A DNA stretch of 62,941 bases, counting the filler, from Rozella allomycis CSF55 (taxonomy: Eukaryota), in NCBI GenBank assembly GCA_000442015.1. It is 17 parts of 17 records of this genome, joined end to end, with 100 filler letters (N's around TTAATTAATTAA, not from the genome) between each part and the next. Parts side by side here need not be neighbours in the genome. Positions count along the whole stretch, not along the records: positions 10,916 to 21,778 come from KE560380.1; 16 more parts are not named here. One strand, given 5' to 3'. This document shows positions 1-62,941 of this stretch, piece by piece; positions within the stretch are counted from its first letter, which is position 1, and each line of letters opens with the position of its first letter. Position numbers and translations under genes: made by a program. The notes beneath the pieces are model-generated. The model was not told where the DNA came from and did no database searches. It worked only from the letters and a program-made list of their open reading frames with translations.

Positions 1-10
1 TGATGAGGTA

Positions 11-3000
11 ATGTTGATTGATCTTCCATGTCCATCTTCTGTTTCTAATTCTCCATCCATATCTAATTTAAATCGAATTAATAATCAATCATTACCTTGT
101 CAGGTCGATGCTCCAATTTCAGCATCAACTTTGGACATTTCTTTAACGCCGTCCATCTCTAAAGTCAATAAAAATCAACGCACCTCTAAGTCTATGTCTA
201 AAAGAATTTCTAAGCCTAAAGAATCTAAAAGTTCAAAATCTATTTTAAGTTATTTTAAAAAATTTACTAAATCTAAAGAGGAAGAAGTGGAAGACTTGAT
301 CGAAATTGTTTTGGATGGAAACAACTCTCAAGAGAAGCTCTCCTTCAAAGAAACTGAGTCAATCTCCTGGAATCATTCTTCTAGGAGATCAACTAATTAT
401 GATATTATTGCTGTTGGTTCTTCTTCAAATGTTCCCGACATTCATTCTCCACATGATATCTCCTTGGAGGGCTTTTCAAATGTTGCTTCGTCCGATAGTT
501 CATCCCTAGCTAAAAGATCCCTGACAATGGCTTGTAATGCCTTTCCAAACGAACTTAAAGCTCCTTCAGTTGTGCCCTACTTAAATGTTCATCCAAAGGA
601 TTACCGTCCAGATGACTCCAAGCCATGTTGCTCAACTGTTCCTCGAGTATCTGACAACGCAGGATCTATTCCAAAATATTTCGTTCAAAATGGCCTCTCA
701 AATGGCTCTGCTGAGGCAAAGAATTCTCCAGAGCATGTTACCACCAAGGTGGACAGCCGAGTCCTTAAAAAACCATTAGAACAAATTTCTAACTTCAAGA
801 CTGTAAGCATTTTATGCGGAACTAATGTTACTTTTCCTCCTGAGGACATCACTCCAGATATGGAAATTTCTAAAGGCATGAGTCATAATATGATAAATGA
901 AAATGAAGATAAAAACAAAATTGGTAAACCAAGAGATAGAGGAGATGAAAAATATTTTATTATTCCTGTTTCTGATCCTATCCATGACGAAACGAATCTA
1001 TTTTCAGTAGCAACGAATAATGATCAACAACAGATAATATTGAATGATATTAATTTGAACCTTTCTTCCTTTAAAAATGCTTCCTTAAACATTTCGCGAT
1101 TTGATCAATTTTCCACCCAAGACGAAGATAAAATGCTCTCTGGAACATCACTGTCCACGCCACCAATTTATCCATTTTGTCCAGACGGATTCAACCATCC
1201 TTGCATTGATCATTCTACCTGCGCACCTGAATTTTGCCCATCGCAAAAGATCAGTGAAAATTTGAAACTTCAACTTTCTTTACAGTATTCTTTAGGTGAA
1301 TTTAAAATTGAACCTAACTTAAATCATGAAAGCTCTTTACGACACCAACCCGATAATATCATTGTAAGAATGGAAACAACGACAACGCAATCATCCGGAG
1401 TTCCTCCTTTCTTTAAGAAGTCTGATCAGAAATCTCTAATTAAACAACATATCTCATTACCTGAAAAACGCGAAAACGATCAATCTTCGAACATGGAAAA
1501 GTCCACGACTCCATCATCTGTTAATCATCTTTCAAAATCTAGATTAAATCAAAATTACACACTACCAGAAATGGATCACAATTGCCAATTGAAAAGCATC
1601 ACTTCAAGTATAAAGATTCGGGAAAATGAAGTCTCAAATGTTGGGTCGAAGGTCAGTAATTGTATCTATGAACTTGGTGATGGAGGGAATCAAGACTCTT
1701 CTAAAACTGTCGATCCGAGTATGAATCCCTCAGAAATGCAATCTTCCGTAAGTTCTTCTCAACTAACAAAATCTAAATCAAAATATGGAAACTCCTTACC
1801 ATTATTTACAACAGAAGAAGGTACTTCGGAAACTATGGTCCCAAATTTGGACATTCGGAGGATTAAAACTCTTGGAAATCATATTTCTTCAAAACCACAT
1901 TGTTCTAAATCTAAAATGAAATTTAAATGGGCACTACCTGCAGTTAACAAAGATCTTACTGCCGAAAGTACATCTGCTATGGATCTTCTTCCAAATTTTC
2001 TTCATTCTAAATCTAAATCTAAATTAAAAAATTCTTTTTCTTTACCCAAAGTCACTTCAAACATTGAAATGGTGGTAGACAAAGGATGCAAATCAGAAAA
2101 TAGGATTTCGAATATGAGTCAAGCATCTCAGCATCTCTCTGCTCCCCGCAACAGTTCTAAGCCTATGTTAAATCCTATTAACTCTTTACCTGAAGTAAGC
2201 AACATTCTGAACTCGAATCAACTTTCCTCAGATTCTTCTTTTGCCAATTTGTCTCTTTCAAATATATCTACGTCAAAATCAAAGAATACAGAACCAGAGT
2301 TAAACAAAGGCATCTTTCACCAACCTCTGGTCGAAAAGAAGAAAATGAAATTTCTTAAAACTTCCTCGTTAAATAAAGGAGTTTCCCATTTAAAATGGGG
2401 AAAAAGGAAACATAACTTCAACTCTAAAATGTTCATTAATTACTTTAAGTCTGAGAAAGAATTTGAGAGTGGAGAGGGAGGTGGAACTCCTTCTAGTGAG
2501 CTGAGAGGTGATGAGGGATGGGAACAGTATAGAAGGGAAGAGAGACCGACCATAGACAAAGAAATAGAAAAAACTTTTATAGAGATAGAAGATAGAACAA
2601 ATAATTTAGATGATTTCATCGCCCTATCTAAAAGAGCTAAGGGAAACTCTGATGAGAGGAGAGTACATGATGAAGACAAGAATAGAATTGACAAAACAGG
2701 GATGAATGAAGAAAGAAAAAAGGATGACTGCAGACTTACCAGGCAGTGCAAGGATATTGAGATCGAGAATGGGAAGTGGGAAATAAGGCATATAATGGAA
2801 ATAGATGGCAATATAGATCAAAGAGTCCAAAGAAAGCTTGTAGAAGAGATAAATGAGCGAGGAAATGTACCTGGGGGTTTAGAAGAGTTAACTGTATCGA
2901 AATTTAAAGAGGGGGGAGTAACGGGAAAAGATAATGAAAAGGGTGGAGTAAATGTGGAAAAAATATTTGGATTTATAGAAGCTGGAAAAATAAAAGAAAT

Positions 3001-3232
3001 AAAGGAGGGAGGAGTAATGGGAGAAAATGATAAAAAGGGAGGTGCATATGAGTTCAAATTAAAGATGTTTGCCAACGAAACAGAAACAGAAGAGGGAGGT
3101 GTAAATGGAAAAGTAAAAGCAATAAAAGAGGGAGGTGTATTGGGTGATTGGTATAATGAGGGAGGCGTAAATGAGAACAAAATTGCAGTAAGTAAGGGAG
3201 GTGTAACGAGTGATGGACATTATGCAAGAGGC
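11..3232 (+). CDS. Large low-complexity hypothetical protein (Ser/Asn/Lys-rich N-terminal part, Glu/Lys/Gly-rich C-terminal part with EGGV repeats); truncated at contig end
   Basis: Uninterrupted ORF of over 1070 codons in AT-rich DNA; no recognisable domain; start uncertain. Confidence 0.6.
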
Positions 3233-3332
3233 NNNNNNNNNNNNNNNNNNNNNNNNNNNNNNNNNNNNNNNNNNNNTTAATTAATTAANNNNNNNNNNNN
3301 NNNNNNNNNNNNNNNNNNNNNNNNNNNNNNNN
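3233..3332. other. Artificial contig-joining linker N44-TTAATTAATTAA-N44 (stops in all six frames); recurs at about 9116, 10816, 21779, 25020, 26402, 32587, 34279, 36078, 44902, 47120, 48417, 50099, 52221, 56300, 61183
   Basis: Identical 12-mer between identical N runs each time; flanking sequences are unrelated. Confidence 0.98.
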
Positions 3333-3596
3333 TTTGGCAAACTCCCGAAAGCGAATATGAAGATTTGAAATTTATTTCTCCAACATCTAGAACCCGACCC
3401 AATCCGCAAATTATACCCTAGTTTAGGTGGCTGGCATCTGAACCATTTTGTTTCATGTTTTATGTCAAATTTTATGAATATGATTATATCAGTAAATCAT
3501 TATTGCATTGACTATTACTATAATCAGTTATGAATTCATATAGTTACTATATAGAATTTATAACAGCCTAGTACATTCCAATGATAAACGATCATA

Positions 3597-5994
3597 CCGT
3601 ATTTGCCGATGTCGTAGGCCGGTCGACGCTTAGTCCAAAAATCTCCCTAAGCCACAAAAATCTGTAAAGCTGCAGTGTAAGTCCAGATGGTAAAAACACT
3701 TCTATATGGCTTCAAACACCACAGCAACGGCAGAATTTGTGACTCTTGTGCACGAAAACAAAAAAAGGCGTTTGGAGAGAATCTACAAGTGGGTGACACA
3801 ATAGTTTTTAGAAATGCCACAAATATGTTAGCTAACGGAGACATTTATTTATTAATTTTAGGACTTTTTGAATCTGAAGAGCTTGCAGTGTTTGCAGTGA
3901 GGCTGGAAAACAAAAANATAGTTTTTTGAAAGGCCACAAATATTTTAGCTAACGGAGAAACTTTAAATGATTTAAACTTTAAATCATAATTATTAATTAA
4001 TTTAAGGTTGTTTTGAATCTGAGGAGCTTGCAGTGTTTGCAGTGAGGCTGGAAAACAAAAATGGGGTGCAATCTGAAACATGTAGAATAGGATTTTACCA
4101 AAAGAATTAATTAAAAAGCATTCACATATTTATGGCATGACGCGGATTGTTGCTCAGATAAGGGATAAAAGCCCCAATCCATTCGTTAGACAACAAGCGT
4201 ACTCAAAGTTTGGAATTGCTGAAATAAATTCAAATATTTAAATAATAATAAATAAATAATTTTATTGTTTTAAATTNCGGTTTTGAAAAAGAATTGAATG
4301 TTGTGGATTTTGAAACTGATAGCCAAGCCTTTTGTAGCCAATTACAAACAAGAACTCTATCTGATTTAATTAATGTCGTTGGTCGATTTTCATTTCTAGC
4401 TTTATTGTATTCTTCAAAGGCCCATAAGGACCACATTTCCGAGAGTTTTGCCTTTNTTAATGTTTTTGGTCGATTTTCATGTCAAGCTTTATTGTATTCT
4501 TCAAAGGCCCATAAGGTCCACATTTCCGAGAGTTTTGGCTTTAAGGGTCCATTCACTCCTTCATCCATGGCTGCAAGAATGATGCGCAGTTTGGCGGCAC
4601 TGTATGCCGATTGGTCGTTAATTCGCACATTTCATTAAACTTTTGGTTTTCTTTATGTGGCTTAAATCCATCAACAAAAGTGTAAAAAAAATTGTTGGAT
4701 TGACATTGATGTATGGTTGGTTCAATAACCTTTTAAAAATAAAATATTTTATTACCTTTTTAAACCAACTTTCAAAAATATCTCCATCGAACCACCCCTT
4801 GGCTTGGGTGTCCAAAAAGACGTGATCTGGGTATCCAAAGTCCAAAGAATTTCTTATTTCATGTGCTACCGTATTGAGTCCTGCTCTTTCATTTTNTAAT
4901 GAAGATATTTCTTATAAAATTTATTTTTGACTCCAATCAAAGCAAATAAATGAGCCTGTGTTTGGAAAATACCCCTGTCATGACAGAACATCAAAAGAAC
5001 GAGTTTCAAAATTGNGCTTGGGTGTGCACAAAGACTTGATCAGGGTATCCAAAGTCCACAGAATTTCTTATTTCATGTGCTACCGTATTGAGTCCTGCTC
5101 TTTCATTTTCCAAATATCTACGGCCATTAAACACACAATATAAAGGCAATTTATCGCCGTTGTTGCAAATAGTACACATTGCTGTCATACGGTTTTTCAT
5201 TGATCCCATTGTGAGAGATCGGGGATTTTAGCTCCAAATCACTTAATAATGTTTTTAAATAAATATTATAATTTCTCCTGTATTCGTCTAAATCAACTTG
5301 GTGATTAGTTCTAATATGACCGGTCACTCTTCGCCTCACAAAGTTATTTTTCGCCAGCAAACGCCTCAATCGCGAGCGAATNTACTCTTCGCCTCACAAA
5401 GTTATATTTCGCCACCAAACGCCTCAATCGCGAGCGAATATATTCATGGGTTTTATCGCGACATTGTTCTGGAAAGTGAAAGTCGCTCCTGACAATTTTG
5501 ATAAGGTTGGTCACACTGAGAGGAATTAATGATGATCGTAAGTCTTCAACAATTGTATCGATTTGTTCGTTGATGTCATCGGGCAAAGGAGTTTGTGAGC
5601 CTCCGTGAAATGTTTTCTTTGTTCTCTTTTTCTCTGCAGTAACATAACTATCTTCCATTGTCGCCACCTACGATTGTTACGGTAGGGAACACTAGCCAAC
5701 GAAATTTTGTCTTCTGCACTTCTTAAGTGATACGGTGTCTTATAAACACTCACAAGTTTAAGTTTTTCTTGAAAAGAATAATGTCTGCGGTGCTGTTTTT
5801 GAGACGCAATCATGTAATTTTTTTACAAGAAAATTACAGAATTTGTTTGTAAATAACTTTCTAGAAATTTCTGTAAATTTATTAGTCTTGGACTGCAGCA
5901 TACGAGACTTCTATGCTGCAGTCCAAGACCAGGACCCTAGCAGAACCCTGGAATTTTGGTACAAAGCCACCGGCTTAGACACCAACCACTACGG
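3597..5994 (-). mobile_element. Tc1/mariner-superfamily pogo-type (DD35D) DNA transposon, degenerate; composite of N-joined fragments
   Basis: TA|CCGTATTTGCCGATGTCGTAGGCCGG at 3595-3622 and an imperfect inverted partner CCGGCTTAGACACCAACCACTACGG|TA at 5970-5996. Transposase motifs: RRHYSFQEKL HTH, KNRMTAMCTICNNGDKLPLYCVF, KGWFDGDIFESW, FVDGFKPH, VPPNCASFLQP(M)DEGVNGPLK, WLQKAW. Frameshifts present. Confidence 0.88.
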
Positions 5995-6254
5995 TACGTG
6001 AACCAATTCTAATATTTCCATTCGCCACTTCTATTAAATCTTTAACTTCTAATATATTATGCTCTTTTAAGATATTAAATTTTCTTATAGAACCCTCCAA
6101 AAAATCCATAGTCATTGTAAGAGGTAGCATCATTGATTGATGGAGATTCATATCCTGGAAGTTCAATGAAAATTCAATATTCATTTCATATAAAATGGAA
6201 AATATTGATTTATAAAAAGAGTTGTTAAAATTTAATCTCATTTTATTAAATATN

Positions 6255-6412
6255 GAATAACTTTCTAGAAATTTCTGTAAATTTATTATTTAATTATAAT
6301 AGGTTTTGGACTGCAGCTTACGAGACTTCTATGCTGCAGTCCAAGACCAGGACCCTAGCAGAACCCTGGAATTTTGGTACAAAGCCACCGGCTTAGACAC
6401 CGCCCACTACGG
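6255..6412 (-). mobile_element. Second 5' end (subterminal region plus TIR) of the pogo element at a different insertion site
   Basis: Matches about 5850-5994 up to ...CTACGG|TA (TA at 6413-6414), then a different flank. Confidence 0.85.
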
Positions 6413-6620
6413 TAATATGAATTATTCCTAAATTTATCTATACGTGAATTAGTCAGTGCGTGCCTGGGCGAGAGATAAATGTGTACTGTTACCGCCTTTG
6501 CTGGGCTGTCTATGTCTAGATTCATGTTGAGCCGAATATTTTTCTCTGATTGCCAGGAGTGTCGCNATAAATAGGCACTGTCCAAGTAGTGATGGATGTT
6601 GACTTTGAGCCTGAGAACTA

Positions 6621-7830
6621 CCTCTTAAATAAATATTATAATTTCTCTTGTATTCGTCTAAATCAACTTGGTGATTAGGTCTAATATGACCGGTCACTCT
6701 TCGCCTCACAAAGTTATTTTTCGCCAGCAAACGCCTCAATCGCGAGCGAATACATTCGTGGGTTTTATCGCGACATTGTTCTGGAAATTCGCTCCTGACA
6801 ATTTTGATAAGGTTGGTCACACTGATAGGAAGAGTAATGTCTGCGGTGCTTTTTTGGGACGCAATCATGTAATTTTTTTACAAGAAAATTACAGAATTTG
6901 TTTGTAAATAACTTTCTAGAAATTTCTGTAANATACGGTTATTCATTGATCCCATTGTGAGAGATCGGGAATGTTTTTTCTCCGCTTTTAGCCATTGTAA
7001 ATTTGGGAACATTTTCTAAAAATATGGCTGTTTGGTCACTAACGAAATTCCAGAAAATATATTACGCATTAATAATGACTATATTTTCATTTCTAATGGA
7101 GTTCAAAAGCTCCAAATCACTTAATAATGTTTTTAAATAAATACTATAATTTCTCTTGTATTCGTCTAAATCAACTTGGTGATTAGGTCTAATATGACCG
7201 GTTACTCTTCGCCTCACAAAGTTATATTTCGCCACCAAACGCCTCAATCGCGAGCGAATATATTCTAGGTTTTATCGCGACATTGTTCTGGAAAGTGAAA
7301 GTCGCTCCTGACAATTTTGATAAGGTTGGTCACACTGAGAGGAATTAATGATGATCGTAAGTCTTCAACAATTGTAACAATTTTTTCGTTGATGTCATCG
7401 GGCAAAGCAGTTTTTGAGCCTCCGTGAAATGTTTTCTTTGTTCTTTTTTTCTCTGCAGTAACATAACTATCTTCCATTTGTCGCCACCTGCGAATGTTAC
7501 GAGAGGGAACACTAGCCAACGAAATGTTGTCTTCTTCACTTCTTAAGTGATAAGGTGTCTTATAAATACTCACAAGTTTAAGTTTTTCTTGAAAAGAGTA
7601 ATGTCTGCGGTGCTGTTTTTGAGACGCAATCATGTAATTTTTTTACAAAGAAAATTACAGAATTTGTTTGTAAATAACTTTCTAGAAATTTCTGTAAATT
7701 TTATTATTTATTTATAATAGGTTTTGGACGGCAGCTTACGAGGCTTCTATGCTGCAGTCCAAGACCAGGACCCTAGCAGAACCCTGGAATTTTGGTACAA
7801 AGCCACCGGCTTAGACACCGACCACTACGG
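6621..7830 (-). mobile_element. Further pogo copies (transposase N-terminal half plus 5' TIR) inserted at a TA in a copy of the NTPase gene
   Basis: ORFs 7265-7633 and 7062-7247; first catalytic motif INA-DQT is restored by a 27-nt intron (7039-7065); TIR 7806-7830 followed by TA and NTPase coding sequence; N join at 6932. Confidence 0.85.
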
Positions 7831-7973
7831 TACTCGGTACCCCTTGAACTTCAGTTTATTTAACCAAACGGAATACCAAAGGTTCTACTTGGACGCACTG
7901 AACAACTAAAGTCTATTGATGCATTTATGAAATTGTCCAATGANTTGAATAATAAATAGGTACTGTCCAAGTA

Positions 7974-9017
7974 GTGATGGATGTTGATTTTAAGCCTGAG
8001 AACTACTCGGTACCCCTTGAACTTCAGTTTATTCAACCAAATGGGATACCAAAGGTTCTACTTGGGCGCACTGAACAACTAAAGTCTATTGATGCATTTA
8101 TGAAATTGTCCAATGATAAGACACGTGTGATATCGATGGGTTCTACTCGGGGAATGGGAAAGACGACCATGTGCAAGTATATGGCGACAAAGCATGAGAA
8201 CAATCCATTGAAGGCTGCTAGAGACGTTGGGAGGTTGATTGTCTATGAGATGAAGAAGTATACTCGAGGGGATCCACTACTTCTTTGGAGAGACTTAATT
8301 GTGCACCATCTCTGTTACATTTTCCGAGGCTGCACAGTTGATGGAATCAACTTTCGTGAGTTGACTATGAACAAGATTGCCAATGGAGAAGCCCATGGAG
8401 CGCATTATACGCTTGTTACTTGGATTGGGAATGTAATGACAGATACAGATACAAGCATAAACGAGTTGATTCGACTGACGAATATTGCCTTTGGCGTACA
8501 GTCAAATGCCAAACCTGTGTTTATCCTTGATGAAGTTCAAACATTTCTTGGAGTAGTTTCATTCAATCGAGATACATTGCATGAGGATAGATCTATAACT
8601 ACAGAAGTCGTTCAGAGAACTCAACTTCACGTGCTTTGACCAAACTCCCTGCCAACTGCTATGCTATTGTTGCTGGGATCGTTGATGGAAATCTAAAGCT
8701 GATTCAAGATGGGACCGATTTCATTGTGAGAAATATTTATCTTTCACCACTTTCAATGCTGGAAAGGTTTGACTATGGCAAAGCAGAGAAGACTGACAAT
8801 GATCCATGGCCTGATTCGTTTGAGGAATTTTGTGAGGACTACACATTGATGAGCCTCATGTCCTTGACGTATGGCGTTCCCCGAATGTGCATGATCGCAG
8901 TGACGAATGTGTATTGGGAACACAGCAAGAAGCTATTGACAGATCTTATTGGCACCTACACGACTCTGATTGAATTAAGTTACTCTGACTCTTTTAGGAC
9001 TATTAATGAAATGGAAA
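7974..9017 (+). CDS. P-loop NTPase (STAND/AAA+-like, resembles Crinkler/RHS-type effector NTPases); frameshift near 8637, possibly a pseudogene; partial
   Basis: LLGRTEQL pre-P-loop motif, Walker A GSTRGMGKT, Walker B VFILDEVQ, downstream LTYGVPR (GxP-like) motif in the shifted frame. Confidence 0.75.
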
Positions 9018-9115
9018 CAGTGGTGGCAGAGTTGGCAACCCATAGTTGGCAACACTATATTGGCAACCATGGTTGCCAACTCTCAATAAATTTGCAACCC
9101 GAATTGCAACCTCCA
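9018..9115. repeat. Cluster of TTGGCAAC/GTTGCCAA motifs starting with CAGTGGTGGC; probable hAT-like transposon end
   Basis: Six (T)TG(G)CAAC-type units in both orientations; 20-bp palindrome 9060-9079; 13-bp inverted pair 9028-9040/9071-9083. Confidence 0.5.
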
Positions 9116-9665
9116 NNNNNNNNNNNNNNNNNNNNNNNNNNNNNNNNNNNNNNNNNNNNTTAATTAATTAANNNNNNNNNNNNNNNNNNNNNNNNNNNNN
9201 NNNNNNNNNNNNNNNTGAGTTCCTTTAAATATGGGTGCTATTGATGCTTCCATACTTGCCAAACGGTGATCAAATCCATTTAGTATAGCCATTATTTCGC
9301 TATTTCCCTTTTCAGATTTGTTAAGACATTCTTCTATCCTCTCAATATCAGTTTTGAGAACACTACTCTCACTTCTTTTACAGAAATGTTGTTTAACTTA
9401 CACCATGTTTGAAATTTCGGAACGCAATTTAGGTTCCTCATGTAGATCATATAGCAGTATTATGGACAATTGAACAAAAACGTATGTCGTACGGTATAAT
9501 TTTATATTGTATATTTTTATTCATCAATTTTGATGGCAGAACAGGACATTCCGCAAGAACNCGAAATTTCGGAACGCAATTTAGGTCCCTAATATCAAAT
9601 GGCAGAATTATGGACAATTTAAAAAATACATATGCTGTGCGGTATACTTTTTATATTAAATATTT

Positions 9666-10715
9666 TTATTCATCAATTTTGATGGCAGAACAAGACATTC
9701 CGCAAGAACAAGAACATTCGATTACTTTTCGCATTTTATCCAAACGAAAATGAGCATATTTAGTTGAAATAACCTTTTCAGAATCAAATAATTCGTATGC
9801 AGGTTGGAATCTTGACACAAATTCAAGGACCTGTTCATCTGACATACCAGACCCTTTTGAATTAATTAATTGATGCTCTTGTTGTAATCTCCATTCGAAG
9901 GCATATGATATTTCTGCTTTGAACTTGATTTCACAGTCACAGAAGCAAGATATTGACCGGGAAAATGTCATGAAATGTTCCTGGATGATGTTTATCGAGT
10001 GTGGATCCAAAAGGCCCGAATTACGATTAATATCCACACCATTATACAATACACACCACCCCTCCAAAATTACTGTTTTGATCTTGGATAAATCAATATC
10101 TCTCCAGGTCGATAATCGATCNATTTGAACCTGATTTCACAGTCACAGAAGGAAGATATTGACCTGGAAAAGGACATAAAATGTTCCTGGATGATCTCTG
10201 TCGAGTGTGGATCCAAAAGGTCCGAATTATGGGCCATATCCGCACCATTATACAATACACACCATCCTTCCAAAATGACTGTTTTGATCTTGGATAAATC
10301 AATATCTCTCCAGGTCGATAATCGATCACCTAGCCCTCCATGAAGTGACTTGTCAAATACGGGTACTTGAATTAGCAGGTTTTTTTCCTCTTTAATCTTT
10401 CCCAATGTCAATGACAATAGCGCAACATCAATGGTTTCTGGATAGCCCCTTGTTTTGTAGCATGTTAGTCCTCTATATTTTTTGAATACTTCCTGCATTT
10501 CATTAAAGGGCAAATAAAAATCATCTAATGAAAGTACCATAGTCGACTCATTAGACAATTGATGTGCTATTGTAGTTTTCCCTGAGCCTTCATTTTGGTA
10601 GCTCATATTCAATACCTTGAATCCCTTGAAGAAAAACAATTAAAATGCCAAAATCTTTTTTCCAAAGATTCAAATGTCGAGCAATTATGCCTATTTTGTC
10701 TTCATTCAAAGTCAT
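9666..10715 (-). CDS. TDA10: D-glycerate 3-kinase-like / uridine-kinase-family P-loop kinase (yeast Tda10/YGR205W type)
   Basis: A 28-nt intron (10588-10615) restores GIQGSGKT; SLDDFYL, RGYPETID, VPVFDKSLHGGLGDR, ILEGW, WRLQQEH, GMSDEQV motifs; internal haplotype duplication at N 10122. Confidence 0.88.
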
Positions 10716-10915
10716 AAAGTAGGTGGCTTGGAAATATGTTTTTTGACTTGAACGTTATTTGGGACCAAAAGCAAAGTATTATTGAAAAAAGAGGCATTTT
10801 AGAGAATCTATACAANNNNNNNNNNNNNNNNNNNNNNNNNNNNNNNNNNNNNNNNNNNNTTAATTAATTAANNNNNNNNNNNNNNNNNNNNNNNNNNNNN
10901 NNNNNNNNNNNNNNN

Positions 10916-11778
10916 CATGACTGAATTCTTTCGCTTTTTGGAATTTAACAGTCGTAGAGCTACATTCATCATTACAGTCTTAATTACTCATTGCAAACTA
11001 AATGGGTGTTTTCTGGCGAAAATGTACCAGTGTAAGTCGCACCCATCTCATTTATCATGAATTTTATTCGTTCTCTTGCCATTCCTGTGTAATTTGATAT
11101 AGAAATTATCAGCTTGTCCGCGTTTGGAATAATTTCGCCTCTCTTGGGATACATATGAATATGCATCTTTGGATCATGTTTAACACCATCTCTTAGAACA
11201 TCAAATATCCAAAAAGTGCTGACGACCGTTTTCCCACTTTGTAATGCCTTTCATGAAAATGATGTGTTAAAAATACCCTCTCGTAGTTAGTATCCAATCT
11301 AGAATCACATAAAACATGTGTGCTCGAATCAAAATCGTAAACAATTTGGCCTCCTTGACTTTCGATTGATTCTTGAACCACCCTTTTATCCTTGAAATTA
11401 TCCCAATGATTAGAAAACAAAAAACATCCTTTTAGTATATCCCTCTTTGGTGCCAATAGATTATTGTTAATTCCAGCTTAAATAACATCGATGAAAACTG
11501 TTTACAGGTAGGTTCAAAATTGTAGAAACTGGTATCTAACAGCATCTCCACACTGATAGAGTCTTCAATCCATCGAAAAGACACTACTTTGGCGTTTCTA
11601 TGTCTTTCCAAAGGATTCGTTGTGATTATATGGGTGGCATCCTCTTTCATCATAATCACACTTCCCTTTAGTGTCTTAACTTGTTCTTCCAACATCCTTC
11701 GCTTTATTTTATCCTTTATTATGTTGCTAATAATTGTACAATATCATCACAAAAGTAAAAATAACAATTCTCGAACAT
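10916..11778 (-). CDS. Multi-BRCT DNA-damage scaffold (Brc1/Rtt107/PTIP-like), N-terminal part, several micro-introns
   Basis: Three BRCT repeats: ATHIIT...RWIEDSI, GGQIV...STHVLC, ISISNYTGMARERIKFMINEMGATYT...NTHLVC. Confidence 0.82.
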
Positions 11779-12343
11779 TTTAGTTTCAACTATGCCACGG
11801 TTTGTACAGAGTTATTGCGTTCCGGATAGTATTATTGTTTAAAGTTTAAACCAAACTCTCATAACTCATTCCATTATATTCCCTGTCAACAGTGATTATG
11901 ACAATTTACACTAACGTCATTCAGAGAATGAAACACGGACACTTACAAATTACAATGAAGACATTAAATTGAAGAACTTGTTAATTAATGTTAAGTTAAG
12001 CATTAGAATCTAAGTATCTTTATAAGTAAATAAAGTTATTTCCAATTTGTGATTTGTCTCGAAATTTGGACTGTCAAGCTGGTTAAATATGAGCTATCAG
12101 CTATTGAGATTAAATCATTTATGCGGGAAATAAATGGTTGAAATTTAAAATAAGGGCTCAATAAGGCTTTGACGACCTTTTTGTGTTTTTAAAAAGATCG
12201 AAATGTAATTGTTAAATTGTATTATTCTTTCGGCTGTAATTTATCAACTCCAGTCGTGACAAAGAATTTCGAGGCTGAGTATTGCAATTAGCGAATTTGG
12301 CATGCGGCACGTGTACCTTTAATAATTTTCACAAAATTTTCAT

Positions 12344-13788
12344 ATGAGGTTCAAATTCTGTGCATTCATTTATTTTATCAGCGCATTTCTTTATATTTCA
12401 GCCTATAAATTCAATAGACAAGAAAAAAGAATTGTTGCAAAAGCTACTGCGAAAGCGGCGATGAAAGCAATTGCAGTCACTCCAGTAGCAACAGTAGCGT
12501 CAGCTGTAGCGACTATGTATCATCCTCTAGCTGCATTGGCTGAAGTTACTAAAAGAAATCAGACTCAAGCCAAATACCACATGACCCAAGCTGGACGCGC
12601 CTTCTTAGGAACACTAGCAAGTCCATTTCTGGTATTTTTGACACCTATTATTAAATATCACGAAACAACCAATCTAATTATCAATACTAATTATAGTTGT
12701 TCAGCTGTAGTAAACAGGAATAACCCATCTGAAATATTCAGCACTGGTTACGAAATATTTACTGCCTTGGACGCTCAATTTCTAAAGCAACTGCTATTAA
12801 AAGTTAAATTTGAAGGAGAAGCTAGCGCATTTCAAAAGGGCCCAGCCAACGAATTCTTTTTTCTTTTTGCGGCGACATTGCAAAATGAGCCTTTCGATTT
12901 GTTCGATTATGATAACAATAGATCTATTTTCAAAATCAAACCGGGGATAAAATCAGATGAAAGGATTAAAAGATTTAAAACTCTTGGAAAAATTCTTGGA
13001 TTCTATGCCTACAAAAAAATACCCATTGGAATGGCATTCCCGAATTCATTTTACAAAATTTTGCTTAACAAGTCATTATCAAAAAAGGACTACTCTAAAG
13101 ATGATCCAATCGCATACAATAATATGATGAAGCTGAAAAGTTGTTCAAATGAAGAGCTGGATGATATGTTTATATATTACCCGCCTCCAGATGATGAAAA
13201 AATGGTCAATCAAATCAATTTAGAAGACTATATCGAGTACCTATAATTTTTACCCTATATTTAGAAAGCAGTCTCTCTTTCAGATGTATGGATACGCCAA
13301 AGAAGAAATTGACGCGGTTGCTGCTGAATTTCAAAGATTCGTAAAGCCATCTATGTTTAAATCTCCTATAAAATTAAAAGTGAGTATAATTGATCTTTTT
13401 TACAGCTAGAAATTGTTAATCGGAGAGACGGATTTCCATTTAATCAAGGAAAGTCTAATCGGCAATGTCAAACTTTCGGACTATTCTCGCTCCGAATTGG
13501 TTATTTTGATGCTGTTCAAATATATACGACAATTAAGCGATAAATCTTTGAAGAAATTTTGGCGATTCATCTCCGGAAGCGAGTATTTCGCAGCGTCCAC
13601 AAAATTGACATGGTCGGTGAGCAAGGGTACATCAGATTTGGCGCTCCCATCAGTTTTTACATGGTAGCAAGCATAAATTATTAAAATGTAGTTTCAGGCA
13701 CGTAATCATGCCTCGGTATACAAATTATGAATCTCTGGCTACAAAATTTGATCAAGCAATTGAAGCAACAGACTTTGCACTAGCTTAA
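12344..13788 (+). CDS. HECT-domain E3 ubiquitin ligase with N-terminal signal peptide; exons 12344-13236, 13265-13379, 13410-13663, 13692-13788
   Basis: HECT motifs LKVKFEGE..GPANEFF, LGKILG, FYKILL, KLLIGE, FWRFISG, LPSVFTCF..MPRY, AIEATDFALA*; three GT-AG introns of 28, 30 and 28 nt keep the frame; hydrophobic N-terminus MRFKFCAFIYFISAFLYISA. Confidence 0.9.
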
Positions 13789-13920
13789 CCCAATGTATTA
13801 TACAAATAAATTATACCATTTGCAATAAATGTGAATTTTAAAATTAAATAATTATAATCACACTGAATATATTAATAGGAAGGAGGGGCAAAATAAAAAT
13901 TTTTTGTTTCTAGACGAAAA

Positions 13921-13994
13921 TGTTTTCATCCAGGTTCGAACTGGAGACCTTTCGCATGTAAAGCGAACGTGATAACCAACTACACCATGAAAAC
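13921..13994 (-). tRNA. tRNA-Val (anticodon TAC)
   Basis: Minus strand GTTTTCA...TGAAAAC(A) acceptor stem, anticodon arm TTCGC-TTTACAT-GCGAA, T-loop GTTCGAAC. Confidence 0.95.
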
Positions 13995-14209
13995 TTGAAA
14001 GCGGAAATTTGTATGTTTTTATATTTAATATCAAATCTTACCAGTCCTTGTTTTGACTAAAATTTTTAAATTGAAAAAAATAGAAATGATCAATAAATGA
14101 ATTAATCAATTTTTCATTTATTGAACTAAAATTTCTTTTGTNATAATCACACTGAATATATTAATAGGAAGGAGGGGCAAAATAAAAATTTTTTGTTTCT
14201 AGACGAAAA

Positions 14210-14283
14210 TGTTTTCATCCAGGTTCGAACTGGAGACCTTTCGCATGTAAAGCGAACGTGATAACCAACTACACCATGAAAAC
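14210..14283 (-). tRNA. tRNA-Val (TAC), second copy (haplotype overlap duplicate)
   Basis: Identical sequence inside the block duplicated across N 14142. Confidence 0.9.
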
Positions 14284-14406
14284 TTGAAAGAAGAAATTTG
14301 TATGTCTTTATATTTAATATCAATCTTACCAGTCCTTGTTTTGACTAAAATTCTTTAAATTGAAAAAAATAAAAATGATTAATAAATGAATTAATCAAGT
14401 TTTCAT

Positions 14407-15878
14407 TTATTGAACTAAAATTTCTTTTGTCTCGGTCTCTGCAAGAGCAACGATTTCAGAGATCCTTTCTCTCCATTGTGATATGCTGTTCTTCACACTG
14501 CCGATTTGTTCTCTATTCAATACACGTGGTTGAACCCAATTGATATTTACGACTTGATTCACTTGGTCGATTGATCCCTTGATGATATTTAGCGAAAGAG
14601 CCTTCATAACAAGAAATTCAATCTTTTCCGTAAAAATATATTAAATTACTTCATTTTCAGGAATTTTTGTTTCTTGCGAAATGACTGCAAATGGAATAGA
14701 TCTCCCTTGCCCNTGCCTTCATAACAAGAAATTCAATCTTTTCCATAAACATGCATTAAATTACTTCATTTTCAGGTATTTTTGTTTCTTGCGAAATGAC
14801 TGCAAATGGAATAGATCTCCCTTGCCCTTGTCTCTTGAAAGCACACTCGATCAACGCCATCAAGGAAATCTTTTGTTTCAGAAAACCAGCTTGTTGGTTC
14901 AATAAAGTATGGTTAGCAAAGACACTGCTTTGCTGTTCAAACTTTTGCAAGTCACCGCAATTAAAGGCAAAGAGCGCATGCCTAATCCATTCATTAGGTC
15001 CACTAAGAGCTTCTAAAATTGGATGAAGAAGCTATCAAGCCACACTAATATATTTACCAGTTCCCCAAAGTTATAGATTTTATCCGACAAGAGCGCTGCA
15101 AGTCCCAGATCCACGGCCCTCTGAACCTTTTCATTAAGCTCCATTTTATCAACATCAACACACGCAAGATAAAGCAGGGCATTCTTGTAGTATCCAGTGT
15201 AATTGGCTTTAATCTATAATCACCTCATAAACCTGCTACTTTTTCAAAATCCGTTACGACTCTATAAAAGGTCGCTTGCAAGAAAGGCTCGACAAACATC
15301 ATTTTATCAATAATTTTGTTGCACTCTTCAATAACTGTTTCAGTAAACTCGACATCGCCTTGCAGCAGTTTGTAGTTTGCAGCCTCGAGTCTAGCAACTA
15401 CAAGTGCTTCTTGGCAGTCAACGACTTTGTTAGCAACACTGGTCATAAATTCAAAGGCTTGATTTGCATCTATAAAGGCAGTGGAGCTAGTTTACCTTTT
15501 AATTGTTTGGAAACAGCATGCGCTATTTTGACGAGTGACAGCTGGTTGATTTCCTTTTCAAAGTCTGCAATAAAATTTGAGTAAATTGGTTGCAAGAAGC
15601 GAGCGGATTCTTTGTGGTGTACAAAGTCTTCGAGTTCAACAGTGAGCTGATGCCATAGTCTGGTGTGTTAAAGGGGATATAGTTANCTGCAAGAAGCGAG
15701 CGGATTCTTTATGATGGACAAAGTCTTCAAGCTCAACAGTGAGCTGATGCCATAGTCTGGTGTGTTAAAGGGGATATAGTTACTTTTTATCGTAGAGAGT
15801 AATAAAACTGTCGATTTTTGGCTGAAGTTGTGGAGGAACTTGAGGTCTAAGAGTATTGAGAAAGGCGACTGCTGACAT
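14407..15878 (-). CDS. RPN9: 26S proteasome lid subunit Rpn9/PSMD13 (multi-exon)
   Basis: LWHQLT, IYNFGEL, LKQKISLMALIE, MKALSLNIIKGSIDQV..INWVQPRVL PCI motifs. Confidence 0.93.
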
Positions 15879-16297
15879 TGGAAAATTCAGGAAATGCAAG
15901 CTGGTAAAAAGAAAGCAATCAATTAATGTACAAATGATTTATAAGAAGTTAGTTAAAAATTTAAATGAATATTCAATCATAAATTCATAAAATAAATAAA
16001 AGTTTATTATTTTTTGTTGATTGATTGAAGAATACCACTTCCACATCTATCAATGTCCATAATGATACCATGGTAGTTTGGCTCAGTCAGCCACTTTTGA
16101 GAATCATCGTCGAATCCGATAGCATTTACAGGATAAGGCAATGACTGCTTTACTTTTTTGCCTTGTTTAGAGTCGAAAGATAATTTTGGTTTCTTTAGNT
16201 TGAATAAATGAAATTGATAATGTACGAATAATTTATAAGAAGTTAGTCAAAAATTTAAATGAATATTCAATCATAAACTCATAAAATAAATAAAAGT

Positions 16298-19200
16298 TTA
16301 TTGTTTTTTATGGATTGATTGAAGAATACCACTTCCACATCTAGCAATGTCCATAATGATACCATGGTAGTTTGGCTCAGTTAACCACTTTTGAGAATCA
16401 TCGTCGAAGCCGATAGCATTTACAGGATAAGGCAATGACTGTTTTACTTTTTTGCCTTGTTTAGAGTCGAAAGATAATTTTGGTTTCTTTAGTATTTGGA
16501 TGTTGGGAGTATCTTTGAACAGAGAGCGTTTAAAGATAATTCCGATGTGAGTGCCGCCAAATGGATTATGAAAGACTAAAACTTGATCATGAAACTTTTC
16601 CTANCGTTTCTTTGAACAGAGAGCGTTTAAAGATGATTCCGATGTGTGTACCGCCAAATGGATTATGAAAGACTAAAACTTGATCATGAAACTTTTCCTA
16701 GTATAATGTTGATGGACGAATACTTACTCTGATTGAAGCGACATACTTTGCAGCTGGATCAAAATCAATCCATAGATGGTCTAATCCTTTTGGATCTTTC
16801 TTGTGAATGAATTCAATTTGAGAAGATTCTTCGGAATGAATCAAATTTTCTTTACAAAGTGGCTTAGTGTGACGTTCAGCGACCCTTGTACAATTTAACT
16901 CATTTAAAGTTAAATAACAATCGAATTCAGACAAATTAGGAGTGAAAATGGAACTGTATTTTTCTGGAGAATTGAAATTGATGCAAAGTTTAAGCGTGTT
17001 TGAACAAATCATTTTGAATCNTTCATTTAAAGTTAAATAACAATCGAATTCAGACAAATTTGGAGTGAAAATGGAACTGTATTTTTCTGGAGTATTGAAA
17101 TTGATGCAAAGTTTAAGCGTGTTTGAACAAATCATTTTGAATCTCTTCCACAGCATTGCCTGATCGTTTGAATCAATGAATGAAATTGCGTTATCTGAAT
17201 TTTTGGTCTTTTGAATTAAACTTTCGAAATCTAGTGAAGAAATTAATTCCAAGAATCTAAAAAATCCATTTGATTGTCCACGTGGAACAGAATGATCAGA
17301 AANTATTAAACTTTCGAAATCCAATGAAGAAATTAATTCCAGGAATCTAAAAAATCCATTTGATTGTCCACGTGGAACAGAATGATTAGAAAAGAGAGAA
17401 GCCACAAGAAAGTCAATAATGTCTTCTGTTGAATCAAAGAGCATTTTAAGTTTNCAGAAAAGAGAGAAGCTACAAGAAAGTCAATAATGTCTTCTGTTGA
17501 ATCAAATAACATTTTAAGTTTTGGTGTTTCAGATTTAATGATTGAATTGAAAGAAATCAGAAAATGAGCTGAACAAAATCGTTTAACGATCATCATTGTG
17601 TCTCTGAAAGCAGATGGATATTTTGAATAAGAATTTTTACACAAATCATTCAATTTAATTCTTTTAAAGAAAAATGAATTTTCAAAATTTCCAAAATTAA
17701 AACATTTTTCAAGATCTAGTGGCTTGTCATCTAATTTAGTGAATGGAGGAGCAATGAAGAATCTAAAAATATAACCATCTTTTTCAATATCCAAAAATCC
17801 ATTTTCATTTAAACTTGATTTTTCAAATCTTTTAGAAATTTCACCCAACAAGGCAATTTTCATAATGTGAATTGCGTGATCATCTTCTGGCCATCTTCCA
17901 CTGAATTCAAAAACAATCATCGCTTCTTGAACAGGAATAAATGGATTTTCTAAATTAAAATGAGATCCCATCTTCTTCAAATATTCAATCGTTGGCATAA
18001 ATGGTAAATGATAAGAATATCTCAATGATGATGAAAGCCCATAAATTGTATTAATACACAAAGGAAGTTTCTTCATCTCTTTCAATGTTCTACAAAGTTC
18101 ATCAAATGAAACAATTAAAGATTTTTCATTCAATTTTAATGGATTTGGAAATTTCATTAAATTGAAGTGGCTTAGATTAGTTAGATCTTTAATTTCATTT
18201 TTATTCAAAATGTGATCTATAATTTCTTTAATTGGATCATTTGAAAACAAAACACATTCTCTTATAGATCCATCAGCCAATCTTCTTAATTCAGCCTTTT
18301 CTCCCCAAAATTCTCTAAACTCTTTCGCTTCTTCAACTTGATCAGCAATAGGCCCAATCTCTATTATTTTATTCGCATTCTCTGAAAATTTCATCTTTAT
18401 TTTACAATCACCAGAAACAAAAATATTCTCACATCTTTCCTTCAACCCTTGTCTCAAAACATTTTCCAATTCATTTCTTTCATGAACACTCATTTCTTCT
18501 TTCTTTCCTTGAATCAAATAAATTCCATCAAAGTATGAAATTTCATTAATTTGTTTCAAGAAGAGAAAATTAAAACATTTCAAATCNCCTTTCCTTGAAT
18601 CAAATAAATTCCATCAAAATAAGAAATTTCATTAATTTGTTTCAAGAAGAGAAAATTAAAACATTTCAAATCATCTTCACCATCTAAAACATTCAAAGAC
18701 ACTTTAGCCTTTTCTTTAACAGTTTTCCAAAACCCATTAGACTCAAATCCAAACAAATTAAACAATCCAGTTGGATCCAAAAGAACAAAATCATCAAACT
18801 TTAAAAACATTTCATTCTTAAAATTATCCATCACCTTCTCTGAAACAATAAAATTCTCGCAAATCGTATAAACTCTATTCTCCAAGCCACCAAGGAACGT
18901 AAGAAACATTCTAAACATTTGATAACTACTCATATTCACACTCATATCCTTCTCTTTAATTAAAAATGCAAATATCATTGAAACTATAAATGTATTCATC
19001 TCAACACCCTGCTTTCTAGACCACACCTTTGCTAGGTTAATTCCATTCTTCAATTCGCTATTTATTCCAATTTCACTCAAATAATGCAAATGAAACAACA
19101 TCATCATATCCTTCAATATCATTTGATTATAAAACGGCGTTGGCTCCAACTCACTCGCAGTATCCCTTTCAACATTTTTATCAAGCAACCACGGTCTAAC

Positions 19201-19807
19201 ACAATTTTTCATAGGGCCAAGTTTATTTATAGGAAACACACTCGAATCAATAATCCCAAACAATCTCACAGTATATTTAAACTTTGTCTCTATTTTCACA
19301 AAAGGAGTCCATTTATCTGCAACAAACGACACAACAACATTCTCATCAAATTTACTTAACATTCTTTCAATTCCTTTCAAGAAACAATACTTCTTTTTAA
19401 AATACCTATAGTTCAAATGATCCTTCTCGCCAAACATCTCCTTGGGCATCTCTACTCCCAAATCCACATTCAAATTTGGTCTAGGAAGCGTCTTCAAAAT
19501 ATAACTTCCAACCACATGAACAGCACTAGGCTTCACACCTTCAAACTCACCAAACCCTTCCTCCTTGGGATACACACCGTCATCTACACAAATCTACTAA
19601 AATAAAATGATTATAATCTACCTTTTCGTCAGTTTGGTTGGCCAACAAGTATTTATGCAGCTTTTTCAAAAAAGTGTCAAGCTCCTTGGTCTTGGTTTCT
19701 CTGAACGATATATTTGACAGACATTCATTCATCTGCATACGAAATAAATTCGACTTGTACAAAGTTTCTGCTTCGTGGAAAGAAGCGATCTCTTCTTTGG
19801 TTTTCAT
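16298..19807 (-). CDS. UTP22: Nrap/Utp22 (NOL6) U3 snoRNP-associated nucleolar protein; true start may lie further upstream; haplotype duplicates at 16007-16198 and 20050-20460
   Basis: LYKSNLFRMQM, VVGSY..NVDLGVEMP..EKDHLNYRY, TPFYN, FREFWGEKAELRRLADGSIRE, FEFSGRWPEDD; 28-nt intron 19594-19621. Confidence 0.93.
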
Positions 19808-20585
19808 TTTTCTTCTTTTGACAGGGGTTCGGAAATTCTGGGTTTGCTTGGAGCTAGCAAGAAACGATACAAGAAAGAAATAAGATTTCTATAGGGTTAT
19901 TACAGGTATTTGAGTGTTGCTAATACTGTCTTTGCGGTATTAGAATGCCGTTTTGAATGTGCGTGGACCGGGGTTAAGCCACACAAAACTGCACATGACA
20001 ATCCCTCAAATCAATTCAATGGCGTTCGCGGGATTTGCAAAACCAGGTNCACTCCCAAATCCACATTCAAATCTGGCTTCGAAAGCGTCTTCAAAATATA
20101 ACTCCCAACCACATGAACAGCTCTAGGCTTCACACCTTCAAACTCGCCAAACCCTTCCTCCTCGGGATACACTCCGTCATCTACACAAATCTACTAATAT
20201 AAAATGATTATAATCTACCTTTTCGTCAGTTTGGTTGGCCAACAAGTATTTATGCAGCTTTTTCAAAAAAGTGTCAAGCTCCTTGGTCTTGGTTTCTCTG
20301 AACGATATATTTGACAGACATTCATTCATCTGCATACGAAATAAATTCGACTTGTACAAAGTTTCTGCTTCGTGGAAAGAAGCGATCTCTTCTTTGGTTT
20401 TCATTTTTCTTCTTTTGACAGGGGTTCGGAAATTCTGGGTTTGCTTGGAGCTAGCAAGAAACGATACAAGAAAGAAATAAGATTTTCTATAGGGTTTATG
20501 CAAGAATTTGGGTATTGGTAATACTGGCTTTGCGGTATAACAATGCCGTTTTGAATGTGCGGGGTTAAGCCACACAAAACTGCAC

Positions 20586-21778
20586 ATGACAATTCCTCAA
20601 ATCAATTCGATAGCGTTCGCGGGATTCGCTAAACCAGGTGGCTCCAAAACAAGGCATGTGATTATCAAAGTATTCAGCAACGGTGATCAATGGCAAATCA
20701 TACGTCCAATCAACGAGTTTTACAAGTACATTCTTGGTCTTGGCCCCGGTATTATTGACTCGCCGATTATTGAAGTTTTATCAAGTCTTGAGCTGGATAG
20801 CAACAAATCTGCATTGGTACTTAATCAGCATCGACAATTGATACAAGATATCCTGCAATGTGTCCTCGATGCATTAAATAACGATGGAGAGCCTGCTATT
20901 CCTTTGGATTTCTTCATGGCTAATGAATTGGATCAAAAATCGATTTTNATGCAATGTGTCCTCGATGCATTAAATATCAATAGTGCACCTGAAATTCCTT
21001 TGGATTTCTTCATGGCTAATGAATTGGATCAAAAATCGATTTTCATTGACCAAGAGAACAATTCCGTGCCCGTTGACGTTTCAGTGAAACGAACATTCTC
21101 AATTGATCTCCACGACAACATAGCTGAAAATTTAGAAAGAAATTTAAGCTATGGCAGCAATGAAGAAGCGGTAAAAAGACTTGAAAAGAAGAGGCAACTA
21201 GTTGAAGGTCTAAGGAAGCAGCAGATTCANTCACGACGGCATTGCTGAAAGTTTGGAAAGAAATGTAAGCTATGGCAGCAATGAAGAAGCGGTAAAAAGA
21301 CTTGAAAAGAAGAGGCAACTAGTTGAAGGTCTAAGGAAGCAGCAGATTCATACGTCATTTAGAGACGAAAATAATTTATCCAGATTGGTGAGGAGAGCGA
21401 GCTCTACAAAAGTTCATCATTCAAACTCTAGGGAGTTTGAGTACGCCGTGATAGAAAATAAGACTATTACACAAGCTCTTGAATGCGTCAATATTAATGA
21501 ACAGGTTGTTAGCATAGAATCTTTGGTTCCAGTTGATCTGACAATGACTGATTTGGTTAAAATCAAATATATGGATGAAAATGTAGTTACCAGGATTCCA
21601 CAGGATTTCCAGCTGTTCATTAATAAAATTAAGCGCAAATTTTCAGTTGGAAAAGAAAAGACATTATCTTTGACGTTTCTGGATGAAGATGGCGATGAAA
21701 TTCAAATCACTTCAATGGAGGACGTGAAAATTGCTAAGACGATCAAACAAACATCAAAATTAATAATCAAAGCATCCT
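20586..21778 (+). CDS. PB1-domain protein with a possible N-terminal PX-like domain (Bem1-like scaffold lacking SH3); contains N-joined duplications
   Basis: C-terminal VKIKY...LTFLDEDGDEIQITSMEDV (PB1 lysine plus OPCA motif); N-terminal VIIKV..WQIIRPINEF resembles PX. Confidence 0.65.
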
Positions 21779-21883
21779 NNNNNNNNNNNNNNNNNNNNNN
21801 NNNNNNNNNNNNNNNNNNNNNNTTAATTAATTAANNNNNNNNNNNNNNNNNNNNNNNNNNNNNNNNNNNNNNNNNNNNAGATT

Positions 21884-21917
21884 ATTCTAGAATTTTCGGA
21901 ATTCCGAACTATAAATA
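21884..21917 (+). promoter_or_regulatory. Heat-shock element (TTCtaGAAttTTC) plus TATA box (TATAAATA, 21910-21917) upstream of HSP104
   Basis: Three correctly phased alternating nGAAn units at 21884-21898, 44-58 nt upstream of the ATG. Confidence 0.75.
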
Positions 21918-21941
21918 CGGGATCAGATTGAAGCCCCCAAA

Positions 21942-24596
21942 ATGGCATTTGACTATAACAATTTAACAGAAAGAACACAAAAAGCGTTACAAAGGGCAAT
22001 ATCAATTTGCCAAGAAAACTCGAATATCCAGTTGCATCCCGTGCATTTGCTGATGGCGTTGTTTGAGGACAGGGACGGATTAGCTCGCCAGTTGATTCAA
22101 AAGTTTAATTCCAATATGACTGTAGTGAACCGAGTAATGCAGGCGCATCTGACGAAGCTTCCGAGACAGACTCCGGCGCCGTCGCCGTCGTTTTCGCATG
22201 CGCTAGTGTCTGTGTTTAACAAGGCGACTAGTATTCAAAAGGAGAATGGGGATTCGCATGTTGCTGTTGATACGTTGTTGCTGGCGTTGTTGGATAACAA
22301 GGATGTTGCGGCTATGTTGCAGGAGGCGTCATTGCATAGGCACCAGTTGATTACGGCGATTCAGGAGATGAGGAAGGATAAGAAAGTTACTGGAAGCAAT
22401 GCTGAGGAGACGTTTGAGGCATTGTCAAAGTATGCACATGATCTTGTTACTATGGCTTTGAGTGGAAAGTTGGATCCTGTGATTGGAAGAGATGATGAAA
22501 TACGAAGAGTGATTAGAGTGCTTGCAAGGAGGACAAAGAACAATCCTGTTTTGATTGGACCGCCTGGTGTTGGGAAGACAGCTATAGTTGAAGGACTTGC
22601 GCAGAGAATCGCTAGAGGAGATGTACCTGAATCATTAAAGTGTCAATTATTTTCGCTTGACATGGGAGCGCTTGTTGCTGGAGCTAAATACAGGGGTGAG
22701 TTTGAGGAAAGGTTGAAGGGTGTATTAAAGGAAGTACAAGATTCCAATGGCAGAATTATATTGTTTATTGATGAGATTCATTTAGTCTTAGGAGCTGGAA
22801 AGGCTGAAGGTGCGATGGATGCTGCGAATTTGTTGAAACCATTGCTTGCGCGAGGAGAGTTGAGGTGTATTGGAGCGACTACATTGGAAGAGTATAGGAA
22901 ACATGTTGAAAAAGATGCAGCGTTTGAAAGAAGATTTCAGCCTATTTATGTTGGAGAGCCATCGTTGGAAGATGCTGTGAGTATTTTGCGTGGATTGAAG
23001 GAGAGATATGAGACGCATCATGGAGTTAAAATTGCAGATGCTGCGATTGTATTGGCTGCACAGTTGGCTAATCGATATATTACTAATAGATTCTTGCCTG
23101 ATAAAGCTATTGATTTGATTGATGAAGCGTGTGCTAATACACGAGTAGCTTTGGACAGTCAACCTGAGATTATTGATTCTTTACAAAGGAGAAAATTGCA
23201 ATTGGAAGTTGAAGCGACTGCCCTGGAAAGAGAAAAGGATGCAGTGAGTCAGCAAAGATTGTTAAAGGTTAAAGAAGAAATGACAAAGATTGAAGAAGAT
23301 TTGAAACCGTTGAGAGAAAGATATTCAAGAGAAAAGAATCGAATAGTTGAAGTTCAAGAATTAAATAAAAAGTTGGATGAATTGAAAGTAAAGTTGGAAG
23401 ATGCAAAGAGAAGATATGATTTAGCATTGGCAGCTGATATTCAATACGGTGCAATTCCAGATGTTGAAAAGAGAATTCAACATTTGAAAGAGATTAATCA
23501 AAGCCAAGAAGAAGAAGAAATGGATAGCAATCGTTTAGTTAGTGAAGATGTTGGTGTTGATGAAATAATGGAAGTTGTTTCTAGATGGACCGGCATTCCA
23601 TTAACAAAGTTGAATCAGAGCCAAGCCAATAGATTGTTGCATTTAGCTGATCGATTGAAAGAAAGAGTTGTTGGTCAAAATGAAGCTGTTAATGTTGTTT
23701 CTGAGGCTGTGATTAGATCTAGATCTGGGCTTAGCAGACCTAATCAGCCACTAGGTAGCTTTCTATTTTTAGGTCCAAGTGGAGTTGGAAAAACAGAATT
23801 AGCAAAAGCTTTAGCTTATGAATTGTTTGATGATGATAAACATGTGATTAGAATTGATATGTCTGAATACATGGAAAAACATTCAGTCTCTAGATTGATT
23901 GGAGCTGCACCCGGATATGTTGGATATGAAGAAGGTGGCCAGTTAACTGAAGCCGTGAGAAGACGTCCTTACAATGTTGTTTTGTTTGATGAAGTTGAAA
24001 AAGCTCACGTTGATGTTTTGAATGTTTTATTGCAAGTTCTGGATGATGGAAGATTAACTGATGGCCAGGGTAGAACTGTTGACTTTTCAAATACAATTAT
24101 CGTTCTAACGTCAAATCTTGGTTCTCAATTCCTTCAAACAGATTTCAATGGTTCTGTTCCTCAAATGGTTAAAGATCAAGTCTTATCTGAAGTTAGAAGA
24201 CACTTCCGACCAGAGTTTCTTAATAGGCTAGACGATATTGCAATATTCAATCCACTGTCAGAAACCGACTTGTTTAGCATTGTTCATCTCCAAATGAAAC
24301 AAATCGCTACCAGATTACAAGACAGAGAAATAACAGTCACATTAGATGATTCTGCTGTTCAACTAGTTCTCCAAGAAGCCTACAATCCTGTTTATGGTGC
24401 ACGACCTCTAAGACGTTATCTGGAAAAGACAATTGTTACTGCACTTTCTAAAATGATATTGGATCCTGTTGCACCTCTAAAGAATGGTTCTAGTGTAACT
24501 GTGTACCATGCTGGGTTGGCACCTACAAATGCAAAAGTATATAATGATTTGGCATTCGTTATTCATGAAAAAGATCAAGTTGAAATGGACATTTAA
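21942..24596 (+). CDS. HSP104: Cytosolic Hsp104/ClpB AAA+ disaggregase, intronless
   Basis: Clp-N domain, NBD1 [15 protein letters not shown], middle coiled coil, NBD2 [21 protein letters not shown]; no mitochondrial presequence; acidic C-terminus. Confidence 0.97.
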
Positions 24597-24702
24597 ATTA
24601 ATAAAGTCATGATTTTGTAACAACTTACCTTTTATTCTATCTTTGAATTTTCTTATTTTTTGCTAAATCTTTGTTTTTCCATCATCTTTGTGGCTTTGTT
24701 CC

Positions 24703-25019
24703 ATGAGATTTCACTTTTTTCTTCTAGCAGCAGCGGCACTAGTTTCATCTTCGCATCTAAACAGAAGAGATGCCCAGTCCGACTCTTCCAGACATACTCC
24801 TCGTTTGGCGCCTAAAAGAAAACTTCTTCAGCCACAACACTCGTCCTCGCCCAAAAGACAAAAGCAAAATCCCATAGATCCTGTCCAACATCAAGTTTTA
24901 TTGCCAGTCACCACTTTATCTCCTGAACAGATCGGTCAGATTCCACCGCTATCATTAGAGATTGAGATTTCCGACATTGAAGATGTGCATCCAAGATACT
25001 TGTCAATGTATTCACCAGA
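24703..25019 (+). CDS. Predicted secreted protein with a bipartite NLS-like motif; truncated at contig end
   Basis: Signal peptide MRFHFFLLAAAALVSS, LNRR dibasic site, PKRKLLQPQHSSSPKRQK. Confidence 0.65.
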
Positions 25020-25119
25020 NNNNNNNNNNNNNNNNNNNNNNNNNNNNNNNNNNNNNNNNNNNNTTAATTAATTAANNNNNNNNNNNNNNNNNNNNNNNNN
25101 NNNNNNNNNNNNNNNNNNN

Positions 25120-26401
25120 TCAAGAGTGGCATTGACCGGAAGAAGAGTTCCATTCTATCCGGATTCCAAGAAGGCTCGATTAATGAGGAGAAGACCAAGC
25201 CTGTGAGTTTTGTAATTGGGAAGATTTGCAACCAGGAGATCCCTTTGTTTTTGGATGTTGGAGCCACTTGCAGCATTGTCAGCGAGAAGTTGTTGAGAGC
25301 ATTAGGAGTTGGGTTTACGCGGGAGAATGCTGGGGCTATCAGACCAGTCGATGGGCCTCCAGTGGCTGTGCTTGGAACCGCGACGCTGTTGATTGCATTC
25401 TACGATGATGTGGTGATACCCGTGAAGTTCAAGGTGTTAGGGAAGTGCACCGTGCCGATCCTTATTGGCATTGATGTCTGTCAAGGGTTAAGAAGCAAGA
25501 TTGACTATGAGAAGGAGATTTGGACTTTTATTTATGAAGAGAAAAATGTGGCTTTGCAGCTTTATGCACGTGACGCCATGATTCCGGTGAGTGAGATTGT
25601 TGACTCGGATTCGGAGCTTGAGGAGGCGGGAGAGACTTCCGATCGAGATTCGGAAATTTCGGAAGAAGATGACGCGAATCTGTGTTTGTTTGTGAAGAAG
25701 TGTGAGATGGCTGATGCTGGATTGATTGGAAGCGTGGAAGACGAGTGTGAAGATATTGAGAGTAGTACGGAGAAGCCTGATAGATTTAGTGAGATGGTGA
25801 AAGGGATTGAAGCTTTAGATGAATGGCAGAAGAAAGAAGTTGAGAATTTATTAAGAGAATATGAAGATTTGTTTCCTACGAAACATATTCAGATGCCAGG
25901 AATTAAAGGGAGTTTGTACCACCTCGAAGTAGATCCGACGGCTAGACCCATTAGTTCGAGGCTTAGGAGGTATTCCCAGAAGGAGAGAGAAGTTATCAAG
26001 AGAGAGATTGAGTCAATGTTAGAGAATGGCATTATTGCACCAAGTGATTCTGAGTGGAATTTTCCAATTGTCCTAGTACCTAAACCTGATGGATCTCTAA
26101 GATTTTGTGTGAACTTCAAGCCACTGAATGCACTCACGAAGAAAGATAAATTCCCATTACCGAGAATAGATGATTGTTTAGACTCTCTAGCTGGAAAAGT
26201 ATTTTATTCTGTATGTAATTGTTTTGCTGGATACTGGCAAATGTTCTTAGATGAGAAGTCTCAAGGGTATTGCTGCTTTATTTCGCCTTTCGGAGTTTTC
26301 AAGTTTCTGAGATTGCCTTTCGGGATTACGAACGCACCAGCGCACTTTCAGAAGACCTTGGAGAGAATTTTCGCTGATTTCCTTTATGATTTTCTAACTC
26401 T
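25120..26401 (+). mobile_element. Ty3/gypsy LTR retrotransposon pol fragment (aspartic protease plus reverse transcriptase N-terminal part)
   Basis: FLDVGATCSIVS protease; SEWNFPIVLVPKPDGSLRFCV, FPLPRIDD, GYWQ, LPFGITNAPAHFQ RT motifs. Confidence 0.95.
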
Positions 26402-26501
26402 NNNNNNNNNNNNNNNNNNNNNNNNNNNNNNNNNNNNNNNNNNNNTTAATTAATTAANNNNNNNNNNNNNNNNNNNNNNNNNNNNNNNNNNNNNNNNNNN
26501 N

Positions 26502-26735
26502 AATCAAGTCATCAACATATAGACTAATAAATCCAACAATTGTATTATTAGCACTACGTTTAATATAGATAGATACAAGGATTAGAACTAGCTGGAAAGT
26601 AACCTTCACTTTGTAAAAATTTGTCAATCTCACAATTCCAAAGATGCGGCGCTTGTCTTAACCATAAAGTGATTTCTTCAAAAGACAAACCATTCCTTTA
26701 ACATTAGATGCTGATGCTACATGCAACATACCAGT
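26502..26735 (-). mobile_element. Ty1/copia reverse transcriptase fragment, frameshifted
   Basis: Manual translation VCLLKKSLYG/LRQAPHLWNCEIDKFL..NPCIY/..FISLYVDDLI. Confidence 0.85.
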
Positions 26736-26764
26736 ACAAGGTCTGTTACCGTCTCTTTTTGTGT

Positions 26765-28020
26765 GACGAAATACCAATTTAAGACCGTGGAGCGTAGTTT
26801 ACGGGATGTGCGCAATTGCAATAAATTTTTGGCGGTGTACCTGTTCTGTTTGGGGGAAATGTTCGTCAAATATTACCCGTAGTACTAAGAAGTAGCAGAC
26901 ACGATATTGTAGCGACTACATTGCAACACTTATATTTTTGGCCACAATTATATCGCTTTCATCTAACATCTAACAATATGGCTACTTTGCAAACTACCTA
27001 ATAGAAATAGGAGAAGGAAGTCGTTCTAACAAATCCTAGAATCTAATGATGCTGCCACGAGAATTTGTCATTGAGAACAACAACATGGACACATTCATTA
27101 ACACTGTGTTTCCAGACTTACATCAAAATTTTTCGAATACAGAATATGTTACAGAACATGGGATTTGAACGAAAAAGAACTCGGATGTTGATTTCATAAA
27201 CCATAAAATCGGCGAGTCGATTCATGGNTGGCTACTTTGCAAACTACCTAATAGAAATAGGAGAAGGAAGTCGTTCTAACAAATCCTAGAATCTAATGAT
27301 GCTGCCACGAGAATTTGTCATTGAGAACAACAACATGGACACATTCATTAACACTGTGTTTCCAGACTTACATCAAAATTTTTCGAATACAGAATATGTT
27401 ACAGAACATGGGATTTGAACGAAAAAGAACTCGGATGTTGATTTCATAAACCATAAAATCGGCGAGTCGATTCATGGGTTTTCAAAGACATATTATAGTG
27501 CTGATAGCGTCGGAGATGCAGAAGGAGCCAGATTGCTTCCCAATGAATTTTTGAATTGGCTGCCTGTCAATAAATTACCCGCCCACAAATAAGTTCTTAA
27601 CATAGGCATGCCAATAATTTTGTTACGTAATTTGGATCCGTCCCTAGGGTTGTTTAATGGCACCCGGCTAATAATTCGTTGCCTGGGTGCCATTCTAATC
27701 GATGCTGAAATTGCGCTAGGCAAATTCAAAGGCCATAGAGTGCTTATCCCCCGCATTGTGTTAAGTCCCTCACAAACTACTTTACCATTTGTATTACGAA
27801 GAAAACTATTTCCGGTCAGTTGCCATGACCAAGAACAAAGCGCAGGTTCAGACCTTGAAAAAGGTAGGCATCTTTTTAACAGGTCCTGTGTTTACTCATG
27901 GACAAACTTTATGTGGCTTTATCGCTTACAAGAGCTATGAACGACATATCATTCCTTAATAACAGCAATGAAAATCTATTAAGAGTAACACAAACTGTTT
28001 ATCGTGAGATTTTGACCTAG
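26765..28020 (+). pseudogene. Helitron PIF1-like SF1 helicase C-terminal half, with stops and frameshifts
   Basis: VERSLRD..GGVPVLFGGNVRQILPVV, YLIEIGEG, GMPIILLRNLDP..NGTRL, IPRI..LPFVLRR.LFPV, AMTKNKAQ, VFTHGQ/YVALS, VYREIL*. Confidence 0.92.
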
Positions 28021-28051
28021 CATATCATGTAAAGGTACTTGACAATACGGC

Positions 28052-28750
28052 CAGATCCGTCAAGACTCCTCCCCCGTTATATGCGACGGTGAAATCAATC
28101 ACTTAAATGACGCATAAAAAACTCAAATAGACAAATCTTAAAATGCTTATATAATGTCCGCCGGAGACCGACGGAGACTCCCCCAAATATCAAAATTTAT
28201 ATTTGAAAAATAGATATGTATTACAAAATGATCAATTAATGTAAATGTATTTAATGTTTTAATTTTAATAGCCCCGTGAGTGATAGCAGTCCCTGGATCT
28301 GTTTTTGTAACTATGTCAAATACAGAAGAAAACGACGAATATAATGAATCCCAAATGAATTCAAAACCTTATTACCATTTAACAACAGCTATAAGAAATA
28401 AAAACGAAAGTCGAAATACTCAAAAATCACGCACTACGTAAAGGGTACCCATTGACTAAATAGTTTCTATAAAAAATGGACTGATTGGTGCAGCAAAAAT
28501 AATCACAATCCTGCTGAAATATCAAATAAAACTGTGGGGATGATTAAATCTTGACTGGTGAACGAAGGTGTTGGCTTTGTGTGGCTTTGTTGAAGCAGCC
28601 TAGAAAATGTGCAAAAATAACAGTGTAAGAATAAAATACACCAGGAAAAAGATTGCAACATTACGAATTATTAAATCTGGAGTGAGCAGTTACATAATTG
28701 ATCATAATACGGAAATTGGATTTCAAAAACTTATGTAAAAGTTTGACAGT
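28052..28750 (+). mobile_element. Degenerate element: repeated 5' non-coding block (also at 29181-29444) followed by a broken ORF resembling a tyrosine-recombinase N-terminal core-binding domain (part repeated at 30045-30180)
   Basis: ATG at 28313; FYKKWTDWCSKNNHNPAEISNKTVGMIKS*LVNEG resembles the Y..W..WC motif of YR core-binding domains. Confidence 0.45.
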
Positions 28751-28883
28751 TCTTTTAAAGTATATCAATCGATTACAAATATAGGCTCGAAAGCCTCAAA
28801 AACCTAAACAGGCCCTGAGTTTAGAAAATATGAATCTCTTTATAGATATTTGGAAAGTTTAAGCCACACAAAGCCACACACTN

Positions 28884-29070
28884 GTTAAAGAATTGTGCAC
28901 CTCCTCTGCGAACGGATGCGTTCCAATGAAAGCTGGATCCAAGCCGATAGCTTGCAAATGTTTCTTGAAATTTCTCATAATAAACGTACGAGTCATAGCA
29001 CAAGACGGTAAAAGACTTCTTTGGATAAAACGATTAGGGGGTGAATTAGGTGGTTTGATTTTTGAATCCA
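28884..29070 (-). mobile_element. Tyrosine recombinase catalytic fragment (DIRS/Crypton-type)
   Basis: MTRTFIMRNFKKHLQAIGLDPAFIGTH plus frameshifted VRRGGAQF, giving an HxxR box. Confidence 0.7.
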
Positions 29071-29177
29071 TTGTTATGAATGAAGATCATCGAGGTGTTG
29101 TCAAAATTATTATATCTGGTACACATCAGAATAGAGTGAAGCATTTGGATATTGCATATCATATTACTAGACAGTAG
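29070..29177 (+). mobile_element. Ty1/copia RNase H C-terminal fragment
   Basis: IVMNEDHRGVVKI..HQNRVKHLDIAYHITRQ resembles the copia RTKHIDIRYHFIR motif. Confidence 0.7.
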
Positions 29178-29445
29178 CANAGATCCGTCAAGACTCCTCC
29201 CCCGTTATATGCGACGGTGAAATCAATCACTTAAATGACGCATAAAAAACTCAAATAGACAAATCTTAAAATGCTTATATAATGTCCGCCGGAGACCGAC
29301 GGAGACTCCCCCAAATATCAAAATTTTTATTTAAAAAATAAATATGTATTACAAAATGATAACTTAATGTATTTAATGTTTTAATTTTAATAGTCCCGTG
29401 AGTGATAGCAGTCCCTGGATCTGTTTTTGTAACTATGGCAAATAN

Positions 29446-30043
29446 TTGAGTATGCCTGTTGGAAAAGGAGGATTCAAATATATAATCAATGCTAGAGATG
29501 ATTTAACAGGATTTGTAGATGCAGAAGCATTAAGATCNGTGAGTATGCCTGTTGGAAAAGGAGGATTCAAATATATAATTAATGCTAGAGATGATTTAAC
29601 AGGATTTGTAGACGCAGAAGCATTAAGATCTAATAAGTCAATTTATGTTGCGAAATTCATTTTAAAGTATATATGTAGATTTGGTTTGGTTGGAATAATT
29701 ACTGCTGATAGAGGAGAATTAAACAGTGAAACAGTCGTTAAATTAGCTGAGAAATATGGAATAAAAATAATATTCACAACACCTTTTCATCCACAGTCTG
29801 ATGGAGTAGTAGAAAAAGGTCATCAATCATTTATTAAAGGTTTAACTCATTGGTTAGGAGAAAAGAATAAAGGAAATTGGCCTGAATATTTGATGTTTGC
29901 AATTTGGGCTGATAATATAACTATTAGGAAAAGCACTGGATTTTCACCTTATTCTTTAATGTTTGGTCGAGATGCTTATTTACCGATTGAATTTGAATAT
30001 ATAACATGGAATGTAGATGATTGGAATTATCCTTTGTCGAGAG
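29446..30043 (+). mobile_element. Gypsy-type retroviral integrase core fragment
   Basis: YIINARDDLTG, ICRFG..ITADRGE, TPFHPQSDGVVEKGH, TGFSPYSLMFGR. Confidence 0.88.
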
Positions 30044-30836
30044 NGAAATATCAAATAAAACTGTGGGGATGATTAAATCTTGACTGGTGAACGAAGGTGT
30101 TGGCTTTGTGTGGCTTTGTTGAAGCAGCCTAGAAAATGTGCAAAAATAACAGTGTAAGAATAAAATACACCAGGAAAAAGNATATATAGCAGGCATGAAT
30201 GGTATATATTGCGTAGAAGTTTTCATTGTTGACGGCCTTGAGTATGGTGGACTTGGTTTCTGGATCAACGAAATGGCCATGACGCGAGACTAATTTGTAC
30301 TACTGACTCGGGACCAAATGTGATTAACAATATAAATGCCTTGAAATAATGTAATTGTCACAGGCTGAGCACTATTATGGGTGATGTTTTTGATCATCCC
30401 TTGTCTGAGGTGAAAGCAAAGGCTGGTACTGGAACAAATGTCATTGTGTTTTGCAAAAAGTTGGTAACATCTGTTCTGACAAACATGTAAGAAGGTATCG
30501 TATTTATGCAAGGGTGGGCTTTTATATTGGCAGGTCACTTCATCACTGGTTTGTTCTTTCACTACCCCTGAGATCTGAGATTACGGGACTAAGTTGAATA
30601 GTCTCCTCGAGTCCATGAAATAGCGCCCTTTGGTGATTTTGGTTTTAGTTTTATTCCTATGTGCTGAATAAAGATATCATTAGTATGAAGATGGTCGTTT
30701 AGGAAATCATGTTCCATTTAAGAATTCCTGTTCTTGATGCGAGGCCGTTGCCTTTGATTATGTAGATTCTGGTATTAGGTTCTATCTTAATGGTTCTTTA
30801 TTTAATAAAGGGGTAATTAAATATATATCATGGCCA

Positions 30837-31137
30837 TGTAAGGTCTTTCCCAGATTAGCGACCGTTGCGAACTACATCCGTTAGTACAGGCACGCAGCGC
30901 TAAAAGCGAGCGAGCGTCTTTAAAGTTTTACAGGGCGCACAAAAACAAATTTTATGGCCGCAATGACAGTGCAGACTATAAAGAAATAACTTAAGATTTG
31001 TTACTTGAGTTAACAAGACTGAAGTCTTGTTTCCTCCTATTTATAAGGTAATACTTTAGCGTCCATCATCTAGAATCTCTGGAATGATCTGCGGAAATCT
31101 CAAAGACACTGTCTTGGATCTCAAACAATTCTTTACA
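30837..31137 (-). mobile_element. Putative 3' LTR (about 301 bp) of the chromovirus element
   Basis: Minus strand: polypurine tract AGGGAGGGGATAA (31138-31150) directly before TGTAA...; candidate end ...TTACA at 30837; internal TATAAATA. Confidence 0.65.
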
Positions 31138-32586
31138 TTATCCCCTCCCTGTGGCAGATTCCGTCTGTTCTTTCTGTGATATTCAGAGATCAAGGTTTCA
31201 GTTAAAAGAGGATTATCGAAAGGTTCCCAAGAACGATCAGAAGGATGCATGTTCTTTCAATGAATCAAATAATACAACTTATCTCCTATAAATTTTGAAT
31301 CTACAATATAGTCTATGAAACATACTGGAGAATCTGACACAACATTTAAATCAACTATTCCCCTCGCCTTTGCTCTCTGACTAAAAGATGAAATATGACA
31401 TGGTTCTAACAATGATATATGGAAAACATCAAAAGTCCTATATTCCGTGGTAATTGTAAACGGTAACAAGCAGGATTAATTTTTCCCGAGATCTTAAATG
31501 GTCCAACGAATTCATGATCCAATTTTCTGCAAGTCTCTTCAACTTCAAGTTTGTGGTACTCAAGAAAACTTAATCCCCGATAATAGATTCAAATTCTTTT
31601 CTCGTTCTATTTGCAACTTCATTTTGTCTTTCTTGAGCTTGATTCAGTGACAGCGTTAACAATTGTTGTACCTGTTGAATATCATAAACCAGCATCTCGG
31701 CTTTAGGCACTTTTTGTTGATTATCAATCGTCACATTCATACGAGGGTGAAAGCCATAATTTGCAAAAAACGGTGACATGCCAGTAGAAGAATGAATACT
31801 GTTATTGTAGCAAAATTCAGCGTATGTAAGAAATCTTACCCAGTCATTCTGTTCAAAATTTATATAAGCTCGCAGATAATGTTCCAACGTTTGATTGGTC
31901 CTTTCTGTCTGACCATCGGTCTAAGGGTGGTAAGCTGATGACAATTTAATTCTGCAACCTGATAATTCGAAGAACCTATTCACAGTCGAGAAATAAATTG
32001 TGGTCCCCTATCCGAGATTATTTCATTGGGTACACCATGTAAGCGGACAATATGCTTTACAAACAATTCTGCTGTTTCTGAGGCTGAAATGGTCTTTTTA
32101 CAAGGAATAAAGTGAGCCATCTTAGATCGTCTGTCAACTATTACTAAAATACAATTTTGGTATTGTGAGGTTGGTAGATCGGTAATAAAATCTAACGTGA
32201 CTGATTCCCAATTTCTCTCTGCTATAGGTAAAGGTTGTAGTAATCCAAATGGAGTATGTTTAGGTTTCCGGATACGCGCACATGTGTCACAGCTGGAAAT
32301 ATATCTCTTTACATCTGACATTAATGAAGGCCAATAATTATTCCGTTTAACTAAATTCACTGTCTTTGCTATGCCAAAATGTCCACCTAACAGGCTGTCA
32401 TGACAATCATATAAAATCTGTTGACGCAACATACAATTAGGAATATACAACTGTTGGTTATGATATAAAATGTCATCATTAAATTTAAACTTAGAAGTTG
32501 CAATGTTCGTATGTGTTTTTTGAATTATTTGATAAAAAGTGTCATTTCATATTCAAATAGTTATCCGAATCAGAAGATACCTTGAA
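31138..32586 (-). mobile_element. Chromovirus (Ty3/gypsy) integrase plus chromodomain, pseudogenised
   Basis: HHCC (CHDS..GGHFG..CDTC), LDFITDLP, IISDRGPQF, GPF/FHISLLEP module, chromodomain IVDS..YYLIH*K..RSWEP; several stops. Confidence 0.93.
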
Positions 32587-33494
32587 NNNNNNNNNNNNNN
32601 NNNNNNNNNNNNNNNNNNNNNNNNNNNNNNTTAATTAATTAANNNNNNNNNNNNNNNNNNNNNNNNNNNNNNNNNNNNNNNNNNNNCCCATTGGACATTG
32701 ATAAATTTGATAATCAATAAACATTTTTATTACTTTGATTTGCATTCTGTTTTTTAAGAAAATAAATTCATTTTTTATAAAGAACACCTAGTACAAATTA
32801 CAATTTATGGATAAGATGTCATGGCAAGATGCCAACTGCAAAGTATCCGCAATATGTAGGCTTGGATGCATGCTGTCAGCCTGTCAATAGGTTTAAACGT
32901 TGTGTGGGCCAGCGATTTCGTCAACATGTCTTCCAGCGGTCTATGGTTCCTTGGCAGTGCGGTATGATGTTTTCCTTCTAAAAGTGTCTAGTACTTTATA
33001 ATATATTGTATAACTCTCACACAGCGAAGATTAATATATTTGTTCCGGATAGATCAACATTCAACAGCGAAAAACGCAATTTCTATTTCTCAAAGGAATA
33101 CTAATTGATCAAATAAATCTATTTATTATATTCCATGGAGGCCTAATGAATCTGGAGGTCAGACATCCTTAAATTCATGTTGAATTTTGATCCTTTCCAG
33201 GGATCGAAAAGAGAGCGAACTATAACTTCAGGTTTTGATACCAAAATGCGTACATGATGAAGATACAATCTTTCCTTTTCCAGTGTTTTATATGTGGCAT
33301 TTCTGGAATAAACTGATTCTTATGTGAAATAATATCGCCGAGATTAAAAGACCCGTATGATTAATTATTCATGACTTCTTTTTGTAATTTTATGCTTGAT
33401 TTAAATCTTAAAATATTTAGACTTATCTCTTAATGTAATCACTATAAGACATGTTTTTTCAAAAGGCCAGGGTTGCGTCACAAAAAACACTCTT

Positions 33495-34278
33495 ATGCTC
33501 TTATGGGATTTTATTGAAACTATAAATTTGGCTTCAGACACACTGACCCCTGTAAAAACTATGGACATTCAAGACTTTCTTGAACAATTAGATATTGCAT
33601 GCAAAGCAAAGGAGATAAAGGCATACAAAACTATCAAGGAAAAATTTGAGACAAGTGAATGGAACGTTTATGACTGGGTCAAATACACCTCGTGGAATGA
33701 CGAACTTAAGGCTGAGGTTGAGGGCATTATAAAAAGACACAGAGTAACACAGTTGGGAAATATAGTACCAGCACCGCTACTCCAACCTCTGATAGATAGC
33801 TTGCCGGCGTTTTGGTACAAAGGGATCAGTGAAGATTATGAAATGACTCAACCATTTAGAAATTTGGATACAAAAGTCCAAAAAAAAGTTCTAGAATTTT
33901 TTGGGATTTCTGATGTTCGTTTTGCAGAGTCGGCTAAGAAAGTTTTTGATAAAGATGTTGAAAAATTTGGTCAGTTGGAAGGAAACAAGATTACAGTGTT
34001 AGATTTCAAACATTATGGACAAAATAGAAAAGACTCTGTATTTGTGCGAACAATATATCTTAAATTTATGGAGAATATTTTGAATCANATTAGAAGGAAA
34101 CAAGATTACAGTGTTAGATTTCAAGCATTATGGACAAAATAGAAAAGACTCCGTATTTGTGCGAACAATATATCTTAAATTTATGGAGAATATTTTGAAT
34201 CAAGACATATTCATTGACCAAAAATGGGCATCAGGGGAAAGAATGAACTCGAAAGCAAAAGGGTGGAATTTAGACAAG
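33495..34278 (+). CDS. Hypothetical protein, possibly the N-terminal part of a Crinkler/RHS-type NTPase effector; truncated
   Basis: Open ORF (N join at 34088); SVFVRTIYLKFMENIL resembles the FVR..Y motif that precedes the P-loop in CRN/RHS proteins. Confidence 0.45.
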
Positions 34279-34378
34279 NNNNNNNNNNNNNNNNNNNNNN
34301 NNNNNNNNNNNNNNNNNNNNNNTTAATTAATTAANNNNNNNNNNNNNNNNNNNNNNNNNNNNNNNNNNNNNNNNNNNN

Positions 34379-35167
34379 GAGAAATTCTGGGAGAATTTGA
34401 TTCTTGAGACTGCTCAAGGAAAGATGGAATCGAAATTGTTTGGGGAGGCAGATGACGATTGGATTGAGAGTGTTACTGGAATCGACACCAAGCGGCGCCT
34501 ATGGAACACGTATACTATTGACGACAGCATAGTTCCATCTCCATCATTCAAAGACCGATTTGATCAAATATCTCGTGTCTTTCATCTCGAAAAGGAGGCT
34601 GGGCGTCGAATTTACTTGAACTTGTTTCTCGCTGACATTGTTGACCGTGAAGAGTTCCAAGGAAAGTTGAGAATATTTCCAGAGCTGGAAATGTCAATCA
34701 CTAAGGTTGTTGGAGGAAAGAGAAGAAAATTGGGAGGGAAGCATGATTACACCATCGGATTTGGACAAGGCTTGGATCCTTTTGGGCAGAAAACACCACC
34801 GAAAGAATTGCATCTTGTTGCAATTGAAGGTAGCAGAAACTGGGAAGAACAAAATCTTTGGCAATGTGTAGCCGAGGCAGCAACCATTTTTCGTGTCAGA
34901 AAGGATGCGAAAAAGGCCAAGTGTAGCGTGTGGGGTGTCTTGACCAATGCTACCGACTGGATTTTTATTCACATTGATGAAGATGGAAAGCTGCACAGAT
35001 CGGATAAATTTTTGCTAAACCTTCCTTATTTCCGTGAGAATGAAGTTTTCTTCATTTATCGCTTGCTGTATCATGTTGTTGATCAATGCTTCCGTGCATG
35101 CACCCCACCAGGATCTGAAGAATCTTTGAATGCAGCCAACCATGCCGAAAATGATGACAACCAATGA
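34379..35167 (+). CDS. PD-(D/E)XK restriction-endonuclease-fold protein (HsdR-N-like / CR-REase type), 5' partial
   Basis: EAGRRIYLNLFL helix, FPE, GKHDYTIG, LVAIEGS, WQCVAEA, VWGVLTNATDWIF motifs. Confidence 0.75.
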   Translation, partial: EKFWENLILETAQGKMESKLFGEADDDWIESVTGIDTKRRLWNTYTIDDSIVPSPSFKDRFDQISRVFHLEKEAGRRIYLNLFLADIVDREEFQGKLRIFPELEMSITKVVGGKRRKLGGKHDYTIGFGQGLDPFGQKTPPKELHLVAIEGSRNWEEQNLWQCVAEAATIFRVRKDAKKAKCSVWGVLTNATDWIFIHIDEDGKLHRSDKFLLNLPYFRENEVFFIYRLLYHVVDQCFRACTPPGSEESLNAANHAENDDNQ

Positions 35168-36284
35168 TTGATAAATAAATGCCATCTGCTTTGGCACTTC
35201 TATATTCGCCATTCATCATTCTTTTAGGGTAATTCAATAACAAGTTATAATAGTTAATACGCAAGAATATATGTCGCTCCAAGTTTATTCTACAGTAGCT
35301 ACGGGCATTGAAAAGGTCAATTCATGGCTAACAAACTTCGCGTTGGTTTTTTCTGGATGGATGAATATTCATTTCAACAATCGATTTAATAGGAAAAGAA
35401 TGAGATGTTCCTGATGGTCTAATGTGTGAATCGCTATTGCTTTAGGCCTTTTCTACTGTTGCTGCTGATAAAGCATTGGGATATTTATTGAATGTACCAA
35501 AAATGCCCTTTGTAATCAAANNNNNNNNNNNNNNNNNNNNNNNNNNNNNNNNNNNNNNNNNNNNNNNNNNNNNNNNNNNNNNNNNNNNNNNNNNNNNNNN
35601 NNNNNTTAAAATAGATTTATTTATAAATTGCATTTCCGCTTTTCATAAACACTCTGATCTTAATTCTTTGGGAATCAGCCTGGGATGGAGGGAGTTCTGA
35701 GGAGAACTGTCACACCTAATCCAGTTCACCATTCAAAGATGGATCTTCCAGATCGCGATTGCCATGTACATGGGCGAATGGCCTATAGACTGATTCCGTC
35801 AGAGCGACGGATCAGAGGCGGCACCAGTAAAACCTCAGGCGGAGACTGAGGAAAGGTATACCGCGGAATAGAGTAGCTCTTTTCCTGCATTGATTTCTTG
35901 ATGAGCTCGTCACATGGAGATTTGTGACGTGCGGGGAGGTCCTTTCTGATTTCCCATGGTCTAAGTTCAACAATAAAGCCTACTTTTACTTGTTATGTAA
36001 TCTTTTCCCGATTGTCGATTGATATTTGTCAAATTATCTACCTTATTTTTATAAATTGAAGGGTCAAATAAATCAATNNNNNNNNNNNNNNNNNNNNNNN
36101 NNNNNNNNNNNNNNNNNNNNNTTAATTAATTAANNNNNNNNNNNNNNNNNNNNNNNNNNNNNNNNNNNNNNNNNNNNTTCACGAAATCATATTTTGAGCC
36201 AACTCGCATGGACTTGCCGACTTGCAAGCCACTCGAATGTACGATTAAATTAAATCAAGATGTAGAATTAAAAATGATCATTAT

Positions 36285-36896
36285 TTATTCATCGTTATCA
36301 AATCTTCTTGGAAGTCTAAAATTTGGTGGTCTTCTATTCACTGGTGGAAGCTGCTGAGTTGGATCAGGAAGAGTCACACGTTGGCCGTTTCCAGTAGGAT
36401 CAGGGAGAACGACATTGTGTCCATTGTTTGAGGAAGAAGAAGAAGATGCTTGACTTTGACCTTGAAATCCTCTAAGGTGCTCAGGAATCCCTTCATGGTA
36501 GGCTGCTGCATCTGGTGATCTAGCTCTTGGAAGTCTCATGACGCCTCTTTGGGCTGGCACTTGTGGTTGGAATTCTAAAGGATTTGGCAAAGCGAATCCT
36601 GTTGGCAATGGTGCAGGCCCAGTTGGCATAGGAGGCAATGGTGCAGGTCCAGTTGGCAAAGGCAAAGGCAAAGGAGCAGATCCCATCGGAAGAGTAACTG
36701 CCGGTGCCCCATTATTGTGAGAGCTAGAAGATGCTTGTGGGATTGGCAAATTGTTCTGTGCTTGTCCACGAGGTCTACGAGTGATAAGAGGAGCGTTACC
36801 AGCTGCAGCTCTGCGTCCGGCATCAAATCCAGGTGGTCTATTTGGAGCAGAAGCCAAAACGATAGCAGCACCTGATAAAAGAGCGATGAACTTCAT
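36285..36896 (-). CDS. Predicted secreted Pro/Gly/Asn-rich disordered protein
   Basis: Signal peptide MKFIALLSGAAIVLAS; PTGPAPLP repeats; intronless ORF of about 203 aa. Confidence 0.75.
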   Translation of the reverse strand: MKFIALLSGAAIVLASAPNRPPGFDAGRRAAAGNAPLITRRPRGQAQNNLPIPQASSSSHNNGAPAVTLPMGSAPLPLPLPTGPAPLPPMPTGPAPLPTGFALPNPLEFQPQVPAQRGVMRLPRARSPDAAAYHEGIPEHLRGFQGQSQASSSSSSNNGHNVVLPDPTGNGQRVTLPDPTQQLPPVNRRPPNFRLPRRFDNDE

Positions 36897-37310
36897 AAAA
36901 ATGATAAGCCACACAGGAATTTGTCGATTTTATAACACAGGTGGCTTAGTTAGACGTGAACGTGTGAACAAGTTATTTTTAGAACAAACCTAAATTTGAC
37001 TTTCAATTGTTATTCAATATTCATTCTTCATTTTTCGGCTCCGTGCCCTTTATGGTCGCAAACCAAGAAAAATATCCTTGAATGGTAGAATACTAAATAC
37101 GACTATTTGCAGGCATTATGTCTCGCCTACCGCGGCACCGCCCACGATCAACGATGGCGGAAAATATCACAGAAAAACTAATATTCCCCAAACACCATCA
37201 GGCATCAATATCTAAAGGCGCATAAAACGTTAATAAAGAGTCTCTAAATTGGAAAGCGTAATCAAAGTCTAAACATCTTTTTGTTTTATTCGATATTTTT
37301 CTTAATAATT

Positions 37311-37326
37311 ATTTTGGCGCCAAAAT
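37311..37326. promoter_or_regulatory. Palindromic E2F-type site ATTTTGGCGCCAAAAT
   Basis: Perfect 16-bp palindrome containing TTTGGCGC on both strands, about 42 nt upstream of ATG 37368. Confidence 0.55.
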
Positions 37327-37367
37327 TGTGTTTTAGTAATTTTACTAAACTAAACTAGCTTCACTAA

Positions 37368-40300
37368 ATGGCGATTACCAGTCCATATCTGGATATCAGA
37401 GTATTAAAAAATGAAGCAACTACTCATATCGGAGCTTTGCAATATTTCCCTGATCGAGAGATTGTGTATATGCCAGTTGATGGAAGCAAGGGAATGTCAA
37501 TCAAAATAGATACGGAGCGACTAGACTTTGGCAAAATCAAGCAAGGATATAATATTTCTGTAATGTCTGCGTTTCTTGGGTAAGTATTAAATGGATTTTT
37601 GATTGGTAGATGCCTGGAAGTAGATGAGGGTGAAAGGCAAGAGAAATTTTTATTGCTAATGTAGGAAGAAAGCGAGAATGGAGTTTGTTGAAATGTTAAA
37701 GGAAAGCGATATTCGCTTAAGTGAGCTTTGTGTGTTGGGGATATCTGATTTGCGATGTCATGATTTGAATACTCAAAATTCGATAACAAAGTTTGAAGGA
37801 TTTGAAGAGTTTATAGAAGATGCATTTTATGTGGTTGAATCATGTGAAGAGATAGAAAATGTTTTAAAGAAAGGTAAATTGTATGGAAATATTTTGTGTA
37901 GATTATTCATTACCTATGGCAGTGTTGATTAGAGTTACAAGTTTAAATAATGGAGTACCTGTCACTGGAATGATAACTTTTGTAAGAATTGTTATTGTGA
38001 ATTTATTGAGATTGAGTGTGGATTGATGATGTTTGATGAAAAGAGTGNTTAGATTTTGACAAACTCAAGCAAGGATATAATATTTCTGTAATGTCTGCGT
38101 TTCTTGGGTAAGTATTAAATGGATTTTTGATTGGTAGATGCCTGGAAGTAGATGAGGTTGAAAGGCAAGAGAAATTTCTATTGTTAATGTAGAAAGAAAG
38201 CGAGAATGGAGTTTGTTGATATGATAAAGGAAAGTGATATTCGTTTAAGTGAGCTTTGTGTGTTGGGGATATCTGATTTGCGATGTCATGATTTGAATAC
38301 GCAAAATTCGATAACAAAGTTTGAAAGATTTGAAGAGTTTATTGAAGATGCATTTTATATGGTTGAATCATGTGAAGAGATAGAAAATGTTTTAAAGAAA
38401 GGTAAATTGNGTGAAAGGCAAGAGAAATTTTTATTGCTAATGTAGGAAGAAAGCGAGAATGGAGTTTGTTGAAATGTTAAAGGAAAGCGATATTCGCTTA
38501 AGTGAGCTTTGTGTGTTGGGGATATCTGATTTGCGATGTCATGATTTGAATACTCAAAATTCGATAACAAAGTTTGAAGGATTTGAAGAGTTTATAGAAG
38601 ATGCATTTTATGTGGTTGAATCATGTGAAGAGATAGAAAATGTTTTAAAGAAAGGTAAATTGTATGGAAATAATTTGTGTAGATTATTCATTACCTATGG
38701 CAGTGTTGATAAGGGTTACAAGTTTAAATAATGGAGTGCCTGTTACTGGAATGATAACTTTTGTAAGGGTTGTTATTTGAATTTATTGAGATTGAGTGTG
38801 GATTGATGATGTTTGATGAAAAGAGTGTATTGCCATTATCACAATCATTTAAAGAATTGAGTGAAAGCCTTTTAGTGTATCAACAGCCGAATATGCCAAG
38901 ATTGATGGAAGTTCCAAATAATCCATTTTGCTTTATATTTTCAAATTTTGTTTCCAAATCATTTTTTAAATTTCAATCTTTTATTCCAGAGAAGATTGAA
39001 ATAAAATCTCAAATAAATTCAATTCAATTTTTGGAAGATTTGAAGAGAATAAAATTTTATGCAGAAAAAAATAAACCAGAAAAATATTTTCTTGAAGCAC
39101 AAAAGGTGCCAGAGATTGAAAATGAATTGAAAAAAATTACGCGAGAGAAGAGTGAAATTGAAGAAATTTTGAAATCTAAAGAAAAAAGATTAAAAAGAAT
39201 TGAAAAAGATAGCGAACAAGTAAAAAATAAAAGAAATAAAAATAGATTCATTTTTCTTTAACCAGGGAGTGCCTATTGTTGGAATGTAAGAAGAGTGATT
39301 TACAAATTGAGATTGAAAAGATGAAATTTGATCAGCATTTGAATGAATTGGAAAATGAAAGAAGAGAAAACAAAATTTATAATCTAAAATTAAATGAAAG
39401 AAAAAGAAATCAAAAATTAAAAGAAATTTTTGTAGATCAAAAGAAGATCGTGGCTGAGAAACAGAATTTATTTTTAAAAGCAGAAAATGAAATTCAAAAT
39501 TTGAAAAACAGAAATTTAAATTTGAATAAAACGATTGAAGAGAAAGAAGAAGAATTTAAAAGTTTGAAAGAAATGTCAAAGGAAGAAGAAGAGAAGAGAA
39601 TTGAAGAGATTGAAAGTTTGAAGAATGAATTAAAGGAAAGTGAAAATGAAATAAAAAGAAAAGATTTAGAATTGAAAAAAGAAAAAGAAATAAAATTAAA
39701 ATTTGAAGAAGATTTAAAAAAGATTAAAAAAGAAATTAAAGAAAAAGATCTGGAAATTTCAGAAATAATAAAAGAAAAAGAAAAAATTTTGCAAGAAAAA
39801 GATTTAGAAATTTCTTCAATTAAAAAATCAAAATTTGAATTTGAAAAGAAATTTAAAGAAGCTCAATCAATGCATGAAATTTCATTAAAAGAAACAGAAT
39901 TTGAAACTGAACTTGAAATTAAAAAAGCTAAAAAAGATTTTGAATTGAAATTAAAAATATTAAAAGAAAAATTTGAAGAAGAATTTGAAAAACAAAAAGA
40001 GAAATTGGAAGAAGAAGCAGCTGAAAAAGAACGAAGAAAATTAAAAAGAATTTTTGAAAAAGAAAAAATTCAATTGAAAAATGAACTTTTAGAAAGTCAA
40101 AAAGAAATTCTTTCGTTGCAACAAAACAAGATTAGAAAAAGTTTAACAATCTTGAAATCTGTGGCTGAGGAATCTAATCTGGTGGCTGATGAAGATCAAG
40201 AAGAGATTCAAGAAAAGAAGAATGTTAAAGAACAGAGAAATCTTAAAGAAAAAGTTCAAGAAAAGAAGATTGTAAAAGAAAAGGTTCAAGAACAGAGAAA

Positions 40301-41473
40301 TCTTAAAGAAAATAATAAACTAAAAGCATCACCAAAAGAAAGTATAAAAGAAAATGTCTCTTTAGATAACGAAAAGGTCTCCTTGGATGAAGAATCGATA
40401 ATCCAACCAAAAGGGGTGACGAAAAAGAAACCCCAAAAAGTAATTCAAGATTCAGATTCTGAAGAGAAACAAAACAAGAAAAATGTTGTAAAGCAACCCG
40501 CTAGAAGAAAACGATCTCCAAAAGCGGCTATTGAAGAAGAGGTAAATGAAGAAAAGGTTAAAGAAACTCTCATGGAAACGAAGATTGAANTCAACCAAAA
40601 GTGGTTACGAAAAAGAAAACCCAAAAAGTGATTCAAGATTCAGATTCTGAAGAGAAACCAAAAGAGAAAATTGTTGTAAAGCAACCTGCTAGAAGAAAAA
40701 GATCTCCAAAAGCGGCTAATGTAGAAAAGGTAAATGAAGAAAAGGCTAAAGAAACTCTCATGGAAACGAAGATTGATGAAAGCCCCAAATTAAATGAGAC
40801 ACCAAGCCCGAAAGAAAATATAAACGAAGAGATTAAAGAAACAAAAGAAAAACCAAAAGCGAGAAGAAAAAGAGTGACAAAGAAAAGTTCTCAAGAAAGT
40901 TTAGAAATTCCATTAGATGAACAAGATGAACAAGAAACCAAGCCCAAACCACGTAGTAGACCTAAGAAAAAAGATGAACAAAAAGAAAATAATCTGGTTG
41001 AAAATATTGACATTCAACACAGCCCAATACCAATCAAGAAAAGATCTTCATTTTTGGATTCTGACGCTGAAGAGCCTCCATCTAAAAAGCAGTAATTTTT
41101 ATCATTGATTATTAATAGAAAAACTCCATACGTTCGCACTTCACTTCATCCTTCACTGTTCATAACACCCACTGAACAGCCAAAGAAACCAGAGCCTAGT
41201 CAGCCAAATGTCAAGTCTTCACGGCCATCGCTATTTGCGCCTTCTTCAATACGACCTACTTTCAATCTATCTAATCAATCTGCTGTGAATCCAGAGTCTA
41301 GAAAAATCAGACTGCCTGTTTTAGCAAAGAAATCTTCAGTAATTTCATACAATAAACTTTAATAGCTCAACATTCCAACATCATTAAGTAGTCAACCAAG
41401 TCAGTCTCATGTAAACAAGGATACTTTCCAAAAGGTTCTCAACTCTTTTTCAAGGCCGCCTCTTTCACAATAA
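37368..41473 (+). CDS. Multi-exon long coiled-coil (Glu/Lys-rich) protein with a disordered basic C-terminus; N-terminal exons repeated as haplotype fragments
   Basis: Chain of ORFs 37368-41362 linked by short GT-AG introns; heptad EK-rich segment 39276-40200; last exon ends at TAA 41473. Confidence 0.7.
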
Positions 41474-41665
41474 ATTCAATTAACAGACTAAACAATTCTA
41501 ATAATCAACTTTAATACTACATACAATTAATTTATTACAACTTAAACTTTGCATCCACAATCNTAACTCTTTTTCAATGCCGCCTCTTTCACAATAAATT
41601 CAATTAACAGACTAAATAATTATAATAATCAACTCGAATACTACATACAATTAATTTATTACAAC

Positions 41666-42130
41666 TTAAACTTTGCATCCACAATCCCACCTCTCATTCA
41701 ACCTCTCACAATCAAACTCAGCCTTTCCCAGCCGCAAATTCACCTTGTTATGCAAGCCACAAAGCCATTTCTGAAACTCAACTCCACTTTCCACTTTTGG
41801 CGGCTCCTTTCCAAGCATCTCCCTAAAATGCTGGCCACACTCTTCGCACGGATACAGTCTTCCAAACATCTCCACAAAACTCTTCATCTCGGCCTTTTGC
41901 TCGGCGGTCGGATTCGCAGGGTATTTCGCTGCTAGTGTATGCAGAAACGTCCAGGTGGAATGGCCCAGCTCTGCGCGGATTAGCTGATCTGTTGCGGGTT
42001 TGCTGTAGTATTTCTGGTAGTAGGGCGGTTCTGGAACTTGCATTGATGTGGCAGGGAGGAATAGGAATACACTTGATAAGATTATCATGGCGCAGATGGC
42101 TATAATCAACTGTTTGTGTGTTCGCGGCAT
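41666..42130 (-). CDS. ERV2: ER FAD-linked sulfhydryl oxidase Erv2 (Erv1/ALR family)
   Basis: N-terminal membrane anchor, ELGHSTWTFLHT, YPCEEC, HNKVN.RLGK.FDC, C-terminal WDCGC. Confidence 0.93.
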   Translation of the reverse strand: MPRTHKQLIIAICAMIILSSVFLFLPATSMQVPEPPYYQKYYSKPATDQLIRAELGHSTWTFLHTLAAKYPANPTAEQKAEMKSFVEMFGRLYPCEECGQHFREMLGKEPPKVESGVEFQKWLCGLHNKVNLRLGKAEFDCERLNERWDCGCKV

Positions 42131-42708
42131 TTCTGATATTTCAGAGAATTTTCAATGTGGTTGATTAATGCTATTGACAGTTTCATATATTTTAGGGATA
42201 TTGAGGTGATATTGTTGTTTTCAGCAAAGTGAAATTAACTTTTAACTCACCATGTCATCTCTTGTGTAGGATTGGTATATGCCAATTGACATCATCTTGA
42301 TAACCAGTTGCCAAACGTTGTCAAAAAGATATTTATTAAACGCATTTTGATGCCCAAACATCATCATGAAGTTCACTACTCTTCTCTTGCCTGGAGCATT
42401 CGCTTNCAAGATTATCATGGCAAAGATGGCTATAATCAACTGTTTGTGTGTTCGCAACATTTCTGATATTTCAGAGAATTTTCAATGTGTGTGGTTTATT
42501 AATGCTATTGACAGTTTCATATATTTTAGGGAAATTGAGGTGATATTGTTGTTTTCCGCAAAGTGAAATTAATTTTGTAACTCTCAATATCATGCTCGTG
42601 CGATAATTTTAGCATTGGTATATGACAATTGACATCATCTTGATAACCAGTTGCCAAACGTTGTCAAAAAGATATTTATCAACCGCGTGTTGTTACCAAA
42701 ACATCATC

Positions 42709-43349
42709 ATGAAGTTCACTACTCTTCTCTTGCCTGGAGCATTCGCTTATGAATATTATACTAGAAAAATCAATCCAACTAGAGAAGTGCCATATGTTTC
42801 GGAACCAGTATTCGAAGTATATCCATACGGTGACTGCAAATACTCTGACATCTATTATGACGTCAATGGCAATCAAAAGTGTCTGGTGACTATGGATTCT
42901 GACCTACTTGAGCGGGAAAAATTCTACCCTGGGAGATTCAAGCGCGGTGAATGGCGTAGAAAGCCAAAAATTTTCAAAGAAAAGTATGAAGAATACGTGC
43001 CTACTAGTTCTTACTCTAATTACCCAGTTGAAGATTATGAATTTCCATTGACAAAGCGCTATTATCCAAGAAAGTCGGCGTACTTTTATGAATCTGAATT
43101 CCCAAAGAAGGTTGGTTTTGATTACTATTCTCGCGATCAAGAGTTTTATCCAGCATACCCATCCTATGAAGATGAATTTGATTACTCTTCTGAAGATGAT
43201 TACACGTATGGACCTTCATATGCTCCAAGATCTTATTCAAGAGAAAGAGATTATCCAACTGATAAGTATGAATATTCAGATTATCCAGTCACCGCCAGAA
43301 AATACACCGAGGCCCCCACCTATCCATTTTACAAAGATGATGAAATTAC
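42709..43349 (+). CDS. Tyr-rich secreted protein, haplotype copy (partial)
   Basis: Near-identical to 43380-44084; broken at N 43350. Confidence 0.7.
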
Positions 43350-43379
43350 NCAACCGCGTGTTGTTACCAAAACATCATC

Positions 43380-44084
43380 ATGAAGTTCACTACTCTTCTC
43401 TTGCCTGGAGCATTCGCTTATGAATATTATACTAGAAAAATCAATCCAACTAGAGAAGTGCCATATGTTTCGGAACCAGTATTCGAAGTATATCCATACG
43501 GTGACTGCAAATACTCTGACATCTATTATGATGTCAATGGCAATCAAAAGTGTCTGGTGACAATGGATTCTGACCTACTTGAGCGGGAAAAATTCTACCC
43601 TGGGAAATTCAAGCGCGGGGAATGGCGTAGAAAGCCAAAATTTTTCAAAGAAAAGTATGAAGAATACGTGCCTACTAGTTCTTACTCTAATTACCCAGTT
43701 GAAGATTATGAATTTCCATTGACAAAGCGCTATTATCCAAGAAAGTCGGCGTACTTTTATGAATCTGAATTCCCAAAGAAGGTTGGTTTTGATTACTATT
43801 CTCGCGATCAAGAGTTTTATCCAGCATACCCATCCTATGAAGATGAATTTGATTACTCTTCTGAAGATGATTACACTTATGGACCTTCATATTCTCCAAG
43901 ATCTTATTCAAGAGAAAGAGATTATACAACTGATAAGTATGAATATTCAGATTATCCAGTTACTTTCAAGAAATACACCGAGGCCCGCACTTATCCATTT
44001 TACAAAGACGATGAAATTACTGAAAGAAATAACTTTCAAAAAAGACGCAGATGCAACAAGAAGAAGAAAGTCCCTTTCTTTTAA
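43380..44084 (+). CDS. Predicted secreted tyrosine-rich protein (about 15% Tyr)
   Basis: Short signal-like N-terminus MKFTTLLLPGAFA; about 36 Tyr in 234 aa; basic C-terminal tail. Confidence 0.78.
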   Translation: MKFTTLLLPGAFAYEYYTRKINPTREVPYVSEPVFEVYPYGDCKYSDIYYDVNGNQKCLVTMDSDLLEREKFYPGKFKRGEWRRKPKFFKEKYEEYVPTSSYSNYPVEDYEFPLTKRYYPRKSAYFYESEFPKKVGFDYYSRDQEFYPAYPSYEDEFDYSSEDDYTYGPSYSPRSYSRERDYTTDKYEYSDYPVTFKKYTEARTYPFYKDDEITERNNFQKRRRCNKKKKVPFF

Positions 44085-44389
44085 ATTAACTTAATAAATA
44101 ACTAATTGCAATGCTTATTGGGGTTTGTTTATATTTCATTTGTAAATAATTGTATGTTAAGAGTTAACAATGATTCAAATACAGCATCTTCGTTCATGGA
44201 TAAAGTAATGCAATGAAACAATGGTATCCAGTATAAAAACAAAATTTCCAAAGTACAATCCGATGGGGAAATCGCGTATAACAGTAATGTTTCACAGATA
44301 TGTAAATCAAGGTATATGTTCACGGAGCATCATAACATAGATTACCAAGATGCCTGGATGACTGGACTATTCATGATATTCAAACCGCG

Positions 44390-44901
44390 ATGGACTCCTT
44401 TCATGGAACTTACACAGTATTCGATGAGAACATGCACACCAAAAAAATAATAGAAGTGAAAGGCAAAGGGAGTTTAGATTTTGGCCGAAAAGCGATTTCG
44501 TCCAGTACACCATCCAAATTACCCATATTAATGAGAAGCGCCAGTTCTATTACAGCTAGCAGTCATAATAGCACGATACCCCATTCGAAACCAAGATTTA
44601 CTGATTATAAACCGTATACAGCAAAAGATGGTCATGCATTCAAACCGCCGTCGAATGTTGGGGGACTGGGTGCAGACTTTGACTCAAAGGAATATGTCGA
44701 GAGAGTATGACTTTTCTCTTTAAAATTACGGTAGCTGAGAAAACGAGTGAAACAATTAGAATATGCAGAGAATGTAAGGGTTCAGAACAGCTCCAAATCT
44801 TTAAATATGGCAAATTCAAGTTCTCGATTGAGCATATCTAGTGTTCCTAGCCTAAGCAATACAAGATTTAGGACAAGTGCTAGCATGGATAATGTTGAAG
44901 A
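44390..44901 (+). CDS. JHY-like ciliary protein (partial; start probably upstream)
   Basis: YKPYT....VGGLGADFDS...KQLEYAENVR matches the JHY motif GGLGPD...KEYA..V; short intron near 44705-44733. Confidence 0.65.
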
Positions 44902-45015
44902 NNNNNNNNNNNNNNNNNNNNNNNNNNNNNNNNNNNNNNNNNNNNTTAATTAATTAANNNNNNNNNNNNNNNNNNNNNNNNNNNNNNNNNNNNNNNNNNN
45001 NTTCATTATCTTTCA

Positions 45016-46755
45016 ATGAATGTCTTGGTGTATGACGACTTTGGTGTATCTACAAACTCTTTAAAACATACTTTGTATTCACTGAAAAAGTATTTGAGCC
45101 AAAAATATGATGTGCATACAGTGAATGCAAAACAATTATGCGATGAACCATGGCAAGATAATTGTGCATGTTTAGTGATTCCTGGAGGCGAAGACAAGTT
45201 TTATCAGTCAAAATTGCATCCTGTAGCTACTGAAAAGATAAGAAACTATGTTTTCCAGGGAGGAAGGTACTTTGGAGTTTGTGCAGGCGCATATTTTGCT
45301 TCTGACCAAATCGAGTTTGAAAGAGATACTAGTAACAGTGTGATTGGGGAAAGAAATTTAAAGTTTTTCAAAGGAAAGGCTATTGGTTGTTTGAATGAAG
45401 GGTTCGAATACAAAAAGGAAAGTGGAATGATGCAAGCTTTGGTTTCCTCTCCTCTCGGACATCACTTTTATGCGTACTATAATGGGGGATGCTATTTTTC
45501 TCCTTGGCAAGATGTCGAGGATGATTCTTTTGAAATCATTTCAAAATATCAAATAAATCTTATGAGTGGAATAAAAGGCGGGTTGAATAAGTTCGAAACT
45601 CTTCCAGCTGCCGTTTGCTGTAAATATGGATTGGGTAGAGCGTTCTTGGTTGGATTTCATCCTGAATACGATCCAGAAATCGAATGGGAAGACAATTTGT
45701 TTGATAATACAAAAATTGTCAAGACTCGGAAGGAATCGAATGAATTTTTCATCTTTTTGCTTGATAAATTAAATCTTTCTGCGAATTTAGCAACTGAAAT
45801 CTCTTATTTGCCGAAAAACATGCCGATTTACGTTTACTTCATGAAGAAATACAGTCGAGAGGAAATTAAGGCGTTACCAGCACAGATTGATTCTGCTGAT
45901 GTGATATTTGTTAAAGATATGAAGAAAACTACAGATTTTGATGTAAATTCTTATAAACGGCATTTGATGTCAAAATGGTTTGGTCAAACTATTTTGTGTT
46001 CAAATTCTCTTTCGTCTACTCAAACAATAATGCAAAGGTAAAAGAGTTTCTTGGAATAAATTTATTTGTTACCTGCAAGAAGTTTTGCCCAATGGATCCG
46101 TTCTCATAGCTGATAATCAATTTCAAGGGCGGGGAAGGGGAAATAACACGTGGATTTCAAACAAGGGATGCCTTCAGTTTACATTCCTTTTAAAGGCGAG
46201 TCAATTGGATTTGAAATCTCCTAATCTTGTGCAGTACTTGGTGGCCCTTTCAGTTGTTCATGGGTTGAAATCAATGATCCCAGTAAGACAGCAGAACGAT
46301 CTTCTTGTAGGATCTTGCTGTATTTATTAAATGGCCAAATGACATTTATGCAAAGAAAGATGACAAATTACTTAAGATTGGTGGCATAATTGTAAATTCC
46401 ACTTTTGATGGCGATTTATTTACTTTAATGATTGGTAATTTAATATTTAGCATATCACAGGGGTTGGATTGAATGTTGAAAACGATTCCCCTTCAATCTC
46501 AATCAAACAGTTGGTTTCTTCTTCTGTGAACATTAGCAGAGAGATTTGTCTTGCATTATTCTTTAACACTTTTGAAGAACTTTACTATGAAATGATCACT
46601 ACTGGATTCCCCTTTAAATTATATGAATCATATTGGCTGCATTCGTAATATTGTACATTATTCTCTTTTAGAAATCAACAAGTCACTTTAAATGAATTCA
46701 ATCAAGACAAGTTCTTTATAAAAGGAATCGACAAGGATGGTTTTCTGATTTGCGA
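45016..46755 (+). CDS. BPL1: Biotin-protein ligase (BPL_N GATase-like plus BPL catalytic domain), copy A; 3' end broken and duplicated to 47119
   Basis: MNVLVY, PGG, CAGAY, FHPE; SSTQ, QFQGRGRGNNTW, KWPNDIY, KIGGI, GLNVEN. Confidence 0.95.
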
Positions 46756-47348
46756 NGATCCCAGTAAGACAGCAGAACGATCTTCTTGTAGGATCTTGCT
46801 GTATTTATTAAATGGCCAAATGACATTTATGCAAAGAAAGATGACAAATTACTTAAGATTGGTGGCATAATTGTAAATTCCACTTTTGATGGCGATTTAT
46901 TTACTTTAATGATTGGTAATTTAATATTTAGCATATCACAGGGGTTGGATTGAATGTTGAAAACGATTCCCCTTCAATCTCAATCAAACAGTTGGTTTCT
47001 TCTTCTGTGAACATTAGCAGAGAGATTTGTCTTGCATTATTCTTTAACACTTTTGAAGAACTTTACTATGAAATGATCACTACTGGATTCCCCTTTAAAT
47101 TATATGAATCATATTGGCTNNNNNNNNNNNNNNNNNNNNNNNNNNNNNNNNNNNNNNNNNNNNTTAATTAATTAANNNNNNNNNNNNNNNNNNNNNNNNN
47201 NNNNNNNNNNNNNNNNNNNCTTCCTACTCATGCAGTTCATGTTTTCCTGGCTTTAAGGAGAATAATTAACCAGGAAACGCAGAAATCAATTTATAAAGGC
47301 ACAGACGCATCCAAAAGACCGATAGCAGGTGATCCTTTCCCTACACCA

Positions 47349-48345
47349 TTGTCAAAGTCAAAGATAAAAGGGAAGCAGCCCTCAAGATCATCAGGCGCCG
47401 ATCAATTGCTTTCAGAAGACAATCTACACACAGGGAATCCATCTACGCCATCAAGGCCTTCATCACATGCGCAAGGGAATCCTTTTACTTTTGCATCAAG
47501 GCAGGAATTTGGCTCAAATGGCTATACAGCGCTTGAAGAATTTTCTCAATATTCAAAGTATTNCGCTTGAAGAATTTTCTCAATATTCAAAGTATTTTTA
47601 TGCTCATTTATTTATTGGTAATTAAGTTTTTAATTTTGTTACCCAAGGTCAACGTAAAGCTGACAAACGTAATGTTTTCTTTAAGATTCTAATAAATGAA
47701 GACAGTGGATCAATCATAAGAAACTATATTCAACTAGGGTCAATGTGCAATTCTGTACAACTTTTAGACTGTTTCCGTGCGACAAAAAATTTGGTGCTAG
47801 TCTTTCCCAAATGGCACCCCTTGACAGTGCAGCGAGATGAACTATTCCAATTCAAATATCTGGAGACAAGAACAATTGCTAAGATCTCCATAGCGATATG
47901 CAAGTTTCTCCAACATCTGCATTCGGCAAATTTGGCGCATTGTGATATTAAGCCTCCCAACATTCTTTGCAAAAAGAGCATTCTTGATGACAATCAAAAT
48001 GAACTTGAAATTGATGACTTTTGTGTTTGTGATTTTGACGACGTTAAACAAATCGGGACTATGGAATGGCGAATTTTCGGAACTGCTGGATTCACCCATC
48101 CTAATGTAGATTTTATGAAAGAAAATGGCTCTAGACAAAGGATGTTTGAATTAGAAATTCTGCCTTACCTGGACATCTATAGCTTAGGCGCGACAGTCAA
48201 TTGGTTCCTTCAATTTGTTACTAGGGACAGTGCTCTCGAAGAACATCAAGCCTTAATGATCATTGCTAGTCGTCTAATGGAAGTCGATGAAGTGACCCCT
48301 ATCAATATTTCTGCCACAATAAAGGAATTTGAAGCTTTTTGTTAA
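47349..48345 (+). CDS. Divergent protein kinase (partial, multi-exon)
   Basis: NVFFKIL (VAIK-like), HCDIKPPN catalytic loop, CDFD in place of DFG, GTAGF, DIYSLG. Confidence 0.8.
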
Positions 48346-48516
48346 TGAAATAAATAAACTAACTTTATTACCCAGGTTTTCCTTAAGATATATGTTTATT
48401 CCAGTCTTGTCGGGATNNNNNNNNNNNNNNNNNNNNNNNNNNNNNNNNNNNNNNNNNNNNTTAATTAATTAANNNNNNNNNNNNNNNNNNNNNNNNNNNN
48501 NNNNNNNNNNNNNNNN

Positions 48517-50098
48517 AAAGCTTTTTGATAGTCCGTTTCTATATATTCCCCTTTGCAATACAAGTGCGCCATTTTAACAAGAGCCTTGGGATAGTTTTTC
48601 CCAGCTGCTTCCTCGTAATATTCTACCATCATATGAGAATCTTTCGTGACGCCAAGGCCAGCTTCGTACATCGTGCCCAGATTGAAAACTGCGTCAATAC
48701 AGCCAAGCGACGCGGCAATGTGAAATTTGTTCATCGCTTCTTTAAACAATTTCTATGCATATGATTGCAACAAATTACTTCCATTAAATATAAATAGCCA
48801 AGATTATTTGTAGCACTGGCGTGGTTATTGGATGCTGCCTTTTGATAATATTGCTTTGCTTGCAAAAAGTCTTTTACAACACCTTTGCCCTCCTCGTAGC
48901 ATATCCCAAGGTTGTTTTGAGCATTGGAGTTTCCCTGAATATATATTTTGAACATTCTTACTTGCTCTGCTGCCTTTAAAAACCACGTTACAGCCTTGCT
49001 GCAATCAAGTTCTACTCCGAGACCCCTATAGTACAAATTTCCAAGAGCATTTTGAGCTCTAGAGTAACCCTGCTCCGCTGCTAATTTGTACCATTCAGCT
49101 GCCTTTTCAAAATCCCGTGCTTGTCCGATTCCCATTTCATATAAACGCCCTACATATTGTAGTCTAGCGAATATTACCCAAGTTCGTCTGTGCATCAGGA
49201 TGATTTCTTTCCGCGGCTTGAATGTACCATTCAGTAGCTTTGGCTAAATCCAATTGTACTCCCTTNTTACTGAATATTACCCAAGTTCGTCTGCGCATCA
49301 GGATGATTTCTTTCTGCTGCTTGAATGTACCATTCAGTAGCTTTGGCTAAATCCAATTGTACTCCCTTCCCGGTTTCATACAGCCGACCCAAATGATTAC
49401 ATGCATCAGCATGACCTTTATTACCAGCCTCGCGGTACCAATATATAGCACTTGGTAGGTCAGGTTCCCGCCCAAGTCCATTTTCAAACATTGTGGCTAC
49501 CATATTTGCTGCCTCAGAATAACCAAACTTCGCAGCGGCCTATACACTATCATCAAATTGCTTTGGGTACCAAATATCTTTTGAAAGCAGTTTCATAAGA
49601 TTGCTTCACTCCATAGCCGAACAAAAATTTATCCCCTTGAACACAAAATTGCTCTGCTTGGCTTTGGTCCAAAACTACTTCAATGTAGTTGTGTAAAGTT
49701 ACTTTCCCAATCAGGATGCCCAGCAGCTAATGCAATTTTCGCAATATTGCCAGACGCAATTTTGGCTTGCTTGGATGAATTATCAGCCATTTCCAGAGTA
49801 ACATTCACAAGCAATTCGTTCCAGGCTGATTGGACGTCGTTAAAAAGGTATTCAATTCTCTTTCTATCTTTAAAAAGGGTCATTAATGTAGATGTTCTCT
49901 TCCACCTTTGACTCAAAACCGAGGTTCGTTACTTTGCTAACTTTTCATCTAGAGTTATTAAAGATTCCTGAAATTCTTTCAGCGCTTTTAATATCATATC
50001 AGACTGAATGTCTGTAAATATTTCATGTTTTCGTTGCATGAATGATTCCTTTTAATCGAAAAAGGTAAGTGTACTTTAATCTGCCTAAGCTTTTTGAA
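48517..50098 (-). CDS. Sel1-like repeat protein (partial, multi-exon)
   Basis: At least 7 repeats of type A..LG.LY..G.GV..D..KA..WY..AA..G. Confidence 0.92.
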
Positions 50099-50208
50099 NN
50101 NNNNNNNNNNNNNNNNNNNNNNNNNNNNNNNNNNNNNNNNNNTTAATTAATTAANNNNNNNNNNNNNNNNNNNNNNNNNNNNNNNNNNNNNNNNNNNNTT
50201 TTCTTTAG

Positions 50209-50292
50209 AAAGCAGTTTTGACGACTGAAGATTTGACTTCTGCCTTGCAAGATCATGGAATTAGTATAAAGAAACCAGATTATTATGTTTAA
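50209..50292 (+). CDS. TAF10: TFIID/SAGA subunit TAF10, last exon
   Basis: KAVLTTEDLTSALQDHGISIKKPDYYV* after an AG acceptor. Confidence 0.85.
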   Translation, partial: KAVLTTEDLTSALQDHGISIKKPDYYV

Positions 50293-50335
50293 TTAATAAA
50301 ATTCAGATTAATATGTAATAAAATGAATGCGATAT

Positions 50336-52206
50336 TTATTTTCTTTTTATCAAACCTTTCATCATGTCGAATGAATTGCCATCCGGGCCGAGCAAGACTG
50401 TTTCATTCTTCCAACCAGGAAGTACTTCAAGCAATCCTCCAATCTTCTCGCAAATCAGAAAACCATCCTTGTCGATTCCTTTTATAAAGAACTTGTCCTG
50501 ATTGAATTCATTTAAAGTGACCTGTTGATTTCTATAAGAGAATAATGTACAATATTACGAATGTAGCCAATATGATTCATATAATTTAAAGGGGAATCCA
50601 GTAGTGATCATTTCATAGTAAAGTTCTTCAAAAGCGTTAAAGAATAATGCAAGACAAATCTCTCTGCTAAAGTTCACAGAAGAAGAAACCAACTGCTTGA
50701 TTGAGATTGAAGGGGAATCGTTTTCAACATTCAATCCAACCCCTGTGATAAGTTAAAGATTAAATTACCAACCACTAAAGTAAATAAATCGCCGTCAAAA
50801 GTGGAATTTACAATTATGCCACCAATCTTAAGCAACTTCCCATCTTTCTTTGCATAAATGTCGTTTGGCCATTTAATAAATACAGCAAGACCCTAGAAGA
50901 AGAACCTTCTGTTGTCTTACTGGAATTATTGATTTCAACCCATGAACAACTGAAAGGGCCACCAAGTACTGCAAAAGATTTGGAGATTTCAAATCCAATT
51001 GGCTCGTCTTTAAAAGAAATGAAAACTGAAGGCACCCCTTGTTTGAAATCCACGTGTTATTTCCCCTTCCCCGCCCTTGAAATTGATTATCAGCTATGAG
51101 AAGGGATCCATTGGGCAAACNGGGATCCATTGGGCAAACCTTCTTGCAGGTAACAAATAAATTTATTCCAAGAAACTCATTTACCTTTGCATTATTGTTT
51201 GAGTAGACGAAAGAGAATTTGAACACAAAATAGTTTGACCAAACCATTTTGACATCAAATGCCGTTTATAAGAATTTACATCAAAATCTGTAGTTTTCTT
51301 CATATCTTTAACAAATATCACATCAGAAGAATCAACCTGTGCTGGTAACGCTTTAATTTCCTCTCGACTGTATTTCTTCATGACGTAAACGTAAATCGTC
51401 ATGTTTTTCTGCAAATAAGTGATTTCAGTTGCTAAATTCGCAGAAAGATTTAATTTATCAAGCAAAAAGATGAAAAATTCATTCGATTCCTTCCGAGTCT
51501 TGACAATTTTTGTATTATCAAACAAATTGTCTTCCCATTCGATTTCTGGATCGTATTCAGGATGAAATCCAACCAACAACGCTCTACCCATTCCATATTT
51601 ACAGCAAATGGCAGCTGGAAGAGTTTTGAATTTATTCAACTCGCTTTTTATTCCACTCATAAGATTTATTTGATATTCTGAAATAATTTCAAAGGAATCA
51701 ACATCAACATCTTGCCAAGGAGAAAAATAGCATCCCCCATTATAGTACGCATAAAAGTGATGCCCGAGAGGAGAGGAAACCAACACTTGCATCATCCCAC
51801 TTTCCTTTTTGTATTCAAACCCTTCATTCAAACAACCAATAGCCTTTCCTTTGAAAAACTTTAAATTTCTTTCCCCAATCACACTGTTACTAGTATCTCT
51901 TTCAAACTCGATTTGACCAGAAGCAAAATACCCACCCGCACAAATTCCAAAATACTTTCCTCCTTGGAAAATGTAGTTTCGTATCTTTTCGGTGGCTACA
52001 GGATGTAATTTTGACTGATAGAACTTGTCTTCGCCTCCAGGAATCACTAAACATGCACAATTATCTTGCCATGGTTCATTGCATAATTGCTTTGCATTCA
52101 CTGTATGCACATCATATTTTTTATTTAAATAGAGTTTCAGTGAATACAGAGTATGTTTTAAGGAGTTTGTAGATACACCCAAGTCGTCATACACCAAGAC
52201 ATTCAT
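50336..52206 (-). CDS. BPL1: Biotin-protein ligase, copy B (complete)
   Basis: Same motifs as copy A; C-terminal PDGNSFDMMKGLIKRK*. Confidence 0.95.
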
Positions 52207-52320
52207 TGAAAGATAATGAANNNNNNNNNNNNNNNNNNNNNNNNNNNNNNNNNNNNNNNNNNNNTTAATTAATTAANNNNNNNNNNNNNNNNNNNNNNNN
52301 NNNNNNNNNNNNNNNNNNNN

Positions 52321-53298
52321 TGCAGTTTTGGACTTTTGCTAGATACAATTTTAAACAATTTCAGAGAGGACATTGGATTGTTTGAAGATTATATGCTAAT
52401 AGTGCGACCAAAAGAATCCGAAGGACCAGATTTTGTGCTATTGTATCAATCCCAAGAAAAGATATGCTTTGTCCAGGGGCAAAACAAAATTTACTGCGAA
52501 AGTCTTTCTACCCCATTGGTTTTTGACGCAATATCGTCGTTAAACTGGACTACCTGCATNAGGCCAAAAAACAGTAATATTTATTAACGCGTGCAGTTTT
52601 GGACTTTTGCTAGATACAATTTTAAACAATTTCAGAGAGGACATTGGATTGTTNGGGCGATAAAACAGTAATATTTATTAATGCCTGCAGTTTTGGACTT
52701 TTGCTAGATACAATTTTAAACAATTTCAGAGAGGACATTGGATTGTTTGAAGATTATATGCTAATAGTGCGACCAAAAGAATCCGAAGGACCAGATTTTG
52801 TGCTATTGTATCAATCCCAAAAAAAGATATGCTTGGTCCAGGGGCAAAACAAAATTTACTGCGAAAGTTTTTCCACACCGTTGGTTTTTGACGCAATATC
52901 GTCGTTAAACTGGACTACTTGCATTGAAGATTCTTTACGGGTCGTAGCTGTTTACCCTGGTTTGATTTCCGGACTAAACAATTCTCAACAGCCTGAAAGG
53001 AAAAGTCCACATTTAAATGACTCAAACAGTAGCAATTACTTGATATTTGATAAATCCAATTTACACCTGATCATGGGAAACGAGAACAGCAAGTTGTTGG
53101 AGCAATTGAAGGAAAAGGACACTTCTGTTTTNTAGTCCGCGTTTAAATGACTCAAACAATAGCAATTACTTAATATTTGATAAATCCAATTTACACCTAA
53201 TCATGGGAAATGAGAACAGCAAGTTGTTGGAGCAATTGAAGGAGAAGGACACTTCTGTTTTAAGCACAATGTTAAATAGCCTTTTCCCTTACAAATAA
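52321..53298 (+). CDS. C-terminal fragment(s) of a protein with a REase-like motif (CR-REase type); several N-joined variants
   Basis: RPKESEGPDFVLLY....IC(F/L)VQGQNK resembles the P..GPD...VQxK nuclease motif. Confidence 0.45.
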
Positions 53299-53980
53299 AT
53301 ATTTTACGATAAGCGTTAATTTAAATAATTAATATTTACTTCCACATCTCAAAGGGGATGACCTGGAGACTGGAGTTTGGCCATCACGCCTATCTTTCGA
53401 CCCTCAGAGCAAAAACATCGATGAAAATAAGGAATACATTGAACGCAAAAGGATATAAAAATAAGAAATTAGACTGGGAGAGAGACGAGCGAAAAAGGAT
53501 GCAAAAGTTGGCTAACGCCAAAATCACCCCGGGTGTGACACACCCTGGACCAGGTAACAGGACATTGGTAAATTCTAGCAGCATACTAAAAAAAGTGTTA
53601 AATATCTTTCACAAGTGTATGATTGACAATTGGCGAATGGCGATGGCCTTGGTGTTAAGGATGTTTCAGACAATAGTTCGGGCTTTCATTATTTATGTGA
53701 AGACGGCGAGAAAATGATTAAGTGTGAAAAGGTAATATTTTTTAAAATATTATAGAAAACGATGGAGTCAAGGAACATTTTTGACAAGCGAACTCCTAAT
53801 ACAAGAAAATCAAAGTTAAACTGATCATGATGAAAATAAATTGAACGCATGAAGAACTAAATCATTTTAGTTATGTCCAGATAATTAGTCACCTTATTAT
53901 TTTTGAATCTTACAATGTGAAGATTTCAGCTTGTATTGGGAGATCGTATAAAATTATAAGAGGTAAAAGAAAAAATAGAT

Positions 53981-54481
53981 TTATTTTGGGTACTCCAACG
54001 TTATTTGTTCTTTCTTATCATTGATGTCATCGGAAGCTCTCAGAAAATCACCATCCCAATACCAGAACATTTTCTTGCCATCGTATTCAAAATCTACGGT
54101 CTTAGTTTTATCATCAGTGATCACAAACTTGTATTTAGAATTTTGTGTGTTGACGGGATCATTTGGCGCCCCGCACTTGACTAGTCCGACATATGAATCT
54201 CCAAAGAGTTTGCTTTGATTTATTAAGCAAAGATTGTTTCCCATAGCGAGCTTATCTTTTCCCAAGTAAAGTTTTCCTTGTTCGAGCTCGTAGAATGATA
54301 ATGCATCATTCATAGAGCAATCCCTTTTCACGATGTTTGTTACCGCCCCATCCTTTCGACCCAAACAACTGTTTCCTACTCTGACCTTTACCGGTATGTC
54401 AGTATTGCTTGTGGGCAATGCGCTAGCAAATGGAATAAGTGTAGAAGCAAGCAGAGTGAGAAGGATGGAGGTCTTTATCAT
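53981..54481 (-). CDS. Secreted ricin-B (beta-trefoil) lectin-like protein
   Basis: Signal peptide MIKTSILLTLLASTLIPFASA; paired Cys motifs SCL...VKRDC and NLCL...VGLVKC. Confidence 0.65.
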   Translation of the reverse strand: MIKTSILLTLLASTLIPFASALPTSNTDIPVKVRVGNSCLGRKDGAVTNIVKRDCSMNDALSFYELEQGKLYLGKDKLAMGNNLCLINQSKLFGDSYVGLVKCGAPNDPVNTQNSKYKFVITDDKTKTVDFEYDGKKMFWYWDGDFLRASDDINDKKEQITLEYPK

Positions 54482-54879
54482 GTTACAAGTAGGGGTAATG
54501 TTTCATCCTTTTATATTGATGGCGAACTATTATTAGCAACATTTACTAAAATTGAATGTTTAAATACAGCAATGAAAGGTATTTAAATCTGGACACCAAT
54601 CAAAACACTAAACAGATATTCATGACATAACTTACATCCATCTTGTTAATATTTGATGATAACCTATTTGAATAAATAATAATGATTATTATTTTAATGT
54701 TTTTTATTATGGACCACCAGATTTCCCCAGCATTTGNGTTCATGACATAACTTACATCCATCTTGGTAATATTTGATGATAATCTATTTGAATAAATATT
54801 AAATATTATTTTAATGTTTTTTATTATGGACCACCAGATTTCCCCAGCACTTGAATACAAGAACCAAGAAAAACCAGGC

Positions 54880-54895
54880 GGCCTTCAAAAAGGCC
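54880..54895 (-). promoter_or_regulatory. Histone 3'-UTR stem-loop (H3): GGCCTT-TTTG-AAGGCC
   Basis: 6-bp stem and 4-nt loop starting 20 nt after the H3 stop; GG..CC base and U-rich loop as in the SLBP-binding consensus. Confidence 0.8.
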
Positions 54896-54915
54896 ATAAA
54901 ACTTAACAAGAAAGC

Positions 54916-55812
<897 letters not shown>

Positions 55813-55836
55813 ATCAGTAATGGTTTAGTAATACTC

Positions 55837-55852
55837 GGCTTCTTTAGAAGCC
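55837..55852 (+). promoter_or_regulatory. Histone 3'-UTR stem-loop (H4): GGCTTC-TTTA-GAAGCC
   Basis: 6-bp stem and 4-nt loop 24 nt after the H4 stop; close to the metazoan GGCTCT-TTTC-AGAGCC. Confidence 0.85.
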
Positions 55853-56118
55853 ATTCCTTTTAAAGATATCACATTGTTTTTTGATGAAATAAAATCTGAT
55901 ACAAATATATTTCTTGTACTCGTTTAATAATCTCAGTTAAGTATATTTTTGACGGCGCCTTCAAGATCAATTAAGTCTGTGCCTTAAACGTCAATACATG
56001 TATGATTTGTTTTGCTTAGTACAATGTAGATAGATAGGCACGCCGTACACGTACATCTTAGGTCGAATCCTTTTTTTCTATTATATTTGAATAAAACGAA
56101 ATAAAAGCCAATGCATAT

Positions 56119-56299
56119 TTATTGAATCTTTTTAGAATCTTCTTTATGAGAGACGGTACGATTAAAGATCAAATGGTCGCTAGTAGAGTCCTTGTCAACG
56201 GTAAAGAAGCCTAAACGAAGAAATTGAAAGTGATCTTCTTTTTTAGAGTTTTTGGCACTAATGTCAACAAAAGCGGTTTTGATTTCGAGAGAGTTTGGA
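56119..56299 (-). CDS. GLN4: Glutaminyl-tRNA synthetase C-terminus
   Basis: PNSL..FQFLRLGFFTVDKDST..LIFNRTVSHKED. Confidence 0.85.
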
Positions 56300-56399
56300 N
56301 NNNNNNNNNNNNNNNNNNNNNNNNNNNNNNNNNNNNNNNNNNNTTAATTAATTAANNNNNNNNNNNNNNNNNNNNNNNNNNNNNNNNNNNNNNNNNNNN

Positions 56400-58301
56400 C
56401 ATTCAACAATGAACTCTTCAACTTGTAAATTGGCAAACTTTCTCGCTGCTCTTTAATACTCAAACTAGTTCTCTTGCCAAAACTAACATTCTTCCCCATC
56501 GCAGCAACTTTCCACTCCTGCGGTCCCTGCTGCATCGCCTCGTTTCTCACATCCTGCGCAAACCTTCTCTTCTCTGGTCCAGCCATCGGATCCAACCACG
56601 CTTCATTTATATTCTTGGCCTCTTCTTCAAAACTCTCCTTTGCTTTCAATGCTTTCATCTCCCTCCTCTCCTTGCCAAGCGATGTTCCTGACATGGCAGC
56701 TCTGTTCATAGATCCATCAGGATTCTTAACAACTCTAATCGGACTCAAATCTATAGTCAGTCTCGTTTGTCCTCTCAGAAACGCTGGCTCATCTTCTCGC
56801 AATTCAATCTCTACATCCTCCTCTACAACAGCGTCTTCATCGTCTCTCAAATCAAACTCTTCTTCAAGATCGGGAAATTCAGATGCTTTCACTATCCCAG
56901 AAGATATCATCTGTTTAATGTCCCATCGTTCTGGTGACGTTAGTCTCTTTCTTCTCTGTCTCTTCATTCCTTCATGGCTTCTATCCACATACTCATATGT
57001 NGGCTTTAAGTGCCTTCATCTCCCTCCTCTCCTTGCCAAGCGATGTTCCTGACATGGCAGCTCTGTTCATAGATCCATCAGGATTCTTAACAACTCTAAT
57101 CGGACTCAAATCTATAGTCAGTCTCGTTTGTCCTCTCAGAAACGCTGGCTCATCTTCTCGCAATTCAATCTCTACATCCTCCTCTACAACAGCGTCTTCA
57201 TCGTCTCTCAAATCAAACTCTTCTTCAAGATCGGGAAATTCAGANCTGTCCTCTCAAAAAAGCTGGCTCATCGTCTCGCAATTCAATCTCAACATCCTCC
57301 TCCACAACTGCTTCTTCATCGTCTCTCAAATCAAACTCTTCTTCAAGATCGGGAAATTCAGATGCTTTCACTATCCCAGAAGATATCATCTGTTTAATGT
57401 CCCATCGTTCTGGTGACGTTAGTCTCTTTCTTCTCTGTCTCTTCATTCCTTCATGGCTTCTATCCACATACTCATATGTTGTCGCTGATTCCTTTTCTTC
57501 CCTCTTGTCATTATATCTGCTGTCAAATTTATCTCTCGTGTCTTCTCTTCTATCTCTCCTATCATATCTTCCTCTGTCATCATATCTATCCACTCTGTCT
57601 CTATCTCTTCTATCATATCTGTCCCTATCTCTATCCCTATCTCTGTCTCTCCTATCATCATGTCTCCTATCTCTTCTATCATCATATCTGTCTCCTCTGT
57701 CTCTACCTCTTCTGTCATACCTATCTCTTCTATCATCTACATCCCTTCTATCATCTCTGCCTCTTTCTCTCCTCTCATCTTTAACCTCAACAACNGCTCT
57801 CCTATCATCATGTCTCCTATCTCTTCTATCATCTCTGCCTCTTTCTCTCCTCTCATCTTTAACCTCAACAACCTTCTCCTTGCCAACCTCCTTATTCCTC
57901 ACCCTATTCAACTCCTTCAAAACCTCATCCTCACTCTCCTCCTCCGAAGACACATACCCCTTCCTCCCATCAGGTATACACAGTCCAGGAAACCTCCCAC
58001 TCACTCCTCCACCATCCCTCCCCTTCCCATCCTTTCCTTTCCCATTCTTTCCACTCCCATTACTCTCTCCCTTCTTTGCCACAGTAACAATAATTCGGTC
58101 CAAATTCTCCAAAAAACTCTCACTAAACGACTGGTCAATACTCTTCATCTCGCGCACAAACGACGCAGTGTCCTTGCTCTCCTCGTGCTTGGCTAACACA
58201 AACTCCGCAACTGATATGTCGCTGATCTGGTAGTGGTTCTTCAACTCGGTTAGAACCTTGGACGTTACATTCAACGCTTCGAGTCTTTCCAAATCGGCCA
58301 T
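56400..58301 (-). CDS. PRP22: DEAH-box splicing helicase Prp22/DHX8, N-terminal half with haplotype duplications
   Basis: SKVLTELKNH, RD-dipeptide region, KRLTSPERWDIKQM, EPAFLRGQT..LSPIRVVKNPDGSM, SIKEQRESLPIYKL. Confidence 0.95.
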
Positions 58302-58429
58302 TTCAGAAATTTACTAGTTGGGATTTTGAAGTTGGAAGGGGTGTTGGGATGTTGAAGTTGGATGGGGAAGGAGAGAGTATTTTTGAAAGAAATAAGTATT
58401 TTGTAGGAAAAGATATTTTTTATTTATTA

Positions 58430-59879
58430 TCACCAGTAGATACAATTCTGGGAACACGTAAACATCCAAACGCGGATATTCGGATTGGACTCTCGTAAAA
58501 TCCCTGCATAATGTGCAGCATCTGATGTTTTGGCGAACCGAAAAGCATATTCTCTCCCATTAAGTTTGACCAGTGGCGGTGACCTTGTATTTGGCGGCAA
58601 ACTCGGCAATGCCGGTACTGGACCTCCATTAAGATCAAGCACAAGATAGACAGGGTCCAGTTTGGACTTGATTGTAGGATTCTCATCTAAATATATTTCC
58701 CACTGGATGAGGAAGGTTTGTTAACTAAATTGGGTCGTCACATGGCTGACTTTCCACTCGANTTGATGAAGTTGAAAGGAAAGAGTATTTTGTATGAAAA
58801 ATTATTTATTTTGTTATTATTACCAGTATATACAATTCTGGGAACACGTAAACATCCAAACACGGATATTCGGATTGGACTCTCGTAACATCCCTGCATA
58901 ATGTGCAGCATCTGTTGTTTTGGCGAACCGAAAAGCATATTCTCTTCCATTAAGTTTGACCAGTGGCGGTGACCTCGTATTTGGCGGTAAACCCGGCAAT
59001 GCCGGTACTGTACCTCCATTAAGATCAAGCACAAGATATACGGGGTCCAGTCTGGACTTGGTTGTAGGATTCTCATCTAAATATTTTTCCCATTCGCAAT
59101 AAAAGGCCAAATGCGTCGCAGCCGCTTCGGGTGTTGACTGACCAAGATCAACCGACGCTACGCCCGCCAAAACATCAATAACATTGTCTAACAAATCCTG
59201 CGGCCATTTGCTCCGAGATATCCGGGTTAATGGANTTACAAGACACTCGCCGAAAGCCAAATCGTCTTCATCCATCGATCATCCTCTCTCTTTAACAAGA
59301 ACCCTGGATGGGTCATCTACCACGAACTAGTCCTCACATCAAAAGAGTACATGCGAGNGCCATTTGCTCCGAGATATCCGGGTTAATGGAAGAATGGCTT
59401 CGTATAGTTCATCGGCAGTCGCATCTCTAATGTTCCGGCATTCACCGGGAGTCGTTGCAGTGGTGTATTCCTCAACTTTACGCATAATTTTGGACTCTTG
59501 GATGGAGTCGGGTACACCAAGCATCATCAGGACTTCTAAACGTTCGTCGGCAACTGACGCCTTCCACGTTTTAACTGGCAAATGAATAAGTGGTTGCAAA
59601 ATATCCAGCGCCTCTTTTTTGGTCCATGTTGATCTTTTTTCGTCTCTTGCTATTCTTCGGACAGATTCTAGTGATTGTGAATTGTTACGCTTCTTTGGTG
59701 GCATCANTTTCTAAACGTTCGTCGGCAACTGTCGCCTTCCAGTTTTTTACTGGCAAATGAATAAGTGGTCGCAAAATATCCAGTGCCTCTTTTTTGGTCC
59801 ATGTTGATCTTTTTTAGTCTGTTGCGATTCTTCTGAAAGATTCCAGTGATTGTGAATTTTTACGCTTTTTTGGTGGCAT
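58430..59879 (-). CDS. Multi-copy hypothetical protein (about 240 aa when fragments are joined), fragmented into several variants
   Basis: MPPKKR N-terminus (59704, 59879); shared overlap [10 protein letters not shown]; two C-terminal copies ending CSQNCIYW*. Confidence 0.55.
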
Positions 59880-60555
59880 CAGAAACCCCTGGCGTCTTTT
59901 GAGTAAGGTTTGAGGGTCTTTAAGCAGAGTGGTCGTTAATGGAGGGAGGTTATTAAATCAATAAAAAATCGCTTATAAAACAATTAACATATGGATTTTT
60001 GATTTGATGTTTTGAGGTGGGAGCATTAAATTTCAAGATGCTTGGTTAGAACTTCTGGTGCTGTTTAAAATTAATTGATATTCTCAACTTGATTTCAAAG
60101 TCAAGTTAATCAAAGAATTAGAACTCTTCATTTTACATGTTTCGTCCAAGTTTCCAACGCATCCAAACGTATCAAACTTACTTGACTTTTTGCATCGCGT
60201 ACAGTAAAGTCTATCATCGAAATCTGAAATTCAAGATTCCAATTCAAACTCTTCATAGATCATTAAGTCTCATGTGATTGTTTGCCTGTTAACGAAATTT
60301 CGTAAATGGTTAATNCATGGATTTTTGATTTGTTGATATTTTGCTATAAAACCAAGTCAAACTCATCAAAAACTCTTCATTTTACATGGGAATTTCAAGT
60401 TCCACCTCATCCAATCGGATCATGTTTACTTGAATACTTATTTTTTCCAGCGCGTCTAGTAAAGTATATCATCGTTCTGAAATTGAAGGTTTTAATAACT
60501 CTTCATAGATCATAAAGTCTCATGTGATTGTTTGCCTGTTAACGAAATTTCGTAA

Positions 60556-61182
60556 ATGGTTAATGCTACACCACTGCAAATTCACTGGCATTCAAAACAG
60601 CCAGTATATTCTGTTGACATTGATAAGTTCTCAAGCGATTTTAGAGTAGCGACATGTGGTGGAGACAATGCAGTTAGGGTAATTTTTTTCATCTGATGGT
60701 ACTAGGTGTGGAAAATAAAGGAAAACAACCAAGTAGAATTCCTTTCGACTCTAAAGAAACATGTAAAGGTTGTCAATGCAGTTAGATTCAGCCATCAAAA
60801 CAGTGTACTTGCGTCTGCTGGTGATGGTATGATTATTACTTGAAAAAGAAAGATGGATTTATTTATTTGTGGAAGAAAAATGAAGATGCTGTGATGAAAG
60901 ATAAAGATGAACAGGTTTTTGGAGATGACGATGATGATGTGACACTTAATACAGAGTTTTGGACGCCTTTTCAGACATTTAGGTATGTTTAAATGCGATG
61001 TTTGATAGATGTACGTCGATGGAGAATGTATATGATATTGCATGGTCGCCAAACGATGATTACATAATTGCTGGATTGACTGATTATAATTGTCAGATAT
61101 GGGATGTGAAGAGTGGAAAATTGGTTAGAAAAATAAGCGATCACAGTCATTTTGTACAGGGGGTCGCATGGGATCCGTTGAA
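60556..61182 (+). CDS. CAC2: Chromatin assembly factor 1 p60 subunit (Cac2/CHAF1B), WD40, 5' part
   Basis: QIHWHSKQPVYSVD, RVATCGGDNAVR/VW, VVNAVRF, VYDIAWSP, HSHFVQGVAWDPL; 27-nt intron 60679-60705. Confidence 0.92.
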
Positions 61183-61282
61183 NNNNNNNNNNNNNNNNNN
61201 NNNNNNNNNNNNNNNNNNNNNNNNNNTTAATTAATTAANNNNNNNNNNNNNNNNNNNNNNNNNNNNNNNNNNNNNNNNNNNN

Positions 61283-62357
61283 AGCTAAACAAAATTCGGA
61301 ATGTGATTTGGATACTATTCCATTGGCCTCTTGTCACGCTGACGGTTTTATTAGGTTTTGGGACACCGAACAGGGCTTGCTTCTGCATGAAGTAACTTAT
61401 TTGATCTCCATATTATTAGTTCAGATGTGAATCACTATACGATATGACCTTGACTTGCATGTATTATTGCAATCACACGTCCATATTAGCCATTGGCGAT
61501 TCTGTTGGTTTCATCAGGCTTATAAGTATCAAAGGCATGATCACAAGTCCAGGAATTGATTATCAATCAATAGTAAAAGAAATTGCGTGTTGGAGAGCGC
61601 ACTGCGAATTTATCACCCAGTAAAATATATCTATTAATTATCTTGCAGAGTTTCAAGCGTATTGTCTAATGGAAATCATTTCGTATTGACAGCCTCTAAA
61701 GACCATTCAATAAGGTTGTGGACTGGCACCGGCGATTTTGTAGGAACATTCGGACAAGATCAAACATGGAATCTACAGATCCCAGAAACTTATGAGCCGC
61801 TACCGCATGATGTCGCTATGGAAATGGAGCGAGATAAAGAAAGGAAAGCTGATAAAATCCGTGAATTGAACGAGAGCAAAATGACAGCAACAATAAATAT
61901 GTGGTCGAAAAGTAGCATAAAATATCCAATTTGATATTAGTGAGTCCTGTTAAAGAAGAAAACTTTTCCTCAAAAAGTCTGGAAAGAAAATTGTCAACCA
62001 AAATCGCTATGAAGAAAGGACAAGGTAATTTTAATTCAATGTAGAAAACGAAGACAAAGAACCCGATATGGATTGGAATGTACAACCTGATCTACTCATA
62101 AAGACTGGAGCCAAGGTAGAGATTAATTTTTGTGTTATCAGGCCTTCTTTTCATATGACGCTACAAATATATCTCGTACAAAGAAGAAGATATCGATTTC
62201 AAGATCAGAATCCGCTTATCATAATCTAAAATATCATAATTTAGAATCAGTTAATGCACCCGTCAAGACTAGTTCATCAACTTTACCAACCGCTGCTAGC
62301 GTCAAGACGTTGGAGTCAAAACCATTATATTCCTCTAAAACTTTCAATAAAATATAA
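61283..62357 (+). CDS. WD40 protein C-terminus (WDR49/WDR64/WDR95-like, cilia-associated family)
   Basis: CWRAH, LTASKDHSIRLWTGTGDFVGTFGQDQTW. Confidence 0.65.
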
Positions 62358-62422
62358 TTTTTCGCCTTTTGAACTTGAATTGAAAGGTGCAGTAAGAAAT
62401 AGAATATTTTCGTCTCAGCCAC

Positions 62423-62941
62423 ATGACCAAAAATTCAGCCATTTTGGCTCTTTTTCACAATAGCGTAGAAATCAATAATTTATATAAACTAGAAACCCGT
62501 TGAATTACCAAGCGTAAAAACGAGTGAGGTTAAGCCAGATTCTACTGCTGCGGACAGCAATAACAAGATGGACGATAAACCTGAAGCGTCGAACGAAAAT
62601 GACAAAAAAGATGAAGAAATATCAAAACCTAATGAACCAAGAAAACCACGTTCTAAAAAGTCAAAGAATAAGGATTCAATTGATAAATTGAAAAGGACCA
62701 TATTTGTTGGAAACTTACCTTTATCCGTTATAGAAAATGTAACAATAAGATATTTGAATCAGTAGAACAAAGATTTGAAATCTAGATTTAAAGTTCACGG
62801 AGAAATTGAATCAATCAGATTTCGATCAATCGTACCGTTACTATTTTTTTGTTTATAATAGGCATTTTCAACACCAAAGTCAAAGAAAATCGCTTTCAAG
62901 GCCAAGGAATTTCATCCCGAAAGAGATTCAACCAACGCATA
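62423..62941 (+). CDS. NOP12: Nucleolar RRM protein Nop12/RBM34, 5' part
   Basis: RTIFVGNLP, HGEIESIRFRSI/AFS, EFHPERDSTNA; 27-nt intron 62739-62765. Confidence 0.9.

Follow-up and report, generated by a model that had tools for sequence, protein, structure and literature searches.

HECT catalysis requires cytosolic E1, E2 and ubiquitin, and in the case of the bacterial Cys-dependent E3 effectors SopA and NleL, which are type III-delivered, the host supplies all three. We know of no eukaryotic HECT protein with a predicted signal peptide that is demonstrably secreted, and none was found in the literature searched either. In the oomycete Pythium ultimum, 16 of 56 HECT proteins carry predicted signal peptides and 10 of the 56 signal anchors, and these proteins have been proposed as secreted candidate effectors (PMC2926784). 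The set represents an expansion of a subfamily called orthologous to plant UPL1/UPL2, and secretion is given there as a prediction only (PMC2926784). The protein described here resembles the Pythium set in being a HECT protein of a eukaryotic pathogen with a signal-like N-terminus; however, theirs are of the UPL1/UPL2 type and belong to an extracellular/necrotrophic pathogen, whereas ours is a minimal HECT protein of an intracellular fungal parasite. A different arrangement has been described for PfUT of Plasmodium falciparum, a HECT protein of 3893 aa at the parasite's own ER/Golgi that has an armadillo-like substrate region and is embedded in the membrane by four putative transmembrane domains (PMC4022464). 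With PfUT our protein shares the combination of a parasite HECT domain and predicted membrane segments; PfUT has four of these, our minimal protein just one, at its N-terminus.

Rozella allomycis is a wall-less intracellular parasite of another fungus and the closest sequenced free-branching relative of the microsporidia, to which the Cryptomycota are the sister lineage; the first-pass annotation of the DNA studied here was right to start from an intracellular parasite. To our knowledge, almost nothing is known of host manipulation by Rozella. It recruits the mitochondria of its host (PMC10953367), and a survey of HECT proteins lists six from Rozella, one of them divergent and possibly HUL4-related (Marin 2018, PMC5913265). 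The literature searched on R. allomycis held no description of the HECT gene at 12344-13788, of any HECT protein in a Rozella secretome, or of Rozella intron lengths. Here, we analysed this gene of strain CSF55, whose 452-aa product would be a minimal ubiquitin ligase of the HECT type, specific to this lineage, with predicted catalysis; from its features we infer topology, activity and substrates.

A four-exon gene with very short introns

The gene consists of four exons separated by three GT-AG introns of 28, 30 and 28 nt, and this structure is established (Table 1; positions refer to the window, by which we mean the whole 62,941-nucleotide stretch of DNA that was analysed, filler included). 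Its ATG at 12344 is the first after an in-frame stop at 12323-12325, and the spliced CDS of 1359 nt encodes 452 aa plus the stop codon, with no internal stops. The model with three short introns proposed in the first-pass annotation is thereby borne out, both by the uninterrupted 452-aa frame and by the best HMM score, and the spliced CDS confirmed that the Cys codon, split TG/T, is cut by the third intron. The pair of AATAAA motifs 3' of the stop codon is likely to be the 3' end signal of the gene, as read from the sequence.

Table 1. Features of the HECT gene and its surroundings in window coordinates
Feature	Position	Strand	Description
Exon 1	12344..13236	+	codons 1-297 and the first 2 bases of 298; encodes the hydrophobic N-terminus, the extension (basic, Ala-rich) and most of the HECT N-lobe
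Hydrophobic segment, signal-peptide-like or anchor-like	12344..12403	+	codons 1-20; from sequence, hydropathy and charge counts
Candidate 69-nt in-frame intron	12349-12417	+	removes codons 2-24, as in EPZ37008.1
Lineage-specific N-terminal extension	12404..12679	+	codons 21-112; basic, Ala-rich
HECT domain	12680..13770	+	residues 113-447, broken by three introns; own HMM and Pfam pieces
Intron 1	13237..13264	+	28 nt, GT..AG, phase 2
Exon 2	13265..13379	+	all 8 listed differences from the second gene version at third codon positions in the exon 2 frame
Intron 2	13380..13409	+	30 nt, GT..AG, phase 0
Exon 3	13410..13663	+	HECT C-lobe through first two bases of catalytic Cys codon
Intron 3	13664..13691	+	28 nt, GT..AG; interrupts Cys421 codon TG/T
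Exon 4	13692..13788	+	third base of Cys421 codon, C-terminal 31 residues including Phe at -4; stop TAA 13786-13788
Two AATAAA motifs	13805-13810, 13824-13829	+	read from sequence, shortly 3' of the stop codon

Splicings were compared by their score against our own HECT HMM of 386 positions, which was built from 76 HECT relatives chosen on His or Ser two residues before the catalytic Cys. The chosen splicing scores 167 bits as one HECT domain and outscores five alternatives. The 64-nt intron 1 of the public models reaches 156 bits against 167 and breaks the HECT match into two domains, and the 28-nt splice retains a conserved HECT motif ahead of exon 2; retention of intron 1 gives a lower score or stops. 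Use of an alternative acceptor, which shortens intron 2 to 26 nt, introduces stops and yields only 108 bits, and with intron 3 retained the score drops to 135 bits and the match stops at HMM position 328. Three public models of the gene exist (EPZ37008.1, EPZ35824.1 and RKP18680.1), all of them truncated and without the C-lobe. One set of metatranscriptome contigs (X10) placed nothing on this stretch, a result that carries no information about expression.

Across the window, ORF-joining GTR..YAG candidates peak at lengths of 26-29 nt, a scan that superseded an initial one for plain GT..AG with 60-codon flanks, which was too noisy. Two seeming introns in an Nrap gene proved to be places where the assembly had been joined at single N's, and they were dropped as intron evidence. 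When the flanks of five other short-intron candidates were searched with Pfam, only a Sel1 gene was clearly supported, with a weak hint for WD40.

The gene exists in at least two versions, which differ in a mosaic pattern with differences in dense patches. The second version was found in DNA runs, and 24 of the 35 listed exon differences fall at third codon positions (P 2e-5). Of the 32 codons that changed, 19 still encode the same amino acid; a premature stop is absent, and the variation is mostly synonymous in the C-lobe exon too. Third-position bias, synonymous changes and the lack of a premature stop together imply a protein in use, and this pattern of differences indicates purifying selection on the gene, which has kept its catalytic Cys.

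A complete and divergent HECT domain

On the spliced protein, our HMM finds one domain of 167 bits at residues 113-447, spanning HMM positions 32-380 of 386. PF00632 (profile length 306) was the only Pfam family found on the exon pieces, matched by exon 1 at profile positions 3-112 (E 1e-12), by exon 3 at positions 187-273 (E 1.6e-4) and by exon 4 at positions 275-303 (E 0.15); C2, WW and RCC1 were absent from these results. The domain can thus be called complete and free of those modules, as had been claimed. Searched against PDB sequences, exon 1 matches ITCH, NEDD4 and E6AP best (E 2e-11 to 6e-11), and exon 3 alone gave 0 matches. The AF2 model of exon 1 reaches a pLDDT of ~90 from residue 111 on and aligns to the N-lobes of NEDD4, Rsp5 and E6AP with a Foldseek probability of 1.00. 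All of the best 60 of the 64 PDB matches to exon 1 are eukaryotic HECT proteins, and SopA and NleL are absent among these 60. The analogy to these two effectors drawn in the first-pass annotation consequently stands for the proposed mechanism and not for family membership: the likeness lies in the proposed logic alone, with no sequence relationship.

The fold is accompanied by an established catalytic Cys. Cys421, in a Thr-Cys-Phe context ~30 residues before the C-terminus, aligns with the catalytic Cys that is invariant in 76/76 reference HECTs, and exon 4 supplies a Phe at -4 from the C-terminus, so that the hidden active site described in the first reading is present with both residues. Also retained around it are the Thr before the Cys, a Leu-Pro in the loop and a later Pro-x-Tyr. 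The qualifier "divergent" is equally well founded. With 17 residues, the E2-binding hairpin region is shorter than in any of the 76 references (minimum 20, median 31), and several near-invariant residues are replaced. The N-lobe carries a Gly-x-Asp-x-Gly-Gly motif that is conserved but separate from the catalytic centre; here its Asp (73/76 references) is Phe, the Gly after that Asp (73/76) is Lys, and the Arg/Lys before the Glu (72/76) is Asn, with the second Gly and the Glu retained. In the C-lobe, the Asn after Cys-Phe (65/76) is Arg, and the position two before the Cys is Phe, not His (70/76 references, a figure partly by construction because the references were selected on His or Ser there). 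The earlier description of the domain as "catalytically intact" therefore applies to Cys421 and the -4 Phe and does not extend to the other near-invariant positions or to the short hairpin. Compared with the eukaryotic HECT proteins NEDD4/ITCH/Rsp5 and E6AP, the Rozella protein has the same bilobed domain, Thr-Cys-Phe active site and -4 Phe, but differs from them in its length of only 452 aa, the lack of C2, WW, RCC1 or any other substrate module, a hydrophobic N-terminus with a unique basic extension, and the short hairpin and replaced residues.

The nearest relative is a paralog in R. allomycis itself, EPZ33819.1 / RKP20394.1 (P0157 / P0006), detected by sequence similarity (E 4e-26) and 34-35% identical over the N-lobe. 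The homology begins at residue 91 of the 452-aa protein, which matches the first residue annotated for the paralog; that model lacks a hydrophobic N-terminal extension and leaves out the segment with the catalytic Cys, probably through mis-splicing. The hairpin region of the paralog is as short (15 residues), yet its N-lobe motif is canonical where that of the 452-aa protein is not, from which it follows that the hairpin deletion is old and tolerated. After the paralog, the next matches drop to E 1e-11 and no orthologue was found beyond Rozella: the nearest non-Rozella matches form a long-branch scatter, and the 8 named clusters, out of 16 examined from outside Rozella, are scattered taxonomically. 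One unrelated metagenome protein of 450 aa (P0008) likewise has a full HECT domain together with a signal-like N-terminus.

The N-terminus and the topology of the protein

The hydrophobic N-terminus noticed in the first-pass annotation is real and forms a 20-residue stretch at the start of exon 1. Positive residues occupy positions 2 and 4 and are followed by 17 uncharged residues (5-21); the segment ends Ile-Ser-Ala, which puts Ile at -3 and Ala at -1 relative to residue 21 and satisfies the -3/-1 rule for signal peptidase. Its Kyte-Doolittle mean over a 19-residue window is a moderate 1.57, and no polar or helix-breaking c-region precedes the putative cleavage site; the hydropathy and charge arguments used here are rules of thumb. 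The 15 residues that follow carry a net charge of +4, and residues 22-112 contain 12 K+R against 3 D+E, with 15 Ala in residues 22-80. By the positive-inside rule such a basic flank tends to remain cytosolic, and juxtamembrane regions in the cytosol typically show this pattern. Two more hydropathy peaks, of 1.57 at residues 38-56 and 1.62 at 86-104, are marginal, with Pro, Thr and Ser among their residues. AF2 places a helix at residues 2-22 with a pLDDT of 53-66 and models the extension, including both peak regions, as helices at low confidence, and residues 1-112 have no look-alike in the ESM Atlas. Four N-glycosylation sequons (N72, N116, N192, N242) and free cysteines are also present. The label "signal peptide" from the first reading agrees with the -3/-1 rule and with an n/h/c layout; however, the uncharged span of 17 residues, the missing polar c-region and the +4 flank suit an anchor just as well, and to judge from the residues alone the segment would fit a cleaved signal peptide approximately as well as an uncleaved anchor, a borderline case.

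We tentatively prefer an uncleaved anchor with the HECT domain in the parasite's own cytosol, and consider it at least as likely as a secreted enzyme of the host cytoplasm. The first 20 residues, which open a 110-residue extension peculiar to this protein, would act as an uncleaved N-terminal anchor in the ER, endomembranes, plasma membrane or mitochondrial outer membrane, the basic stretch and the HECT domain would face the parasite's own cytosol, where E1, E2 and ubiquitin are present, and ubiquitin would pass from E2 to Cys421 and then onto proteins at the anchoring membrane. Since HECT chemistry requires these cytosolic partners, the parasite's own cytosol is the default compartment. The charge of the flank and extension agrees with this orientation by the positive-inside rule, the only moderate hydrophobicity and the lack of a c-region argue in the same direction, and PfUT offers a precedent for a membrane-embedded HECT protein at the ER/Golgi (PMC4022464). 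Against an anchor, two positive charges within the first four residues disfavour translocation of the N-terminus and are typical of signal peptides, the 17 uncharged residues fall below the length of most anchors and end as the -3/-1 rule prescribes, and the two later hydrophobic peaks are marginal; the absence of a substrate module, the restriction to Rozella, the high divergence and the several versions moreover make up a profile common among effectors. These last points are taken up by a host-directed secreted or surface ligase, which is possible and in our judgement less probable than the anchor: an ER signal, either cleaved or serving as a type II anchor, would lead to translocation of the HECT domain, which would be released from the parasite or stand on its surface and use host E1, E2 and ubiquitin to modify host proteins. 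A fuller version, with export via a classical signal sequence to the host cell surface or interior, action with host E2s and versions diversifying by gene conversion, we regard as doubtful. Host direction is suggested by the n/h/c layout (positives at 2 and 4, a 14-17-residue core, small -1/-3 residues, length 20), by the presence of 17 residues without a charged or strongly polar one at the first ATG, which is unlikely to be accidental, and by a gene that is Rozella-specific, divergent and without substrate modules, occurs in at least two mosaic versions, and is held under purifying selection with its catalytic Cys. The annotated model of the 35%-identical paralog has no such N-terminus, and the metagenome protein P0008 shows the same pairing of signal-like N-terminus and full HECT domain. 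Rozella also lives within the cells of its host, whose cytoplasm it engulfs and whose mitochondria it recruits (PMC10953367), and the 16 of 56 Pythium ultimum HECT proteins with predicted signal peptides set a precedent (PMC2926784), which makes the idea less novel than the first-pass annotation suggested. Conversely, a strongly basic flank directly after the putative cleavage site is atypical of a translocated mature N-terminus, a polar or helix-breaking c-region is missing, the four sequons and free cysteines would face the secretory pathway, and the short hairpin and replaced residues leave activity with any E2 putative. At the Rozella-Allomyces interface, as Powell, Letcher and James reportedly described in 2017, a host cisterna lies beyond the parasite membrane, so that secretion alone need not bring a protein into the host cytosol, which counts against host direction.

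Two further readings are improbable. The protein could be a soluble cytosolic minimal HECT, through a late Met start (residue 40, 58 or 80) or because codons 2-24 are spliced out. In two public models (P0155 and the partial P0005) the protein indeed starts after the hydrophobic segment, the annotated start of the paralog is the equivalent of residue 91, and the 69-nt stretch concerned has GT..AG ends and can be removed without affecting the HECT score (167.6 vs 167.2 bits). Those public models, however, mis-splice intron 1 and miss exons 3-4, and are therefore no evidence on transcript structure; the model of the second version (P0156) treats the hydrophobic segment as coding sequence, and the 69-nt candidate begins GTT, lies far from the 26-29-nt intron peak, and is in frame and stop-free, as coding sequence would be. 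Removal of the N-terminus in this way is thus unlikely as judged by intron statistics, although the HMM score does not reject it. There is a similarly small chance that the domain is a pseudo-ligase, a degenerate non-catalytic scaffold whose fold and Cys were kept by descent, which would be compatible with any topology. The replacements of Asp by Phe, Gly by Lys, Arg/Lys by Asn and Asn by Arg at near-invariant positions, the Phe two before the Cys (with the reference figure there partly by construction) and the hairpin below the reference minimum would all fit such a scaffold. The retention of the catalytic Cys, the preceding Thr, the loop Leu-Pro, the Pro-x-Tyr and the -4 Phe speaks against it, as do the mostly synonymous version differences, the C-lobe exon included, and a paralog that keeps the canonical N-lobe motif with an equally short hairpin region.

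Meaning for Rozella and for HECT ligases

The corrected 452-aa model points to a complete, selected and minimal HECT ligase in Rozella, with activity predicted from its sequence. Introns of 26-30 nt are easily missed in the Rozella genome, and such omissions probably affect many other Rozella gene models. With its export or anchor signal, this HECT ligase makes a concrete candidate either for a host-directed ligase or for a quality-control/trafficking ligase of the parasite's membranes. If export were true, the Cryptomycota would gain a first known effector, and eukaryotes a first true-HECT effector demonstrated to be secreted, a eukaryote-made counterpart of the bacterial HECT-like effectors. 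Either outcome would inform how HECT domains function when substrate modules are missing and the E2-binding hairpin is shortened.

Structure and support of the HECT gene

The HECT gene at 12344-13788 starts at the first ATG downstream of an in-frame stop (12323-12325), and its four exons join into a coding sequence of 1359 nt that specifies 452 residues with no internal stops. The three introns are 28, 30 and 28 nt long, each of the form GT..AG, and the codon of the catalytic Cys421 is split between exons 3 and 4; in all of this, the coordinates, exons, introns and split codon given in the first-pass annotation match exactly. Two AATAAA motifs lie 3' of the stop codon, the opposite strand carries no ORF of more than 70 codons at the gene, and no N letters occur in 10916-14141, the span that contains it. 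A further 36-nt GT..AG stretch (12313-12348), which begins just ahead of the start codon and runs across it, shares its first six bases with intron 1 and has an atypical acceptor (GAG); paired with the ATG at 12302, this stretch might in principle define an alternative first mini-exon that retains the hydrophobic N-terminus.

Coordinates of features in the window
Feature	Coordinates	Strand	Detail
HECT gene, exon 1	12344-13236	+	
HECT gene, exon 2	13265-13379	+	
HECT gene, exon 3	13410-13663	+	last bases TG
HECT gene, exon 4	13692-13788	+	first base T
Difference patch, second version	12703-12721		5 in 19 nt
Difference patch, second version	13069-13132		8 in 64 nt
Difference patch, second version	13462-13542		14 in 81 nt
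Candidate ultra-short intron	39220-39245	+	
Candidate ultra-short intron	41092-41118	+	
Candidate ultra-short intron	61620-61648	+	
Candidate ultra-short intron	48753-48778	-	
Candidate ultra-short intron	50532-50558	-	
Candidate ultra-short intron	19594-19621	-	
Neighbour gene	10987-11743	-	
Neighbour gene	14410-15031	-	
Neighbour gene	16698-19888	-	
Neighbour gene	21915-24596	+	
Neighbour gene	48519-49243	-	
tRNA-Val(TAC)	13921-13994		
tRNA-Val(TAC)	14210-14283		
Single-N overlap site	14142		
Single-N overlap site	18587		near-repeat of ~85 nt
Single-N overlap site	17454		
Single-N overlap site	14713		
Spacer (example)	10816-10915		
Spacer (example)	21779-21878		

The gene model is right by four independent lines of evidence, namely HECT continuity, selection, intron class and fold. 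The Pfam HECT profile is matched at 3-112 by exon 1 (E 1e-12), at 187-273 by exon 3 (E 1.6e-4) and at 275-303 by exon 4 (E 0.15); the unmatched position 274 corresponds to the split Cys codon. An HMM trained on the C-terminal 400 residues of 76 HECT relatives (at least 400 aa, with His/Ser-Thr-Cys near the C-terminus) finds one domain in the spliced protein (167 bits, HMM 32-380 of 386, residues 113-447). Other splicings were rejected: a 64-nt intron 1 lowers the score to 156 bits and splits the domain in two, and a 26-nt intron 2, retention of intron 3 and retention of intron 1 give 108, 135 and 105 bits, respectively. Selection is seen against a second version of the gene, a variant in contigs of public DNA runs (X1, X2 and X5): among the 38 differences listed in 12703-13542, with 20 others unlisted, 35 are exonic, and 24 of these 35 fall at third codon positions (P 2e-5), as do all 8 listed in exon 2. 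The frame stays open, and 19 of the 32 codons changed by the listed differences are synonymous.

Across the whole window, 30 GTR..YAG candidates that connect a pair of open frames, each 35 codons or longer, are 26-29 nt long, compared with 9.5 on average for the other 4-nt bins (P 9e-8); three control motif pairs in the same scan gave no length peak. One 26-nt intron (48753-48778) connects two Sel1-repeat exons. Judged from these sequence patterns, introns of such extreme shortness apparently make up a class in this genome, and further candidates are tabulated. For the fold, AlphaFold2 models exon 1 with pLDDT ~90 from residue 111 on, Foldseek matches this model to the N-lobes of NEDD4, Rsp5, E6AP and HUWE1 (probability 1.00), and a PDB sequence search recovered ITCH, NEDD4 and E6AP (E 2e-11 to 6e-11).

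The window chains separate contigs by 16 spacers (each 44 N + TTAATTAATTAA + 44 N), and neighbourhood is therefore meaningful only inside a block, here 10916-21778 (10,863 nt). The neighbours, named here in table order, look ordinary: a BRCT-repeat gene is divergent to the HECT gene, PCI-domain and Nrap/UTP22-like genes share its block, and a ClpB/Hsp104-type AAA gene and the Sel1-repeat gene lie in others. Some single N's are unmerged overlapping contig ends, with an exact 25-mer repeated across the N at 4 of 54. Such joins created the apparent tandem duplication of tRNA-Val(TAC) around one of these sites, as well as spurious interruptions of the reading frame of the Nrap/UTP22-like gene.

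Public models, versions and relatives

Exon 1 shares 96-97% identity with 'hypothetical protein ROZALSC1DRAFT_29656, partial [Rozella allomycis CSF55]', whose 90% cluster includes EPZ37008.1 (310 aa) and EPZ35824.1 (300 aa) from the same strain. All three public models are incomplete. In EPZ37008.1, codons 2-24 are treated as a 69-nt 'intron' and intron 1 is taken as 64 nt, after which the model reads into intron 2 and ends; the partial RKP18680.1 has the same 64-nt intron and also reads into intron 2; EPZ35824.1 represents exon 1 of the second version and ends within intron 1. Hence no public protein record examined contains the catalytic lobe, and since these models used 64- and 69-nt introns, other Rozella models may be wrong too.

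Over 12117-13853 the second version is a mosaic with dense patches of differences, and RKP18680.1, a single-cell model, holds a third combination of variants. On sequence grounds, such a pattern points to gene conversion between copies, or to alleles.

Searched exhaustively with HMMER, 1.84 billion representatives yielded 298 proteins at E <= 0.001 and just five at E <= 1e-10: the cluster of the gene itself, a single Rozella paralog (RKP20394.1/EPZ33819.1, P0006/P0157; E 4e-26, 35% identity) and three others near E 1e-11. Eight of the 16 non-Rozella clusters examined were named (Salpingoeca, Spironucleus, Entamoeba, Trichomonas, Tritrichomonas, a Hamiltosporidium cluster comprising two species, and a pseudoscorpion). 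From this profile of relatives, the gene and its paralog are a fast-evolving, Rozella-specific pair of short HECTs. As annotated, the paralog begins at a position that aligns to residue 91 of the 452-aa protein, and its annotated model omits the catalytic-Cys segment. Marin 2018 (PMC5913265) counts six HECTs in Rozella, one 'highly divergent' and possibly HUL4-related.

Catalysis and topology

The first-pass annotation called the HECT domain catalytically intact. The core signature is in keeping with this: Leu-Pro ahead of the catalytic loop, Thr-Cys-Phe and Pro-x-Tyr after the loop are conserved, Cys421 aligns to Cys in 76/76 references, and a Phe stands at -4 from the C-terminus. Even so, the domain departs from the norm. 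In the E2-binding subdomain, the hairpin stretch is 17 residues long (median 31, minimum 20 in the references); it is likewise short in the paralog (15), so the deletion is older than the split of the two Rozella genes. Near-invariant residues also differ: in the N-lobe motif Gly-x-Asp-x-Gly-Gly, Asp is replaced by Phe and the next Gly by Lys, the Arg/Lys ahead of Glu by Asn, and the Asn following Cys-Phe by Arg; at Cys -2 His is replaced by Phe, at a position whose conservation is biased because the references were chosen on His/Ser there. An intact catalytic domain is plausible and supported by purifying selection, and a non-catalytic domain, combinable with any topology, is improbable.

Residues 1-20 form a hydrophobic segment that is certainly membrane-seeking, with positive residues at 2 and 4, an uncharged span at 5-21 and a Kyte-Doolittle mean of 1.57 (19-residue window). 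Pro, Thr and Ser occur in the further peaks at 38-56 (1.57) and 86-104 (1.62), which are marginal. AlphaFold2 places five helices in the N-terminal 110 residues (pLDDT 32-66), residues 22-80 include 15 Ala, and the ESM Atlas gave no look-alike of this region. The second version shows zero differences over 12259-12702 (codons 1-119 plus 85 nt upstream), where ~20 were expected from the downstream density (P 2e-9), and the region is therefore uninformative on selection for a signal.

HECT chemistry requires E1, E2 and ubiquitin, and the domain must therefore reach either the cytosol of the parasite itself or the host side. We favour, at somewhat below even probability, an N-terminal anchor that would leave the HECT domain facing the parasite's own cytosol. 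The segment has a basic flank (net charge +4 over the next 15 residues; 12 Lys+Arg against 3 Asp+Glu in residues 22-112), and basic stretches are placed in the cytosol by the positive-inside rule; together with moderate hydrophobicity and the lack of a polar or helix-breaking c-region, these are features of N-terminal anchors with a cytosol-facing catalytic domain. PfUT of Plasmodium falciparum, with four putative transmembrane domains and located in the ER/Golgi (PMC4022464), offers a loose precedent.

Export into the host, as the first-pass annotation proposed, is possible though doubtful. Against it, in Rozella a host cisterna lies outside the parasite membrane, and we know of no eukaryotic HECT demonstrated as secreted. 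The segment is nevertheless short and N-terminally positive as in signal peptides, it obeys the -3/-1 rule (Ile at -3, Ala at -1 relative to residue 21), the gene profile is effector-like, and Rozella lives inside host cells, engulfing their cytoplasm and recruiting their mitochondria (PMC10953367). A protein that lacks the hydrophobic segment, through a later start or the 69-nt splice of EPZ37008.1, is quite improbable.

A minimal HECT architecture in Cryptomycota

Candidate effectors that combine a signal peptide with a HECT domain have already been published for Pythium ultimum, with predicted signal peptides in 16 of 56 HECTs and signal anchors in 10 of 56 (PMC2926784). An unrelated 450-aa metagenome protein on a 1540-nt contig (P0008) has a signal-like N-terminus and a canonical NEDD4-type HECT; Pfam finds HECT alone (full canonical, E 7e-76), with a WW-like stretch seen by eye, and it is an independent putative case of this layout. 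New here are a full-length, corrected model for a Rozella gene that had been mis-annotated, a minimal architecture with a shortened E2-binding hairpin, and the occurrence of such a HECT in Cryptomycota.
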